64,000 nt of DNA from Candidatus Binatia bacterium (GCA_047611725.1 JBLFWR010000003.1:18779-82778), one strand, 5' to 3'; numbered from the stretch's first letter, positions 1 to 64,000 are shown. The notes: generated by a model not told the origin, from the letters alone. Numbers and translations: made by a program.

Positions 1-638
1 GCGCATGGAACGACCTTGGTCGAGCCCGCGCAGTTCTCGAAGCCGTGGTCTCGTTCGAGGCCGAAATCTCAGTGGTCGCAACCCGTGGCCTGAATGGATC
101 GGTCTCCCTCTACGATCCGTTCCTGAACCACCACGCCAACCATATTCTCGACGTCACCATCTCGCCCGCCCCCATTTCGGAAGCCACGGGTATCCAGGCA
201 GCGGCCATCGCGCGTAGCGTCCTGGAGGGATACGAGGTCGTAGGCGTTGTCTGCGTAGAGATGTTTTTGCTCCCAGGTGGCGGATTGGTCGTCAACGAAA
301 TCGCCCCTCGCCCCCACAATTCCGGCCACATCACGATCGACGCGCACACGACCAGCCAATTTGAACAGCAGGTGCGGGCGATCTGTGGATTGCCTCTCGG
401 AGCCTCCACCCGGCGGGCACCAGCAGCAGCGATGGCGAATCTTCTTGGTGACTTATGGTCCAATGGTGAACCCAACTGGAGCGCAGCCCTGAGTGACCCC
501 GACCTGCGGTTACACCTGTACGGAAAAGACGGGGCACGCCCTGGACGAAAGATGGGACACCTGTCGATCGCCGCCGCCGATCCCGCGATTGCCGAAGAGC
601 GGATTCGTCGCGCGCGTCAGGCTCTGAGCCGGCCCTAA
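1..638 (+). CDS. purK: N5-carboxyaminoimidazole ribonucleotide synthase, C-terminal part (5' end lies outside the window)
   Basis: The open frame runs from the window edge. The ATP-grasp C-terminal motifs EAEISVVATRG, NEIAPRPHNSGH and GRKMGHL are typical of PurK. Confidence 0.85.
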   Translation, partial: AWNDLGRARAVLEAVVSFEAEISVVATRGLNGSVSLYDPFLNHHANHILDVTISPAPISEATGIQAAAIARSVLEGYEVVGVVCVEMFLLPGGGLVVNEIAPRPHNSGHITIDAHTTSQFEQQVRAICGLPLGASTRRAPAAAMANLLGDLWSNGEPNWSAALSDPDLRLHLYGKDGARPGRKMGHLSIAAADPAIAEERIRRARQALSRP

Positions 639-695
639 GAACCTGCCCGCCGACTTTCTGCGTTTTTCTGAATTGAGTCCCGCCCCAACGAAAAA

Positions 696-745
696 CGACC
701 GACTCTCACTCCCGTTGCTCCGGAGTGTGAGTCGGCCATTATCGT
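696..745 (-). terminator. Rho-independent terminator of outer-membrane paralogue 1
   Basis: GC-rich hairpin (ccgactctcactcc...ggagtgtgagtcgg) followed by a T-run on the minus strand, just 3' of CDS 792..1451. Confidence 0.6.
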
Positions 746-791
746 TTGAACGCAAGCCGCAGCGCTAACTACGACTTAAACGTGTTCGCTT

Positions 792-1451
792 CTAGAAGCG
801 GTACATCAGACCCAGGCTGAGTGCGATGGCGTTCAAGTCTTCGAGATCCCCAGTCGGGATCAAGTAGGTCGCATCGCCGGTCACAGCAATATTCTCGGTC
901 ACGTAGACATCGGTACCGAGGCCTACACGTCCGAGGAACTCTTCTGTGCTGCCGCTACCGGAAACGTCTACATCCGCCGACATTAGGCCGACACCCAGCA
1001 ACAGGTAGGGCTGAATACAGCCGGTCATTGCATACAACTTAGCGTTCGCGGTCAGTGCCCAAGCCTCATCAACCTCAGCAATGTCACTAGACTTCGAGAA
1101 GTCGTCAAACCATTCGTACTCGATCTCAGCAGCAACGTTGGGGTGAAAACGGTAGCCAACACGAGCATTGAAGCCACCAGTGTCGTCAGCTAATTCGCTG
1201 AACTCTCCGTCGAAATCTTCGAACGCGTAGCTGCCCGCGCCGATCAGGTAGAACCCGTTACGCGCGTAATCCGGACCAGAATCTGGCATCGGCACTGGAA
1301 CAACCGGCGGGGCCGGCATCGGTGCTGGCGGCGGCGCCGGCAACTCGGTCGGTGCTTCGGGCTCGCCGTAGGCACCAGCCGAAGCCACTGAAACTGTTCC
1401 GAACACTGCTACCATCGCGAGTAGCGCCACAAAATATTGCTTCTTCATCAT
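792..1451 (-). CDS. Outer-membrane beta-barrel protein (OmpA-like / OMP_b-brl family), paralogue 1
   Basis: Internal ATG start (MMKKQYF) with a GAGGAG ribosome-binding site. Signal peptide ending in ASA, Pro-rich linker, alternating amphipathic strands and a C-terminal ...MYRF motif with terminal Phe. Confidence 0.8.
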   Translation of the reverse strand: MMKKQYFVALLAMVAVFGTVSVASAGAYGEPEAPTELPAPPPAPMPAPPVVPVPMPDSGPDYARNGFYLIGAGSYAFEDFDGEFSELADDTGGFNARVGYRFHPNVAAEIEYEWFDDFSKSSDIAEVDEAWALTANAKLYAMTGCIQPYLLLGVGLMSADVDVSGSGSTEEFLGRVGLGTDVYVTENIAVTGDATYLIPTGDLEDLNAIALSLGLMYRF

Positions 1452-1499
1452 CAAGCTCCTCAAGGACTCGGTCGAGTCCGGTCCGATTTGGCGGTGGAA

Positions 1500-1600
1500 A
1501 ACCCCGAATCGGAAACTGCGACGCGGCCTACCCCAATGGTGGGCCTCTCCGTTTGCCTCGCAACAAAGGATTCTAACGCTTCGGGGGGTTCGGACAAAGC
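1500..1600 (-). promoter_or_regulatory. Conserved leader/promoter region of outer-membrane paralogue 1 (about 90% identical to 2490..2590)
   Basis: Near-identical block gcgacgcggNctaccccaatggt...cctctccgtttgcctcgcaac...ggattctaacgcttcggggggtt.cggacaaagc upstream of both paralogues. On the minus strand it contains a candidate -35 TTTGTC / -10 TAGAAT pair. Confidence 0.45.
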
Positions 1601-1630
1601 GGGGGAGCACTTTATAGAACGAAAAACGGC

Positions 1631-1680
1631 CGACTCACGCTCCCGGTTGCTCCGGAGCATGAGTCGGCCGTTCTCAATTT
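1631..1680 (-). terminator. Rho-independent terminator of outer-membrane paralogue 2
   Basis: Hairpin cggccgactcacgctcc...ggagcatgagtcggccg plus a T-run on the minus strand. It is homologous to the 696..745 terminator. Confidence 0.6.
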
Positions 1681-1746
1681 CAGTACTGTCAGCAGGCTAG
1701 CTGCCAACAGAACGTGGAGCCTCCGAGAAGGCCCCGCCGCCGCAGA

Positions 1747-2424
1747 CTAGAACCGGTACATAAGACCGAGGCTGAAGGCGATGGCGTTGAAGTTCTCGAT
1801 ATCTCCGGTCGGGAGCAGGTACGTGGCATCACCGGTAACCGCGATATTCTCGGTCACGTAGACGTCAGTGCCCAAACCGAGACGGGCAAGCAATTTCTCC
1901 GTGTCGCGGCCGCCGGCCGCGACCACATTGTCAGCCCCGCCGATTGGATCCTCGTTGACCGAAAGCATGCCCGCACCAATTAGAAGGTACGGCTGGACAC
2001 AGCCGGTCATTGCAAAGATTTTTGCGTTGGCCGTCAGCGCCCAAGCTTCGATATCCGGGTCGTCTGATTTCGAAAAGTCATCGAACGACTCGAACTGAAC
2101 TTCAACGGCAACTCGGTCGTTGACGCGCTTACCCGCACGGACATTGAAACCAAAAGTGTCGTCGCCAACATCTTTGAAATCTCCGCTGAACTGTTCCAAC
2201 GCGTAGCTACCCGCACCAATGAGGTAGCGACCTGGTCGTGAGTAGTTGGCAGCAGGCGCAGCTACGACCGGAGGCGTCGGAACTACCGGCGGCGCTGGTG
2301 GTGGGGCGGCCGGCAACTCGGTGGGTTGATCGGCGTCGCCATACGCGCCTGCCGAAGCGAGCGAAACACTTCCAAAAATCGCCACTATCGCGACAAGCGC
2401 CACAAAATATTGCTTCTTCATCAT
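1747..2424 (-). CDS. Outer-membrane beta-barrel protein, paralogue 2 (tandem duplicate)
   Basis: Same signal peptide (MMKKQYFVALVAIVAIFGSVSLASA) and the same C-terminal ...LGLMYRF as paralogue 1. Start placed at the internal ATG. Confidence 0.8.
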   Translation of the reverse strand: MMKKQYFVALVAIVAIFGSVSLASAGAYGDADQPTELPAAPPPAPPVVPTPPVVAAPAANYSRPGRYLIGAGSYALEQFSGDFKDVGDDTFGFNVRAGKRVNDRVAVEVQFESFDDFSKSDDPDIEAWALTANAKIFAMTGCVQPYLLIGAGMLSVNEDPIGGADNVVAAGGRDTEKLLARLGLGTDVYVTENIAVTGDATYLLPTGDIENFNAIAFSLGLMYRF

Positions 2425-2489
2425 CAAGCCTCTCCTGTTCGGACTCCCTTGGAGTCCATTCCGAATGATCGGTGGAAGCCGCCGATGCT

Positions 2490-2590
2490 CGGGATATGCG
2501 ACGCGGTCTACCCCAATGGTCGACCTCTCCGTTTGCCTCGCAACCGTGGATTCTAACGCTTCGGGGGGTTGCGGACAAAGCCGAACCCGC
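2490..2590 (-). promoter_or_regulatory. Conserved leader/promoter region of outer-membrane paralogue 2
   Basis: See 1500..1600. Confidence 0.45.
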
Positions 2591-2617
2591 ATTTGGCGGT
2601 GGAAGCGAGATTTCCCT

Positions 2618-3499
2618 TCATAAACCGACAGCAGACAGGTCCAGCCGACCGCCTTGTGTGGGAGGGCACCACAGTGCGGCCGAGGTCAATGGTCTCGTGA
2701 AACGAAACAGTCCGTCGACGACTCCGTCATCAGCACCAACCATCTTGGCCAGCAAAGCTTCGAACGCGTCCAGGCTGTGGCCAAAGGCAACAAACACCAA
2801 CCCGTGAGCCTCGCCATCCACCCACGGCATAGAGCGCCGCAGAACAAAGGCCGGCGGGTCAAACGTCTCCTGCGCCGTTCGTTTGACGTGGGCAGACGCG
2901 GGCGCATCAGACAGCTCCTCATTGTCGGCCAGGGCCCGGCCGATGATGAGGTCGCCAGCTTTCTCTCCCAGACCCCGAAAACGGTCCAGATCGTGGTGCC
3001 ATACTTGAACAGCGACGAAGCTGGCGCCGTCCAGCCCCTCTCCCCGACCGCTCACGAAGGCAGCCGCTAGCGCGTCCTTGCCCGTCGGATTCTCGGTGCC
3101 GTCCTCATAGCCGCTCAAATCGCGTCCCCCGCTGTATTCGAACGAGTCCACGGTAGCGGTAACCCGAAAAGCTGGCGCCAGCACGCGCGTGAAAGTTCGT
3201 CCGCGGTGAAACAACTCGCCGCGGTCGGTACCGCGCAGCCAAAGCCAAAGCGCTGTCGGCGTTGTGGGCACGACGGCTCCTGCGCCCGCGTGCGCTGGGA
3301 GTTCGTGAAGGCCAGCAATCTCGCAACCGAGCCGAGCCACGGTGGAAGCCCCCAAACCTACGACTGTCGCCGCCCCATCCACCAGCGTAGCCAAGCTGCG
3401 CAGCACGGGCCCCGGATCAGCATCCGCCAGCAAGTCGAAAAACAAGTAACGTCCGTGCGACGGGATGCCGTCGAGAATCCCCATTTGTGGTTCGCTCAT
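2618..3499 (-). CDS. Dye-decolorizing (DyP-type) peroxidase
   Basis: Motif GYEDGTENP (the DyP GxxDG motif) and overall DyP-like composition. ATG start confirmed. Confidence 0.85.
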   Translation of the reverse strand: MSEPQMGILDGIPSHGRYLFFDLLADADPGPVLRSLATLVDGAATVVGLGASTVARLGCEIAGLHELPAHAGAGAVVPTTPTALWLWLRGTDRGELFHRGRTFTRVLAPAFRVTATVDSFEYSGGRDLSGYEDGTENPTGKDALAAAFVSGRGEGLDGASFVAVQVWHHDLDRFRGLGEKAGDLIIGRALADNEELSDAPASAHVKRTAQETFDPPAFVLRRSMPWVDGEAHGLVFVAFGHSLDAFEALLAKMVGADDGVVDGLFRFTRPLTSAALWCPPTQGGRLDLSAVGL

Positions 3500-3643
3500 A
3501 CCGCCCCCTAGCCGATCCCGCGGCGGCAGCCAACATCAACGCTGGGCGGTGTCGCTGTGCTTTGCCCGGTTGAACCTGCGCAACAACCGTTGATACATTG
3601 TACCGATCGTTCGAAAAGCTTTCAGATCGAACGCCAAACCGCC

Positions 3644-4207
3644 ATGCCAGCCCCGCTCATTTCACGCGAAGAAATCCTGAACCGTCTAACGGGGGCCTTC
3701 CGCGAGTTCGGCTACCACGGCGCCACCATTAATGAGCTTTCCGCAGCCACAGGGCTCGGAAAAGCCAGTCTCTATCACTCGTTTAAAGGCGGGAAACAGG
3801 AGATGGCCGAAGCCGTTCTCGACCACGTAGCAGTACGATTCGACGAAGCCGTGCTGGCACCACTTCGCAACCGTGGACCCGTACGCGAACGGCTCACACG
3901 CATGGTCTTGGCCCTCGGAGAGTTCTACCATGGCGGCGAAAGCTCCTGCGTTTACGAGCTCTTCAGCGTTGGTGCGACAGGGGGAGCATTCCAAGATCGG
4001 TTGATCCGCGCCTTCGCCGTCTTCAGCGAACATTTGGCCTCGGTGGCAATCGAGGCAGGCATTGACGACGACACCGCCAAACGCCGCGCTAACGAAGCGG
4101 TGATCGCGGTCCAAGGGGCGCTGGTAGTCGCCCGCGGAACCGGCGACGCGGACGTTTTCCAGCAGACGCTGGCCGCACTTCCCGGCCGCTTACTCGCTAC
4201 AGCCTGA
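3644..4207 (+). CDS. TetR/AcrR family transcriptional regulator
   Basis: N-terminal helix-turn-helix (TINELSAATGLGKASLYHSF). The ORF extends to 3557 but the internal ATG at 3644 was preferred. Confidence 0.75.
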   Translation: MPAPLISREEILNRLTGAFREFGYHGATINELSAATGLGKASLYHSFKGGKQEMAEAVLDHVAVRFDEAVLAPLRNRGPVRERLTRMVLALGEFYHGGESSCVYELFSVGATGGAFQDRLIRAFAVFSEHLASVAIEAGIDDDTAKRRANEAVIAVQGALVVARGTGDADVFQQTLAALPGRLLATA

Positions 4208-4310
4208 ATCCTTGTTGGCCGTATGGCTTGACTGGCCACCGCAGTATCTATACTATTCTTATTGTACCGAGCGTTCGGTACAATAAGTTTTTCACACAAG
4301 GAGTACGACA

Positions 4311-4751
4311 ATGCCCACATCGCAATCCGACACAGCCCAGGCCGATTCCGCCGCCCTCACCAACGGCGTTCACCACGTAGGTCTGACCGTGCCCAGTCTG
4401 GCGGACAGCCTTGCTTTCTTCACCCAGACGCTGGGCTTTCGCGTGGTTGGAGAGAAGCCCGATTATCCAGCCGCATTCGTTTCGGATGGGTCAGTCATGG
4501 TCACCCTGTGGCAAGCCGAGAACGCTGCCGAAGCAACACCGTTCGATCGACGCCGCAATGTGGGACTCCACCACCTGGCCCTGCGCGTAGACCCGAACCA
4601 GCTCGATGACCTGCACGCGCGACTGCTCAACGATGCCGGAGTTCAGGTCGAGTTCGCACCGGAACTGCTCGGCAACGGCCCCACTCGCCACATGATGTGC
4701 CGCATCCCCGGCGGAATTAGGCTCGAGTTGATCTCGCCGGTGTCGTCATGA
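4311..4751 (+). CDS. VOC / glyoxalase-bleomycin resistance family protein
   Basis: VHHVGLTVPSL...F..LGF; AAGGAG ribosome-binding site upstream of the ATG. Confidence 0.7.
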   Translation: MPTSQSDTAQADSAALTNGVHHVGLTVPSLADSLAFFTQTLGFRVVGEKPDYPAAFVSDGSVMVTLWQAENAAEATPFDRRRNVGLHHLALRVDPNQLDDLHARLLNDAGVQVEFAPELLGNGPTRHMMCRIPGGIRLELISPVSS

Positions 4752-5764
4752 GCGACACAGAAGATCTCCCGAAACGCCCTTCGCCCTTCCATCGCGGAGA
4801 GCGTGCCATTCAGGAACGACTCGGCTTGGCCACGAAGGCCGAAGACATAGGACGTCGCTTCATACGCGACGCGATGCCAGAAGAGCACGCCGAATTTTTC
4901 GAAGCCCTCGCTTGGGTGGTGCTGGCTTCGTTGGATCCGAGCGGGCATCCCGCGATCACACTTTTCGGCAAACATTCAGGATTCGCTTCAGCCCCTGATG
5001 CTCAAACTTTGAAGTTTAGCGGCTTGCCCGACCCCAGTGATCCCGTGCTTGCGGGCCTGACCGAAGGGCAACCAGTTGGCGTGCTGGGGATTCAGCTACA
5101 CGACCGACGACGCAACCGCGTGAACGGCCGCGTGACTGACGTGACTGATGTGACTGATGCGACTGATGCGACTGATGTTTCCCTAGATTCCCATGATACC
5201 GAAGGTGGCTTTAGCATCGATGTCGACCAAAGCTTCGGGAATTGTCCGGCGTACATTCAGAAGCGAAACGAAGAAAGTCTTGCGGACTCGGCACCGACCA
5301 TCGCGTTGGAGCCAGCCGATGACCTGACGGCGAGACGCCGATTCGTTGAACGCGCCGACACGTTTTTCATCGCTAGCCGATCTTCGGGTGACGAGCAAGA
5401 TCACCCCGCCGGCGTCGACGCCTCTCACCGTGGTGGAAGGCCGGGGTTCGTGCGTCAGGAAGAGAATGCGGCACTGATCTTCCCTGACTTCTCGGGGAAC
5501 AAGTTCTTCAACACCTTAGGGAACATCAACGAGGATCCGCGCGTTGCACTGGTGTTTCCGGACTTTGAAAACGGAGACCTGTTACACCTCAAAGGCCGCG
5601 CCGAAATCGTCTGGGCTGGCGCCGCCCTCGAAGCTTTTGCTGGCGCCGAGCGGTTGATTCGGGTCAGCATCGAAAGCGCTTACTGGCGTCGCAACGCCAT
5701 GCCGTTCCGCGCAGGCGACCCACAACCGTCGCCCGCGCTGAAACGTACGGGGACCTGGTCATGA
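4748..5764 (+). CDS. Pyridoxamine 5'-phosphate oxidase-like FMN-binding family protein
   Basis: PNPOx-like split-barrel signature. ATGA overlap with the upstream gene. Contains an in-frame (V/A)TD repeat. Confidence 0.6.
   Translation: MSDTEDLPKRPSPFHRGERAIQERLGLATKAEDIGRRFIRDAMPEEHAEFFEALAWVVLASLDPSGHPAITLFGKHSGFASAPDAQTLKFSGLPDPSDPVLAGLTEGQPVGVLGIQLHDRRRNRVNGRVTDVTDVTDATDATDVSLDSHDTEGGFSIDVDQSFGNCPAYIQKRNEESLADSAPTIALEPADDLTARRRFVERADTFFIASRSSGDEQDHPAGVDASHRGGRPGFVRQEENAALIFPDFSGNKFFNTLGNINEDPRVALVFPDFENGDLLHLKGRAEIVWAGAALEAFAGAERLIRVSIESAYWRRNAMPFRAGDPQPSPALKRTGTWS
5132..5176 (+). repeat. In-frame 9-mer tandem repeat (gtgactgat x5) encoding VTD/ATD repeats
   Basis: Seen directly in the sequence, inside CDS 4748..5764. 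Confidence 0.8.
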
Positions 5765-5783
5765 AACCAGGCTGTCGGTGCGG

Positions 5784-6401
5784 TCAGCCGTTCGCGTAGA
5801 AGCTTTGAATAGCAGGGTGCGACAACACATTGTCGCGATGCTCGATCAACAACGGTGCGATCCGGTCAGCTAAATCGACCGGAATGTGATCGAGCCCGCC
5901 AGACGTCAAATTGCGTATCCATACAGCTACCGCGAGGTCGCAAACCGTCAGCCGGGAGTCGGCAAAATACTCTCCGCCGGCCTCGATCAAACGGGTGTGA
6001 AGGCGCTCGAGGTAGAAGGGAAACGGGCCTTCGGCCAATGCGATTCGTCGCGCCTTGAGATTGTCGGGGCTGTCGCTGCCAAACGTCGCAACCAACTTGA
6101 CAAGCATTTCTTCGACGGCATCCATGATCTCGTCACAGCGTGCCGCTTCCCAGGCGTCTTCGGGATACAGGCCCGCCAGCTTTCCGACGAACCGATTGAT
6201 CGTGTTGGATTGAGTTAGTTCGTCATTGTCACGCGAAAGAACCGGAACTGCGTGGAAGAACATTTGTTCGCGAGTGTTGGGCCACTCTGAGACCGGGATA
6301 CGGTGATCTTCGAACGGGATGCCCCCAACAACGAAAGCAAGCCTGGCGGCCTCGCCGCGGCCGTTGATGAAATCGAAGTAAGACAGTTTGAGTTTCGACA
6401 T
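5784..6401 (-). CDS. Glutathione S-transferase family protein
   Basis: MSKLKLSYFDF.GRGE..RL thioredoxin-like N-terminal domain plus a GST C-terminal domain. Confidence 0.8.
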   Translation of the reverse strand: MSKLKLSYFDFINGRGEAARLAFVVGGIPFEDHRIPVSEWPNTREQMFFHAVPVLSRDNDELTQSNTINRFVGKLAGLYPEDAWEAARCDEIMDAVEEMLVKLVATFGSDSPDNLKARRIALAEGPFPFYLERLHTRLIEAGGEYFADSRLTVCDLAVAVWIRNLTSGGLDHIPVDLADRIAPLLIEHRDNVLSHPAIQSFYANG

Positions 6402-6454
6402 GCGCCAAAACTAGCGCTGGCAAACGCGCATCGCCAGCGCATCGCCTGCGCGAC

Positions 6455-6501
6455 GCCTGCCCGTCATCTGCCCGTCATCTGCCCGTCATCTGCCCGTCGA
6501 T
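6455..6501. repeat. 11-mer tandem repeat (gcccgtcatct x3-4) between the GST start and the J-domain gene stop
   Basis: Seen directly in the sequence. Confidence 0.8.
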
Positions 6502-6532
6502 GTACCTAACGAAAAGTCGACAAGCGCACGGC

Positions 6533-7030
6533 TCAGGACAATCCGTCAATGCCCGCAACTGTGATAGCAACTTGACCGTCGTCGGTGCGGTTGATCCAGC
6601 CTTTTGCTGTCATGTACCAGAGGTGGAACTGCAAATCGTCGATCGATATTCCCGTCGACTGTTCGAGTGAGTAGTCGCCGATTCCCTTGGGGCCATCACG
6701 ACGCCTGGAATCGTAGAGCAACCCCAGGATCTTCAATCGCAGTTTCCGATCAACCTCGAAACCTACCGAATCGTCTCGTTCCCCATCGCTATCTGTTTGA
6801 CGTTCTCGCGTCTGTTCGTAGTAGGAGTCGTAAGACGGCCGACGACCAGGATCGGTCAAAACCGAGTATGCCATCGTCAACAGCTTGTAGCGGTGCGGAT
6901 CCCCCGTTCTCGGGTTGTCCGGATGGTAGCGCGCCGACAGCAGTGGGAACACGGCTTCTACCGTTTCGGTACTCGCCTTTGGACTGAGTTCTAGAGCTTC
7001 GTAGTAGTCAACGAATGACGGGTCCGACAT
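6533..7030 (-). CDS. J-domain (DnaJ-domain) protein
   Basis: DYYEALELSPKAS...YHPDNP...YKLLTMAYSVLTDPGRRPSYD, a J domain with the HPD motif. ATG at 7030 (the ORF begins two codons earlier at a TTG). Confidence 0.75.
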   Translation of the reverse strand: MSDPSFVDYYEALELSPKASTETVEAVFPLLSARYHPDNPRTGDPHRYKLLTMAYSVLTDPGRRPSYDSYYEQTRERQTDSDGERDDSVGFEVDRKLRLKILGLLYDSRRRDGPKGIGDYSLEQSTGISIDDLQFHLWYMTAKGWINRTDDGQVAITVAGIDGLS

Positions 7031-7046
7031 GGACAATCTCCACTGT

Positions 7047-7107
7047 GTAGCCTGACGCTGTAGCCTGACGCTGTAGCCTGACGCTGTAGCCTGACGCTGT
7101 AGCCTGA
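7047..7107. repeat. 13-mer tandem repeat (gtagcctgacgct x4-5) in the divergent J-domain / GFA intergenic region
   Basis: Seen directly in the sequence. Confidence 0.85.
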
Positions 7108-7225
7108 AGGAGCAGTTGCCACGGTAATGGCGGATTTGCTCAGCGACGCTTGCGGTTGTCTACTCCCAGCTAGCGGAGTTGTCCAAGGCGGGGGACCGGT
7201 GCCCCCTCCTGATAAGGAGGCAGAA

Positions 7226-7636
7226 ATGATAGCGCGAGAAGGCGGCTGCCAATGCGGAACAGTTCGTTATCGAATCCACGGCGAGCCCTTAGTGGTGTCC
7301 GCGTGCCACTGCGACCAATGTCGGCGCCAATCGGGCAGCGCCTTCGGAATGACGATCATCTTTCAACGAGATGATGTGAGCATGCTGGGGGGAAGCCTAA
7401 AATCCTTCGAACGCTCGAGTGACAGTGCCAACAAAGTCACCTGCTACTTCTGCGGTGATTGCGGGACTCGAATCTACCATGCCCTGGAGAGATCTCCGGG
7501 CACGATCAACATCAAACCGGGAACACTCGATGACTCGAGCGACGTGACGCCGGCCCTGCACATCTGGGTTTCAAAGAAGCGCGGGTGGGTAACTTTGCCC
7601 GACGACGTTCCGCAATTCGAAGAGCAACCGTCTTAG
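7226..7636 (+). CDS. GFA family protein (glutathione-dependent formaldehyde-activating / CENP-V-like zinc domain)
   Basis: CQCGTVRY...CHCDQCRR Cys pattern of the GFA domain. AAGGAGG ribosome-binding site before the internal ATG; the ORF extends to 7127. Confidence 0.75.
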   Translation: MIAREGGCQCGTVRYRIHGEPLVVSACHCDQCRRQSGSAFGMTIIFQRDDVSMLGGSLKSFERSSDSANKVTCYFCGDCGTRIYHALERSPGTINIKPGTLDDSSDVTPALHIWVSKKRGWVTLPDDVPQFEEQPS

Positions 7637-7653
7637 CGCGAAGCGACGCGTAA

Positions 7654-8907
7654 TCAGCCCGGTGCAAGCGGCCAGGCTGGTCTTCGCACCATCCCCAACT
7701 CTTCATGAGCGGCTTCATACAGTTGCGCTGGTACCGCTTCCGGACCCGCCAGGGCAGCTAGCAAGCCAAACCCCTTTTCGGGGTGTGTTTCAAGAGACGA
7801 AAACAATTCGATGCGACGCGCACGGGCGGCGTCGCCGAACTCAGCCTCAACACTGGACTGCATTGCAGCCGCAACACGCAGGCCATGCATACGCGACCGC
7901 CGTTCGTCGGCGTAGGCAGTGAAGGCGCGTGCGCTCCAATCTGAGCCGTTCAACAATACGTCGCGCACCAAGCGAACGTCACGATGGGCGATTGAGAGAC
8001 CTTGCCCGATCAACGGATCGTTGTGACCAGCCGAATCGCCGACCAGAACCACACCATCAACAGCCACGTGTTCACTGATGGCATCCGAATTGGGGAAGCT
8101 TCGACAAGGGCCTGCTGCAACCGCGGTCGAAAACGCTGCGCTAGGTGGACAACACTTCATCTGGCAAGCGTCGATCAACGCCTGTGCCCCGTCGGGTCCC
8201 GCGAAACGAGCCTTGGCTGCCAAAGTGTGTGCCGCGTACAACCGCACGCGCCCGCCGCCTTGCGGAAACGCTAAGAACGAAGTTTCGCCTTCGGTCGCAA
8301 TCACCTGAAGATCAACCGGCCAATCAAACGCGCCATCTACGAGAAGTCCCGCAAAGAGATGATGAGGCTCATCGACGAATCGTTGGATACCGAGCATGCG
8401 ACGGACGCTTGAATCTCTACCATCTGCGGCGACAACCAGGCGTGCGGCGAGGGTTTGCTCACCGGTACTATCGACGAACGTCACGCTGGGGTCAGTCCCG
8501 GCCGTCACGGCGACCACCCGTACACCACGGCGAAAATCCACTCCGGCATCGACCGCGGTGGATTGGTAAACTGAACAAAGGCGAGGATGGCCCAGACACA
8601 ACGGCCCCGACACACCGGGGCTGAATATTTCTAGCGCCAACCCCGCAGCCTCGGCTTCGGCCGGAGCCAAGGTCTCATCGTAGGTAACATGACGCACCAA
8701 AGGGTGACCACCGGCGGCGACGATGTCGTCGTACAACCCCAGCTCCTTGGTCTCCGCGACTCCCCAAGGGGCCATCCATTCGCCACGCACCCGATCCTCG
8801 AAAACCTCGGAACGTTCAAGAACGGTGACATCCAGGCCGGCTCGCGCCGCAACCGTAGCCAGCGCTCCCCCGGCAGCGCCACCCCCTACAATGACAAGAT
8901 CTTTCAT
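7654..8907 (-). CDS. FAD-dependent oxidoreductase (geranylgeranyl-reductase-like / FAD monooxygenase family)
   Basis: N-terminal VIVGGGAAGGALA...LDVTVLER Rossmann dinucleotide-binding motif. Confidence 0.75.
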   Translation of the reverse strand: MKDLVIVGGGAAGGALATVAARAGLDVTVLERSEVFEDRVRGEWMAPWGVAETKELGLYDDIVAAGGHPLVRHVTYDETLAPAEAEAAGLALEIFSPGVSGPLCLGHPRLCSVYQSTAVDAGVDFRRGVRVVAVTAGTDPSVTFVDSTGEQTLAARLVVAADGRDSSVRRMLGIQRFVDEPHHLFAGLLVDGAFDWPVDLQVIATEGETSFLAFPQGGGRVRLYAAHTLAAKARFAGPDGAQALIDACQMKCCPPSAAFSTAVAAGPCRSFPNSDAISEHVAVDGVVLVGDSAGHNDPLIGQGLSIAHRDVRLVRDVLLNGSDWSARAFTAYADERRSRMHGLRVAAAMQSSVEAEFGDAARARRIELFSSLETHPEKGFGLLAALAGPEAVPAQLYEAAHEELGMVRRPAWPLAPG

Positions 8908-8960
8908 CGTTTGTTTCTAACCCGATGCCAGCGTTGTTCGAAGATCTAATTGAAATTCTT

Positions 8961-9467
8961 TTAGCGCGGCGGACGATACGGCTTCTTCAGCTTGGGTTCT
9001 ACGCCAGCGTCGATCCATTGCTGGACCCAACCGTTTCCAGCTTCCGGATAGGAGTCGATTCCCGCCAAATACGGTTTGATATCGAAAATCGGCGTGCCAT
9101 CGAGAAGATCAACCCCGTCAACCGTGACAACCCCCGCATCGACATCAACCGACCGCATCGCGACATTGGTCATTCCGATTTGGGAGGGACGATTGGGAGC
9201 ACGGGTTGCGAGCACGCCGCGCCGCGGACCACCGCGTGGGGGTTTTACTCGCGGGGCCCAGCCCGAGCTTCTATCAAAGAGGAAAAGCAGCCAGATTCGC
9301 GCAAACGAATCCAGATCAGCCAGTGCGGGTCGTACGTCAAGATCGATGTCGATGAACCCACGCGCGCCTTCATCATCAGGGGGTTGGTGCGGGGTGTCTT
9401 CCCGGCGGGTCCACGGCGTGCGGATCGTACCGATCGTACGGATTTCAAAATCGTTGCGCTGCGCCAT
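8961..9467 (-). CDS. tRNA methyltransferase TrmO/TsaA (YaeB) family protein
   Basis: IGTIRTPW, SHIWLLFLF and RSP.RPN.IGM motifs typical of the TsaA-like fold. Confidence 0.75.
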   Translation of the reverse strand: MAQRNDFEIRTIGTIRTPWTRREDTPHQPPDDEGARGFIDIDLDVRPALADLDSFARIWLLFLFDRSSGWAPRVKPPRGGPRRGVLATRAPNRPSQIGMTNVAMRSVDVDAGVVTVDGVDLLDGTPIFDIKPYLAGIDSYPEAGNGWVQQWIDAGVEPKLKKPYRPPR

Positions 9468-9666
9468 AGCCTGCCTAATCCCGCATAACCCTGTTCAACT
9501 CGGCCGGATCCAGACGGGTTCCGGGCGGCCATTGATCGCACGACCAATCCCCATTGGCGACCTACTGTCTCCCGCAGCCGCCGCGCAACGGCTCGTTGAC
9601 TCCCCGCCACTACCGACGCAAGCGTGGGCAAGACGGCGCGCAGACCGCGCGGGAAGGAGACAAGAC

Positions 9667-10575
9667 ATGCCGCGTATCCATAGCAACGGAATCGAGTTGG
9701 AATACGACACCTTTGGGAGTCCAAGCGACGAGCCATTGGTTCTCGTCATGGGCTTGGGCGCACAGATGATTTTGTGGGACGAAGCGTTTTGCGCAGAACT
9801 CGTCGAGCGCGGGTTCTTCGTGGTTCGCTTCGACAATCGCGACATCGGCCTGTCCACACATCTTCATGACCTGCCAAGCCCCAACCTGATACAGGTCGTG
9901 GCAGCAGCTTTGACTGGCAGGAAATTCAAGGCTCCCTACCTGCTTCGCGATATGGCGGCCGACACGGCTGGCCTGATCCGCGCGCTCGGTCTGGATTCGG
10001 CTCACGTTGTCGGCGCATCAATGGGTGGAATGATTGCGCAAACGCTTGCGGTCCAACATCCGACGCTAGTTCGATCGCTGACATCGATTATGTCCACACC
10101 GGGTGACGCCGACCTTCCTCGCCCTACTACTCGCGCGCTCACCGCACTGGCACGGCCTATCCCGCGCGCGAGAGACAAAGCGATCGAGCGCACGGTCAAA
10201 CTTTTTCGCACAATTGGAAGCCCGGGCTTTCCGTTTGAAGAAGACCTGGTCCGCGATGTCGCCACTCGTTCTTTCGATCGCTCCTTCGATCGAAAAGGAG
10301 TCGCACGACAAATGGCGGCCATCATCGCCTCGGGCGGACGACGCGCGGTGCTAGCCGCAGTCAATGCACCAACATTGGTCATTCACGGCGACGCCGACCC
10401 ACTAGTGCCACCGCAATGCGGTGTGGCTACGGCCGACGCGATCCGAGAAGCCGAACTCTTGATGATCAACGGAATGGGGCACGATCTGCCCCGTGCAAAA
10501 TGGAAGACCATGATCGATGGCATTGCGGGTCTCACCGAGCGTTACCATAAGGGCAACGCGCAGCGATCTGGCTAA
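9667..10575 (+). CDS. Alpha/beta hydrolase
   Basis: Internal ATG with a GGAAGGAGA ribosome-binding site. HVVGASMGG nucleophile elbow and a C-terminal HGDAD...GHD motif. The upstream 590 nt of the ORF is treated as a non-coding extension. Confidence 0.75.
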   Translation: MPRIHSNGIELEYDTFGSPSDEPLVLVMGLGAQMILWDEAFCAELVERGFFVVRFDNRDIGLSTHLHDLPSPNLIQVVAAALTGRKFKAPYLLRDMAADTAGLIRALGLDSAHVVGASMGGMIAQTLAVQHPTLVRSLTSIMSTPGDADLPRPTTRALTALARPIPRARDKAIERTVKLFRTIGSPGFPFEEDLVRDVATRSFDRSFDRKGVARQMAAIIASGGRRAVLAAVNAPTLVIHGDADPLVPPQCGVATADAIREAELLMINGMGHDLPRAKWKTMIDGIAGLTERYHKGNAQRSG

Positions 10576-10685
10576 ACTTCAGTTCAGAGAACACATAGAA
10601 AAGCGCTCGAGCCTTAAACGAAAACGGGCCGCCCACCAAATGGTGAGCGGCCCAATTTTCTTGCGAAACGTGCTTAGCGATCAGC

Positions 10686-12659
10686 TCAGGGAGCGCAAAC
10701 CACTTCACCTACGCCACAAGGACACACGGTCTCGATCGGACACACAACGGTGCCGTCGTTGTTGTACGGGTCGTTTCCAGCTCCGCCATCCGGATCGAAT
10801 TGGCAGGAACCACTGTCCGGACACTCGACATCCGACGTACAAGTTCCACCAGGGTTCGATCCACCCTGACAGGTATTGACGAGATCGCAGTCACCGCCGT
10901 CACTACAGTCAACGTCGATCCAGCTCGGATCGCCCGCGATCATCGCGTCAACCCAGCTGTCCAGGGTCGGCACACCGTCGGTGGTATCGGTGAAGATCTT
11001 GTCGCTTCCCCATACCGTGTGACGCGAACCCGCGCCCGTGTAAGAGCGGAAGTTATCCGTGGCCGAATTCGCAGCAGAAATGTCACTGACGAAGTCACGC
11101 ATACACGCGCTCCATTCGCAGGTGTTCTGCCACCAGTTCCCCCACTCCGCGATGTCGTTGATATTGGGGAACTTCATCACGTTGTAGAATGCCGACTGGC
11201 CGCCACCGCTACCGTCATACGCGCTTTGGTACTGCGCGAATCGGTGCTGCGGGAACGCCTCTGCAATACGGATCCACATTTCGGGGCTTGAAAGCTCGAC
11301 GGCCGAGTCGACACCCAGAACTTTCGGAAGCACGCTGTCCACGCCCCACTCGGCGATGCTGTTATCCAACCATTCCTGAGTGATAACGCCGGTCCCGGCG
11401 TCGCCGAGAACGTTGTGCGTAACCGAGGGGTAGACAACTTCCATCAAGTTAATTGAGTTCATGATCGCACCGTAAGAGCCGGCGCTCGAACCCGTGGAGA
11501 AAACCTCTTCGGGATCAACAAAACGCTCGCGTGCCCACTTCTCGGCCAAGCGTGCATGTTGAAAACCGCGGTGGAAGGTTAGGCCACCGTTTGGGTAGGT
11601 GGTCGTTCGATTACCCCAGTGCACGTCGCCTGAGCAATACGACACAAACACTACGTGCCAATCTTTGAATTGGTTATCGATGTGCTGTGACGCGTAGCCG
11701 GTACCGGCAATATCGGGATTGTCACCCGCGCCGGTTTCCGCCTTCATCGTGTTGGCGATGTAGCAGGTTCCCGTGCTCCAACATGCGCCACCACCTTGGT
11801 AGTACATGAGAAGCTTGTTCACAGTGCCCTTCTTGTAGTGGAACGAGTAAGGGGTGTCTTTCACGCAGCGGGGCTTTAACAGTAGCTTCTCGTACTGCAC
11901 AGTTGTCTCGCCCCAGCTTTCCTCACCGGAACCTGGCGTACCTTCCACGACGTGGGTGAACACGAACGGTGCGTCGGGCGCGATGACCGTGGAGAGCCGA
12001 ACCCCCTCGACCAAGCCTTCCAGAGCGGCCTGGGCAGAAACAACATCGGGCTGCCCCGCTACGCATTTCGGTTCAGCCTTACCGAACGCCACTGTAAACT
12101 TGTCTTGGGCTTTGACCAGTGAGGCCGCTTTGCGGCTGCGATCGGTATCCTTGACTGGAGCCTTGATGAATTTGGATTCCACTTTGAGAATCCCACCGCA
12201 AAACTTGGCAGCCGCCGAGAACAACCCGGCCCGGCATTTACGATCGTCGGAATCGTTGTTGTCGACCCCGTTGTTGACGGTGTCTGAAATCCCGCCAATC
12301 CCGCCAGCCAGCAGTGCCACTGCCGCCGCCGAGTCGACAGTGGCGAGACTGCAGTCTACGCCTTTCTTCGTAGACCTGGCCTCTTCCTTGGCCCATGTGT
12401 CCGTCAACTTGTCGGCGGCTTTGGCAATCGCCGCGTCGCGGTTGGTTCCGCCGGAATCCTTGGACGGGGCTTTCGCGTACTTTGACCAGGCTTTCAGAGC
12501 GCTTTGGCAATACTTGCTGGCGGCCTTTTGCTTACCAGACACACATTTATTTGTAGGATAGACGCCGGCTTCGGCATCGGTCGTGGTCGCCACCGTAAAG
12601 GCGGCGATCATGGCTACTGCAACAGTTCCTGCGCAGAGCGCAGACGCGGATCGCTTCAT
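10686..12659 (-). CDS. Secreted pectin-acetylesterase/Notum-like (PAE family) esterase with N-terminal Lys/Cys-rich tandem repeats and a Cys-rich C-terminal module
   Basis: Signal peptide. Two repeats of about 75 aa (KC..GK...K[YF]C...LK..SK[YF].KAP.KD...). PAE motifs YQGGGACW, SYCSGD and GSSAGS. C-terminal CSDGGDCDLVNTCQGG...CPCG. Confidence 0.65.
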   Translation of the reverse strand: MKRSASALCAGTVAVAMIAAFTVATTTDAEAGVYPTNKCVSGKQKAASKYCQSALKAWSKYAKAPSKDSGGTNRDAAIAKAADKLTDTWAKEEARSTKKGVDCSLATVDSAAAVALLAGGIGGISDTVNNGVDNNDSDDRKCRAGLFSAAAKFCGGILKVESKFIKAPVKDTDRSRKAASLVKAQDKFTVAFGKAEPKCVAGQPDVVSAQAALEGLVEGVRLSTVIAPDAPFVFTHVVEGTPGSGEESWGETTVQYEKLLLKPRCVKDTPYSFHYKKGTVNKLLMYYQGGGACWSTGTCYIANTMKAETGAGDNPDIAGTGYASQHIDNQFKDWHVVFVSYCSGDVHWGNRTTTYPNGGLTFHRGFQHARLAEKWARERFVDPEEVFSTGSSAGSYGAIMNSINLMEVVYPSVTHNVLGDAGTGVITQEWLDNSIAEWGVDSVLPKVLGVDSAVELSSPEMWIRIAEAFPQHRFAQYQSAYDGSGGGQSAFYNVMKFPNINDIAEWGNWWQNTCEWSACMRDFVSDISAANSATDNFRSYTGAGSRHTVWGSDKIFTDTTDGVPTLDSWVDAMIAGDPSWIDVDCSDGGDCDLVNTCQGGSNPGGTCTSDVECPDSGSCQFDPDGGAGNDPYNNDGTVVCPIETVCPCGVGEVVCAP

Positions 12660-12896
12660 ATGGTTCTCCCCAAGTTGAAATCCATCCCTCCAGCCAGAAG
12701 GCAGTGGCGTGACTGCGCCCCTGGGCGCACCGCGTCAAAAGTAAGGGTTCGGATCGTCGATCAATAGTAAGTTTGGAGCGTACGGATCTGTCAGTAGTAA
12801 AGTCAAGGTAGCGCCGGACTCAAAGGGTTCTGGCGCGTAAACAGTCGGCACCTACCTCGCCACCCCGCTTCCCCTCGACAGTCACGCCGTACCTTA

Positions 12897-12912
12897 CTAG
12901 AACACGTTCTAG
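12897..12912. promoter_or_regulatory. Inverted repeat ctagaac-ac-gttctag upstream of the amidohydrolase gene (candidate operator)
   Basis: A 7-2-7 inverted repeat about 60 nt before ATG 12972. Confidence 0.3.
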
Positions 12913-12971
12913 TCCGCCGCCAACGACGGACCATGTTGCGCATCTTGCCAACGAACGTCGAGGAAATAGCC

Positions 12972-14171
12972 ATGTCTTCCGCCCCTTACGCCATCGTCAC
13001 GTCTGATGCCCATGCTGGAGCCAGTATCGTGGCTTACCGCGATTACCTCGATCAGAAACATCAGCGAATCTTCGATGAACGGCGCGGCACCTACGCCAAC
13101 CCGCAGCGCAAACACATCGGTTCGAAAAAACACAAGAATTGGGACGACGCCGAACGTCTAGCCGACATGGATCGTGAGGGGGTAGCTGGGGAAATCATCT
13201 ACCCCAACACCGTGCCCCCGTTTTTCCGCACCTCGGTTCTAATTTGCGGCAACCCGAGCACCGAGAACTACCCACTTTGGTTGGAGGGAATTCGCGCCCA
13301 TAACCGCTGGCTCCTGGATTTTCAGAACCAGCATCCCGACCGTCGAGCCGGTGTCGGCATCGTCTACCTGAACGATATCGACGAGGCGATAAAAGACGTG
13401 GAATGGATCGCGAAGAACGGGCTCAAGGGCGGCATCTTGCTGCCCCAGGTCCCAGACGACTGTACCCATATTCTTCCGCTGTACTCGCCCGAGTACGATC
13501 GTTTTTGGAAGGTCTGCGAAGATACCGGCGTCGTGCTCAACCATCATGGCGGCACCGGCTCTCCCGACTACGGGCGGTATCCGATTTCTTTGCCGATCCG
13601 GATGCTTGAGACCCCGTTCTTTTCAACACGTAGCTTTGCTCACCTTTTACTTGGCGGTGTATTCCATCGCTTCCCCAAGTTGCGTTACATCGTGACCGAA
13701 GCGGGTTGCGGCTGGGTTCCACAGGCGCTGGAGCAAATTGATCGGGTCTGGGGGTTCGTCAAGCAGGGGTTTGTCGGCGAGTTCCAGTTCGACGCGGATT
13801 CAATTACTCCCGAGTCGCCAAGCTTCTACGCCAAGCGCAACGTGTGGTACGGCGCCAGCGCAGCATCACCGTCAGAGATACGCGACCGTCACGCGGTCGG
13901 CGTGGATAGGATTTGCTGGGGCAGTGACTATCCGCACTACGAAGGGACGTATCCGCATACACGCCTGTCTTTGCGGCACACGTTCAATGACGTACCAGAA
14001 GAAGAAACCCGTTCGATGCTGGGAACCAATGCGGCGAAGCTCTACGGCTTTGATCTGGAAAAACTCGCGCCGCTTGTCGCACGGATCGGCCCCGTTCCGT
14101 GTGACGTTAGCGTGCCGTTAGCCCCCGGAGAGATCCCCACTGACACCATGTCCATGGCCTTCTCGCGTTGA
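12972..14171 (+). CDS. Amidohydrolase family protein (amidohydrolase_2 / ACMSD-like)
   Basis: GAGGAAA ribosome-binding site plus ATG. Metal-dependent hydrolase TIM-barrel motifs (ICWGSDYPH). Confidence 0.75.
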   Translation: MSSAPYAIVTSDAHAGASIVAYRDYLDQKHQRIFDERRGTYANPQRKHIGSKKHKNWDDAERLADMDREGVAGEIIYPNTVPPFFRTSVLICGNPSTENYPLWLEGIRAHNRWLLDFQNQHPDRRAGVGIVYLNDIDEAIKDVEWIAKNGLKGGILLPQVPDDCTHILPLYSPEYDRFWKVCEDTGVVLNHHGGTGSPDYGRYPISLPIRMLETPFFSTRSFAHLLLGGVFHRFPKLRYIVTEAGCGWVPQALEQIDRVWGFVKQGFVGEFQFDADSITPESPSFYAKRNVWYGASAASPSEIRDRHAVGVDRICWGSDYPHYEGTYPHTRLSLRHTFNDVPEEETRSMLGTNAAKLYGFDLEKLAPLVARIGPVPCDVSVPLAPGEIPTDTMSMAFSR

Positions 14172-15842
14172 CGCGTCGAAGGCCTGCGCGCGTTCATCCG
14201 TAGGCCACGGTTGCCATTGGCGCATGCGCGAAATCTCGACTTGGCCTCGGTCAAGTTCGCCGCGTACCGCGTCGTAAATAACCCAGGCCATCGAGCGTCC
14301 GGCCATCGGTTGCGATTCCACCGTAACCACGCGTAGCTCGCCTTCTTCGAAATCACACTGCTCTTGAATCGCGCGTAGAAGCTGCGGCCCATGCAGGTGA
14401 CCGTCGCCGAAGTTCCAGCCAAGCGCCAGACCCGCGATCAACTCACCGTCCATCCATTCATACGCTTCGATATCGTCGACGGCTTTCGGAATGGCCTCGT
14501 GCAGCACGCGCCCCTGCAAATGCAGTAATCTAAACGTGGGCGTCATCATCATCGCCGCGTCAACCTCATCTTCGTTGTCGATGAGACGAGCCAACTGATC
14601 CCGCATCAGGGGAGCCACCTTTACGAGGCGGTCGAGTTTTCGAATGCTATCGCCGCGAAACAGCCACACGCTGTACGCCCAATTTCCGGCGTAGTAGCGC
14701 ATCGCCATGAGGAAAGAGACACGCGAAGGCACAAAGTTTCCAAACAGCGGAACGGCGAAGAGCATCGCGAACAGGAACACTCCAAGAACCGGGGCTTGGG
14801 TTATGGCTGCAATGCTCGCCTCAGCGTGACGGCCGAAAAGAAACGCACCACCGAAAACCATCGCTACGTTCCATTCTATCGGCATCCCCATGGGTAGGTT
14901 GCCCGCAATGAAGCAGTGAAACGAAATCATGACGGCCAGGGCAACAAATGTAACTGTCCCGCCATTGCCTGCGAGCAAAACAAGCGGGAACCCGTACTCG
15001 ACCAAAGTTCCCATGTGGGCCAAACCTTCAGCGACCCGCGAGGGCCTCAAGTCGTTCGGGTACCCCTCATAGAGCGCTTCGCGTAGCCGCTGCGGCACGA
15101 ACGGACTGTTCGTGAGCATCACGCAAATCACCGACGGGAAGTGAGAGTTCAGTTTCGACGTCGCGGCCCAGAACCAGATTGCAAGCCACACCAGCTTGCA
15201 GCCCGCGATCCAAACGCCGCTCGTAGGCGCAAATGCCAGACACACTGCCGCAACCCAATAGTGTTCGGAACGAGCAGCCAAAAAGATCGTCTTGTCGGTC
15301 AACCCCAATATCGGAACGAGCACCGCGATCGGCACCACCAGGGCGCTCGTGATTTCTGGTGCAACCAAAGCGCGAAGAATCAAAACTAGCGTGGCCGCGT
15401 AAAGCGCGACATCAAGCGGCGTTCGGCGAATCCCACCGAATACGGGTAGTCCCGGAACGAGCGCGAGCTTCGTCGTTCCTGGCCGCAAAAAATGCAGCGC
15501 GCCGCCAATGGGCGGAATAAAGCGCCCTGTCAGCGGCCCCGTCGAACAACCCAGCCCAAAGCCCTCGTAGAACAGTGACCAAAGCACCGCCTTCTGAAAC
15601 GCCGTCGCCGTTAGAGCCCATCCTGGAAACGTGGTGATCGATCCGAACCCCGGGGTCAGTGAGCAGAAAAACCACCACCCACCGACGTACAGAAAAGAGA
15701 TTTTGAAAATATAGAGGGCGTAAACGGCCGGTGGCGTAGCGGTGGTCCGAAACAGCCATGTGCGGCACAACAATCGGATACGTTCGGTGAACGGGGCCGC
15801 GCGCAGGCGGGCGATATCGTAGGGAGGCAGATCGTCGTGCAT
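14118..15842 (-). CDS. Polytopic membrane protein, probably DUF3556 family
   Basis: About 10 predicted transmembrane segments followed by a soluble C-terminal domain. The length and layout resemble DUF3556. It converges on the amidohydrolase gene with a 54-nt overlap. Confidence 0.5.
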   Translation of the reverse strand: MHDDLPPYDIARLRAAPFTERIRLLCRTWLFRTTATPPAVYALYIFKISFLYVGGWWFFCSLTPGFGSITTFPGWALTATAFQKAVLWSLFYEGFGLGCSTGPLTGRFIPPIGGALHFLRPGTTKLALVPGLPVFGGIRRTPLDVALYAATLVLILRALVAPEITSALVVPIAVLVPILGLTDKTIFLAARSEHYWVAAVCLAFAPTSGVWIAGCKLVWLAIWFWAATSKLNSHFPSVICVMLTNSPFVPQRLREALYEGYPNDLRPSRVAEGLAHMGTLVEYGFPLVLLAGNGGTVTFVALAVMISFHCFIAGNLPMGMPIEWNVAMVFGGAFLFGRHAEASIAAITQAPVLGVFLFAMLFAVPLFGNFVPSRVSFLMAMRYYAGNWAYSVWLFRGDSIRKLDRLVKVAPLMRDQLARLIDNEDEVDAAMMMTPTFRLLHLQGRVLHEAIPKAVDDIEAYEWMDGELIAGLALGWNFGDGHLHGPQLLRAIQEQCDFEEGELRVVTVESQPMAGRSMAWVIYDAVRGELDRGQVEISRMRQWQPWPTDERAQAFDASTREGHGHGVSGDLSGG

Positions 15843-16097
15843 AGTTTTCCAAGCGACTCGCGCACTGGCCAGTTAGCGCGAGTCTCGCGACGACGCCAAC
15901 GCCGCCCGGCCAGGTTCGCTTTATAGTCGTCGCCAGCCACCGGCTGCCACCCACAGCAGCACTTCCGCCCCGCTTTCTCGGAATGCTAAAGCGACCCTTG
16001 GCGTTGCGATTAAATGCCGACGGCGCGAACATCGCCGACGCGGCTCGCCCCTTGCAGAGAACGCCCAACCTCAGCCGCAAGCAGAATCAGGAGCCTC

Positions 16098-16859
16098 ATG
16101 ACTTTCAAACAACGCCCGACCAGTTTCAAAATCGCCGCTTTTCTCTTGCCTCTTTCGTTCGTGCTCTATGTGAGCAGCCTGACCATGCGCGTGGCCAGCG
16201 TCGAGGGTCGGGTCGATCTGGATGCGGCCGGCATTCAGCAGGCCCTTGTTGCCGATTTTGAGAAAAACCTTCCGGTCAAGGCGATCACCGCCGAAGTCTC
16301 CGGGATGATTTTCGAGGTCATCAAAGAGCGCTTCCCGGTATTCGCCAACGACAACACGTTCAGGATGATCAACGAAAGCGTGACATCGCAGGTCACGACG
16401 CGCGGTCCGAAAATTCTGACTAGCATGATGCCGCAACTCGACATTCCGGCGCCTGAACCCGACATTCGCGAAGTACGACTGTTGCAGACAATCCGCGACC
16501 TTTGGGAAATCGATGATGTATTTTTGGCCACCTGCATCACCCTATTCACCGTCGTCTTCCCAATCTCGAAGTACATAGCGCTTGCGTGGCTGACCTTCGG
16601 GGCGGCGGCCACAACCTCGCGCAAGCGCGTGTTGTCGTGGCTAAAGTCGTGGGGGCAATGGTCGATGGGCGACGTGTTCGTCGTTGCCTTCATGGTCGTG
16701 TTTTTGAAGATCAACACGAGTGTGGTCAGCAGCTCGACTCTGGCAGAAATCCGCGTCCGGGTAGCCGTAGAGTCCGGGATGTACCTGTTCGCCGCTTCAG
16801 TGATGCTGGCGATGATTTGTTCGATGCTGCTGTCGGCCAGTGAGCCATCCGATGCGTGA
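16098..16859 (+). CDS. PqiA-like (paraquat-inducible protein A family) integral membrane protein, single domain
   Basis: WSMGDVFVVAFMVVFLK matches the conserved PqiA WSMLDVF motif. Transmembrane helices present. Internal ATG start. Confidence 0.55.
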   Translation: MTFKQRPTSFKIAAFLLPLSFVLYVSSLTMRVASVEGRVDLDAAGIQQALVADFEKNLPVKAITAEVSGMIFEVIKERFPVFANDNTFRMINESVTSQVTTRGPKILTSMMPQLDIPAPEPDIREVRLLQTIRDLWEIDDVFLATCITLFTVVFPISKYIALAWLTFGAAATTSRKRVLSWLKSWGQWSMGDVFVVAFMVVFLKINTSVVSSSTLAEIRVRVAVESGMYLFAASVMLAMICSMLLSASEPSDA

Positions 16860-16886
16860 CACGGCAGTGACACGGCAACTTCAGGA

Positions 16887-18086
16887 CTAGTCCAAAAAGT
16901 CTCCATCCTTTAACCGCTGGGGTACATACTTTTCGGTAACGTAGGAAATATCCTTTGAGATCAGCGCTTCGACTTCCAGCTTGAAGCCGTTCTTGAGCAT
17001 CAACTGGATTTCGCGCTGCCACTCCCGCTTGTTGGCGAACCACGGGTAAGCCGCGATCTGCTTCGCGCGTTTAATGTCGTTGTCGTTGAGGTCAATCGTT
17101 ACCGACGGAGTTAACTCGCAGGCAGTGTAGTCCTTGCTGCGAAGACCGATGAAGCGGGCATCGGGAATCGCCATACGCTGCGATTCATAGGCCAAATTAA
17201 TCGACCCCTGCTTGAGCACCGAATAGATGTAGTACCCCCAAGGGTCGTTATCGAGCAGGCAATACACCGGTAGTTTCAGCTCGTTGTGCAAGCGGTACAG
17301 CATGCGGCGCACCCCGCGCGGAGGTTGGCCACCACCGTGGGTAAGAATGCACTTGTGGGTGCGCCAAAACTTATCTTCGTTAAAGCGCTGCCAAACAGTG
17401 TCCTTTTCGACGTGCAAGACGAACTTCGCATCGCAGCGCCCAAACTCGATCACGTCGGGCTCCACGATCGATGGAATCCCATAGCCGCCCGATCCCATAT
17501 GTGCACAGTCAATTACGTCGCCATTGTCGGTCAACGTAATTTCACCGACCATGTCGCCCTTCTTCTGAGCGTAGAGATGCAACTGTTCGCGCAGGGCGTT
17601 TAGGGTGACTTCAATGTCCTCAATGATCGGATCGCAATCACCCTGGTCATCGAACGTCTCTTCCTTGGTGCCCGGGATGGTGTGCTTGAGAAGATAGTAC
17701 AGACCACGAATCGATGTGGTCTTGCCCTCGTCAATCAGCTGCTTGCAGCCCGAGCCGACCAGCACCGACTGCATGTAGCTCTTGGCCTGCGAGAGATTGA
17801 ACAACTCGCGCCGATTGGTGCCTGTGCCCATTTCGATGAAGCGCTTGCGCTTGTTGTAACTTACGTTGGACAAGGAGCGAGAAGGAATCTCCAAGTGCGG
17901 CGTGCGGCGTTTGGAGGCCGCGGTGACCACGGAATCGGCCAAGCCTCTTAGTGACGCAAGCGTGCGTTGATCGACCTCGTTCCGCGCAGCGGCCAGTGCC
18001 GCGTTCTTGGCCGCTCGTGCAGCCTCCGCCTTGGCCGCAGCTTTCGTCGAGCCAGTTTTTTTCTTGCCGGTCGCCATCGAAATCAC
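16887..18086 (-). CDS. top6A: DNA topoisomerase VI subunit A (Spo11/Top6A family)
   Basis: Toprim and CAP motifs FVLHVEKD, LLDNDPWGYYIYSV and SINLAYESQRMAIPDARFIGL align closely with archaeal Top6A. The start overlaps the top6B stop by 4 nt. Confidence 0.9.
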   Translation of the reverse strand: MISMATGKKKTGSTKAAAKAEAARAAKNAALAAARNEVDQRTLASLRGLADSVVTAASKRRTPHLEIPSRSLSNVSYNKRKRFIEMGTGTNRRELFNLSQAKSYMQSVLVGSGCKQLIDEGKTTSIRGLYYLLKHTIPGTKEETFDDQGDCDPIIEDIEVTLNALREQLHLYAQKKGDMVGEITLTDNGDVIDCAHMGSGGYGIPSIVEPDVIEFGRCDAKFVLHVEKDTVWQRFNEDKFWRTHKCILTHGGGQPPRGVRRMLYRLHNELKLPVYCLLDNDPWGYYIYSVLKQGSINLAYESQRMAIPDARFIGLRSKDYTACELTPSVTIDLNDNDIKRAKQIAAYPWFANKREWQREIQLMLKNGFKLEVEALISKDISYVTEKYVPQRLKDGDFLD

Positions 18087-20389
18087 ACCAGGCGGAGCTG
18101 TTCGCCCGCCCTACCCTTGGCCGCGTTCTTAACCGCGGGGCCTTTCTTTGCCGTTTGTTTCTTCTTGGTCGTCTTCTTGGTTGGTTTTGCCGCGATTTTT
18201 TTCTTCGGCGATTTCTTCGAAGACTTCTTCGACACCTTCTTGGCGACCTTCTTGGCGACCTGAGCGACTTCCTTCGGTTTCGCCTTGGCGCGCTTCTTCG
18301 GCGCCTTTGTCGCTCTGACCCGGGGAGTCCGCACGCCGCCGTTCGTTGCGGGCCCGGCGTCACCACCATCGAGACGATCGCCAGTAACAACGGCTCCTGC
18401 ATCATCGACAATCAGAACGTTGTCCCCGTAGAATTCTTCTTCGCCTTCTTCTATGCGCTTGCCGGCATCGTCCATTTTCAGGTCGGCTTCGGCTGTCTTT
18501 CGCTGTGCGACTTCAAGAAGTTGCTCATAGACGACTTCCGGATCGGCCTGGTTCAGCTTACCAACAGCGGTCGCGACTTCGCCGAGATAGCGAAGAAAAA
18601 TACTACGACGCTCACCTTCCTGCTTAACACGACGACGACGACGCAAGTAAATTGACAACTTGCGTCCCACAGCCTGGAGCGCGAGTCGCAGTTCCTTTTC
18701 GATTTCGGGGTATGAGGCGACCGCCTCTTTCGATTCGCTGGTAAAAGGCACCCACACGCTACCCATGTGAACAACGATAGAAATCGGACCACCCGGGAGT
18801 TGCCCACGTGACTGCGTCAGACCATACGCACGCCAGTTGGTCTTCATCACGGCCTTAGTAATCGCACAGCCGCCGGCTTGGAACTGCAGCGGGACACGAT
18901 TGGCATAGCGCATGACCTGCATGCCCTGACCATCGGAGACGGTGACCGATTGCATGGCCTCAAAAAGTTTTTCGAGGCAAACGTCATCGACTTTCGATGG
19001 CGACTGACGAGCCGTGAAGCCTGCTGCCTTCAAAATCCGGTCGGCGCTATCGGGGCCCAGCCCATCGAACGAATTGACCAAGAACTGGCGCATGCTGCGA
19101 GCGTCACTTTCAGCCAAAACCTCGCGCAGCCCATCGAGCGAAACCTTCTCAACCGGGCTGCCACCACCAAACGCCAACGCGACCTCAATCTGGAACGGGT
19201 TGCCGCGATACACCGAAGGTGGCCGCGTAGAGGCAACATAAAACTCAGCGGGGACAACTTGATGGAGTCCCGCGAGCAGCAGCGGTTCTCCTATCGGCGA
19301 GATACAGTCGGTCGAGGGCGCAGAGATTTTGGTAGATTGCAGCGAACTATGGAGACGGTCGGCTTCGTCGCGACCAATACGCTTTGTGGACGCGCGAGAG
19401 GAAAGCTTTGCGGACTTGCAAACTTTGCTGGCTATGCCGGGACTGACGCGTGAAAAACTTTTAGTGAGAAACTGCGACAAGGTCTGCCCCTGCGCATCTT
19501 TCAACATCGTGATGAGACGGCCGAGTTCTACACCATAGGGATGGGGCTTGATCTCTTTCGCTTCCGGCGGAAGTTCAAATGTGGAGCGCCGGTATGTGTG
19601 CTGATTATCGTCGGGGTCGTGATAGTGGAGCGTCGCGTGCGGATTCGTGATCGCGGTTTGCTCCAAATACTCGTCAACGCTGCCGCGACCGCGTTTGTAT
19701 CGTGCTTCCAACTCGATCGTCACACGCGTGCCGCTTTTCACTTCCTGCGGCGCGGCACCTTCTTCGTCGGGATCGTAGTGGCTGTCCCACGCGATTCCGT
19801 GTTCGGCCATGTAGGCGCGACCCTTTTCGCCGGGCGCGATGTCGAGACCATTGCCGCGTCCGTTGTGAATTTCGGGCTTGTTGTTCTTCGTGTCGATCTC
19901 CACCTCATAATAATGAACAGGAGTTCGAATCGAGAGTTTGGAGACGATCTTGACTGGCTTGCCGGTCGTGAGCTTGCCGTACATGCCAGCCGCGCTGATA
20001 CCGATGCCCTGCTGGCCACGACTCATACGCAAGCGATGAAATTTGGAGCCGTACAGCAGCTTGCCGAAAATCAACGGAATCTGCTTTTTAACGATACCGG
20101 GGCCGTTGTCCTGGACGGAAACACGGAACCGGTCTTGGGTGGTTCGCTCGATGGCCACCCAGATTTCGGGAACGATGCCCGCTTCCTCACAGGCGTCTAG
20201 CGAGTTGTCGACGGCTTCCTTGACGGTAGTCAGAAGGGCCTTGCGCAGATTGTCGAAGCCGAGCAGGTGACGGTTCTTCGCAAAGAACTCACTGACCGAG
20301 ATCTCGCGCTGCGCCGCCGCCATCGACTGGGCGGTCGCATTCTTACGAGCCTTGGGCTTCCTAGTTGATCCGGCGCTCCGCGTCCCCAC
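18083..20389 (-). CDS. top6B: DNA topoisomerase VI subunit B (GHKL ATPase) with a lysine-rich histone-H1-like C-terminal tail
   Basis: EFFAKNRHLLGF, Bergerat N-box EAVDNSLDA, VQDNGPGI, KPHPYGV and RYANRVPL all match Top6B. GTG start with a GGAGAGGAAG ribosome-binding site. The C-terminal 70 aa is KK(x)-rich. Confidence 0.9.
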   Translation of the reverse strand: MGTRSAGSTRKPKARKNATAQSMAAAQREISVSEFFAKNRHLLGFDNLRKALLTTVKEAVDNSLDACEEAGIVPEIWVAIERTTQDRFRVSVQDNGPGIVKKQIPLIFGKLLYGSKFHRLRMSRGQQGIGISAAGMYGKLTTGKPVKIVSKLSIRTPVHYYEVEIDTKNNKPEIHNGRGNGLDIAPGEKGRAYMAEHGIAWDSHYDPDEEGAAPQEVKSGTRVTIELEARYKRGRGSVDEYLEQTAITNPHATLHYHDPDDNQHTYRRSTFELPPEAKEIKPHPYGVELGRLITMLKDAQGQTLSQFLTKSFSRVSPGIASKVCKSAKLSSRASTKRIGRDEADRLHSSLQSTKISAPSTDCISPIGEPLLLAGLHQVVPAEFYVASTRPPSVYRGNPFQIEVALAFGGGSPVEKVSLDGLREVLAESDARSMRQFLVNSFDGLGPDSADRILKAAGFTARQSPSKVDDVCLEKLFEAMQSVTVSDGQGMQVMRYANRVPLQFQAGGCAITKAVMKTNWRAYGLTQSRGQLPGGPISIVVHMGSVWVPFTSESKEAVASYPEIEKELRLALQAVGRKLSIYLRRRRRVKQEGERRSIFLRYLGEVATAVGKLNQADPEVVYEQLLEVAQRKTAEADLKMDDAGKRIEEGEEEFYGDNVLIVDDAGAVVTGDRLDGGDAGPATNGGVRTPRVRATKAPKKRAKAKPKEVAQVAKKVAKKVSKKSSKKSPKKKIAAKPTKKTTKKKQTAKKGPAVKNAAKGRAGEQLRLV

Positions 20390-20517
20390 TTCTTCCTCTC
20401 CGGCGCCTCTAGCGGCGATCTTGAATCAGTGGAATTTGGCCGGGACTGACCGGCGAGTCGAGACGAAGGTTCTGCGTTCCCAGCCTGCCGCCCACCACAG
20501 CTGCCTCCAGCCTCAGC

Positions 20518-21033
20518 CTAAATCGGGGACGGGTACCTATTTTTCCTAAATAGGTACCCGTCCCCGATTTCTCTATTCGCAAGGTTCACGTCAGTCCGGG
20601 TCAGGCTCAGACTCATCCCACCACCATTAAAAATGGCCAGGCCGGTCGTGATCACCGATGCCATAGTGTCCCCGGTGGTCGTCCCGTTGGTGGGAGAGGT
20701 GTAGAAACGCTCAGGCGACGTCAATGGATGCTTGGTCGTAAACTTGCCCATCTTACGGTCGTTCAGGGCCTCAATCGGCAAAATCACAACCGCACCCGAC
20801 GCCGCAAACTTCACTTCGCCACTAACTTCCGCCGAGTCGCTGCTAGCCCAGCGATCCCATTTCGAATTGCTGCTCTGCAGGGTGCTGAAATCCAGGACCA
20901 GGTTCAGACGCACCGCAGACGCGCCGAGGTCTCCCGCCAGCGTGCCCTCCTGAATCCAAGGAGATTCGCCCTTGGCCTGCTTGAACGCCATAGCAAGGCC
21001 GCCCATCACCCCTAGGTAGGACGGATTGAACAT
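20518..21033 (-). CDS. Hypothetical protein (possibly the 3' fragment of a disrupted lipoprotein gene)
   Basis: High GC3 ORF of 171 aa. Its last 15 codons and the stop lie inside the palindromic repeat at 20520..20570. Confidence 0.4.
   Translation of the reverse strand: MFNPSYLGVMGGLAMAFKQAKGESPWIQEGTLAGDLGASAVRLNLVLDFSTLQSSNSKWDRWASSDSAEVSGEVKFAASGAVVILPIEALNDRKMGKFTTKHPLTSPERFYTSPTNGTTTGDTMASVITTGLAIFNGGGMSLSLTRTDVNLANREIGDGYLFRKNRYPSPI
20520..20570. repeat. Palindromic repeat element, copy 1 (aaatcggggacgggtacctattt-loop-aaataggtacccgtccccgattt)
   Basis: Perfect arms of about 23 nt. Same family as 27799..27855 and 41899..41943. Confidence 0.85.
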
Positions 21034-21563
21034 CGACGTGCCAGTGGCCGAAAAGATGTGCTAGCGGGTTTGGCCGGCCTTACCCAACGCTGCCTCGGCG
21101 TCATCGCAAATGGTGTCGGCCAGGGCCTGCATGCCGGCGACATCCATCGCCCTTCATCTGGTAGATGGAGCGAACCTTTGATTCGACTCGACGCTCCGAC
21201 GACGGCAACAGGCCGCGGCTGGTCGCGGCACTGGCCGATGTTTGGATACCGTACAAAACGTTGCACTCGCTCAAAAAGTCCTTGCCCGGTGTCTTGTTGG
21301 CTCTTCCGTCCTTGGCCTCGATAAACGTGCTGGCCTGCGAAGTGGCCGAAGCGTCTCCGTCAAATCTGAGGCGCCGCAGGTGCAGTGGCCATACCGCCAC
21401 AGCCGGAAATCAAAAGCGCAAGCGCAACTGCAAAACACCCGATACTCACTATAGAAACCTCGAAATGCTTGGTCGTTCGGTCAAAAAAAACGGCTCCGGG
21501 AACGACGCCGGAACCGACTATATTCGCGATCTGAAAAACTCTGGCGACCCCCGGCCCGTGCAC
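21033..21563 (-). pseudogene. Probable degraded lipoprotein gene (lipobox signal peptide followed by at least two frame breaks)
   Basis: On the minus strand a GTG-initiated segment VSIVSIGCFAVALALLISGC (lipobox) ends after 10 more codons. The reading continues in two other frames into ORF 20518..21033. There is an A8 homopolymer at the 5' end. Confidence 0.35.
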
Positions 21564-21569
21564 AACACG

Positions 21570-22037
21570 CTAGTCTCCCGCCCTGGGTACTGGACGCGCT
21601 CCCACCGGATCGCGAAGGGGCCGCTCGCGGGCGAGCCCAACCTCGGCCGGCGAAAACGGTTCTACATTTTCTAGCCCAGAAAACTCGGAGAGCACGTAGT
21701 CCAGCAGGCGCGCCAAACGGGCATCGTCAACAGGAGCCTGCGCGACTCCGGGAACGCGCATGAGATAATCTCGGCCGCCGTTGGCCGTCATGACCGGGCC
21801 AAGCTCGTGCAACGACGGAACGGTTTCAGATCCGGTCCCGTCCATGAGGTGGCAACCCGCGCAGTGAAGGACGTAGTCGTGGCGAACCAAACTCGCAGCT
21901 GACGCAGCTGACGCAGCTGACGGAGTCGACACCGATTGGGGACTGGTCAATACGATTGCCGCATTCTCGGCAGCCACAGCATACGTGGCCATCAGCACGA
22001 GCAACATGCTCGCTGTACCCCAAACAGCCGACTTCAT
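21570..22037 (-). CDS. c-type cytochrome (class I, single CxxCH), probable electron acceptor for methylamine dehydrogenase
   Basis: Signal peptide, CAGCH haem-binding motif, ATGA overlap with mauA. Contains a 9-mer repeat encoding SAASAASAAS. Confidence 0.7.
   Translation of the reverse strand: MKSAVWGTASMLLVLMATYAVAAENAAIVLTSPQSVSTPSAASAASAASLVRHDYVLHCAGCHLMDGTGSETVPSLHELGPVMTANGGRDYLMRVPGVAQAPVDDARLARLLDYVLSEFSGLENVEPFSPAEVGLARERPLRDPVGARPVPRAGD
21895..21921 (-). repeat. 9-mer tandem repeat (gcagctgac x3) inside the cytochrome c gene
   Basis: Seen directly in the sequence. Confidence 0.8.
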
Positions 22038-22582
22038 TTTTCGGGTTGAGCCTCGACGGCCAAACCGATCACCATCGCTGTAGAACAGTTGTAGATCTGT
22101 GAGCTCGCCCCCCCGCACCAATTCACATCGTTGCTTCGATACGGGTGGTAAATCGGACGATCGCCTTCGTTGCGGTGGCAGAAACACCGACCGCAATAGC
22201 TCTTGCCACAGCAGTCGTTGTACCAAATCACATAGTCTTTTCCGTCGGCCGGATTGCGACACGTTCCGATCCAGGACACTGGCGACATCTCGGTCCCCGG
22301 CGGGCAAGCCTTGTGGGAACCACCACAACACGAGCACAAAAATCCATCGATGGCGCAATGCCGCCAGTACTCGCAGCGCATCGGATCTCCGAGTGGACCG
22401 TCGATCCCTTCAGGTGCCGCCGGTGCGCGTGAACTTGAAGCTTGACCACGGGCTACGGGCAAAAGCGGTATCGCAGCGGCGCCCACCAGCAATGCGGCAA
22501 AGCGTCCGAGGAACCCACGGCGAGGCATCCTGCGCGCCGCTTCACGCGAGTAGCGTTCCATCGTTCGATCGAGTCGGTTCAT
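22034..22582 (-). CDS. mauA: Methylamine dehydrogenase light (TTQ-containing) subunit
   Basis: Tat signal RRGFLGRFAALLVGAAA. The mature part aligns with Paracoccus MauA (CEYWRHCAIDGFLCSCCGGS...CPPGT...DCCG...RC.C). ATG in ATGA overlap with mauD. Confidence 0.9.
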   Translation of the reverse strand: MNRLDRTMERYSREAARRMPRRGFLGRFAALLVGAAAIPLLPVARGQASSSRAPAAPEGIDGPLGDPMRCEYWRHCAIDGFLCSCCGGSHKACPPGTEMSPVSWIGTCRNPADGKDYVIWYNDCCGKSYCGRCFCHRNEGDRPIYHPYRSNDVNWCGGASSQIYNCSTAMVIGLAVEAQPEK

Positions 22583-23235
22583 GCTCCGCCTCCTGTAGAA
22601 ACGCCTTCCGGACCGTCTCCCTTGTCCAACTCCGCCGGATCTGCGTGATCCGCCAACCAATCCTGGATCGACGCAACTCCCAGCCTTTCGGCTTCGAACA
22701 GGCTTTCCAGGTGTTCGCGTGTGTTGACCAAGCCCTTCGCTCGCAAAATCCCTTCTGCATCGATCAAAACGGCGTAAGGAAGTTTCGCTACTTCGAAACT
22801 AATCCCCAGGGCCGCCGACACGACATACGGCATCTCTTCAAGATCATGATCGGACACGAAACGGCGATGCTCTTCCTCATCTCCATCGCTTGCCAACACC
22901 ACTCGAAGCGGAGGCACTTGGGATCGAGCCACACGTAAGACCGTTGGCAACAAAACCTTACAAACCGGACAGGTTGGAGACAGGAAGAACACAAGCGTGC
23001 GACGACCATCGTCGGCCGGGCCGCCGATCGAAACTGGGGTACCAGCCAAGGTCGGTACTTCCAGCGTTGGTGCAGGCTCACCAACCTCGGGACCCGAACG
23101 GTTTAGCATCGCGCCCGCCGGAGCGAGACGTTCGTGTAAGACACCGACCTGTCTGATCAGCGCCAGCACGATGAACGCCAAAGCCACGACGACAACCCAA
23201 AGTAACACGTTGGAGATCAACAGGGTTTCGTTCAT
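22579..23235 (-). CDS. mauD: Methylamine utilization protein MauD (thioredoxin-like)
   Basis: N-terminal transmembrane helix and thioredoxin-like CPVC motif (FFLSPTCPVCKVLLP). Position between mauE and mauA. Confidence 0.75.
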   Translation of the reverse strand: MNETLLISNVLLWVVVVALAFIVLALIRQVGVLHERLAPAGAMLNRSGPEVGEPAPTLEVPTLAGTPVSIGGPADDGRRTLVFFLSPTCPVCKVLLPTVLRVARSQVPPLRVVLASDGDEEEHRRFVSDHDLEEMPYVVSAALGISFEVAKLPYAVLIDAEGILRAKGLVNTREHLESLFEAERLGVASIQDWLADHADPAELDKGDGPEGVSTGGGA

Positions 23236-23801
23236 ATCTGTCTCTCCAACGCCCGGGAAGCCCAGGAGGAATGCATCGAATTCTGCGCAACCAGTAAGCG
23301 TTCGATCGATTGCCAGGCTAAAGCCGCAGCAGCAACGCACGCGAAAACAGTTACCGCGTCTAACCAATGAAGCGAGCGAGAAACCGGTGTGACGAACAAA
23401 CTGGAACCGGCAACCAAAAGTGCGACATTTCGGACGATCAGTGCAGGCCCTAGTCTTTGATACAGTTCTGGACCGCCGCAACCGCAGTCGATGTCTCGGC
23501 GCCCACGCGCAACGTTCACGGAAATCGCAGTCGTATACGCGAGCAGAAGGCCCGACACCGCAGCGGCCGCCACAAACGGCGGCGCGAACAGTGCCGCGAG
23601 GCCAGTCGCCCCTTCAAAAACGACAATCGCCGTGCCGGCCGCGCGCACCCAGGTTTTCGGCAGTATTTCGTAAGCCCACAAGGTGCGCCGAAAGGCGTCG
23701 AGATCGGCGATCTTGTGACGCACGCCGACTGCAAAAAGACCGGCAAAGCACAGCCGAACAATCAGCTGTACGATCAGGTCGCCCAGAAAAAAAGCGATCA
23801 C
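23232..23801 (-). CDS. mauE: Methylamine utilization protein MauE (membrane)
   Basis: About 185 aa with four transmembrane helices, located between mauB and mauD. ATGA overlaps on both sides. Confidence 0.7.
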   Translation of the reverse strand: MIAFFLGDLIVQLIVRLCFAGLFAVGVRHKIADLDAFRRTLWAYEILPKTWVRAAGTAIVVFEGATGLAALFAPPFVAAAAVSGLLLAYTTAISVNVARGRRDIDCGCGGPELYQRLGPALIVRNVALLVAGSSLFVTPVSRSLHWLDAVTVFACVAAAALAWQSIERLLVAQNSMHSSWASRALERQI

Positions 23802-25183
23802 GGAAGCGCCATGATCCCGCCGGAAATTCCGGATTCTTCAAGGTTTCGAACATGCTCACCGGTCAACGCGTCTAGGACACCGATGGCACCGAGTTCGGAG
23901 TGACGAACGAACAACAACGGCTGTGCGTCCTGGGTGACAACAACGCTGTGCGCGCCTAACGACGGCAGCAGCCACGAAATTGCGCGGTAGGCGAAACTGT
24001 CGGATTCAAGATCAAGATACGGACGAAGAAACGGAGCTACCAACCCTGGGGCTTCATACGTCGCCACCGAAGTGCGCGCGTGGCTATCGTAGACCCGAAT
24101 CTCGAAACCCGGATCTTTGTGTGAACCCGGACCGCCCTGGTGAACAAGCGAATATAGACGTCCGCTGTCGCGATGCAGTGAGAGGTGCTGTACTCCGCCG
24201 ATCCTCCAACCATCCGCACGCTCGGAGTCAGAGAATAACGACCACCGCTTGCTAAGACTCGGCACATCGCCTGACGTTTCCACTTCGTGAAGCCAGCCGT
24301 CGAAGGAAGCAAAGAGCCATTTCGACCCGTCGCGTACCCCTTTTTCGGTAATCGGATCTTCGACGACATCAAAGAACGGTTCGCTCGAAACTAACGCCGC
24401 CGACTCTCCGGTCTCGTCGAGCTGTACAGCCATCGCGGTACCGTTGCCGCACAGCATGATGAAACTCGCTGGCCCCGTAGGATAAACTCCAGCGCAACCT
24501 GCCGTATCGATGGTTGCCACGAAACGTCGTGCGATGAGATCAACAACTCCGACGGCTGCGGTCGGATTCTGGCTGAAAACAACTAGGAAACGCCCCTCAT
24601 CCAAGACATCCACGAGGCCAACACCGTGGCCGGCCTCGGCGGTGTGAATCGGCAACTTGATTTCGCCAACTACGCCAAGACTTCGAGAGTCATAGATTGT
24701 GACGAAATCGGAGCGCTCACCGTAGTGTCCCCGCGCATACACGGACTCGACCATGTAGAACTCACCGCGGACACGGGATCCGAGCGGAGCGCGACCCGCG
24801 ATGTTGAAATTTGTGTCAATCGCTCCAAGGACGTTGCCGTCGTCACCATCGAAGAGCAAAGAGTGTTGGAAAATGCGGTCCGCGACCCAAACCCAGTGGT
24901 CGCCAGTGGTGTCGGGCAGGCTGGCTACGATCCCGTGAGGGTCTGCCTCAAGCTCGGCAGACGCGGCGCCGGCTCCCGCGAGGACGGTCCCCGCGACGAC
25001 GACCAGCGCGAGCAGCGGCAAAGCGAACAACGGCGCTTGGACGTGAAAGGGGTGCCGTAATCGCGACAATCGCGTCTCGCGCGTCTCGTCCGACTTTCGC
25101 CTCATTTCCGTTTGGCCCGTTGCGTCCGTCGCGCCCGTTTTGCCCGGCCTGTTCATGTTGCCCATGTTGCCTATGTTGCCCAT
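23798..25183 (-). CDS. mauB: Methylamine dehydrogenase heavy subunit (beta-propeller)
   Basis: Signal peptide and a 7-bladed propeller composition (FVVFSQNPTAAVGVVDL...). First gene of the mau cluster. The start is ambiguous: candidates are M1 at 25183 or MRRKSDE at 25105. Confidence 0.85.
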   Translation of the reverse strand: MGNIGNMGNMNRPGKTGATDATGQTEMRRKSDETRETRLSRLRHPFHVQAPLFALPLLALVVVAGTVLAGAGAASAELEADPHGIVASLPDTTGDHWVWVADRIFQHSLLFDGDDGNVLGAIDTNFNIAGRAPLGSRVRGEFYMVESVYARGHYGERSDFVTIYDSRSLGVVGEIKLPIHTAEAGHGVGLVDVLDEGRFLVVFSQNPTAAVGVVDLIARRFVATIDTAGCAGVYPTGPASFIMLCGNGTAMAVQLDETGESAALVSSEPFFDVVEDPITEKGVRDGSKWLFASFDGWLHEVETSGDVPSLSKRWSLFSDSERADGWRIGGVQHLSLHRDSGRLYSLVHQGGPGSHKDPGFEIRVYDSHARTSVATYEAPGLVAPFLRPYLDLESDSFAYRAISWLLPSLGAHSVVVTQDAQPLLFVRHSELGAIGVLDALTGEHVRNLEESGISGGIMALP

Positions 25184-25189
25184 GTTGCC
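25154..25189 (-). repeat. 9-mer tandem repeat (catgttgcc x4) creating an array of in-frame ATG/ATA codons at the mauB 5' end
   Basis: Seen directly in the sequence. Encodes MGNIGNMGNMN. Confidence 0.8.
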
Positions 25190-25292
25190 TCACGCTCATG
25201 GCGCCAGTGCCGTGAACGGTCGAAGTATAAACGAGTGCCAAGTTCAAGGAACAACTCGAGCCTAGATCGTCCTTGTTTGGGGGCGCCTTCCT

Positions 25293-26438
25293 TCAGCTTC
25301 CCACGCCCATGCGACGAGCGATGATCAACTTCATGATCTCGTTGGTCCCGGCGTAGATCGATTGTACGGCGGCGTCGCAGTAATCCTGCGAGATCGGATA
25401 CTCGTGCATAAAGCCGTAGCCCCCGTGCAGTTGCAGGCACTGGGCCGCGACCCGCTTTTGCAGATCGGTAGTCCACCATTTCGACATGCTGACCTCGGTC
25501 ACAATATCGTCGCCACGAACATGGGCCGCCAACAGCCGGTCAACGAATACCTGGCCAATCTCGATTTCACTCGCGAGTTCGGCTAGCCGGAACTGCGTGT
25601 TCTGGAAATCCCCGATCGATTTGCCGAAAGCTTTGCGCTGGTTCACGTAGTCTACGGTATCGTCCAGTGACCGTCGGCACGACGCGATGGAGCCGACGCC
25701 AATGCAGAGACGTTCCTGCTGAAGCTGCTGCATCAGATAGTAAAACCCCTTGCCTTCTTCGCCAAGGAGATTCGAGCGCGGCACTCGGCAATCTTCAAAA
25801 ATCATTTCCGAAGTGTCCTGGCCTTTCAGTCCGATCTTGTGAAGATTGCGGCCGCGCACGAAACCCGGTGCGTCGGCTTCGACCATGATCAACGAAATTC
25901 CCGAATGCCGCGCAGCCGGATCTGTTTTGGCGACAACGATCGTCGCGTCGCAGTTCTGCCCATTCGAAATAAACGTTTTTGCCCCATTGATGACGTAGTC
26001 GTCGCCGTCCTTGATCGCACGGGTTTGAACGTTTGCAAGATCGGAACCCGTACCAGGCTCTGTCATCGCGATCGCTAGCAAGCATTCGCCAGAGATCGCC
26101 GTGCGGTAGAACTTCTCTTTCTGCTCGGGCGAACCATAGTGCCGCACGTAAGGCATGCAGATATCGGAATGCAGTGACATCTGCACACAGTGGGCGCGTG
26201 TGTATGCCAGCTCTTCCATGATCACGGCGTCGTAGAGAAAGTCACCGCCAGCACCGCCATATTCTTCTTCCGCGTTGGCACCAAGAAAACCTTCGGCCCC
26301 CATTCGCTTCCAGATGGCCTTGGGAGAGATTCCGGCTGCATTCCAAGCTTCGATGTTCGGCACGATCTCGGCCGCCACAAAGCGCTTGAAGGCGTCGCGA
26401 AACATGTCGTGTTCTTCGCTGAAAATTTCTCGTTTCAT
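25293..26438 (-). CDS. Acyl-CoA dehydrogenase
   Basis: Acyl-CoA dehydrogenase N-terminal, middle and C-terminal motifs (AMTEPGTGSD, GGYG). Internal ATG start MKREIF. Confidence 0.85.
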   Translation of the reverse strand: MKREIFSEEHDMFRDAFKRFVAAEIVPNIEAWNAAGISPKAIWKRMGAEGFLGANAEEEYGGAGGDFLYDAVIMEELAYTRAHCVQMSLHSDICMPYVRHYGSPEQKEKFYRTAISGECLLAIAMTEPGTGSDLANVQTRAIKDGDDYVINGAKTFISNGQNCDATIVVAKTDPAARHSGISLIMVEADAPGFVRGRNLHKIGLKGQDTSEMIFEDCRVPRSNLLGEEGKGFYYLMQQLQQERLCIGVGSIASCRRSLDDTVDYVNQRKAFGKSIGDFQNTQFRLAELASEIEIGQVFVDRLLAAHVRGDDIVTEVSMSKWWTTDLQKRVAAQCLQLHGGYGFMHEYPISQDYCDAAVQSIYAGTNEIMKLIIARRMGVGS

Positions 26439-26751
26439 CGTGTGTGTTTCCTGAAAATTAGGCGTGCGGCGCCGATTCAATCGAGGGCCGGGAAAGAGCT
26501 GTATCTCCGTTTCCTGTCTCGGAGCGCGCGCGCGAGCAAGCGCGTACGAAATCAGGCCAAGCCCGCGTCGAAAGGGCATCACCGAGAAACGCATGTTCGC
26601 GAGATGGACTTCACCGCCAAGCCGATGAAGGGATACGTATTCGTCGCGTCGTGGGGCACGAGCAAAAACGCCGACCTCAAACGCTAGGTCGATCGCGGTC
26701 TAGCTTTCGCACCCACCCTCGCCGACAGCTGAAACCCGGGAGAAACAATCA

Positions 26752-27795
26752 ATGCGCATCGAAACCGCCGTACCCTTAGGAAATTGGAGAGCCGTATCTG
26801 CAGCCGCCCGCCGCGCCGAGGCCGCGGGGTTTGATGGGCTCGAGAGCTTCGAGATTGCCGCCGATCCTTTCGCGCCGCTGGTCATCGCGACGCTGGCCAC
26901 CGAACGCATACACCTGGGAACAGCCATCGCCGTATGCTTTCCGCGAAGCCCAATGGTCATGGCCAACATCGCCTGGGATCTGAACGTCGAAAGCGGCGGG
27001 CGTTTCACACTCGGGTTGGGAACGCAGGTCAAAGGGCACAACGAACGTCGTTTCAGCGTTCCTTGGAGTCCGCCACTTCCTAGGCTTCGCGAGTATGTGG
27101 GGGCACTTCGTGCGATTTGGAAGACCTGGGAAACCGGCGAGCCTCTCGCCTTTGAGGGCAAGCACTACAACTTCTCGTTGATGACCCCGGAGTTCTCGCC
27201 CAAGCCGTCCGGAATCGCGCCTCCTCCGATCACTGTGGCTGCAGTAAAGCCGGCGATGCTTAAAACAGCGGGACGCGTCTGCGATGGCGTGCGACTTCAC
27301 GGATTCGCAACCCGCAAGTACCTTGAAGAAACGGCGATGCCCGCGTTGGTGGAGGGAATGGAGATGAGCGGACGTGATCGCTCGAACTTCGAGATCTGGG
27401 GCGGTGGCTTTATCGCCACAGGGCGCGACGACGAAGCGGTCAACAAGGCTCTGGAAGGTATTCGCTACCGTATCGGCTTCTACGGCTCGACGCGCAGCTA
27501 CCATGGCGTGCTTGCCGCACACGGCGCCGAGGACCTCGGCATGAAACTTCACGACATGTCTAAGCAGGGAAAGTGGAAAGAGATGGCCGCCGAAATTCCC
27601 GACGATCTTCTTCACGAATTTGTTGCGGTGGCGACCTATGACGGCCTGGTGGATATCGTCAGCAAGCGATTCGGCGGCATCACCGATTCGATCACCATCG
27701 ATTTTCCAGCCGACGCCGATCCAGGATTTTTTGCGGAGCTAGTAAGCGACCTTCAAAAAATCCCATCCACCTTCGAGACGTTCGCCACCGCCTAA
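26752..27795 (+). CDS. LLM-class (luciferase-like) flavin/F420-dependent oxidoreductase
   Basis: Luciferase-like TIM-barrel motifs (GFDGLESFEIAADPF, GLGTQVKGHNERRF). Confidence 0.75.
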   Translation: MRIETAVPLGNWRAVSAAARRAEAAGFDGLESFEIAADPFAPLVIATLATERIHLGTAIAVCFPRSPMVMANIAWDLNVESGGRFTLGLGTQVKGHNERRFSVPWSPPLPRLREYVGALRAIWKTWETGEPLAFEGKHYNFSLMTPEFSPKPSGIAPPPITVAAVKPAMLKTAGRVCDGVRLHGFATRKYLEETAMPALVEGMEMSGRDRSNFEIWGGGFIATGRDDEAVNKALEGIRYRIGFYGSTRSYHGVLAAHGAEDLGMKLHDMSKQGKWKEMAAEIPDDLLHEFVAVATYDGLVDIVSKRFGGITDSITIDFPADADPGFFAELVSDLQKIPSTFETFATA

Positions 27796-27798
27796 AAG

Positions 27799-27855
27799 AA
27801 TCGGGGACGGGTACCGATTTAGCGTAAACGCTAAATCGGTACCCGTCCCCGATTT
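27799..27855. repeat. Palindromic repeat element, copy 2 (26-nt perfect arms, taaa loop), positioned between two convergent stop codons
   Basis: aatcggggacgggtaccgatttagcg-taaa-cgctaaatcggtacccgtccccgatt. It abuts the LLM stop at 27795 and the metzincin stop at 27856. Confidence 0.85.
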
Positions 27856-30435
27856 CTATTTCTTTAGGGCTATGTAGATCAAACCGTCGTCTTTCTTCAA
27901 CGTGTTCATCGTCGCGCCGACACAAACACCTTCGCCGGTAATCAGCTGAATCGTCGGCGACACGTTTCCACCCAGGGCTGCAACGACGCCGAGAGGGAGC
28001 GAAGTCTGCCCTTTTGCCACATTGTTCTTACCAAGCGCATCAGCCTTGCCCTTGCCTGCATCTCCGCTTTTGAGACCAATCTTCGCAACGCCCTGAGTGG
28101 CCACGTCTTTGTCCTTGTAGCCGTATCCCTTCGTGCCCTTGGCCTTCCAACAAGGCTTGCCAGCACAGGTGTCACCCGCGCGCGCGACGACAAACTCCTG
28201 AACGAGATCGGAGAAATCATCATAGATACAAAGCGCCACTTCCGTGAAAGAGTTCACCGGGTCACCGAAGTCGCCTTGAACGGTGGCCTCCTCGATATTG
28301 GTCAACTTAAGCTTCATCTTCTCTTTGCCAGCTTTCTTTTCATTGTACTGAATGCTGGCCCGACCGCCGGTTAAACAACCCAGAGCCGGTGTCGCCGGGC
28401 ACGCGGCCGGTACGGGAATGACTAGGCTGAAATCACCACCCTCAGAGATATTGAAGAAGGTTGCCGCCGGACCGGGGCCTGGGTCCAAAACGCATTCGAC
28501 AAGCACGCGGGCCTGAGACGTCACGACGTTGGGAACGGCGATACTCTCGGATCCATCGTTGGGCGTATCGTCGGCCAAAACCGTAGCAAACGTCGCGCCG
28601 CTATCCGAAGAGAACAAAATGTCTACTGTGGAGCAATTCACCGGCGCGCTGTCGGTGTCGGCAATGTCCCACAGTACGGTCGCGGTGAGGTTGGAGGCCC
28701 ACGCAGTACTGCCGACTGGGCTCGTTACAACGAAAGGCCCCGCACCACCATCCACCGAAAATGCCATTTCGTCGTGTGCGACTCCGCCGCCACCTGCACG
28801 ATTGTCGCGCACGGTCAGACGAAACGTCAGATCTCGCGTCTTGGTTGGCAAAATTTCGCCAATTGTTGATGTACCGCCAAGGATGTCGCTCATTCTCGGG
28901 AAAGTACGAGCGGCCGTTGTCGTAGCGCTAAACGACCGGAAAATCGGCGCGTTGCCTGTCGGCGATTGCGGCACACCTTGCGGGCCCAGGTCGAACTGTT
29001 CCCAGTTGTAAGTCAGCGCATCGAAGTCCGGGTCGGTCGCGGCTCCGGTGAGTGTGAACGGTGTTTCAGACGGGATGGTAAAACCGCCCGCACCCGCGTC
29101 CGGGACCGGCGCAGAGTTTCCGGTGGCCGACGTGGTGCCGCAGGCGCTACCCGACCCAACCGTGGTATGCGCAATCATTTCGTCAAAGCTAAGCGTGTGA
29201 AAGTAGGGATCGCTGTTCGCTTGTAGGTTGTTCGACGAACCGCAAATGCCTGCATACGCCTGAATGGTAGAACCACTGCCTGGTTCATAGGCCGTATCCT
29301 CGGAATGGTTGTCCGACGAACACGACCCTCCCTTCCCGTTCCACGTGTGACTACCCGCGAATTGATGTCCTAGCTCGTGCGCGACGAAATCAACGTAAAA
29401 CGGATCGCCGACAGGAGAACTCAAACCAGTCTCGCCGCCGGCTTTGGCCGACGAGTTGCAGACGACTCCTAGAAAGGCGAGTCCACCGCCACCCGTGGTA
29501 ACCACATGGCCGACGTCGTAATTCGCCGTACCGATCACGGAATCGACGTTCACCTGGTTTTCTCCCAACAGGGCGAACGCGTCTTCATTGGAATAGGGAT
29601 CGGTGCCCGCGTCCAGGTAAATGAGAAGGTCGTTGTTCGCGACGAGCACCAGGCGAGAGGCAATCTCCACCTCGTAGATTCCAGTCACGCGATTAACGAG
29701 CGTGACCAACTCAGCGGCCACTGCCGGCACGGTCCCACCGTGAAACGTGCTGTACTCGCCGTCGGCGGCCATCGCCAAACGATAGGTACGCAACGTGTCC
29801 CCTGAGGCGACCGACACAACCCCACGCGCCAACAGTGAGTTGGTCGCGGCAGCGCGCTTACCACCTGGATCCAGAGGCGGTAGCAAGTCGATCGTTGCCC
29901 CGTGTCTGGGGCGATAGTCACGCTTTTTGTAGCTAACGTAGTTCCGAACTTGACCAGGTGAGTACGGATCGATGTAGATCGCGCCGTTCGGGGAGAGGAT
30001 CTGCGCGTGGAAGCCGGCCGGCGTCCAGTCCAAACGAACCGTCGCGTCAGGGTCGTCGATGCCCTGGCCCACAAAAGTTTGGATCTCGGGGAATTTGGCG
30101 GCCAGGCCGGGCTCCATGACCGGTGACTCAACCAACGAGAAACGCCCCGTCGAGCCGTCCGGCATCGGTAGCCCGACGATCGTCCCCGTAGACCCCGTAT
30201 TCTCCCCCGGGACCGTCGACAAGAAACCTTCCCAACCAATCACGTCGAGTTCTACGGTTCGATAGACGTCGGGGACGATCACCCTTGCCTGGCGCGCCAG
30301 TGCAGGGGAATCAGCGACGTCAGACCAAAACGAAGCGTCGGCGGCCAAAGCAGTCTGGGCGTGAAACGCAAGGGTCAAAAAACCAAGACAAAAGACGAAA
30401 GTTGAGGCAACCCGGAACGGTTTCTGAAAATGCAT
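27856..30435 (-). CDS. Secreted metzincin zinc metalloprotease (reprolysin/M12B-like) with a Lys/Gly-rich C-terminal domain
   Basis: Signal peptide (MHFQKPFRVASTFVFCLGFLTLAFHAQTALA). The HELGHQFAGSH motif fits the HExxHxxGxxH metzincin consensus. Several beta-rich domains. Internal ATG start. Confidence 0.7.
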   Translation of the reverse strand: MHFQKPFRVASTFVFCLGFLTLAFHAQTALAADASFWSDVADSPALARQARVIVPDVYRTVELDVIGWEGFLSTVPGENTGSTGTIVGLPMPDGSTGRFSLVESPVMEPGLAAKFPEIQTFVGQGIDDPDATVRLDWTPAGFHAQILSPNGAIYIDPYSPGQVRNYVSYKKRDYRPRHGATIDLLPPLDPGGKRAAATNSLLARGVVSVASGDTLRTYRLAMAADGEYSTFHGGTVPAVAAELVTLVNRVTGIYEVEIASRLVLVANNDLLIYLDAGTDPYSNEDAFALLGENQVNVDSVIGTANYDVGHVVTTGGGGLAFLGVVCNSSAKAGGETGLSSPVGDPFYVDFVAHELGHQFAGSHTWNGKGGSCSSDNHSEDTAYEPGSGSTIQAYAGICGSSNNLQANSDPYFHTLSFDEMIAHTTVGSGSACGTTSATGNSAPVPDAGAGGFTIPSETPFTLTGAATDPDFDALTYNWEQFDLGPQGVPQSPTGNAPIFRSFSATTTAARTFPRMSDILGGTSTIGEILPTKTRDLTFRLTVRDNRAGGGGVAHDEMAFSVDGGAGPFVVTSPVGSTAWASNLTATVLWDIADTDSAPVNCSTVDILFSSDSGATFATVLADDTPNDGSESIAVPNVVTSQARVLVECVLDPGPGPAATFFNISEGGDFSLVIPVPAACPATPALGCLTGGRASIQYNEKKAGKEKMKLKLTNIEEATVQGDFGDPVNSFTEVALCIYDDFSDLVQEFVVARAGDTCAGKPCWKAKGTKGYGYKDKDVATQGVAKIGLKSGDAGKGKADALGKNNVAKGQTSLPLGVVAALGGNVSPTIQLITGEGVCVGATMNTLKKDDGLIYIALKK

Positions 30436-30754
30436 CCAGGGGTTACACCATAGATCGGTGGTCCTTATCAAGGTGTTCCGCGTAGCTTCCCCCGATACAG
30501 TTCTATAGACGCACCCACGCCCCCATCCCGGCTGGCGACCCAACATGACAGACAGCAATCGGTCCACCCAAACGGCCTCGCCGACGACGCCGGACCGCTG
30601 CGCGGCCGATTTCTCCACCGAATCGAAGACTTGGGCGGCATTCGTTTGATTCTCTAAAGCCTAAGCTCGCTGCGCGAAACCGTGCCCCTGTGGCGACAGC
30701 CGAAAAAGGAGCTCCGTACTTGCGTACAGGTATGCATGTAAGTACAAGTAATGC

Positions 30755-31372
30755 ATGGCGAGAACTTCCAACGCCCGCACCCAGACCCAGCGCTCAACCC
30801 AGACGAGGCTGCGCCTGGTTCAGGCGGCCACTGCTTCGCTGATTGAAAGTGGCTACGCCTACACAACCACGGTCGAGGTCTGCCAGCGCGCGGGCCTAAC
30901 TCGAGGCGCTTTCCATCACCACTACGCCAGTTTGGGCGAGCTTCTTGTGTCAGTCCTTGAGCATTTGTACGACCAGATGCGGCCGCCCACCGATGCCGAC
31001 CAACCGGAATCGCCGGAATCGCCGGAGTCGCTCGAAGCACTGCTACACCTCGGAGCGCAGCACATAAGCCGCCCAGAGTTCAAAGCAGTGATCGAAATCT
31101 GGCTTGCGGCACGCAACGATTCCGAGCTTGCTGTTGAGTTGCGGCCCGCGATCGCAAAACTGAGCCTGCTTTTCAGCCCTAACCGGAACTCACGACTCTC
31201 GGCGCTTTTGGAATCCGACCCGAGCCGAGCCGCGTTCTATCGATTGATGTTCGAAGCCTTGATCGGTCTCGCATTGGGGCGCGCAACCTCAACCGACGAC
31301 AGACCGGTTGAGCATGAAAAACAGGTCATCGACCTTCTCGCCTCGCAGGCGCGCGAGTACGACCGGCGCTGA
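30755..31372 (+). CDS. TetR family transcriptional regulator
   Basis: Helix-turn-helix TTVEVCQRAGLTRGAFHHHY. Contains a PESPESPES repeat. Confidence 0.75.
   Translation: MARTSNARTQTQRSTQTRLRLVQAATASLIESGYAYTTTVEVCQRAGLTRGAFHHHYASLGELLVSVLEHLYDQMRPPTDADQPESPESPESLEALLHLGAQHISRPEFKAVIEIWLAARNDSELAVELRPAIAKLSLLFSPNRNSRLSALLESDPSRAAFYRLMFEALIGLALGRATSTDDRPVEHEKQVIDLLASQAREYDRR
31004..31030 (+). repeat. 9-mer tandem repeat (ccggaatcg x3) inside the TetR gene
   Basis: Seen directly in the sequence. Confidence 0.8.
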
Positions 31373-31455
31373 TCGCGAAGAACCCGTAACCGATTCGCCG
31401 AACAACGATTGCCCCGAGCCCCTCGCCGCTTGAGGAACAAAAGGAATCAAAGGCT

Positions 31456-33708
31456 ATGCCCGCCATTTACTCGATCGATCGCAACGCGATGTCCGGACCG
31501 CGCCGTTCCACGAAAGCCAAGCCGGGTATAACAACCTACAAAACTCTCTGCGCCAGTTGCGACATCGCTTGTAGTGTTGTTACCGAAGTCAAAGATGGCC
31601 GCGTCGTTCGGGTTCGGTCGTCTGACAATCCGATCTTCAAAGACAACATCTGCATGAAGGGGATCGTTGCTCCGAAGGGCTTCGCCCACCCCGATCGCAT
31701 CCACTATCCGCTGCGACGGGTTGGCGAGCGTGGTTCGGGCAAGTGGGAACGAGTGGGCTGGGATGAGGCAATGTCGGACATTTCAGTTCGCCTAAAAGCG
31801 ATCATCGATGAACATGGACCAGAAGCGTGGGCGGTTTCCACAAGTCAGTGGAATACAGCGACCGATCACGGTCTAGGCCGCCGCATCATGAACCACGTAG
31901 GCTCCCCGAATTGGATTAGCGGAGTCGCCCTTTGCGCGGGCAACACGGCGGCGATCAACCGGCTGACCTACGGATGGTTTCCGTTCGCAGATTTCACCAA
32001 CACGAAATGCATTGTGCTTTTCGGGCACAACCCCAAACGCCACAGCTGGGTTCCAATCTACAATCAGATCCGCAGTGCCCAGGCCCGCGGAGCGAAGCTC
32101 ATCGTCCTGGACCCACGTAGAAGTGAGAACGCTGAGCTGGCAGACATCTGGCTCCCCCTTAAAGCGGGTAGCGACGGAGCGATGTGCTTCGGCTGGCTGA
32201 AAGTCATTCTCGACGAAGGTCTATTCGACAAAGAGTTTGTCGCAAAGTGGACGGTCGGATTTGAAAAACTGCGCGCGCGCGTAAACGAGTACCCCCTGGA
32301 ACGTGTCGCCAAGCTCACCGGCTGCGATATCGAGATGATTAGTGAAGCCGCCCGCATGTACGCAACGCAAGGCCCATCGGTAATTCCGTGGACACCGATC
32401 ACCGACATGCAGCGCAACTCAACGTCTGCGATTCGATTGCACAGCATCCTGCGAGCTGTGTGCGGCTACCTCGACGTTCCTGGCGGCGAGTCGTTCCAAG
32501 GTTTCAACCCCGACGTGATTTCAGAATCTGAAATCGAAATGCACGAAGCTTTAAGCGAAGAGCAGAAAGCCAAACAACTCGGCTCCGACACCCATCCGGC
32601 ATTTACCTACCGTGGGCAGCAAGCCCTGCGCGAGCCAAGTAAACGCGTATGGGGACACGAGTATGCGAACCAAGTTACCGGGTGCTTCATGGCCAACCCG
32701 TCGGCGACGTTCCGCGCGATGGCAGGAGAAGGCCCATACCCGGTCAAGGCTTTTTTCACGCTTGGCAATAACACGATGATGAGCTTCGCCAACATGCCGT
32801 TGATCATCAAGGCGATGATGAATCAGGATCTGATCGTCGTGCACGAGCAGTTCATGACTCCAACGGCACAGCTGGCTGATTACATTTTTCCCGGAGACAG
32901 CTGGCTCGAACGCCCGTGGCTCATGGATGGATTTGGCTGGACGTCGATGTACCGCCCCTCGCAAAAATCGATGAACCCGCCCGGAGAATGTGAAAGCACA
33001 TTTGGATTCTGGAAGCGGCTGGCCAACGCCATGGACCTCAACGACGTTGTGCCTTGGGCAAAACTCGAGGATTTTTACGACGAACGCCTGCGCAAAACCG
33101 GAATGAACTTCGCCCAGTTCGCTGAAACACACGAGGTGTATTTTGGCCCCTTGGAATACAAGAAATACGAGCAAACGGGTTTTGCGACGCCGAGCGGAAA
33201 GGTTGAACTAGCCTCATCGATTCTTGCCGACCTCGGCTTCGACGCCCTTCCCTACTTCCGTGAAGATCCTGAGATTGACCCGAAGTTCCCGTTGATGATG
33301 TTCACCGGCGTGCGCGAAGACGAGTACTTCCAAACTGGGCATCGGCACATTCCGGAGATGCGCAGCCGCAAACCAGAGCCCACCCTTTTCATCAGCCCAA
33401 ACACAGCCACCGAAGTAGGCGTGGTTGAAGACGAGTGGGTCGAGGTCATGAACCCAACCGGCAAGATCAAGATCATGGTCAGCATTCGTGAATCGATGCC
33501 CGACGGTTTGGTTCGCATCCCCCATGGCTGGTGGAAGCCTGAGATGAAACAAGGCGCGGGCCATTTATCGGGCGCCCTGGATTTCGCCGACGCGCAACTT
33601 TGCCCCGACGATGAAGACTACCTAGATCGAGAACAGGGCATCCCGCACTTGAAAGGTATCCCGTGTCGCATCGATAAAATCTCCGCAACCCCGGGACTAT
33701 CGCAATGA
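31456..33708 (+). CDS. Molybdopterin-dependent oxidoreductase (DMSO-reductase family catalytic subunit)
   Basis: N-terminal 4Fe-4S Cys cluster (CASCDIAC...C), molybdopterin oxidoreductase and molybdopterin dinucleotide-binding domains. 750 aa. Confidence 0.8.
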   Translation: MPAIYSIDRNAMSGPRRSTKAKPGITTYKTLCASCDIACSVVTEVKDGRVVRVRSSDNPIFKDNICMKGIVAPKGFAHPDRIHYPLRRVGERGSGKWERVGWDEAMSDISVRLKAIIDEHGPEAWAVSTSQWNTATDHGLGRRIMNHVGSPNWISGVALCAGNTAAINRLTYGWFPFADFTNTKCIVLFGHNPKRHSWVPIYNQIRSAQARGAKLIVLDPRRSENAELADIWLPLKAGSDGAMCFGWLKVILDEGLFDKEFVAKWTVGFEKLRARVNEYPLERVAKLTGCDIEMISEAARMYATQGPSVIPWTPITDMQRNSTSAIRLHSILRAVCGYLDVPGGESFQGFNPDVISESEIEMHEALSEEQKAKQLGSDTHPAFTYRGQQALREPSKRVWGHEYANQVTGCFMANPSATFRAMAGEGPYPVKAFFTLGNNTMMSFANMPLIIKAMMNQDLIVVHEQFMTPTAQLADYIFPGDSWLERPWLMDGFGWTSMYRPSQKSMNPPGECESTFGFWKRLANAMDLNDVVPWAKLEDFYDERLRKTGMNFAQFAETHEVYFGPLEYKKYEQTGFATPSGKVELASSILADLGFDALPYFREDPEIDPKFPLMMFTGVREDEYFQTGHRHIPEMRSRKPEPTLFISPNTATEVGVVEDEWVEVMNPTGKIKIMVSIRESMPDGLVRIPHGWWKPEMKQGAGHLSGALDFADAQLCPDDEDYLDREQGIPHLKGIPCRIDKISATPGLSQ

Positions 33709-33989
33709 GTCGTAATAGTGACGGGTACAACGCTCGAGCCCGGCAGGCGAAGATCACCATGTGGCTCGGAAAGCGGGCGTCACGCGACACCGGAATCGTT
33801 GACCGGCTGTGCCGCAAGCTACTCCAGCGCGTGACCCAGCCCGACCCCCAGAACGATTTCATGCATGATGAAATGATTGAGTCCGACCTCGGCTTCGACG
33901 CCGAAGAACTGGCTCGCTATCAGCGCGGCGAGACTGGGCGCGAGACTGCGGGCGAAACCGACGGTGGAACTGGCCGCGAGCCGGATTGA
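33705..33989 (+). CDS. Small hypothetical protein translationally coupled to the molybdoenzyme gene
   Basis: ATGA overlap with the upstream gene. 94 aa and acidic. No recognisable family. Confidence 0.35.
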   Translation: MSRNSDGYNARARQAKITMWLGKRASRDTGIVDRLCRKLLQRVTQPDPQNDFMHDEMIESDLGFDAEELARYQRGETGRETAGETDGGTGREPD

Positions 33990-34135
33990 GCCCGTGGGCT
34001 CTGGGGACGGGACCACGGCGGAAGAGGCCCCGCTCGCCCCTAATTTTGCCAGCTTTAGACCCTAAACTGATCGGTGCAGGGCCAGACTCGGCCGTTCGGT
34101 TCGCGCACCGGCATCCAAAACGCTAGGAGAACGGT

Positions 34136-34672
34136 GTGCCCCCCATATCATCCACACCGCGGCCCGCCGAGACCGACCTGCCGGACGAAGTCCTGCGATC
34201 GATTCGACGTATTCTGCGTAGGATCTCCGAGCACTCTCGCTGGTTGTCCCGTGAGATCGGCCTAACCGTGCCGCAATTGGTCTGCATGAGGGCAATCGGG
34301 GTACTCGAGGAATCTGGCAAACGAGAAATCACCGTAGCCCTGGTCGCGGCTGAGGTTTCGATGAGTGCACCTACCGTCTCAAGAATCCTTGATCGCATGG
34401 TTACGGCTGGCCTCGTGACGCGCGAGCGGCGTGCAATAGATCGCCGCAAAGTGTGCCTGAGTCTGACTGATTTGGGGGCCGAGCGCCGGGCTTCATTACC
34501 GTCGGCGCTCCAAGATCGCTTCACGGATAGACTAAGTTCTCTTCCGGAAATTCGCCGCCGCGAACTACTCGGGGCATTGAACGAAATCGGTGCGATGATG
34601 GATGCCGATGACTTGGTAGCAGCGCCGATTCTCACTGAGGGCTCTGACCTCAAGCCTCCAGTCGAAGGCTGA
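34136..34672 (+). CDS. MarR family transcriptional regulator
   Basis: Winged helix-turn-helix (LTVPQLVCMRAIG...VSRILDRMV.AGLV.RER...DRR). Confidence 0.8.
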   Translation: MPPISSTPRPAETDLPDEVLRSIRRILRRISEHSRWLSREIGLTVPQLVCMRAIGVLEESGKREITVALVAAEVSMSAPTVSRILDRMVTAGLVTRERRAIDRRKVCLSLTDLGAERRASLPSALQDRFTDRLSSLPEIRRRELLGALNEIGAMMDADDLVAAPILTEGSDLKPPVEG

Positions 34673-34696
34673 GCCAACCAGCCTCAATCAGGATTC

Positions 34697-36133
34697 TTAT
34701 CCTTTGTTCGCCAGCGTGCGGCTTTCCACGGCCGACCAGATCGCGTGGATCGTGAATGGCACCAACATCCCGGGCAGCAGCTTGAAAATGTCCCCCGCCC
34801 ACGGCGAGGCTCCCCAGGCAAAAACAGTCGCCAGGCCAGCCACCATCATCACGACTCCCTGAGCACTGCCGACGTCGCGACCAGCCACCCGCAAAACCAT
34901 TAGAGGGCCGAGACTGGCACCAAGAGCCGACCAGGCGACAAGCACGAGATCGAAGACGCCCCCTTGAGCAAAGATGGCCAGAAACAGGGCCAAGCTCGTT
35001 ACCGCCAGCGTCGCCGCTTTGGATGCGAAGCTAGACTTGTTCAAGTGCGGCGCCAGGTCCTGGGTCACGACCGCCGAACAAGCCAAAACCTGCGAGTCGG
35101 CCGTAGACATGGTCGCCGAAAACAGCCCAGCCAGAACAAGGCCGACAAGGACCTGAGGCAACAGTAAGTTCGCTAGCAGCGGAAGCGTTTGCTCCGCGGC
35201 GGCAGCCGAGGCGCCTGCCGGTACGGCCGCGACAAGATCGGGAAGCAAGACCCGACCGCAAAGGCCTGCAAGCACCGCCAGAATATTGAACGGAATGAAC
35301 CACGCGAAGTACACGCGGCGCGCCGCCGGAATGGCATCGACCGAACAGATGGCCATGCTTCGAACCAAAATGTGAGGCTGCCCAACGGCTCCAAAGCCCG
35401 CCACGACGAAACCGAGGAAGTACAGTCCGAAGCCAAACGCCAACCCTTGTGGCAACCACTCGACCAGTGACGGATCTTGCGTTGCCAACGAGGTCATCAG
35501 GTTCGACGGACCACCGATCTGAACCATCGCCATCGTGGTCAGCAGCAACATCGACCCGAACATCACGAACGATTGCACTGCGTCCGTCCAGATCGAGGCG
35601 CGCAGCCCGCCGGAAAAACAATACGCCGTAACGATGGTAGCGCCCAGTGTGGCACCGGCCCATGGTGGCCAGCCGAAAAGCTGTTCAAGAGCTAGGCTTC
35701 CGGCTCGGAACTGAGCCGCAGCGTAGCCGCCTAGAAAAATGAACGTGAGTAGGCCCGCGACGATGAGGATCCCGCGCTCGCGCTTGCCGTCATCGCGCGT
35801 GGCAAGCAGCGAAGTAACCGACGAAATTTCTAGTCGCCCAGAGATTTCACGCACACGGCCGTGGACCCATAGCCATACGAAAAGATCGCCAACCACCCAG
35901 CCAGCCTGCAGCCACACGGCCTGGACGCCGAACCGGTACGCGAAGCCAAGCAGGCCGATGAACATGAAACCGCTGTTGTTGGTGGCAACCGACGACAGCG
36001 CCGTCAACCACGGCGAGACCGTGCGACCGGCGACTAGGTAGTCTTCGGTCGTTCCGGTACTCTTTCGCACCGACAACAAGCCGACCACGCTGAAGAGCGA
36101 GAGAAAGAAAATGAAGCTGAGAGCAGCCTGCAT
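34697..36133 (-). CDS. Sodium:solute symporter family transporter
   Basis: About 13 transmembrane segments. N-terminal SSS-family consensus (DYLVAGR...S..AT..S...F.G). Confidence 0.8.
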   Translation of the reverse strand: MQAALSFIFFLSLFSVVGLLSVRKSTGTTEDYLVAGRTVSPWLTALSSVATNNSGFMFIGLLGFAYRFGVQAVWLQAGWVVGDLFVWLWVHGRVREISGRLEISSVTSLLATRDDGKRERGILIVAGLLTFIFLGGYAAAQFRAGSLALEQLFGWPPWAGATLGATIVTAYCFSGGLRASIWTDAVQSFVMFGSMLLLTTMAMVQIGGPSNLMTSLATQDPSLVEWLPQGLAFGFGLYFLGFVVAGFGAVGQPHILVRSMAICSVDAIPAARRVYFAWFIPFNILAVLAGLCGRVLLPDLVAAVPAGASAAAAEQTLPLLANLLLPQVLVGLVLAGLFSATMSTADSQVLACSAVVTQDLAPHLNKSSFASKAATLAVTSLALFLAIFAQGGVFDLVLVAWSALGASLGPLMVLRVAGRDVGSAQGVVMMVAGLATVFAWGASPWAGDIFKLLPGMLVPFTIHAIWSAVESRTLANKG

Positions 36134-36162
36134 CTGGCGACCTCAGCCCTGAGCCCGCGGGT

Positions 36163-37470
36163 TCAAGACGCCTTGCGAATCGGCTCGCTCTCTTCTGTGT
36201 CGGCGAACACCTCACTCATACTTTCGGCGATGATGTCGAGTCCGGAAACTAGCATCGGCACATCGATAGTAAGCGAGGGCAAGAGCTTCAACACTTCGTC
36301 ATCCGGACCTGCGGTCTCGATCACCAACCCGCGCTCGAAACACGCGCGAGAGATGGCAGACGCCACGTTGCGGTTTTCGAAGGCCAGCCCTTGGATCAGG
36401 CCGCGGCCGCGATGCTCGCCACCGTGGGTGGCTGCCAGTTCCGCGAGAGTGGAACTCACCGTGGCCGCCTTGCTGGCAACGTCGCGCGTAAACGCGTCGT
36501 CCTTCCAATAAAGCTCAAGCGCCGCAGTGGCCGTCACGAAAGCATGGTTGTTACCGCGAAAGGTACCGTTGTGTTCGCCCGGCTGCCAAACATCGAGTTC
36601 GGGGCGGAACAGAACCACCGAAAGCGGTAGGCCGAAACCTGACAGAGACTTCGAAAGACAAACCACATCGGGATCGAGCCCCGCATCTTCAAAGCTGAAG
36701 AAGGGGCCAGTGCGACCGCAACCAACCTGAATGTCATCAACGATGAAAAGGATGTCGTTCTCATTCGCCAACCGTTCCAGGCGGCGTAGCCAAGAAATCG
36801 AGGCCTCATTGATGCCGCCTTCAGCTTGGATTGTCTCGACGATGAATGCTGCTGGCTTGTCCAGACCACTACTACCGTCGTTGAGAAGAGCCTGAAGGTA
36901 GTCGAGTGTATCGACACCCTCTCCCAAGTAGCCGTCGAACGGCAAGGTGGTAACCCCACCCAGTCCAAGCCCCGCTCCTTCACGTTTCATGCTGTTGCCG
37001 GTTAACGAAAGCGCCCCAAGCGTCATTCCGTGAAACGCATTGGTAAACGATATGATGTTGGTTCGACCCGTGACCTTGCGAACCAACTTCAGAGCCGCCT
37101 CAACGGCGTTAGTGCCCGTGGGTCCGGGAAACATAACCTTGTACTCGAGGTTGCGTGGTTCCAGCACGGTGGAAACTAGCGTCTGAAGGAATTTTTCCTT
37201 GGCGTCTGTAGCGAGATCCAACCCGTGCGTGATGCCGTCCCTAGTAATGTAGTCGACGAGCGCGCTTTTCAGCTCGGGGTTGTTATGGCCGTAGTTCAGA
37301 GCTCCGGCGCCGGCCAGGAAGTCGATGTAGGGGCAACCACTTCGGTCGAACATTTCCGACCCTACGGCTCGGTCGAAAATGACCGGAAACGAACGACAGT
37401 AGGTACGAACGCCGGATTCGTGGCGCTCGAACGTAGAAAGGTCTGTGTCAGTGTTACGATGCTTGCTCAT
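36163..37470 (-). CDS. ectB: Diaminobutyrate--2-oxoglutarate transaminase
   Basis: N-terminal FERHESGVRTYCRSFPVIF signature and a class-III aminotransferase fold. Immediately follows ectA. Confidence 0.9.
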   Translation of the reverse strand: MSKHRNTDTDLSTFERHESGVRTYCRSFPVIFDRAVGSEMFDRSGCPYIDFLAGAGALNYGHNNPELKSALVDYITRDGITHGLDLATDAKEKFLQTLVSTVLEPRNLEYKVMFPGPTGTNAVEAALKLVRKVTGRTNIISFTNAFHGMTLGALSLTGNSMKREGAGLGLGGVTTLPFDGYLGEGVDTLDYLQALLNDGSSGLDKPAAFIVETIQAEGGINEASISWLRRLERLANENDILFIVDDIQVGCGRTGPFFSFEDAGLDPDVVCLSKSLSGFGLPLSVVLFRPELDVWQPGEHNGTFRGNNHAFVTATAALELYWKDDAFTRDVASKAATVSSTLAELAATHGGEHRGRGLIQGLAFENRNVASAISRACFERGLVIETAGPDDEVLKLLPSLTIDVPMLVSGLDIIAESMSEVFADTEESEPIRKAS

Positions 37471-37993
37471 GGGTGTCTCCCTTTTGAATCTGAGCGACGG
37501 CGCCGTGAACTTGAGTCACAGGCCGTAGCGGACCGATGCGATACAGGGGTTCGTCTTCGTGAGACGCCCCTCCGAAATGTTCGCGCGTGAAATAGTCACG
37601 CACGACACATTCCGTTTCGCGGCGACGTGCAAAGCCGCGGAACATGGCATCAGAACTTTGGTTATCGGGAGCCACCGTGGCTTCCAGGTAATGCACGTTG
37701 CTACAAGCGGGGCTTGAAGCGAGCGTTTCGAGAAGAGCCGTGCCGAGACCGAGGCCGCGCGAGTTCGCGTCCACTCCGATCTGCCACACGAAAATCGTTG
37801 CAGGGTCAGCGGGCGGGCAGTAGCCCGCAACAAAGCCTGCGATCGCGCCATCCGAACTTACCGCCACCAATGATGTCGCAGCGAAGTGCGTGCATATGAG
37901 CAGATAGGCGTACAAGGAGTTGGCCTCCAAGGCCTCGGACGCAACCACCAAGCGATGGATACCGACCGCGTCCGCCGCCACAGGCTGGCGCAT
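37454..37993 (-). CDS. ectA: L-2,4-diaminobutyrate acetyltransferase (start may lie further upstream, up to 38143)
   Basis: ANSLYAYLLICTHF, FVWQIGVD...RG.GLG and ATVAPDNQSS align with EctA. 17-nt overlap with ectB. Confidence 0.8.
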   Translation of the reverse strand: MRQPVAADAVGIHRLVVASEALEANSLYAYLLICTHFAATSLVAVSSDGAIAGFVAGYCPPADPATIFVWQIGVDANSRGLGLGTALLETLASSPACSNVHYLEATVAPDNQSSDAMFRGFARRRETECVVRDYFTREHFGGASHEDEPLYRIGPLRPVTQVHGAVAQIQKGDTHEQAS

Positions 37994-38090
37994 ATGGGGC
38001 TGCACCAAACTGTCCTCGCCGGACAGAGCGCCTGAAAACTCGGGCTTTTCTTGTTGTTCTTTCAAACTGGGGTGGCAGCGCGACAGGGTT

Positions 38091-38145
38091 GTCAAAATTA
38101 GTTGCTGCGACAACAAGTTAGTTGCCCCGACAATTGGTGTCAATC
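38091..38145. promoter_or_regulatory. Two 16-nt direct repeats (ttagttgcNNcgacaa) plus TTGACA-like boxes in the divergent ectA/ectC control region
   Basis: ttagttgctgcgacaa-caag-ttagttgccccgacaa. The minus strand has TTGACA-17nt-TAACTT. Confidence 0.4.
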
Positions 38146-38297
38146 ATGCTCTTTTTGAGGAAATTCGGCGCCAACCCTGGGGCCAATTTGATTCACAGAG
38201 CCAAATCATCCACGAAAACACCCAGTTCGCCGAAAAAAATGGTTGCTGGCCGCGACGAGAACACCGACCGCGTCGATGAAGGCCCAAGGGAAATTGC

Positions 38298-38687
38298 ATG
38301 AAAATCGTTAGATTGTCAGAAATCGTCGGAACCGACCGCGATGTTGAGGGGCCTGGCTGGAAGAGTCGCCGCCTTCTGCTCAAGAAGGACGGCATGGGGT
38401 TTTCCTTTCATGAAACGCTAATTCCCCCCGGTGCAGAGCTACGCCTTTGGTACAAGAACCACCTTGAAGCCGTCTATTGTGTAGCGGGCGACGGGAGCAT
38501 CGAAAACCTAGCCACCGGCGAAATTCACGAAATCAGCGACGGGACCCTGTACGCGCTGAACGCGCACGACCGGCATGTTGTACGTGGCGGGAGCAAAGAG
38601 ATGCGGCTCGTGTGTGCGTTTAACCCACCGGTGACCGGGCGCGAAACCCATGACGCCGATGGGTCGTACACATTGGTCGATGATTGA
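38298..38687 (+). CDS. ectC: L-ectoine synthase
   Basis: [16 protein letters not shown]...[13 protein letters not shown]...[13 protein letters not shown] (cupin fold). Transcribed divergently from ectAB. Confidence 0.9.
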
Positions 38688-38743
38688 GTCGGTGAAACTA
38701 AGCCATCGCGAGGCAACACGAACGATGATGAGTTAAGCGTGGG

Positions 38744-38983
38744 CTAATGCTGGCCCACGCACACGAAACACGGTGGAGCCTGGCCAACCTCGCAGCCGAT
38801 GTACTCGCAAACTCCGCGCGGGCCATTGGGAAGTTGACACTGTGCACCGAGCTCGGTGCACACGGTTGAAAGAGCGGGGCTGGAAAGCGAACCCGGGTCG
38901 CAGCCGACGCACGACAGAATGCTCACCAGGATCAAAGCCGCAGCGAGAGGCAAGTGGGAAAACCGTAAGATGGGAAAAGTCAC
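38744..38983 (-). CDS. Small secreted Cys-rich protein (8 Cys, 79 aa)
   Basis: Hydrophobic N-terminal signal-like segment with a lipobox-like LSCVGC, then CTELGAQCQ...CEYIGCE...CFVC. Confidence 0.35.
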   Translation of the reverse strand: MTFPILRFSHLPLAAALILVSILSCVGCDPGSLSSPALSTVCTELGAQCQLPNGPRGVCEYIGCEVGQAPPCFVCVGQH

Positions 38984-38992
38984 GACCGCTGT

Positions 38993-40273
38993 TCAGCTAC
39001 CGACCTTGCCGGGCGTAAATTTGCACGGCATTCGTTTGATACCGTTAATAAAGCCCGAACGCAGGAAGTCCGGTTCGCCGGTAATTTCCAAATCAGGCAA
39101 GCGTCGGAAAATCTCACGGAACATCACGGTAATTTCTCGGCGAGCTAGATTTGCGCCGAGGCAAAAGTGCGGGCCTGGCCCCCCGAATCCGACATGATCG
39201 TTGGGGGTACGGCGGACATCAAAGGAGTGGGGATCCTTGAACACGGCCTCATCGCGATTTCCTGACGCATACCACAGTACCGCTTTGTCTCCCTCGCGCA
39301 TTTGCTGCCCACCGATTTCGTAATCTCGCAGCAAGCTGCGACGCATTTGAATCACTGGCGTCGCGACTCGAACGATCTCTTCCACAGCGGTGGGAGCAAC
39401 TCCCTCGAAATCGGCCGCCCAAATAGCGCGCTGATCCGGGTTGTCGCAGAGCGCCTTCATGCCGTGGCTGATCGAGTTTCGTGTTGTCTCATTGCCGGCA
39501 ACGACCAAGAGGACGAAAAACGAGCAAAGCTCTTCTTCGGTGAACGCACCGTCTTCTTGGCCGGCATCAAGAAGCATGGTCGTCATGTCATCTTTCGGAT
39601 TCTTGCGACGGTCTTCGGCCATCTCACTCATGAGTTCGGCCAGAGCCGCGCCTGCCATCATCGCAGCCGTCTGTAAATCGCCGCCCGGAGGGACGAAGTC
39701 GGGGTCACCGAGGCCGAGAATGGTATTGGTCTGCTCGAACACCATCGCGGCCTTGCTGTCGGGAATACCCATCATGTCGCAGATGATCTCAAGTGGCAGC
39801 GGCGCGGCAATATCGGTAACGAAATCGCACTCACCTCGCTCGATCACACGATCGACGACCAAACGTGCCCGTTCGATAACCTGCTGGTCCAGGCGCTGCA
39901 GAGATCGTGGGGTAAAACCACGCGACACAATACGGCGCTGCCGCGCATGGCGCGGGTCGTCCATATTGATCATGCCGCCGAAAAACTCGTTGAATTCAAC
40001 GGGCAGATCCATAATCGACGTCGCACCGCGCGCCGAACTGAACACATCGGCCATGCGGCTGGCCTCCAAGATGTCGGCATGTCGGGTCAGGTTCCAAAAA
40101 CCCGGACCCGGCTCGATAGGCAGTCCGGGAATCCTATGTTCCTTAAGAAAGGGAATCGGCCGTTCCGCACGCAGCGTAGCAAAGGCCCCCTCGCGCTCGG
40201 CCAAGGGCCGTCCCCAAAACTCGATATCCGCTAAATCGATTTCGTCTACCGAGAGAACCTGTCGCATTTCCAT
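38993..40273 (-). CDS. Cytochrome P450
   Basis: FGGPGPHFCLGANLARRE haem-binding loop and AGNETTRN (I-helix). Confidence 0.85.
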   Translation of the reverse strand: MEMRQVLSVDEIDLADIEFWGRPLAEREGAFATLRAERPIPFLKEHRIPGLPIEPGPGFWNLTRHADILEASRMADVFSSARGATSIMDLPVEFNEFFGGMINMDDPRHARQRRIVSRGFTPRSLQRLDQQVIERARLVVDRVIERGECDFVTDIAAPLPLEIICDMMGIPDSKAAMVFEQTNTILGLGDPDFVPPGGDLQTAAMMAGAALAELMSEMAEDRRKNPKDDMTTMLLDAGQEDGAFTEEELCSFFVLLVVAGNETTRNSISHGMKALCDNPDQRAIWAADFEGVAPTAVEEIVRVATPVIQMRRSLLRDYEIGGQQMREGDKAVLWYASGNRDEAVFKDPHSFDVRRTPNDHVGFGGPGPHFCLGANLARREITVMFREIFRRLPDLEITGEPDFLRSGFINGIKRMPCKFTPGKVGS

Positions 40274-40353
40274 CCTGCTGTCTTAATGGAAATTCTGGAT
40301 AGGTCCACACAAGGCGAACCGGGCGGCCCTAGTGTGTCCGGCGATCCTCGCCT

Positions 40354-41871
40354 ATGGATGTCAGCGGGGACACAACTTCCTGCAACCCTTTGTCAGACCG
40401 GAGACTCGTTGACGTGACCACAAACACCACCCTTCGCATCGCCATCATCGGCGCCGGCCCCGGTGGCCTTGCCGCTGGACACGAACTTCTCGACAAAGGG
40501 TTCACAAACTTCACCCTATTCGAGGCCACCGATGCGGTGGGCGGCACCTGGCACATCCACACCTACCCGGGCTTGGCCTGCGATGTCTGGGCTCACTCGT
40601 ACACGTTTTCCTATCGGCCGAATCCGGATTGGACCGCAAACTTCGTCGAACAGCCGGAAATCGAACAATACCTGCAAACCTGCGCACTCGAGTTTGGGCT
40701 GACCCCGCACATAAAACTCAACACACGCATTGCTAGCGCCGTGTACCAAGACGGTGGAAGCTGGCGGCTGACCAGCGAACGCGGCGAGACATTCGAGTGC
40801 GACGTCGTGATCAACGCGATGGGCAACCAGCACACGCCGCTATACCCAGATGTTCCGGGCAAAGAAGATTTTGCTGGGAACAGTTTTCACGGCACACGCT
40901 GGGATCACACGGTCGAACTCCGAGGCAAGCGCGTCGTTGTTGTGGGGTCGGCGGCAAGCGCCGTGCAGATCGTCCCCGAAATCGCCAAGGTCGTCGGCCA
41001 TCTCACGGTTTTGCAACGAAGCGCCAACTGGATCATGCCGCGCCGACGCAAGCTGTACTCGGACGCCAAGCGCAATTGGTTTCGCCGCTTGCCGCTTTTG
41101 ATACGGCTTACCCAGCGCTTTCAGCGTTTTCTCATGAGTTTCGTTCTTCCCGCCGTCACGATCGGGCACAAGCGCATGAAGGATTTCGAGAAACTCGCAA
41201 AACGCTACCTCGACTCGGTGATTCCGGAGGGCGCAATGCGCGACGCACTGACTCCGGACTCGCAGTACGGGTGCAAGCGAGGGTTGGTCTCTGATGACTT
41301 CTACCCCGCGTTGATGCGTGAAAACACAGAGCTGGTGCACGACGGGTTGGGCAAGGTTCGCCCCGAAGGAATTACAACCAGCGGCGGCCGTGAGATCGAC
41401 GTAGACGTCATCATCTACTGCACCGGCTATCGAATTCTCGACTTCGATCGAATCAACGTAGTCGGAGAGAACAGCCAAACCCTCGCCGCGCAAATGAGCG
41501 ACACACCCGAAGCGCACAAGGGCATCGCAGCACCTGGCTTTCCGAACTACTTCTTCGCGGTCGGCCCGAACGGGTTGGTGCTAGACACCCCGTACTTTAT
41601 GACCGTCGAAAAGAACCTCGAGACCATCGTTCGACTGCTCATCGAAAAGGAAGCCGCGGGTCTGCACGCAATCGCCGTCAAACCCGACCTTCACCGTGCG
41701 TACAACGACTGGATGGAACCGCGTTTTCCTTTGTATTCGTGGGGCAATGAGGCTTGCAGCAGCTACTACCGCACCGCCAGCGGCCGAGTCCCCTTCCTAT
41801 ACCCCGGCAGCTTCAAGGACTACACGAAAATGCACGCGGCCATCACTCTTGAAGAGTTCGAATCGCGTTAG
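40354..41871 (+). CDS. Flavin-containing (Baeyer-Villiger-type) monooxygenase; probable GTG start near 40413
   Basis: Two Rossmann dinucleotide-binding motifs (IAIIGAGPGG; VVVVGSAASAVQI) and an FMO-family layout. Confidence 0.8.
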   Translation: MDVSGDTTSCNPLSDRRLVDVTTNTTLRIAIIGAGPGGLAAGHELLDKGFTNFTLFEATDAVGGTWHIHTYPGLACDVWAHSYTFSYRPNPDWTANFVEQPEIEQYLQTCALEFGLTPHIKLNTRIASAVYQDGGSWRLTSERGETFECDVVINAMGNQHTPLYPDVPGKEDFAGNSFHGTRWDHTVELRGKRVVVVGSAASAVQIVPEIAKVVGHLTVLQRSANWIMPRRRKLYSDAKRNWFRRLPLLIRLTQRFQRFLMSFVLPAVTIGHKRMKDFEKLAKRYLDSVIPEGAMRDALTPDSQYGCKRGLVSDDFYPALMRENTELVHDGLGKVRPEGITTSGGREIDVDVIIYCTGYRILDFDRINVVGENSQTLAAQMSDTPEAHKGIAAPGFPNYFFAVGPNGLVLDTPYFMTVEKNLETIVRLLIEKEAAGLHAIAVKPDLHRAYNDWMEPRFPLYSWGNEACSSYYRTASGRVPFLYPGSFKDYTKMHAAITLEEFESR

Positions 41872-41898
41872 AGCCGCAGCGGCGGTGGAAGCGAAAAG

Positions 41899-41943
41899 AA
41901 TCGGTACCCGTCCCCGATTTTTAATCGGGGACGGGTACCGATT
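41899..41943. repeat. Palindromic repeat element, copy 3 (arms in swapped order, ttt loop), between convergent genes and overlapping the 41942 stop
   Basis: aatcggtacccgtccccgatt-ttt-aatcggggacgggtaccgatt. Confidence 0.85.
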
Positions 41944-43120
41944 AATTGACGACTGCGGAGATGACTATATCGGAGAGTCGTGAGAGGCGCTCCATGTGGC
42001 GGCTGTCTTCCATGAGGCCGGTGGATAGGAACGTGAAGCTTAGGTCTCGTTCCGGGTCTACCCAGAAACAGGTCGAGCCTGCTCCCCAACCGCAGAAGCT
42101 TCGGGGCGAGGCGAGCGAACCGATGGGGCCTGGGGTGATTGCCTCGCCGCGTAGGAAGAAGCCTAAGCCGATGTAGGCGGGCCAGGGGCGCCAACCGCGA
42201 GTTGCCACGGTGTAGTCGAACAAAGAGTTGGGGCGACGGGCTGTGTGGTTGCGTGTAGCCAAGTCGATCATTGCCGGCGATAGAATCCGTTCGCCGCCTA
42301 ACTCCCCTCCGCGGCGCAACATGGTCGCGAAGGCATGCAGGTCGTGGGCGGTCGACAGGTAGCCGCCGCCAGGCAGCTCGATGCCGGGCAAGGTCAACAA
42401 TAGCGCCATGCCTTCCAATTCTTCGCCGCTAAAGATTCCTCGCTCGCTGTAGCGCGACACGACTGGGCACAAGCGCTCCATCAAATCCGCACGGCCACCG
42501 AGCGACGTGCTCTTCATGCCGAGGCGATCGTAGAGATCTTCCTGAAGGATCTGCGAGATTCCACGACCGGCGGGATCGGTTCGCACCAACATCAACGCGA
42601 GCACCGAGTGCGCGACGAGAATCGAATACTGCACGCGCTTGCCGGGCTCGGATTCCAACGCGGCGCGCGCCGCGAACTCGGTCATTTTCTCAATGTTTCC
42701 GAGATCGGCAGGTTCCAAAGCCGGAACTTGAGACGCGATTCCGCTGGTATGCGAGAGCAGTTGGGCCAGCGTGATGTGGTCTTTTCCAGTTCCCTCGAAC
42801 TCGTTTAACACTTCGACAATGGGAGCGTGTAAACGCAGGCGACCCGCTTCGACTGCCGCCAGAATCAACACGTTGATGAACTGCTTTCCGACCGACATGG
42901 TCACAAACACGTCGTCCAGACTCAGTTCCCGGTTGGCACTTCGATCGGCGAACCCCACGGCCCGCGCAGCGGCGATTCCGTTGCCGCGGCCGACAACCAA
43001 CGTACCACCATCATAAAGGTTTGCGGCGATGTCAGAGGCCATGGCCTCCCACACGCGATCCAATCGGGCAGCGTCGAAACCAAGTTCTTCAGGGTTTGTG
43101 ATGTTCATATCGGTCTCCAT
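41942..43120 (-). CDS. Serine hydrolase (class C beta-lactamase / esterase family)
   Basis: SVGK (SxxK) active-site motif; beta-lactamase-family length and composition. Confidence 0.75.
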   Translation of the reverse strand: METDMNITNPEELGFDAARLDRVWEAMASDIAANLYDGGTLVVGRGNGIAAARAVGFADRSANRELSLDDVFVTMSVGKQFINVLILAAVEAGRLRLHAPIVEVLNEFEGTGKDHITLAQLLSHTSGIASQVPALEPADLGNIEKMTEFAARAALESEPGKRVQYSILVAHSVLALMLVRTDPAGRGISQILQEDLYDRLGMKSTSLGGRADLMERLCPVVSRYSERGIFSGEELEGMALLLTLPGIELPGGGYLSTAHDLHAFATMLRRGGELGGERILSPAMIDLATRNHTARRPNSLFDYTVATRGWRPWPAYIGLGFFLRGEAITPGPIGSLASPRSFCGWGAGSTCFWVDPERDLSFTFLSTGLMEDSRHMERLSRLSDIVISAVVN

Positions 43121-43171
43121 TCGCGAGTCAGTAAATTGTCACGCTCGATGCTGCCAGCACGATCCAAACCG

Positions 43172-44221
43172 TCAGCTCGTCTCTCGCTCGACCGCACCGC
43201 CGGTGATCTCGGCAATCACCCGCGTCGCATACGCTCCGGATGGCAGGAAGAACGAAAGCACAACAACCCCCTCATCACCCCCATCTTGCCGCTTCCACTC
43301 AATGTCCAAAGGACGAACCAGAAGGTCGCGTCGCGTCCCCGGTGCCTCGCGGGCCAACTTTTCCAAGGTATCTGCGGGAAACGCTCCGGCAGCCTCGTCT
43401 TCCATAATCGCGGCCCCGCCCGCGGCCACACGCATCTTCGGGCCGTGAATCGGGCCTGTCAGGTGAACGTCTCCGTTTGCCAGCCGCAGTTGTTCCGCGC
43501 TCAAATCTTCGACAACAAACACACCTGAACTGCCCTCGAGGCGAACGACCTCACCTTCGATCAACTGCTTCAATCCGAGCTCAGCCCGCGCAACCGCATA
43601 TCGATTGAAGATCTCGGATTGTATGGCACTGGCCAACAGCTTGCGCAGACGGCGATCTTTAACGCGCCGGCCATCGAGCCAGGCAACAGCCTCATCAAGG
43701 TTGCGGCCGCCATAGCCAAAACGCTGGGCGTCGAAAATATTGAGGTAGCCATCGTTGGCCATCGTTTCGCACACGGCTGCGATGTTGCCATCCGCGGTTT
43801 CGCCGGTCTCGACTCCAACCAAACGGACCTCGAAACGATTTCCGCGTAAATGGCCAGTACGCAGTTTGTTGCTGTGGCGTGCGACCTCCAACACGGAGCA
43901 CCAATCGGGCAACTCCCAAGCCATCGCGTCTCCGGCATCGCGAGCGGGCATGCTCAGCCATTGTTCGGTGACTGCGTGTTTGTCCTTCATCCCCGCCGAG
44001 CCGATCTCTCGATCGCGGATGCCAGTGACAAGACTAACCGCTCGAATCAGATCTCGCGTGGTTCGCGAACGTTTACGCATGCGAACGTAGAGGTGTTCCC
44101 CCTCGCCGCAGAACTCGTAGGCTGGAATTTCGGTGACGCGAAAATCTTCCGGGTCGGGGCCCAACTGGCCACCGACCGCAGAAATATGGGTCAGACTGCG
44201 TTCAGGAATGGTAGGAAGCAC
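43172..44221 (-). CDS. truD: tRNA pseudouridine(13) synthase
   Basis: FRVTEIPAYEFCGEGEHLYVRMRK...GSAGMKDKHAVTEQW matches TruD. Confidence 0.85.
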   Translation of the reverse strand: MLPTIPERSLTHISAVGGQLGPDPEDFRVTEIPAYEFCGEGEHLYVRMRKRSRTTRDLIRAVSLVTGIRDREIGSAGMKDKHAVTEQWLSMPARDAGDAMAWELPDWCSVLEVARHSNKLRTGHLRGNRFEVRLVGVETGETADGNIAAVCETMANDGYLNIFDAQRFGYGGRNLDEAVAWLDGRRVKDRRLRKLLASAIQSEIFNRYAVARAELGLKQLIEGEVVRLEGSSGVFVVEDLSAEQLRLANGDVHLTGPIHGPKMRVAAGGAAIMEDEAAGAFPADTLEKLAREAPGTRRDLLVRPLDIEWKRQDGGDEGVVVLSFFLPSGAYATRVIAEITGGAVERETS

Positions 44222-44333
44222 GTCGCCCTATGTCTCGCCCGCACGATTCTTGCGAACGCCGCTGGCATCTATGGCGAGCACAACGCAAATCAGCGAACTA
44301 GCGAACCGTGGGCCTGCCCGCCTCTACGCTGGC

Positions 44334-45947
44334 TTAGCTCTCAGCCAGCACTCGCTTAAGGACCTTCCCGGTTGGGTTGCGCGGCAATGCGTCGAGGAAA
44401 ACGATTTCGCGCGGGATCTTGTAACGAGCCAGGTGGGTCTTTACATGGGCTTTGAGATCGGCCTCGGTCACCGATTCGCCGCTTTTGACCACGACAAAGC
44501 CTTTCAGGCGCTGACCAAACTCGTCGTCAGGAACACCGATCACTGAGGCCTCTTCGATCGCGGGATGATCGGCCAGAAGATCTTCAACCTCGCGTGGGAA
44601 GACATTCTCGCCGCCGGAAATGATCATGTCGTCGTCGCGGCCATCCACGAAGAGCAACCCGTTCTCGTCGAAGTGACCGACATCACCGGATGACATCAAA
44701 CCGTCAACGACTTCTTTGTTGCCACCACCCGTGTAGCCCTCGAACTGCGCATCGTTGCCAACAAAAATACGACCAACGGTTCCGGTTGGAACCTTCTTGC
44801 CGTTCTCGTCGATAATTCTCACGACCACACCACGCGGAGGGCGCCCGGCGGTTCCGGGAACCGCTCGGAGTTCATCCGGCATCGCGATCGAAGCCGTCGC
44901 AACTTCAGTGGATCCGTAAAAGTTGTGCAAGTTGTCACCGAACGTGTCCATCCACCGAACGGCTAACTCACCCGGCAGGGCTGAACCGCTGGCGCCAACC
45001 ACGCGCACTGAAGAACAATCGTATTTGCGGATGACCTCAGGCGGCAGCTGAAGGATTCGCTGCATCATCACCGGCACCACGGCCATCGCGTAAGGCTGCT
45101 CGCGGTCGATGGTTGCCAAGGTGTCTTCAGGATCGAACCGCCGTCGTAGCACCACCGTGCAAGAGGCAAGCGATGCCATCAGCAAATGCGCACCACCCCA
45201 AGAGTGGAACGTGGGTGCGACGACAAAGTTTATTTGTTCCGCTACCAGCGGCATGCGGCCCATGATTCCGACGAGAGAGTCCAGACCCGCACTGCGTGCG
45301 CTTCGCTGCGCCCCTTTCGGCGTGCCGGTGGTTCCGGATGTCAGAATTGTCGTACGACCGTGTCGGGATGGAGGAACCGGCTCGGCATCGGAGTTGTTTT
45401 TGACCAGGTCGTCCAGGGTCGGGTGCCCGTCGTTCGAACCATAAGAAACGACGCGGTGACGACCTCCGCCACCAGCATCGACGACTTTGGCGAATTCTTC
45501 GTCATAAACGACAACATCAACGCCCTCGCGCTCAAGAACCTCAGAGAGCTGCGGTGCGGCAAACCCAGTATTGAGAAGCAGGGTGTCGGCACCGAGCTTG
45601 CCCAAGGCGATGGTCGCCTCGACAAAGCCGATATGGTTGCGGGCGAAAAGCCCGACTCCGTGGCCCGCACGGACACCGGCGGCAGCCAATCCATTGGCGA
45701 TCGCGTTGGTTCGTCGATCGAGCTCGGCGTAGGTCACCTGACCGTCGTCGTCGATGATCGCGACCGCGTCGGGCCGCCGGGAAGCAGAAGCCGCAAAGCC
45801 AGCTGCGGGGGTCGGACCCCACTTCTTCGTGGCGGCGCCCAGCGCCAACATGCGGCCCGGGTGTAAAAACCCCGCCGATCCCAAAACTTCTAATACTTCG
45901 AGAGCACGTGAAAACGTGCCGCCCTGCCCTGTTCCGCGAAGACTCAT
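44334..45947 (-). CDS. AMP-dependent synthetase/ligase (acyl-CoA synthetase)
   Basis: ILTSGTTGTPKG AMP-binding motif; C-terminal GKV.K motif. Confidence 0.85.
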   Translation of the reverse strand: MSLRGTGQGGTFSRALEVLEVLGSAGFLHPGRMLALGAATKKWGPTPAAGFAASASRRPDAVAIIDDDGQVTYAELDRRTNAIANGLAAAGVRAGHGVGLFARNHIGFVEATIALGKLGADTLLLNTGFAAPQLSEVLEREGVDVVVYDEEFAKVVDAGGGGRHRVVSYGSNDGHPTLDDLVKNNSDAEPVPPSRHGRTTILTSGTTGTPKGAQRSARSAGLDSLVGIMGRMPLVAEQINFVVAPTFHSWGGAHLLMASLASCTVVLRRRFDPEDTLATIDREQPYAMAVVPVMMQRILQLPPEVIRKYDCSSVRVVGASGSALPGELAVRWMDTFGDNLHNFYGSTEVATASIAMPDELRAVPGTAGRPPRGVVVRIIDENGKKVPTGTVGRIFVGNDAQFEGYTGGGNKEVVDGLMSSGDVGHFDENGLLFVDGRDDDMIISGGENVFPREVEDLLADHPAIEEASVIGVPDDEFGQRLKGFVVVKSGESVTEADLKAHVKTHLARYKIPREIVFLDALPRNPTGKVLKRVLAES

Positions 45948-46060
45948 ACGCCTTCATTAGTGCAGGACCCGAGTCAGGTCGAGAGCAAAGGGCGTTCAGT
46001 GGACGAGAAACGCCCCAAAAGCTGCTGGCCGGCGTAGTTCCCCCGCCAGCTCCGGGCCCG

Positions 46061-47233
46061 TCACCTATACAGAAGCGCTGCTTCTCTAGCCCCGTCGTAG
46101 ACCTGGAGCCCATCCAGAGCCGCAGCCATGACGTCTTCGAAATGCGCGAACCTGTCGATCGCTTCGCGGACACTCGGTTTTCCGGTTAGCAGATCGATCG
46201 CGGGAACGTCGTCACGAAACTCGTACGGTTCAGCTCGCCAGGCGAATGATTCGGGCCACAGTTCATGAACGGCGGCAACCACAGCCAAGCCCGTTCGATA
46301 GGAATTGAAATGCTGCCGGTCTGTGACGTGAAGCTGCAGTCCACCGCAGCGCTTTCCGGCCCACTTATCGAATGTCGGCACGAACACGCAGGGGCGCAGC
46401 GCAAGACCGGGCAAGTTCATGCTAGCCAAACGTGCGGCAAGCTTGCCGCCGTTAATCCATGGCGCACCGAACAGTTCGAACGGACGAGTCGTTCCGCGCG
46501 CTTCGGAAATGTTAGTGCCTTCAAGCAAACACATTCCGGGATACACAACGGCCGTATCGACCGTCGGCATGTTCGGCGATGGCATTACCCACGGCAATCC
46601 GGTGGCTTCGAAATAGTCGGCGCGCTTCCAACCCTGGCAGGCAACGACCTCGAGCTCGCAGTCAATTGAAAACGCATTGCGATACAAGCGAGCCAATTCC
46701 CCGACCGTCATCGCGTGACGTTGCGGCACCGGATACAAACCGCAAAAATTCTCAAGGCCCTGATCAAGGCCGCCGCCTTCAACTTGGGAGCCTCCGATCG
46801 GGTTGGGCCGATCCAGCACGATCACTTTCACACCCGCCCGGCCCGCAGCGCGCATGCACAACGCCATCGTTGCCGCGTAGGTGTAGTAGCGGGCCCCAAC
46901 ATCCTGAATGTCGAAGAGCAGGACATCGAGGTCGACAAGCTGGTCGGGCTGCGGCGACAAGCTGTCAAAGGTTTCGCCGTAGAGACTGACTTCGGCGATG
47001 CCGGTGGCAGGGTCGTGGCCGTCACCAACCCCAACCATGTACTGGGCTTCCCCACGAATACCGTGTTCGGGGCCGAACAAACGCTGCAAATCGACGGCCG
47101 AGCTGGCATGCAAAAGGTCAACAGCGTGCCGCAAGTTGCGATCAACAGTCGTGGGATTGGCGACAAGCCCCACGCGTGCACCGCCGAGATAATGGCGCGG
47201 GTCGCCCAAAAGTCGTTCCAAGCCAGTTTGCAT
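46061..47233 (-). CDS. DUF1343 family protein (NamZ-like exo-beta-N-acetylmuramidase); the ORF extends to 47395
   Basis: ARVGLVANPTTVDRNLRHAVDLL...LFGPEHG and downstream DUF1343 motifs. Internal ATG MQTGLERLLG chosen. Confidence 0.7.
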   Translation of the reverse strand: MQTGLERLLGDPRHYLGGARVGLVANPTTVDRNLRHAVDLLHASSAVDLQRLFGPEHGIRGEAQYMVGVGDGHDPATGIAEVSLYGETFDSLSPQPDQLVDLDVLLFDIQDVGARYYTYAATMALCMRAAGRAGVKVIVLDRPNPIGGSQVEGGGLDQGLENFCGLYPVPQRHAMTVGELARLYRNAFSIDCELEVVACQGWKRADYFEATGLPWVMPSPNMPTVDTAVVYPGMCLLEGTNISEARGTTRPFELFGAPWINGGKLAARLASMNLPGLALRPCVFVPTFDKWAGKRCGGLQLHVTDRQHFNSYRTGLAVVAAVHELWPESFAWRAEPYEFRDDVPAIDLLTGKPSVREAIDRFAHFEDVMAAALDGLQVYDGAREAALLYR

Positions 47234-47339
47234 CGCGCCACTGTAGCCGAGAATTGGGCGAAGGTCGCGCAACGCGGCTTGCACAGTTTGCGCAGAGCAT
47301 CGCAGTTGGAAGCCGTCCGGGGCGGTGCGATGCTGACGC

Positions 47340-48884
47340 GTGCCGGAAACCAACGAAGCCGACGAGGCCCCATCAACACCCAACGCCGCGAACACCGAGA
47401 TCCCAAAGGATCCGCGCGGCGCGCGCGCGGCGGTTTGGACCTCAAGTACGTACTTCGCCGAAGGCTTTCCCTACACGATCGTCAATGGCCTCCCCGAGAT
47501 GCTGTTCAAGGAGTTCGGCGCGAGCCTGGAGTCCATCGGACTGACATCGCTGTTCCATCTTCCGTGGAATCTGAAGTTCCTCTGGGGCCCCTTTCTTGAC
47601 CGCTTCGGCACGAAGCGAAAATGGCTACTCGGCGTCGAGGTCGTCCTGACCGCACTGCTGTTCGCTTTGGCGGCAGCGGTTTCAGGAGGCAATGTATTGG
47701 TTGCCGCGTCGGTTTGTTTTTTCGCGATTGCCATTGCGGCGGCCACCCATGACATCGCCATCGACGGCTACTACCTAGAGGCACTCGACGAAGCCGATCA
47801 ATCGCGCTTCGTAGGAACTCGCGCCACGGCGTATCGCATCGCGATGCTTGCGGCGTCAGGTCCTTTAGTCTTGCTCATCGGAAAGGTCGGATGGACGTAC
47901 GCACTGCTTTTTGGCGCGACGACAATGGGCGGCCTTTTGCTGTTCCACACCCGTTTCCTTCCCAGGGTCGAGACCGAAACCCGCCCGATACGTGAACTGC
48001 TTCCGCTGCTTGCCACCCCGACCATGCTTGGCGGCGTGGCCAGTCTTGGCGCAGCGATCTGGGTGCTTTGGGAGCTGGCCGCACGCGGTGCTGCCGGGAC
48101 GTTGCCCGAGCCCTTCGCTTCGATCTTTGGCGCCGTGTCGTTCTCGGGATGGCTAGGACTGACCTTGCTCGCAGCGCTAGGGGCAATCTTGCTCGCGCTA
48201 CCCCGAATTCGCACGCGCATGGAATCATCGGAGAGTTTCTACGCCGAGGCCTTCGTCAATTTCCTCGCCCAAGATCGTATCGCGGTGATCCTCGGCTTCG
48301 TCATCCTGTTCCGAGCCGGCGAGTCGTTTCTATTGAAAATGCGCTACGCATTTCTGTCGGACATCGGAATCAGCATCGAACAATACGGCATCGCCAGCGG
48401 AACGTTTGGAGTCATCGCTTCATTCGTCGCCACCATCGCGGCCGGTTGGTTGATCTCAAGCGGTGGCTTGCGGAAATGGATTTGGCCCTTCGTGCTCGGC
48501 CAGAACCTGTTGAATCTTCTCTACGCCGTATTGGCGGCGCACTACGCTCCCCTGTGGCTCGACCCCGGTTCCGGAAGTGCAAGCATGGTTGTCGTTACGG
48601 TTACGATCATCATCGAGTCAGCAGGCGCGGGCCTCGGGACAGCCGTGTTCATGGTCTACCTCATGCGCTGCTGTCGCCCTGGCTACAAGGCGGCACACAT
48701 GGCTATTTTGACTGCCCTAATGAGCGTGAGCTTTACATTGGCTGGCGTAGCTAGCGGCTTCCTGGCGACACGTCTTGGTTTCACAAACTATTTCGTCTTC
48801 ACATTCTTGACGACGATTCCGGGGATGCTGCTAATTTTCCGACTGCCGTACTTGGACAGCGCGCCGGTGGCGAAGACTGCATGA
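47340..48884 (+). CDS. ampG: AmpG-family major-facilitator-superfamily (MFS) muropeptide permease
   Basis: FPYTIVNGLP..L....G.SL..IGL.SL..LPWNLKFLWGPFLDR signature. 12-14 transmembrane segments. Confidence 0.8.
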   Translation: MPETNEADEAPSTPNAANTEIPKDPRGARAAVWTSSTYFAEGFPYTIVNGLPEMLFKEFGASLESIGLTSLFHLPWNLKFLWGPFLDRFGTKRKWLLGVEVVLTALLFALAAAVSGGNVLVAASVCFFAIAIAAATHDIAIDGYYLEALDEADQSRFVGTRATAYRIAMLAASGPLVLLIGKVGWTYALLFGATTMGGLLLFHTRFLPRVETETRPIRELLPLLATPTMLGGVASLGAAIWVLWELAARGAAGTLPEPFASIFGAVSFSGWLGLTLLAALGAILLALPRIRTRMESSESFYAEAFVNFLAQDRIAVILGFVILFRAGESFLLKMRYAFLSDIGISIEQYGIASGTFGVIASFVATIAAGWLISSGGLRKWIWPFVLGQNLLNLLYAVLAAHYAPLWLDPGSGSASMVVVTVTIIIESAGAGLGTAVFMVYLMRCCRPGYKAAHMAILTALMSVSFTLAGVASGFLATRLGFTNYFVFTFLTTIPGMLLIFRLPYLDSAPVAKTA

Positions 48885-49726
48885 GCGAAGCGACATCAGC
48901 TACATCACCTAAGCAAATCGGGAGCGCCGGGCTTACCGGGCTTACCGACGAGCAAGTCAGCGCCTACTGGCGCGACGGCTATGTCATTGTGCGTGGCCTG
49001 TTCGACGAAACCACACTCGCGCCATGGCGCGAACGCGTACGCGATTTGGCAACCCGCCGCGTACCCCCAAGCCCCAACATGACACTGGTTCGCGACGTCA
49101 TGTTCGCCAAAGGTGCCGCCGAGCCTCTAACTCCCGAGCACGAGATCTGCAAGATCAACTTCTTTGAAAATGATCCGGTACTCGCCACCTACGCCAACCA
49201 CCCTGGTCTGCTCGACTGTATTGAGGCGTTGCTCGGTCCCGAGCTTTTGTTCGTTAACAGCATGGTTATCACTAAGCCGCCGGGCGTGGATGGGCGCCAC
49301 CCTCTACATCAGGACCTATTGTACTTTGGGTTCCGACCCGGCGACGCGTTGGTCGGAACGTGGACCGCCCTGGAAGAGGTCAACCGAGACAACGGCGGGC
49401 TTTCCGTGCTGCCCCGTAGCCATCGCGGCACTTTACTCGAACACGACGTGCCCGACTGGGACTATGTCAACGCGGGCTTCTTCGGCGCCAACAACATCGA
49501 CCCCAACGCCGAGCGCGTGCATGTCGAAATGAACGCGGGCGACACCTTGCTGTTCCACTCTCAGTTGTTACACGGCTCGGGGACCAACAGGACCGATCGA
49601 TTCCGCCGGGCGATCTCAACCCACTACGTGCGCACGACGGCGGACGATCTTTGGAACGGCAAAGATGTGATTTCTAACCGCCCATGGATCCCCGTGCGCG
49701 CAGCCGCCCAACGACCAGAATCCTGA
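48881..49726 (+). CDS. Phytanoyl-CoA dioxygenase (PhyH) family Fe(II)/2-oxoglutarate oxygenase
   Basis: HQD...H motif context (RHPLHQDLLYF...LPRSHRG...H) and a PhyH-like fold. Confidence 0.75.
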   Translation: MSEATSATSPKQIGSAGLTGLTDEQVSAYWRDGYVIVRGLFDETTLAPWRERVRDLATRRVPPSPNMTLVRDVMFAKGAAEPLTPEHEICKINFFENDPVLATYANHPGLLDCIEALLGPELLFVNSMVITKPPGVDGRHPLHQDLLYFGFRPGDALVGTWTALEEVNRDNGGLSVLPRSHRGTLLEHDVPDWDYVNAGFFGANNIDPNAERVHVEMNAGDTLLFHSQLLHGSGTNRTDRFRRAISTHYVRTTADDLWNGKDVISNRPWIPVRAAAQRPES

Positions 49727-49766
49727 GCAGAGTGACGCAGCGGCGAAACTTGGCTACGCTTCGGCG

Positions 49767-50204
49767 ATGAACGAAATACTCCAAGACCCAACGTTTTCGC
49801 TGTACGCGATTTGTTCGCTGGTTCTCGCTCTCAAAATGCTCGCACTGGGCGCGGGCACTGGCGTAGTGCGGATCGTTCGCGGTAACTACATCTCACCCGA
49901 AGACTATTCGACGTTCGGCACTACCCCTGCCGCAGCACCAGACCCACTGATAGAACGACTACGACGTGCGCATCAAAACGATCTGGAAAACATCATACCT
50001 TTCTTCGTGATTGGCGCGCTCTACGCGCTTTCAGGTCCGAGCTACAACACCGCCTGGTGGCTCTTTACGACATTCACCGCCTTCCGCGTTCTTCACACCA
50101 TTACCTATGCAGCCGGTCTGCAACCTTGGCGCACCATCGTGTTCGAGGGAGCCAATATCGCCAACTTTATCTTAGCCTTCCTCGCGCTCGCGTCGCTACT
50201 GTAA
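49767..50204 (+). CDS. MAPEG family membrane protein (microsomal GST-like)
   Basis: 145 aa, four transmembrane helices. ENIIPFF and FRVLHTITY motifs. Confidence 0.6.
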   Translation: MNEILQDPTFSLYAICSLVLALKMLALGAGTGVVRIVRGNYISPEDYSTFGTTPAAAPDPLIERLRRAHQNDLENIIPFFVIGALYALSGPSYNTAWWLFTTFTAFRVLHTITYAAGLQPWRTIVFEGANIANFILAFLALASLL

Positions 50205-50228
50205 CGCTGACGCGAAACGATCATTACA

Positions 50229-51263
50229 CTAGGGCGCGCTAACGCTTCCGAGCGTCTCGAAAAGGCGCTGTTCTAGATCCGCGACTTCCGACGTACCGCG
50301 TGCGGCTTCTTCGAAAAGGCCGATCGATGCGCCGTCTTCGGCCGCACGGGCCAGGATATCGGCGACAGCCGTCCAGCCATCGGCAGCCTGCACAGCTAGT
50401 TGTGCTGCACCGTCGGGAACCAGCGAAGGATCCATCGTTCTGGTCCACTCCAGGAACCCGGCGTACATGCGTCGAAAGTTTCCGCCGCCATTTCCGAACT
50501 TCTCGATACAACGCGCATTGTAACTGGCTAGCCACGCGCGATCTTCACGTTCGCCCCAGGTTCTAACCTCATTGGCAAAGGCACGGGTGCCGGCGACTCC
50601 GGTTACCACGCGTGTGTCCGCACCGGCGAGCGAACCGAGGTCGGCACTGGAATCGCTTAGCATACGGCGCACCGTCCGATCGATTGCGAAGCGAGACGCC
50701 TCGCTTAGGCTTCTTTCAGGTTTCGTTGAATGGAACCGGCCCCATAAGTTGTGGGTGGACATTCCTTCTGTGGGATTGCGGCTGGTTGCGAGGGCTGCGT
50801 AGGAACAAGTCTCGGCCTCGGGGCGAACACGATCGGCAATGAAAGCGTTGTGGCTCTCGTCATCGAAACCAACCAGGACAAAACGATGCCCCGGAAAATG
50901 AACTGTAAACTCGCGGTAGTCGAGATAGAAGATGTCGCCAGAAAGCATCGTTGGCCGACCGGCTATTACTTCGTCGCGAACCATCTGCCACGCCACATTG
51001 TCATCGCGTTCGGTGACTTCCCGGTAGTCTATTCCCAAAGCACTACCTAGATCGATTTCCATCGTCGCGGTTCGCCCGAACAAAACCACAGCCGGATTCA
51101 TAGACGGATTGGCAATCAGGACACTGTCCACTCCCGACCCAAGACCGAATACCGCAGCTTCAGGTAACTGCAGATCGCAGTAGTGGTTCAAAAGCCCGCG
51201 CATCGCCACGCTTCCGCAGTGCTCGCCCGGAAAGCTTTGATAGGTATCGATCATGGTTTTCAT
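50229..51263 (-). CDS. BtrH N-terminal domain / DUF4872 protein (papain-like fold)
   Basis: N-terminal MKTMIDTYQSFPGEHCGS (BtrH_N-like Cys). The ORF extends to 51332. Confidence 0.5.
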   Translation of the reverse strand: MKTMIDTYQSFPGEHCGSVAMRGLLNHYCDLQLPEAAVFGLGSGVDSVLIANPSMNPAVVLFGRTATMEIDLGSALGIDYREVTERDDNVAWQMVRDEVIAGRPTMLSGDIFYLDYREFTVHFPGHRFVLVGFDDESHNAFIADRVRPEAETCSYAALATSRNPTEGMSTHNLWGRFHSTKPERSLSEASRFAIDRTVRRMLSDSSADLGSLAGADTRVVTGVAGTRAFANEVRTWGEREDRAWLASYNARCIEKFGNGGGNFRRMYAGFLEWTRTMDPSLVPDGAAQLAVQAADGWTAVADILARAAEDGASIGLFEEAARGTSEVADLEQRLFETLGSVSAP

Positions 51264-51379
51264 AGTCTGAGTCCAATCCCCTTTCGTTCTTTGGCCAGGC
51301 ATTCCTATCGTCGCGACGCAGAAAACTTGCAAAACAGATCTTCGGCAGTTGAACCTCCCCGTCGTGCCCCATAGCCATC

Positions 51380-52546
51380 GTGGCGATGTCAGCCCCTATT
51401 AACGGTGAAGCCTTCGCCCATGACCTGGATCAATTGCGCGCACGCGTGATGGGAAAACTTGGGGCCGAAGACTTAACCCACCTCAAGCGAATGGAACGAT
51501 GGGGAAGGCTTTGCACGCTAGGTGGCTGGGCGAGCGCCTGGATCGCGCCGAATCCGCTTTCGGCGATCCTTATCGCACAAGGGCGTACCTCGCGATGGGC
51601 AATGGTCGCCCATCATATCTTGCACCGAGGGTACGATCGCGTTCCGGGTGTGCCGCGGGAGCGCACAAGTAAGGGGTTCGCGCAGGGACGGCGACGCCTT
51701 CTAGATTGGAACGACTGGATCGACCCGGAGGCCTGGGCCTTCGAACACAACCAGCAACACCATTACAGACTTGGCGAGGACGCTGATCCGGACCAGGTCG
51801 AACTGAACCTTGATTGGCTGCGCGACTCGAAACTACCGGCGTTCGCAAAACTGGCGATCGTGTCGTTCTTCGCCGCGACCTGGAAGTGGACGTACTATGC
51901 GCCCAATACTTTTCGCCAATTGCGCGGTCGTCGGAAAAACCAACCCGCAGCCCGCAGTGATCTTGAGCCGCTGGCTTCGATGTACCTCAAGCCGTCGTTT
52001 TGGCGGCGCTGCTTGGGTCCCTACGCGATCATCCAGTTCGTTGCTCTACCACTCATGTTCCTACCTTTGGGCCGTTGGGCGGCGTTCAGCGTTTTGTGCA
52101 ACAGCGTGTTGGCTGAAGTGATCACAAACCTGCATTCCTTCTTGATCATCACAACCAATCACGCCGGTGATGACCTGCATGCGTTTGAAGCTCGCGCTGA
52201 CACGCGCGCTGAATTCTATGTTCGCCAGGCTTTGGGGTCGGTGAATTTCAGAACCGGCTCGAACCTGAACGACTTCGCGCACGGTTGGTTGAACTACCAG
52301 ATCGAACACCACCTTTTCCCCGATCTTCCCATGCGCCAGTACCAACGCATCCAACCTGAGGTGCGCGCGATTTGTGAGCGCCACGGCGTCGCCTACGTGC
52401 AAAGCTCAGTATGGAAGCGTCTGAAAAAGACTTTAGATGTAATGATCGGACGCACGGACATGATCCGGGCTGAGTCGATCGAAGCAATTTCCGCAGAGTT
52501 AGCCACGGCATCGTTGGTGGAGCCGGCCGTGGTTACGCCAGCCTAG
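51380..52546 (+). CDS. Fatty acid desaturase family protein
   Basis: Three histidine boxes (HHILHRGYD, HNQQHHY, HHLFPD) and transmembrane segments. Confidence 0.8.
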   Translation: MAMSAPINGEAFAHDLDQLRARVMGKLGAEDLTHLKRMERWGRLCTLGGWASAWIAPNPLSAILIAQGRTSRWAMVAHHILHRGYDRVPGVPRERTSKGFAQGRRRLLDWNDWIDPEAWAFEHNQQHHYRLGEDADPDQVELNLDWLRDSKLPAFAKLAIVSFFAATWKWTYYAPNTFRQLRGRRKNQPAARSDLEPLASMYLKPSFWRRCLGPYAIIQFVALPLMFLPLGRWAAFSVLCNSVLAEVITNLHSFLIITTNHAGDDLHAFEARADTRAEFYVRQALGSVNFRTGSNLNDFAHGWLNYQIEHHLFPDLPMRQYQRIQPEVRAICERHGVAYVQSSVWKRLKKTLDVMIGRTDMIRAESIEAISAELATASLVEPAVVTPA

Positions 52547-52902
52547 CCCGGACTCTTCATGAGGCAGCGTTCTACGAGGCGCATTCGCACAAACTCCACG
52601 TGAAGGGCTGCCAGGTTCGCCGCCTTCCGCGCGCGAAGTTCTCGGCAAGTGGTTGTTCATTGAATCGAGTCACGAAGATTCAGAAACGACGATGAGTGCG
52701 CTGGCTCGCTGTACCGCGAGCAACGACCCGCGCTTCGCGTGTCTATTCGAAACCGAGCAAGGCGAAACCAGAGGCTAGCCCGGGTTCTTCATGAATAGTC
52801 GGGCCTAGGGAGCTAGCCCACGAGCTCTCACCGCGTCGGTTCGACACTGACGGCGAACACACGAGCGGTTCCGCAACAAGCCTTCGATCATGTTTTGGTC
52901 CA

Positions 52903-54933
52903 GTGGGGGTCTCATTGTATGTTGCGCCGATGATCTCCCGTCCATTCCGTCTAAGTACAAAAAAATCTGGACCGATGCCGATATCGATTTGCACCATGAT
53001 GGCGATCGCGATGCTCGCGGTATCCTGCCCCAGCGCCTCGGCCAGTAGCGCCGACGAAGGCGGCCAGAACGGCTCCAGTACCCAACGGCGCGTCGTAGCA
53101 CAGGTTGCCGATTCTATTTGGAGATCATCATTCCCAGGGCCAATGATTACCGCGATCTCTCCACGCGTATCGATCGCACGAGAGACGCGACCGGTCCTAA
53201 CACGCCACCCGAGTAAAATGAGGAACGGCGACCTTCTGCACGGCCGAATCGTACTCGATCTGACCGAAGGAAGCCGCGTAGAATTCGCACTTGGGGTGGT
53301 CGCCTCGCCAGCCGCGGCCCCCACGAAAGATCCGCCCCATCCCTCGAATGTAAACGAGAAAGGCGACGACCAACCCGTGCCCGCAGAAACTGAGCCCCCT
53401 TCCCTTACAACACGCGCGCAAGCAGAGGTGTGGATTCTCAGCGAAGCCGGGCCGCGACGAGTGTGGTCGAAAACATTGCCGGACAAAGGCAGCCCGTGGC
53501 AAACGCAAAGAGTGGATCTTCCGGCAGGGCCAAAACAAACTTTGGAATTTAGAATCGCATCCGGTGAAGGGATGGGGAACGCGCGCTTTGGCGACCCAGT
53601 TGTTTCAAGCCCGGCTTCGGAAGCACCAGCGATTCGTGGCGTCATCTTGATTTCGCTCGATACCTTGCGCGCGGATCGAACCAGCGTGTACGGCTACAAG
53701 CGCCAGACCACACCGCGGCTAGAAGAGCTGTTCGGCCAAGGCGGCACTGTTTTCGAAAACGTGTACACCCAGGGCCCCGATACTGTGCTCGGGCATATCG
53801 CCATGTTGAAGGGACGCACTGGCGCATCCACCTTACTGGAACCCGGCGTTGGCATGAAACAATCCAGGGCGTTCGCTTCACTTGCCGATGTGCTGCGGCA
53901 CAACGGCTATCGCACCGCCGCGTATACCGAAAATGGGATGTTGATTGGCAACAACGGGTTCAACCAGGGATTCGAAGTTTGGTTTGAAAACACCGACGTC
54001 GAACAACGGCCGGAGAAGGGGCACATCAAGCGCACGTTCGCGATGGGCATGGACTGGTTTCGACAACATCAGGAGGAGCCGTTTTTTCTTTTCCTTCACT
54101 CGTACCAGGTCCATTCACCGTACGGTGCGCCCGCTCCTTGGTCCGACCTGTTCCCAAGCGCAGCGAACGCCGACTCAGTCGCCCGAGACTCAGACAGTTA
54201 CGACGAGGGAATTGCTTACGCTGACGCCCAAACCGCGGCTTTCCTAGAACAAATTGACGCGCTCGGTTTTGGCGACGACATCCTTGTGGTGGTGACCAGC
54301 GACCATGGCGAGGAATTCGCCGAGCACGGGCGCTTGCAGCACGGCGCCAATCTGACGCAGGAAAACCTACTCGTTCCGTTGCTGATGCGCGGCCCGGGAG
54401 TTTCGGCTGGCAAGCGCGTTGACCGTGGCCCCTCAGCGCTTATGGACGTTGCCCCAACCATCCTAGATTACCTGGGCATCGCCGCGCCGGAGTCATTCCA
54501 AGGAGTTTCGCTTCGCAACCCGGACGCCCTTGCACCTTCCGGCGAACGAATCATTCCGCACGAAGCCTGGCTTAAGCTGGTATTCACCCCGGACGGCTTC
54601 GACCCCAGTTTTGTTGCGCCAAGTTTCGCAGTGACCCGCGGCAGCATGCGCCTGGTGCGCGTACGCCACGACACCGGACATCATTTTGAAATGTACGATC
54701 TTGGAAATGACCCCGGCGAGAAGCACGACTTGGTCGCCGCAGGCTCGGAGGTTCCAAAAGACCTGAAGCGTCGCTTGCGAAACTATCTGGAGAACCAGAT
54801 TGGGCTGCATTACCAAGCAGTCAGGAAGCTACAAAAAAACTCCGCCGCCACCAAGCCAGCGAAGCCCCAAGAGACGACCGAAGACGCCGAGCGCAATGAA
54901 AAACTCAAAGCCCTCGGCTACATCTCCGATTAA
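52903..54933 (+). CDS. Sulfatase family protein (LTA-synthase / arylsulfatase-like) with a roughly 240-aa N-terminal extension; start uncertain
   Basis: LISLDTLRADRTSVYGYKR (sulfatase signature I region) and VVVTSDHGEEF. The antisense ORF 52743..53645 was rejected. Confidence 0.8.
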   Translation: MGVSLYVAPMISRPFRLSTKKSGPMPISICTMMAIAMLAVSCPSASASSADEGGQNGSSTQRRVVAQVADSIWRSSFPGPMITAISPRVSIARETRPVLTRHPSKMRNGDLLHGRIVLDLTEGSRVEFALGVVASPAAAPTKDPPHPSNVNEKGDDQPVPAETEPPSLTTRAQAEVWILSEAGPRRVWSKTLPDKGSPWQTQRVDLPAGPKQTLEFRIASGEGMGNARFGDPVVSSPASEAPAIRGVILISLDTLRADRTSVYGYKRQTTPRLEELFGQGGTVFENVYTQGPDTVLGHIAMLKGRTGASTLLEPGVGMKQSRAFASLADVLRHNGYRTAAYTENGMLIGNNGFNQGFEVWFENTDVEQRPEKGHIKRTFAMGMDWFRQHQEEPFFLFLHSYQVHSPYGAPAPWSDLFPSAANADSVARDSDSYDEGIAYADAQTAAFLEQIDALGFGDDILVVVTSDHGEEFAEHGRLQHGANLTQENLLVPLLMRGPGVSAGKRVDRGPSALMDVAPTILDYLGIAAPESFQGVSLRNPDALAPSGERIIPHEAWLKLVFTPDGFDPSFVAPSFAVTRGSMRLVRVRHDTGHHFEMYDLGNDPGEKHDLVAAGSEVPKDLKRRLRNYLENQIGLHYQAVRKLQKNSAATKPAKPQETTEDAERNEKLKALGYISD

Positions 54934-54974
54934 TCACCTTTTCTAACCGAACAATTGTCGCGAAAACGAGATAG

Positions 54975-55631
54975 TCAATCCCCGACAATTCCACCGAGCA
55001 TCAAATCAACAAGCGTCTCGGCGTAGCGTTCCACCGCGCGCTCAGACTTGGGTCGAGGGACACCAAGCTTGGCGGCCAGTGCTCCATGCGTGAATGGCGC
55101 AGACACTACGCTGGCCACGAACAATGCGAGCATACGGGAATCGACGTCGTGAATTCGATTGCCCTGCGCGCCTCCCAAAAACCGTTCTAACGTCGTTAGT
55201 CCCGGCTGAATGAATTCGTCGTAAATGTAGTCGAGCCGTTCGCCACCGCGGCCCGCTTCGTCGGCAATGATTCGTGCGATCGCCGGACGGCGAGCAAGCA
55301 TTGATATCGTTCGTCGCAATCCGATTCGAAGTGTCTCTTCGGGACTCGGCAAGCCAGTGGCTTTCTCAAGCAGCTCGACAAGTTCGAGAATCGACGCTTC
55401 GAGCCCAAACTTAACAGCCGCCTGCCACACTTCCGGCTTGGCCCCAAAGTGATGGTGCACAAGGTTGTGGCTAACCCCGACACGCCTGGCCAGCTCTCGA
55501 ACCGACATCGCCTCGTAGCCAGCGTCGGCAAACGCTTCCAAGGCGCCCTCGAGAATTTCTTCCCGGGTGCGATCGGCGGTCGCCCCGCGCGGACGCCCGG
55601 CGCCCCTTCGGGGGGCTTGAGGATCAACCAT
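54975..55631 (-). CDS. TetR family transcriptional regulator
   Basis: Helix-turn-helix MSVRELARRVGVSHNLVHHHF. ATG at 55631 (the ORF begins at a TTG at 55679). Confidence 0.75.
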   Translation of the reverse strand: MVDPQAPRRGAGRPRGATADRTREEILEGALEAFADAGYEAMSVRELARRVGVSHNLVHHHFGAKPEVWQAAVKFGLEASILELVELLEKATGLPSPEETLRIGLRRTISMLARRPAIARIIADEAGRGGERLDYIYDEFIQPGLTTLERFLGGAQGNRIHDVDSRMLALFVASVVSAPFTHGALAAKLGVPRPKSERAVERYAETLVDLMLGGIVGD

Positions 55632-55737
55632 TTTGTCGTTTTTATTTGACACGTGTCTAATTGTGCGTAACCTGCTCAATAGGGCGCTTGTTTAATTAAT
55701 ATTGTGAGCGCCGGAACCTCAAGAGGAGTTTCAGGAT

Positions 55738-57084
55738 ATGACCTTCGAACCCTTGGAGAAACAATACTGGGAGCACCCGTATCGCGCGTACCGGCAACTG
55801 CGCGACAGTGACCGGCTGCACTGGGCACCGGGAGCCCAAGTTTTCTGCGCTTCCCGTTACGACGAGGCCGAGTTTATCTTCAAGCACCCGGACATTTTTT
55901 CGTCCGGAGTCGCGTTTGATCTTCTGGTAAACGACCGCTGGAAGAGCGTCGGGCTGAAAGACGTGGTCGAGATGGTACGATTTTTCATGAGATCGCACCT
56001 AAACCCGCTCTCGTTTCGAAACGCACCCGAGACTCTTCTTTCTTCAGATCCCCCTCGCCACGACACCCTGCGCAGGACCGTCAACCGAGGGTTCACCCCG
56101 CGACATATCGCAGCCTGGAAACCCCGCGTCCGCGAGCTTTGCGAGCAATACCTCGCCAACTTCGAAGACGCCCAACACGTCGAGATCATCGCTGAGTTTT
56201 CAAACCCTCTACCGATGACCATCATCGCCGAGATGCTCGGCATCGAAACCGATCGCCTCGGCGACTTTCGCCGGTGGAGCAACAACATCATCTCGGGCCT
56301 AACCGGGGCGAATCGCGCGGACTCCCCGAGAGCTTTGCTGCGAGACGTTGGCGAATGGCTGGGGTACTTGCGTGTCATCGTTGAGCGCCGTCGCAAAAAT
56401 CCGGGAGACGATCTGATCAGCACGTTGGTCGACCCCAAGCATCAAGAAACTCTTGACACCGAATCGGTCTTAACGTTCGCCAGCATTCTTTTGATTGCCG
56501 GCAACGAAACGACAACCAACGCGATAGGCAGTACGATCCAACTACTGCTCGAACATTCACAAGTACTGAGTGAAGTTCAGGCCGATGCGACCCTGATTCC
56601 GGCGTTGATTGAGGAAAGCATCCGGCTCGAGTCACCGTTTCAGTTCATGCCGCGGCTGGCCACCTGCGACACTGAACTGCGAGGAACGCTCATTCCAAAG
56701 AACAGTACCGTTCTCGTAATGATAGGCGCTGCCAATCGTGACGAGCGCCATTTCGCCCATGCAGACCGCTTAGACCTGCACCGCAACGAAGAATCTCATC
56801 TGGCATTCGGTCGCGGTATTCATTTCTGTTTGGGAGCCGCTTTGGCCCGGCTCGAAGCCCAGGTGGCGCTAGAGGTTATCATCCCGCAACTACATCGCTG
56901 GGAAATAGCAGAAGCGGGAACTTCGCTCGGGGATTCGTATTTCACGCGCGGACCGAGCCATTTGGATTTGGTGCCAGCCGGCACAGGATCGTTTGTTGTC
57001 GGAGCTAAGAGCTGTTCTCAGCCGTCTTCTCAGCCGTCGAAGAAATCGCAGTTGCAGACGCACGATCGGCCTTCCCAAGCGTAA
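55738..57084 (+). CDS. Cytochrome P450
   Basis: FGRGIHFCLGAALAR haem loop, AGNETTTN and ESIRLESP. Divergent from the TetR gene. Confidence 0.85.
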   Translation: MTFEPLEKQYWEHPYRAYRQLRDSDRLHWAPGAQVFCASRYDEAEFIFKHPDIFSSGVAFDLLVNDRWKSVGLKDVVEMVRFFMRSHLNPLSFRNAPETLLSSDPPRHDTLRRTVNRGFTPRHIAAWKPRVRELCEQYLANFEDAQHVEIIAEFSNPLPMTIIAEMLGIETDRLGDFRRWSNNIISGLTGANRADSPRALLRDVGEWLGYLRVIVERRRKNPGDDLISTLVDPKHQETLDTESVLTFASILLIAGNETTTNAIGSTIQLLLEHSQVLSEVQADATLIPALIEESIRLESPFQFMPRLATCDTELRGTLIPKNSTVLVMIGAANRDERHFAHADRLDLHRNEESHLAFGRGIHFCLGAALARLEAQVALEVIIPQLHRWEIAEAGTSLGDSYFTRGPSHLDLVPAGTGSFVVGAKSCSQPSSQPSKKSQLQTHDRPSQA

Positions 57085-59251
57085 AAAAGAACGTCGCCCC
57101 TTGTTCTTCTTCGCCTTCGGCCCAAATGCGACCGCCATGCTGCCGTACGATTCGTTCGGCGGTTGCCAAACCAATACCGGTACCCGGGAACTCGTCCGCC
57201 CGGTGAAGCCGCTGGAACGCTCCGAATAGCTTTTCCTCAAAATCCATATTGAACCCAACACCGTTGTCACGCAGCGAATAGACCCGCTCTCCGTCCACCA
57301 CGTTTACGTCGAAGTGAATACGGCGCGGCTCCCTAGTGGCAGAAAACTTCCAGGCGTTCCCCGTCAAATTGCGCAGCAACAGATCAAGAAGCCTGGGATC
57401 ACCGAGCGCCTCAATACTTGGCTCAAGCTCGATTTCGGCGACGCAAGACGGCTCCGCTTCACGAAGCTCTTCGAACATGCCCGTAACCAACTGAGTCAAA
57501 TCGACGGTTTCGCGACCAAGATCGGTACGACCAATTCGTGCTAACAACAAAAGCCCATCGATCATCTCGGACATGCGATCGGCGGTGGCTACGATACGTG
57601 CGAAGTACCCGCGTGTAACGTCGTCAAAATCCTTCGATCCATCTTCCTCGATCATGTGCACGTAGCCGTTCAATGATCGTAGCGGCTGACGTAGGTCGTG
57701 CGAGACCGAATAGCTAAACGCTTCAAGTTCCCCAATTGCGGCTTCAAGATCGGACGTGCGCGCAGCGACCCGATCTTCGAGTTCGCTATTCAAGGACTGA
57801 AGAGCTCGTTCAGCCTGCTTGCGCGCAGTCACCTCAAAAATAGTTCCAACAACCGTTACCGCCTGACCATCACCGGACGCTGAAACCTCGCCAACCTCTT
57901 GCACGTATCGCATTTCACCATTTGGCGGCACAATACGGTGATCAACAGCGAGTCGGCCTCCTTGGGTAACAAGTCTCATGGCGTGTTCCATAAGATTTTC
58001 GCGATCGTCAAGTGGGATGAATGTCAGCCAAGACTCAAGTGTGCCGTCAAAATCTCCGCGAGAAATTCCGGTGACGTTGTAAACTTCGTCCGACCACTCA
58101 AGAGTCCCCTCGTGCACCTGCCACACCCACGAGCCCAGGCGTCCAACCCGTTGCGCCTCACTTAGTTGAGCCTGACTGCGTCGCAACTCTGCATAAACCG
58201 CCTCCTGTTCCGTGAGATCGATCGAGAAAACGACAATCACCTCACGGCCAAACAGCTGCGAGCGTTGGACATGCGATTGAACGGGATACATTGACCCGTC
58301 TTTGCGGCGGTGACTGGTATTGATCTGCCTTAACGGTGCCCCGTGGACCAAAAGCGGGCCAAGAATCTCGAGAAACTCGGGGTCATCGAGATCGGGGACG
58401 ACGCTGTCAGCCGTCAAGCCGGTCAACTCCTCCACAGAATAGCCCAGGTTTCGACAAGCCCCGTCGTTGACACGCAAGAAGCGAAGGGTTGCGAAATCGA
58501 TGACATAGACTTCGTTGACCGACTGGTCGACGAGGCGACCCAGGCTCAAAATACGTTCTTCAGCTTGCTTACGTTCGGTAAGGTCACGCGCTGAAACCAC
58601 AACTTGCTTTGTTCCGCCCAGCGTCACCGGAAAGCTGCGGGCTTCAACCGGAACGACCGTCCCATCCTTGCGACGAATCGAGTACTCCCCAGCGTTTTGA
58701 AGCCGCACGCCAGCCAAATACTGAGAAACACGGACAAGGTTCTCTTCAGAAAATATATGGAGATCGAGCAAGTTGCGGCCGATCACCTCGTCGGCCTCAT
58801 ATCCAATCAATTCCAACGCGCGTCGGTTGCAATCAAGCAAAACGCCGGAAGAATCGTGTAGGAAGGCACCGTCGGGGATATTTTCAAAAATCGTTTGAAA
58901 ACGTTCAGCGTTCGCCTGCGATTCCGCGAGTAGACTTTCTACTCTCTTCCGCGCAACGGTAAGGTTGCCAAATTCTCTTGACGTCAGCACCGCACCAAGA
59001 AGAATTAACGCCGCAAGAATCAGGCCGAAGAAAGCCGTTATAGATGCCTCCCATGGCACCGATCTGCCGAGAAGAGAGGGTTCTGAAAGCGCGAACGACA
59101 GCAGGCCCAGCAACGACAGATTCAGCGCGAGTACGGCACCCAACAGGCGCAGACCCGACTCGCGCGCTCGATATAGGCTTACAGCAACCGCCACCAAGTA
59201 CAGGATGCCAGATAGGAGTTGGAGCGCGCCTAAACCCACGCGAGCCACCAA
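57005..59251 (-). CDS. Multi-PAS sensor histidine kinase (membrane-anchored)
   Basis: Two N-terminal transmembrane helices, three or more PAS/PAC regions, HisKA H-box (SYSVSHDLRQPLRSL) and HATPase_c. Confidence 0.85.
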   Translation of the reverse strand: MVARVGLGALQLLSGILYLVAVAVSLYRARESGLRLLGAVLALNLSLLGLLSFALSEPSLLGRSVPWEASITAFFGLILAALILLGAVLTSREFGNLTVARKRVESLLAESQANAERFQTIFENIPDGAFLHDSSGVLLDCNRRALELIGYEADEVIGRNLLDLHIFSEENLVRVSQYLAGVRLQNAGEYSIRRKDGTVVPVEARSFPVTLGGTKQVVVSARDLTERKQAEERILSLGRLVDQSVNEVYVIDFATLRFLRVNDGACRNLGYSVEELTGLTADSVVPDLDDPEFLEILGPLLVHGAPLRQINTSHRRKDGSMYPVQSHVQRSQLFGREVIVVFSIDLTEQEAVYAELRRSQAQLSEAQRVGRLGSWVWQVHEGTLEWSDEVYNVTGISRGDFDGTLESWLTFIPLDDRENLMEHAMRLVTQGGRLAVDHRIVPPNGEMRYVQEVGEVSASGDGQAVTVVGTIFEVTARKQAERALQSLNSELEDRVAARTSDLEAAIGELEAFSYSVSHDLRQPLRSLNGYVHMIEEDGSKDFDDVTRGYFARIVATADRMSEMIDGLLLLARIGRTDLGRETVDLTQLVTGMFEELREAEPSCVAEIELEPSIEALGDPRLLDLLLRNLTGNAWKFSATREPRRIHFDVNVVDGERVYSLRDNGVGFNMDFEEKLFGAFQRLHRADEFPGTGIGLATAERIVRQHGGRIWAEGEEEQGATFFFTLGKADRASATAISSTAEKTAENSS

Positions 59252-59567
59252 CTTGAAGATTGCCGAATTCTATCCACTGAAAATTGTTGTTCGCAGTGTC
59301 ATGGTTGGGCAGACTCAATCACAACGCAGTACGAACAGCCCACCATAGAAGAGTTCACCACCTAGAGGAAAGGCGACGCCTACCCGTGGATTTCCGGGTT
59401 GGGCTAGCGCGCTCCCCAGGCAAATGTCGCGATCGGCAATCCATTGCAACCCAACTAATGGCATGGTTAATGCCACTTTGAATGTGGCGAGGAGCATGGC
59501 GGGCCCAGTCGAAACACGCAGTCAATTTCCGCACCCCGCACAAACCGATAGCCCGGCTACAGAAACC

Positions 59568-60209
59568 ATGAACGCACCCCTGATTTGGCTCAGTGCCCTT
59601 GCCCTCTACGGACTCTTTTCACTTTGGTACAACAATTGGCACGGCCCCTTGCGGCCCGACGAAATCGACTACTACATGGACCAACTCGTCAGCAGTGCCA
59701 ACGAAACGCCCGACTCGGAACGACTCTCGGTTATACGAAAATTCTTGGAGACCGACGACGCGACGGAGTTCTTCATGGTGAACTTGATTCGACTGCGCCC
59801 GGGAAAACTAGACGTCGCCGGGCTCGACGCGCCGACCTCCGCAGGCAAAGTTCTAGAGAAGTACACCGGGTACTTCCTGCCTGCACTGCTTCGACGCGCC
59901 GGGCATCCAGCGTTCTACGGGCGCGCAGCCGGTGGCTACGTTGAAAGCTGGGGCGTCGAAGCCAATCCCGGCTGGAGTCTGGCAGGGGTTGTACGCTACC
60001 GCAGCCGCAGAGACATGATCGTGCTGGCGACCAATCCAGCGTTTGAACCGGCGCACGTATTCAAGGTTGCCGCGTTGGAAAAAACTTTCGCGTTCCCCGC
60101 CACGCCCGGACTGGTCATTGTCGGTCCCCGGATTTGGGTCGCGCTTGTGCTCAGCCTGGTCGCCGCACTACTTCACCTGCTTCTTGTGACCAGCGGTGCT
60201 TCCGCATGA
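59568..60209 (+). CDS. Hypothetical membrane-anchored protein
   Basis: N-terminal transmembrane helix (LIWLSALALYGLFSLWY) and a C-terminal transmembrane helix. No recognised family. Internal ATG start. Confidence 0.4.
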   Translation: MNAPLIWLSALALYGLFSLWYNNWHGPLRPDEIDYYMDQLVSSANETPDSERLSVIRKFLETDDATEFFMVNLIRLRPGKLDVAGLDAPTSAGKVLEKYTGYFLPALLRRAGHPAFYGRAAGGYVESWGVEANPGWSLAGVVRYRSRRDMIVLATNPAFEPAHVFKVAALEKTFAFPATPGLVIVGPRIWVALVLSLVAALLHLLLVTSGASA

Positions 60210-60817
60210 GCGGAGACGAGCTACGAATCGCGCGCCGATCGATTCCTGACGGGCGCTTGCAACGCGCCGAACGAAGCAGGACCGCCATTGTCAAAGCCCT
60301 TCACGATTTGATTGGAGAAGGCAGTCTCGTACCGACTGCCCAGGACGTCGCAACCCGCGCCGGGGTCGGCATGCGAACGGTCTTTCGTCACTTCTCAGCC
60401 ATGGATGATCTATTCGCAGAGCTCGACCAACTTCTTCGCGCTGAAATTCAACCGCTTCTCAATAGCCAAGCCCCGACCGGTCCGTTGCCGACTCGAATTT
60501 TACAACTAGCCGAGCGCCGGGCTGCTTTGTACGAGCGTGTTGGTCCATACTTGCGGGCCACTCGGCTCCACCATTGGCGCTCGGACTTTTTAGAGCAACA
60601 ACTTAAAGCTACGGTACGTGATCTTCGTCATGAACTGCGCCAGTGGGTGCCAGAGCTCAAGGGTCGTCCCAACGTTTTGGAAACACTGGATCTGCTACTT
60701 GCCTTTGAAACGTGGGACCGGCTTCGAACCGAACAGCGACTCGGCGTGGCACGCGCGTTGAACACGCTGGAGCCGTTGCTTGTCCAGGCCGCAAGCGAAC
60801 TGAAGCGAAAACCTTAG
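60206..60817 (+). CDS. TetR/AcrR family transcriptional regulator
   Basis: Helix-turn-helix AQDVATRAGVGMRTVFRHF. ATGA overlap with the upstream gene. Confidence 0.65.
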   Translation: MSGDELRIARRSIPDGRLQRAERSRTAIVKALHDLIGEGSLVPTAQDVATRAGVGMRTVFRHFSAMDDLFAELDQLLRAEIQPLLNSQAPTGPLPTRILQLAERRAALYERVGPYLRATRLHHWRSDFLEQQLKATVRDLRHELRQWVPELKGRPNVLETLDLLLAFETWDRLRTEQRLGVARALNTLEPLLVQAASELKRKP

Positions 60818-60877
60818 GAGCGAGACGATAATGCTCGTACTCTACGACAACGAGATCGCGCGCGTCCGGATCACGAA

Positions 60878-62227
60878 ATGAGCCGTCAGGAGAAAATTCG
60901 CAGGCGCGTGTCTCCCTGGGTAACCAGGGTCTTGACCAGCCCACGCCTGCGCGACATGCGCAGAACCCTAGCAGAAAAACGGCGCAGGCTTCGTGGAGCA
61001 CCGCGCAAAATTTCGTACTTTCACCAAGCTGACGACCCGTATTCGCATCTAGCGGTGCAGACTCTAGCGACGCTACTCAAGCGCTACGAGATCGAATTAG
61101 ACGTATTTTTGGTTGGCCCTCATCCCGACGATGCGGCACCGCAACCAGAGCTCCTTGAAGCCTTCGCGCGCAAAGACGCAGGAGACATCGCGCAGCCCTA
61201 TGGATTAGAGTTTCCTCATATCGACCATCAACCCGACCTTGGTCTGGTCGCCACGGCGAACAGAATTCTGACCGCTGCGATTCAAAACGGTACGTTTGTC
61301 GAGATCGCACCGCAGGTAGGCCGCGCCCTGTTCACCGAAGATTCTCCTGCAATGGACGCGCTGGCTGCGCGAACCGAGCCAGCCACACAGGCGGCAGCCG
61401 AAACGGCGATTCGCCAAGGAAGTGAACGACGCAAAAAGCTCGGACACTATTCGGGTGCAATGTTCTACGACGAGCCCGAATGGTACTGGGGGGTCGATCG
61501 TCTGCACCACCTCGAGACTCGACTTGACAACGACGGTGCCCGACGCTCGGGCGAACCTGGCACACCGATCGTGGTTCGTCCGACGGCCATCACAGAACCG
61601 GATACGCCAGCGAACCAACCACGCCTGACGGTGGAATTTTTCGCGTCGCTGCGCAGCCCTTACACCTACATCGTCATGGAGCGCATTTTGGATCTGGCGA
61701 AGCGTTTCCCCATCGATGTCGTGCAGCGCCCGGTGCTGCCCATGGTCATGCGTGGCCTCGCCGTCCCGCTAACCAAGCAATTGTACATTCAGTTCGACAC
61801 CAAACGAGAAGCCGAACTTGCTGGGGTCGATTTCGGGCACGTCTGCGACCCTGTTGGCGAGCCGGTTGAGCGCGGTTTCTCTTTGTTCAATTGGGCACGC
61901 AACGAGGGTCGGGCACCCGAATTCCTGCTTGAGTTTACACGCGCCGCGTTCGCCGACGGCATCGACACCGGGTCGGAAAAAGGCCTACGCCAGGTTGTCG
62001 AACGGGCCGGGCTGGATTGGAACGAAGCGCAGGTTGATCTCGACGGTTGGCGCGAGGAACTCGAACAGAATCGACTCGCCCTGTTTGATTTGGGCCTGTG
62101 GGGCGTTCCTTCGTTTCATATTATTGGCGACGAGCGTGATCCCGATTTCTGTACGTGGGGACAAGATCGCGTCTGGCTCGTCGAGCAGGAAATCGCAAGA
62201 CGTGTCGCTCGCGACAGCGGGCCCTAG
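60878..62227 (+). CDS. Tandem DsbA-like / 2-hydroxychromene-2-carboxylate isomerase family protein
   Basis: Two DSBA-like thioredoxin-fold halves (ISYFHQADDPYSHLA...; FFASLRSPYTYIV...). Confidence 0.7.
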   Translation: MSRQEKIRRRVSPWVTRVLTSPRLRDMRRTLAEKRRRLRGAPRKISYFHQADDPYSHLAVQTLATLLKRYEIELDVFLVGPHPDDAAPQPELLEAFARKDAGDIAQPYGLEFPHIDHQPDLGLVATANRILTAAIQNGTFVEIAPQVGRALFTEDSPAMDALAARTEPATQAAAETAIRQGSERRKKLGHYSGAMFYDEPEWYWGVDRLHHLETRLDNDGARRSGEPGTPIVVRPTAITEPDTPANQPRLTVEFFASLRSPYTYIVMERILDLAKRFPIDVVQRPVLPMVMRGLAVPLTKQLYIQFDTKREAELAGVDFGHVCDPVGEPVERGFSLFNWARNEGRAPEFLLEFTRAAFADGIDTGSEKGLRQVVERAGLDWNEAQVDLDGWREELEQNRLALFDLGLWGVPSFHIIGDERDPDFCTWGQDRVWLVEQEIARRVARDSGP

Positions 62228-62293
62228 CGCAACCCCCATCGAACAATTCAGCTGCGAACCTAGCAAGCGTTCAACCACACAATGGAGTGACCC

Positions 62294-63100
62294 GTGTTTC
62301 AACAACCCAACGATTTTCGCGATGAAAGCCTAGCGCTATACCAACTGCTCGCACCCCTGGTCGACGCCGACTTCGAGCGCAAGACCCTCTTCAAGGATTG
62401 GACCGTACATGACGTTCTCAGTCATCTGCATGCGTGGAACCGGGCAGCCGACCTTTCCTTGAACGATCCCGAAAAGTTCGACGCATTCAAGACTCAAGTC
62501 ATCTCGGGGATGATGGAAGGGAAACAGATTCGTGAGCTTGAATCAGTATTGCTTGACGACGCGAAGAACCGCGCCCGATTCGAACAGTGGAACGAGTACA
62601 TTGGCGAGATGACACAACGGTTCGCCGCTGCAGACCCCAAAAAACGAGTCGCGTGGCCGGGCCCCGACATGAGTGTTCGCTCAAGCATCACCGCCCGCCT
62701 CATGGAGACATGGGCTCACGGTCAAGAGCTCTACGACTTACTGGGCGTTGTGCGAACCGATGGCGATCGCATCAAAAACATCGCCGTCCTTGGCATCAAT
62801 ACATTCGGATGGACATTCAAGAATCGACGCCTCGAAGTGCCGTCGGACTTGCCGTATGTACGACTTAGCGCGCCGTCGGGAGAAACGTGGACTTGGAACG
62901 AGCCGAGCGAATCCAATTGCGTGGCCGGCAGTGCCAGTGATTTTTGCCAAGTCGTAACTCAGGTCCGCAATATCGCCGACACTAAACTTGAAGTGGTCGG
63001 CGAAACCGCCGTCGGCTGGATGGCGATTGCCCAGTGCTTCGCAGGCGCACCGGCAGATCCGCCCGCCAAAGGGGCGCGCTTCACGGCTCGGAAAAGCTAG
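62294..63100 (+). CDS. DinB/YfiT-like (maleylpyruvate-isomerase N-terminal domain, TIGR03084-type) metal-binding protein
   Basis: WTVHDVLSHL...ETWAHGQEL His motifs. Confidence 0.55.
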   Translation: MFQQPNDFRDESLALYQLLAPLVDADFERKTLFKDWTVHDVLSHLHAWNRAADLSLNDPEKFDAFKTQVISGMMEGKQIRELESVLLDDAKNRARFEQWNEYIGEMTQRFAAADPKKRVAWPGPDMSVRSSITARLMETWAHGQELYDLLGVVRTDGDRIKNIAVLGINTFGWTFKNRRLEVPSDLPYVRLSAPSGETWTWNEPSESNCVAGSASDFCQVVTQVRNIADTKLEVVGETAVGWMAIAQCFAGAPADPPAKGARFTARKS

Positions 63101-63112
63101 CCCGCGCCTGTT

Positions 63113-63310
63113 CTACCCGTAGCCGCCATTGGCAATAGTGTTCCAAAAATCCGCACCGGTCCCAGCCTCGTTCGGAATGTCGCAAACGTCGCATCCAGTG
63201 GTCCCATCTACGCACCCCGAGCAGTGATCAGTCCGAGACTCCAAATCCGCCAACACTTGCCCCAACGGGTTGGTTTGGTTTTGCGGGTCGCTGGCGGAGG
63301 AGTAGGTCAT
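63113..63310 (-). CDS. Small Cys-rich protein (65 aa, CxxCx7CxxC)
   Basis: ATG preceded by a GAGGGGGG ribosome-binding site. HCSGCVDGTTGCDVCD zinc-knuckle-like motif. No family recognised. Confidence 0.35.
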   Translation of the reverse strand: MTYSSASDPQNQTNPLGQVLADLESRTDHCSGCVDGTTGCDVCDIPNEAGTGADFWNTIANGGYG

Positions 63311-63799
63311 TCACCCCCCCCCTCGCGTCTCCGCTTCCCCCGCGTCCGATAACGTAATTTCCGTCAACTTGAATTCGTGAATTGCGTGCGTTCATCGACT
63401 CAGCGGGACGATGTTGGCCGGCCGCCGCTGCGTACAGTGCCGCCATTGCTGAGTCCTTGGAGCCTTGCGATTCCCCATCTTCGCCGGCCCTGCCTTCATC
63501 GCGCGCACGTCTTTCAAGCACTCGCGCGATACCCATGGCAGCATCGGCAAGAACCGCTGGGCTCACAACTAACAATAGAACCCGCCGCCAACAGTCCGCG
63601 CAGACTGTGGAGAACTTCGCCCCCAGAGGTAAGCCCAGTCGCCGCGCTCTTCGCACTTTCGAACCCGCGCGAAGGCGCCTGCGCGAGGCAGCGCTCGAGC
63701 AGGGAGTCGAAGATGTAAAGGCCATCGCATTGATGATTGACGGGTGCGTTAAGCGCCAGACCTGAAGCGAGGACGAACTCGAATTCGTCGGTAACCAGA

Positions 63800-64000
63800 C
63801 TAAAGAGGGTCGATGACCCGCAGACCGGGCAATCGGATGAAGTTGACGTCATGGGTCCACATCTGCGTGGCTCCGTTGTCGAACGCGGTTAACGCGATCT
63901 GAAGATCAAAGATCCGCACTCCACTCAATTCCAGATCGCACGCGCAGGCCAATAAGCGTGGTCCGAAGCCGGGGCCAGGCACCCAGGTTTGCATTGCAGC
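63800..64000 (-). CDS. vapC: PIN-domain toxin VapC, C-terminal part (5' end outside the window)
   Basis: ...DLQIALTAFDNGATQMWTHDVNFIRLPGLRVIDPL matches the VapC C-terminus. The ORF is open to the window end. Confidence 0.6.
   Translation of the reverse strand, partial: AAMQTWVPGPGFGPRLLACACDLELSGVRIFDLQIALTAFDNGATQMWTHDVNFIRLPGLRVIDPL

Follow-up and report, generated by a model that had tools for sequence, protein, structure and literature searches.

A probably functional and probably chimeric ectoine locus with ectC divergent from ectAB

Gene content and layout of the locus

The window analysed here, a stretch of DNA of 64 kb, carries an ectoine (ect) locus of five genes. The ectA gene for the diaminobutyrate acetyltransferase (37454..38005), the ectB gene for the L-2,4-diaminobutyrate transaminase (36163..37470) and a gene for a sodium:solute symporter (SSS) family transporter (34697..36133) lie in this order on the minus strand. 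The ectA and ectB genes overlap by 17 nt, and the transporter gene, which is the last gene of the ectA-ectB-SSS operon, follows 29 nt downstream of ectB. A marR gene for a MarR-family regulator (34136..34672, plus strand) is convergent with the transporter gene, with 24 nt between them. The ectC gene for the ectoine synthase (38298..38687, plus strand) is located head-to-head with ectA across a spacer of 292 bp. The coordinates and strands, the divergent orientation of ectC relative to ectAB and the presence of the SSS gene after ectB had been reported in a preliminary description of this DNA, and all five open reading frames (ORFs) were recovered accordingly.

Since ectC is encoded on the plus strand and ectAB on the minus strand, the locus does not have the canonical co-directional ectA-ectB-ectC operon, which was found in all 55 other loci carrying the three genes together. 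By Pfam gene calls, the genes are likewise co-directional in L174 and L175, two loci beyond these 55 (L numbers designate the genome loci used for comparison). Comparative synteny, which the preliminary description had recommended, thus revealed that the layout of the window is rare among the loci compared. The recommended search for ectD and ask elsewhere was negative: tblastn with Myxococcota-type queries detected no Ask, EctD or second EctC in the 64 kb. A PhyH protein encoded at 48881-49726 was considered as EctD and rejected.

It had also been considered that the orientation of ectC could be due to an assembly inversion. However, L081 (SRR28416755) and L082 (SRR28416802), each assembled from a different sequencing run, match the window collinearly and with 100% identity over 9.8 kb (from marR to the ectC-P450 junction) and 7.4 kb (from near the 3' end of marR through BVMO), respectively. 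Moreover, NCBI and JGI data contain an identical EctC, encoded on a contig as long as 95 kb. The chance of an inversion is practically nil and it can be ruled out, because two independent assemblies are identical and collinear across both ectC junctions.

The encoded proteins

Ectoine protects cells against salt stress. In its biosynthesis, EctB converts aspartate semialdehyde to L-2,4-diaminobutyrate, which is acetylated by EctA to N-gamma-acetyl-diaminobutyrate and finally cyclised to ectoine by EctC. The three enzymes had been called clearly identifiable, and indeed each of them scores above its curated NCBIfam cut-off: EctB reaches 635.0 bits with TIGR02407 (cut-off 552.2), EctA 178.4 bits with TIGR02406 (cut-off 120.6) and EctC 188.7 bits with NF009806 (cut-off 128), in addition to 190.5 bits with PF06339. 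The ectA ORF is open up to a TTG codon at 38143. The start codon is probably GTG 38005 or ATG 37993 because the TIGR02406 match begins only at residue 51 of this 229-aa ORF; the Logan gene caller made the same choice, and the EctA that it called in L081 and L082 has 183 aa.

EctC can be aligned over its full length with the EctC structures 5ONM and 5BXX; the alignment identified the conserved residues W21, S23, R25, T40, Y52, E57, Y85, H93 and F108. All ligands for iron and most of those for the substrate are kept, and position 38 is occupied by His, as in the S. alaskensis enzyme, and not by Asn. The ectC gene, reading away from ectAB out of the common 292-bp spacer, would complete the ectoine pathway that is begun by EctB and EctA.

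The transporter belongs to the SSS family (PF00474 (SSF), 187.5 bits) and its distant PDB matches include SGLT, NIS and SiaT (5NV9). It is not a bona fide PutP because it stays below the cut-off of the PutP equivalog TIGR02121 (225.7 bits versus 515.5); a second PutP model, NF011948, gave 155.7 bits versus a cut-off of 955. Thus, the proposal that the protein may import proline or diaminobutyrate found no support. Homologues that are 41-75% identical are linked to ect genes in L083, L084, L085, L095, L100, L174 and L175, and the transporter group is ect-linked in six of the seven neighbourhoods examined, the exception being L173, in which marR, a GNAT gene and the SSS gene occur without ect genes. 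Judged by these neighbourhoods, the linkage matches the published concept of EctI importers (PMC13342039). The transporter gene would be co-transcribed after ectB, and its product may be an EctI-like importer for the uptake or recapture of ectoine-type solutes.

The marR product is a winged helix-turn-helix protein of the MarR family (PF12802, 43.7 bits; PF01047, 33.2 bits) and matched no dedicated NCBIfam model. Homologues with 46-61% identity are encoded convergently to the SSS gene in the ect clusters of L083, L085, L174 and L175, and distant homologues (33-47%) flank the ect clusters of L048, L068, L095, L100, L114, L115, L124 and L147. All phmmer matches to MarR with E<1e-6 in the fetched loci adjoin an ect cluster or an SSS gene, the loci having been chosen for their ect genes.

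The ectA-ectC control region

The best sigma-70-like promoter of the ectA-ectB-SSS operon is predicted at 38115..38143 on the minus strand. It consists of a -35 box TTGACA (38143-38138), a 17-nt spacer and a -10 box TAACTT (38120-38115), and was detected in a relaxed scan (9/12 matches), but it scored too low to be reported by the strict scan. The ect operons of L083, L084, L085 and L174 likewise have a TTGACA box in their upstream regions. The predicted spacer and -10 box and the stretch just downstream are overlapped by two tandem operator-like palindromes (38099..38133), TTGTCGCAGCAACTA (38099-38113) and TTGTCGGGGCAACTA (38119-38133), which form a direct repeat with a distance of 20 bp and are the only matches to the motif TTGYYRNRGCAA in the 64 kb. 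The palindrome core is shared by the ect promoter regions of L085, L174 and L175 and, with one mismatch, of L083; L174 and L175 had not been used to define the motif. It is absent from the ect promoter region of L084, which lacks marR.

The motif is likely to be an EctR-type operator because it is found in the ect promoters of all four relatives carrying marR. The linkage of marR to ect genes in these four related clusters, together with the conserved palindrome, lends weight to the earlier view that the regulator is EctR-like. MarR may act as an EctR-like repressor by binding to the two tandem palindromes over the ectA promoter. Promoter scans revealed no convincing ectC promoter, and the separate control of the cyclisation step had been proposed on the basis of gene orientation. 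Co-regulation of ectC and ectAB is equally possible, since they share one 292-bp control region with tandem operator-like sites.

Relatives and origin of the ect genes

Neighbour-joining (NJ) trees placed EctB and EctA as sisters of their counterparts from L083 (bootstraps 100 and 89, respectively), and both join those of L084 and L085 (bootstraps 68 and 79). The identity to L083 is 60% for EctA, 73% for EctB, 75% for the transporter and 61% for MarR. This closest relative has the arrangement ectA-ectB-SSS/marR, and the 8 kb to each side of it contain no ectC. An in-operon ectC is retained between ectB and the SSS gene in L085, L174 and L084. Compared with L085, EctA, EctB, the transporter and MarR are 53%, 64%, 66% and 59% identical, but EctC only 50%. 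On the basis of these comparisons, EctA, EctB, the transporter and MarR are closest to Myxococcota-type (ask-)ectABC(D)-SSS clusters with a convergent marR. The host TruD is closest to Polyangiaceae and Myxococcales among the named sequences, and the host looks like an uncultured member of the Myxococcota, although the source MAG is labelled "Hyphomicrobiaceae bacterium" at NCBI.

EctC has other relatives. It is 71-83% identical to the EctC proteins of an Ectothiorhodospiraceae/Marinobacter/Spiribacter clade, which includes Aquisalimonas and Arhodomonas, whereas its identity to the in-operon EctCs of L084, L085, L174 and L175 is only 48-58%. For the Methylonatrum locus L001, the identity amounts to 83% for EctC, 43% for EctA and 53% for EctB. 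In the NJ tree, EctC falls within a 23-member clade (Ectothiorhodospiraceae, Marinobacter, Spiribacter and Desulfobulbales-type) with a bootstrap of 99, although resolution inside this clade is poor (bootstraps 6-41), and the EctCs of L084 and L085 pair outside it. An ectC of the window type is mostly solitary: 58 of the 80 genome loci holding it have no ectA or ectB within ~10 kb. The clade also has canonical ectABC(D) members (L001, L002, L005 and L091), and in L177 an ectA-like gene lies head-to-head with a window-type ectC. A different evolutionary origin of ectC had been missed by the preliminary description.

Taken together, the locus is real and probably provides a working gene set for making and importing ectoine. 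We consider it probable that the locus is functional but chimeric, the origin of ectC differing from that of ectAB-SSS-marR. The likeliest history is that the in-operon ectC was lost and then replaced by a separately acquired copy, which would also be the reason for the head-to-head position of ectC relative to the other ect genes. Phylogeny and synteny suggest that the backbone was inherited from a Myxococcota-type (ask-)ectABC(D)-SSS/marR cluster and that it lost the in-operon ectC together with ask and ectD. An ectC of the Ectothiorhodospiraceae/Marinobacter/Spiribacter type, whose members are mostly unlinked, would have landed head-to-head with ectA and would now serve the cyclase step. 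However, several observations speak against this explanation. The composition of ectC is ordinary (GC3 z = -0.34) and its profile matches that of the neighbouring genes; moreover, a search of its surroundings for flank similarity, tRNA genes and mobile-element scars revealed no marks of insertion. Therefore, any transfer must be old, or the donor had a similar composition. Furthermore, the trees of EctA, EctB and EctC are NJ trees of short proteins. L087, another Myxococcales MAG, also carries a window-type ectC, so that the gene may have been passed on within a Myxococcota sub-lineage and not taken directly from a gammaproteobacterium. Finally, the absence of ask from the 64 kb and of a convincing ectC promoter does not favour this explanation.

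The ordinary composition of ectC and the lack of insertion scars would also be expected if a local move or inversion had brought the native in-operon ectC to the opposite side of ectA, with no foreign gene being involved. However, the EctC is only 48-58% identical to those of the clusters whose EctA, EctB, transporter and MarR are closest, it nests in a different clade with a bootstrap of 99, and L083 is already devoid of an in-operon ectC. A local move is highly improbable and looks refuted by the EctC tree. It is very unlikely, too, that the locus is a decaying remnant and that its task is performed by a second, intact ectABC(D) operon at another site of the genome, as the missing ask and ectD genes and the known genomes with several ect clusters or extra ectC copies (PMC5924519) might suggest. 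The five ORFs are intact with full-length family scores, the ectA/ectB overlap suggests translational coupling, the gap between ectB and the SSS gene is short, and the conserved predicted promoter and the candidate operator are retained. A second intact ectABC operon, which had been raised as an objection, was not found in the 64-kb window, the only part searched.

An unlikely explanation is that ectA-ectB-SSS is self-sufficient, with N-gamma-acetyl-diaminobutyrate or diaminobutyrate as the end product, and that the solitary-type ectC is adjacent by chance or has a different role. Indeed, L083 has ectAB-SSS-marR without a nearby ectC, most members of the EctC clade are unlinked to ectAB and, according to PMC5924519, the function of solitary EctC proteins is not settled. 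On the other hand, the same clade comprises the canonical ectABC(D) genes mentioned above, the ligands for iron and most of those for the substrate are kept, and the 292-bp head-to-head placement is retained in three assemblies. Moreover, Spiribacter, whose scrambled ect genes include an EctC of the same clade, makes ectoine (PMC5818414). A broader and rather doubtful proposal is that the ect pathway is modular: a Myxococcota lineage would run a stand-alone ectA-ectB-ectI/ectR module, to which a free-roaming ectC, belonging to an unrelated clade, was added head-to-head; both halves would then be governed by a single tandem EctR operator in the bidirectional region. As part of this joint proposal, the stand-alone module would either end at N-gamma-acetyl-diaminobutyrate or depend on an ectC located at another genomic site, as in L083. 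If true, the locus would be a natural case of a compatible-solute pathway whose signature enzyme was replaced by a xenologue, accompanied by regulatory capture.

Implications and comparison with known ect systems

Ectoine clusters are used to recognise osmoadaptation in genomes, and they supply parts for industrial production. Within one cluster, the marker enzyme EctC can have a history unlike that of EctA and EctB, with the consequence that phylogenomics based on EctC can attribute a cluster to the wrong source. Likewise, cluster-mining rules that expect a single-strand ectABC operon will miss working loci. The locus also yields the candidate operator TTGYYRNRGCAA for the poorly understood EctR-type repressors and a group of EctI-like transporters from the Myxococcota. 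The picture of ectoine biosynthesis itself is unchanged.

EctR1 (EctR/CosR) of Methylotuvimicrobium alcaliphilum is a MarR-type repressor of the ect genes (Mustakhimov et al. 2010, cited in PMC5924519 and PMC13342039). The window MarR resembles it in being an ect-linked member of the MarR family with a pseudo-palindromic candidate operator over the ectA promoter. However, marR lies convergently beyond the 3' end of the operon, whereas it is next to the ect promoter in L100 and L124, and the candidate operator contains G/C, unlike the site of EctR1, which PMC5924519 describes as A/T-rich with an 8-2-8 arrangement. EctI, as described in PMC13342039, is an SSS-family importer for ectoine and hydroxyectoine in Hyphomonas neptunium and Rubinisphaera brasiliensis (Czech et al. 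2022), and planctomycetal EctI proteins are 38-40% identical to the H. neptunium protein (PMC13342039). The window transporter is also an SSS-family protein that is encoded in an ect cluster and is no PutP equivalog, the comparison being based on its family and gene context.

An ectC on the strand opposite to ectAB has already been reported for the scrambled ect clusters of the Spiribacter/Marinobacter/Alkalilimnicola group (PMC5818414). Like these, the window has an ectC outside an ectABC operon, and its EctC belongs to the same clade (71-83% identity, bootstrap 99), which is known for unlinked ect genes. In contrast, its EctA and EctB are only 36-45% and 51-59% identical to those of this group and cluster with Myxococcota-type proteins; thus, EctA and EctB do not share the lineage of EctC in a gammaproteobacterial host, TruD being near Polyangiaceae/Myxococcales. 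Moreover, the window operon is completed by an SSS importer and a convergent marR, Alkalilimnicola having been compared by its published description. Examples of the Myxococcota-type clusters are those of Sandaracinus sp. (L174, ask-ectABCD-SSS/marR), Enhygromyxa salina (L084, without marR) and a MAG (L085, ectABC-SSS/marR). The window differs from them by lacking ask, ectD and an in-operon ectC and by having an ectC of another clade head-to-head with ectA, but it shares with them the backbone of ectA-ectB, SSS gene and convergent marR as well as the palindromic promoter motif. Divergent ectC and ectAB genes, ect-linked SSS importers (EctI) and EctR have all been published before, and it is the layout combining these features that is uncommon.

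Organisation of the ect locus

The ect locus comprises a marR gene (34136-34672, plus strand; MarR family, PF12802 and PF01047), an SSS transporter gene (34697-36133, minus strand; PF00474), ectB (36163-37470, minus strand), ectA (minus strand, in an ORF that is open from 37454 to 38143) and ectC (38298-38687, plus strand); the positions and strands of the five ORFs agree exactly with the preliminary description. EctA (TIGR02406, 178.4 bits, cut-off 120.6), EctB (TIGR02407, 635.0 bits, cut-off 552.2) and EctC (NF009806, 188.7 bits, cut-off 128) exceed the NCBIfam equivalog cut-offs with margin. The PutP equivalog score of the SSS protein is 225.7 bits and lies below the cut-off of 515.5. The overlap between ectA and ectB is 17 nt long, 29 nt separate ectB from the SSS gene, and a gap of 24 nt lies between the convergent SSS and marR genes. 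Since the match to the EctA model begins at residue 51 of the long ORF and independent gene calls yield a protein of 183 aa, ectA is likely to start at GTG 38005 or ATG 37993. Given this start, the spacer between the head-to-head ectA and ectC genes is about 292 bp long.

The EctC protein can be aligned over its full length with two ectoine synthases of solved structure, 5ONM and 5BXX. All three iron ligands (E57, Y85 and H93) are kept, as are W21, S23, R25, T40, Y52 and F108, which are substrate or product ligands (PMC6344544). Position 38 is occupied by His, like in the Sphingopyxis enzyme, and not by Asn. The preliminary description had noted that neither ask nor ectD follows ectB; both genes, as well as a second EctC, were also not found elsewhere in the 64-kb window by tblastn with Myxococcota-type queries. 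A PhyH dioxygenase (48881-49726) was considered as a distant ectD and rejected: the ectoine hydroxylase model does not match it, the WHSDFETWH signature of the Enhygromyxa salina EctD is missing, and three EctD queries gave no tblastn matches in the window. The dioxygenase gene is overlapped by 4 nt by an AmpG-family muropeptide permease gene (pair at 47340-49726, plus strand), and the pair is oriented divergently to a gene for the exo-N-acetylmuramidase NamZ (46061-47395), the dioxygenase being an odd companion for the cell-wall recycling pair AmpG/NamZ.

Rarity of the head-to-head ectC

An assembly inversion, which could have placed ectC on the opposite strand, is ruled out by two assemblies of the same locus from other sequencing runs (L081 and L082). 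Both are identical to the window (100%) and collinear with it over 9.8 kb and 7.4 kb, respectively, and both span the two ectC junctions. We compared 80 genome loci collected with EctC as the seed, 80 metagenome loci collected with EctB and a dozen neighbourhoods of homologues. Wherever ectA, ectB and ectC occur together in other loci, they are co-directional and in the order A-B-C (55/55), and the gene calls of two Myxococcota-type loci, from Sandaracinus (L174) and from the Polyangiales MAG GCA_049288685.1 (L175), give this order as well. The ectC gene lies on the strand opposite to ectB only in L127 and L036, both of which lack a head-to-head arrangement and an ectA match. A second, independent head-to-head ectA/ectC layout in the same EctC clade is present in the metagenomic locus L177 (JGI 3300027987, 4696-6390). 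There, the genes for an EctA-like acetyltransferase (39% identical) and for an EctC sharing 82% identity with that of the window are arranged head-to-head; the spacer is 726 bp long and no ectB is located within 6 kb. Judged from its sequence, the window locus is a genuine and probably functional locus for ectoine synthesis and import.

Discordant origin of ectC

The closest relatives of the SSS protein are found in Myxococcota and Planctomycetota. A metagenomic locus, L083 (Logan SRR33139899, 6110-9965), has the ectA-ectB-SSS genes and a convergent marR, and its proteins are 60% (EctA), 73% (EctB), 75% (SSS) and 61% (MarR) identical to those of the window. It remained the closest relative after a scan of metagenomes for nearer EctB proteins, which yielded none above 63% identity. 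No ectC, ectD or ask is present within 8 kb on either side in L083. Weak tblastn matches at 5058-5147 were rejected as a cryptic ectC because they sit in a Cys-rich ORF of 159 aa without a Pfam match. Thus, L083 may make N-gamma-acetyl-diaminobutyrate only, or it may use an unlinked ectC. More distant neighbourhoods contain the in-operon ectC: ectA-ectB-ectC-SSS with a convergent marR in L085 and L086 (L085: EctA 53%, EctB 64%, SSS 66% and MarR 59% identical), ask-ectABCD-SSS without marR in E. salina (L084), and ask-ectABCD-SSS with a convergent marR in Sandaracinus. The Polyangiales locus (1488-8948) is another split ect cluster, in which ask-ectABC is divergent from GNAT-ectD-SSS and marR is convergent; its second, short EctA-like GNAT consists of 137 aa and is 43-47% identical to the window EctA. 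On a Phycisphaerales-type contig (L173, ENA ERZ17161837, 5410-8443), the gene for a MarR homologue with 37% identity is oriented divergently to those for a GNAT protein of 308 aa and an SSS homologue with 56% identity. No ect genes are nearby, and an IS66 transposase is located a few kb away, which indicates that the SSS-MarR pair travels outside ect clusters too.

The affinity of the EctC protein differs from that of the other proteins of the cluster. With the EctCs of L084, L085 and L174 it shares only 48-50% identity, and with that of L175 58%, whereas its identity to the EctCs of Methylonatrum, Ectothiorhodospiraceae, Spiribacter, Marinobacter and related genomes amounts to 71-83%. The EctA and EctB proteins encoded beside these latter EctCs share only 36-45% and 51-59% identity, respectively, with those of the window. 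The neighbour-joining trees (100 bootstraps) show the same discordance. The window groups with L083 and then with L084 and L085 for both EctB (bootstrap values of 100 and 68) and EctA (89 and 79). In the EctC tree, it falls within a clade of 23 sequences of the Ectothiorhodospiraceae/Marinobacter/Desulfobulbales type (99), and the EctCs of L084 and L085 pair elsewhere. Moreover, window-type ectC genes are mostly unlinked: neither ectA nor ectB is found within about 10 kb in 58 of the 80 genome loci, ectA alone accompanies ectC in six more, and of the four closest metagenomic relatives inspected, three (L087, L089 and L176) have a solitary ectC.

As judged from these sequence comparisons, the ect locus is a chimera, the origin of ectC being discordant with that of the rest of the cluster. 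In the most economical history, a Myxococcota-type (ask-)ectABC(D)-SSS/marR cluster would have lost ask, ectD and the in-operon ectC, and the state of L083 would be an intermediate of this loss or would have arisen in parallel. Thereafter, an ectC from the mobile clade, whose members are mostly unlinked, would have settled head-to-head with ectA. The composition of ectC gives no sign of recent transfer (GC3 z = -0.34), the surroundings of ectC share no flank homology with other ectC loci that would mark a co-transferred promoter or cassette, and neither tRNA genes nor Rfam elements, as integration marks or riboswitches, were detected in the 64 kb. A cassette of ectC and a cytochrome P450 gene shared with L089 was also rejected, as the L089 P450 is only 28% identical to that of the window in a partial alignment. 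The ordinary GC3, the lack of flank homology and the lack of tRNA genes suggest that the transfer of ectC was not recent or that the donor had a similar composition.

Regulation of the ectA-ectC spacer

The spacer contains a tandem repeat of 19-20 nt with two candidate operator palindromes, TTGTCGGGGCAACTA (38133-38119) and TTGTCGCAGCAACTA (38113-38099), both read in the direction of ectA. Their core, TTGYYRNRGCAA, has only these two matches in the 64 kb. The palindromic core is also present upstream of ectA in L085 and, with one mismatch, in L083. Furthermore, the motif occurs in both loci that were kept out of its definition, upstream of ask in L174 and in the divergent control region of L175; by our own estimate from the degeneracy of the motif, about 0.004 chance matches are expected in these approximately 500 bp, against two observed. 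The motif is absent from L084, the sole relative without marR, and across about 2.4 Mb of loci, the other matches are dispersed at close to the frequency expected by chance.

A strict sigma-70 scan of 33.7-39.1 kb returned no promoters, and terminator-like matches were at the chance level. In a relaxed scan, the best predicted ectA promoter was TTGACA-17-TAACTT (38143-38115), of which the TTGACA box is also found in L083, L084, L085 and L174. The first palindrome lies between the predicted -35 and -10 boxes and the second follows closely after the -10 box, a placement that corresponds to the geometry expected of a repressor at this predicted promoter. The conservation of the motif and the geometry of the palindromes suggest that MarR, which the preliminary description had called EctR-like, is an EctR-like repressor of ectA-ectB-SSS. 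An extra TTGYYRNRGCAA palindrome is located in L085 (10385-10396), about 330 bp upstream of the called marR start, and hints at autoregulation; the window marR has no such palindrome upstream. The marR gene of the window is directly preceded on the same strand by a gene for a cytoplasmic-type molybdopterin oxidoreductase of 750 aa (the best model, formate dehydrogenase alpha, is far below its cut-off) and a 94-aa ORF overlapping its stop codon, a pair (31456-33989, plus strand) that is itself preceded by a TetR gene. Therefore, marR could also be transcribed by read-through from that operon. The candidate operator sites precede the ectC ATG by 165-199 bp, and neither the strict nor the relaxed scan revealed a convincing ectC promoter. 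Separate control of the cyclisation step, which had been proposed from the divergent orientation, is possible, but the data agree equally well with a bidirectional control region shared by both halves.

Host affinity and wider neighbourhood

The nearest named relatives of the window TruD (43172-44221; about 50% identity) belong to Polyangiaceae, Myxococcales and Binatia, which agrees with the Myxococcota affinity of the ectAB-SSS-marR backbone. For TruD, SSS, EctA and EctB, the closest named relatives are Myxococcota (Polyangiaceae, Enhygromyxa, Sandaracinus and Kofleriaceae). Proteins identical to the window EctC (38298-38687) are deposited at NCBI (MFT4569433.1 and MFT5039698.1) from a MAG named "Hyphomicrobiaceae bacterium", a label that we regard as doubtful and that may result from mis-classification or mis-binning. 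DNA topoisomerase VI is typical of archaea and eukaryotes. A gene pair for its subunits A and B is present in this apparently bacterial genome (16887-20389, minus strand), subunit A scoring 550.8 bits with NF003333 (cut-off 465) and subunit B matching the Topo-VIb transducer and HATPase domains. The neighbourhood of the ect locus contains many genes of oxidative lipid or hydrocarbon metabolism. The locus is flanked by genes for two cytochromes P450 and for a flavin monooxygenase of the Baeyer-Villiger type (38993-41871 and 55738-57084), and further genes nearby encode acyl-CoA ligase, acyl-CoA dehydrogenase, luciferase-like monooxygenase and fatty-acid desaturase.

Comparison with known ect clusters

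Each element of the locus has a published counterpart. Rearranged ect clusters were documented in a review from 2018 (PMC5924519), and the genera described by Leon et al. (PMC5818414) are members of the EctC clade found here; Spiribacter still produces ectoine in a salt-dependent manner (PMC5818414). SSS importers of the EctI type that are encoded in ect clusters have been characterised in Hyphomonas neptunium and Rubinisphaera brasiliensis, and import hydroxyectoine and some ectoine as well as several betaines and DMSP (PMC13342039). MarR-type repressors of the EctR/CosR type beside ect clusters are also well known (PMC5924519; PMC13342039). Thus, the head-to-head arrangement of ectC is uncommon but already described, and it is explained by the proposed separate acquisition of ectC. 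The present analysis adds to these known systems that ectC and the remaining genes of the cluster are discordant in origin, that the sister locus L083 lacks ectC, and that a candidate operator is conserved.
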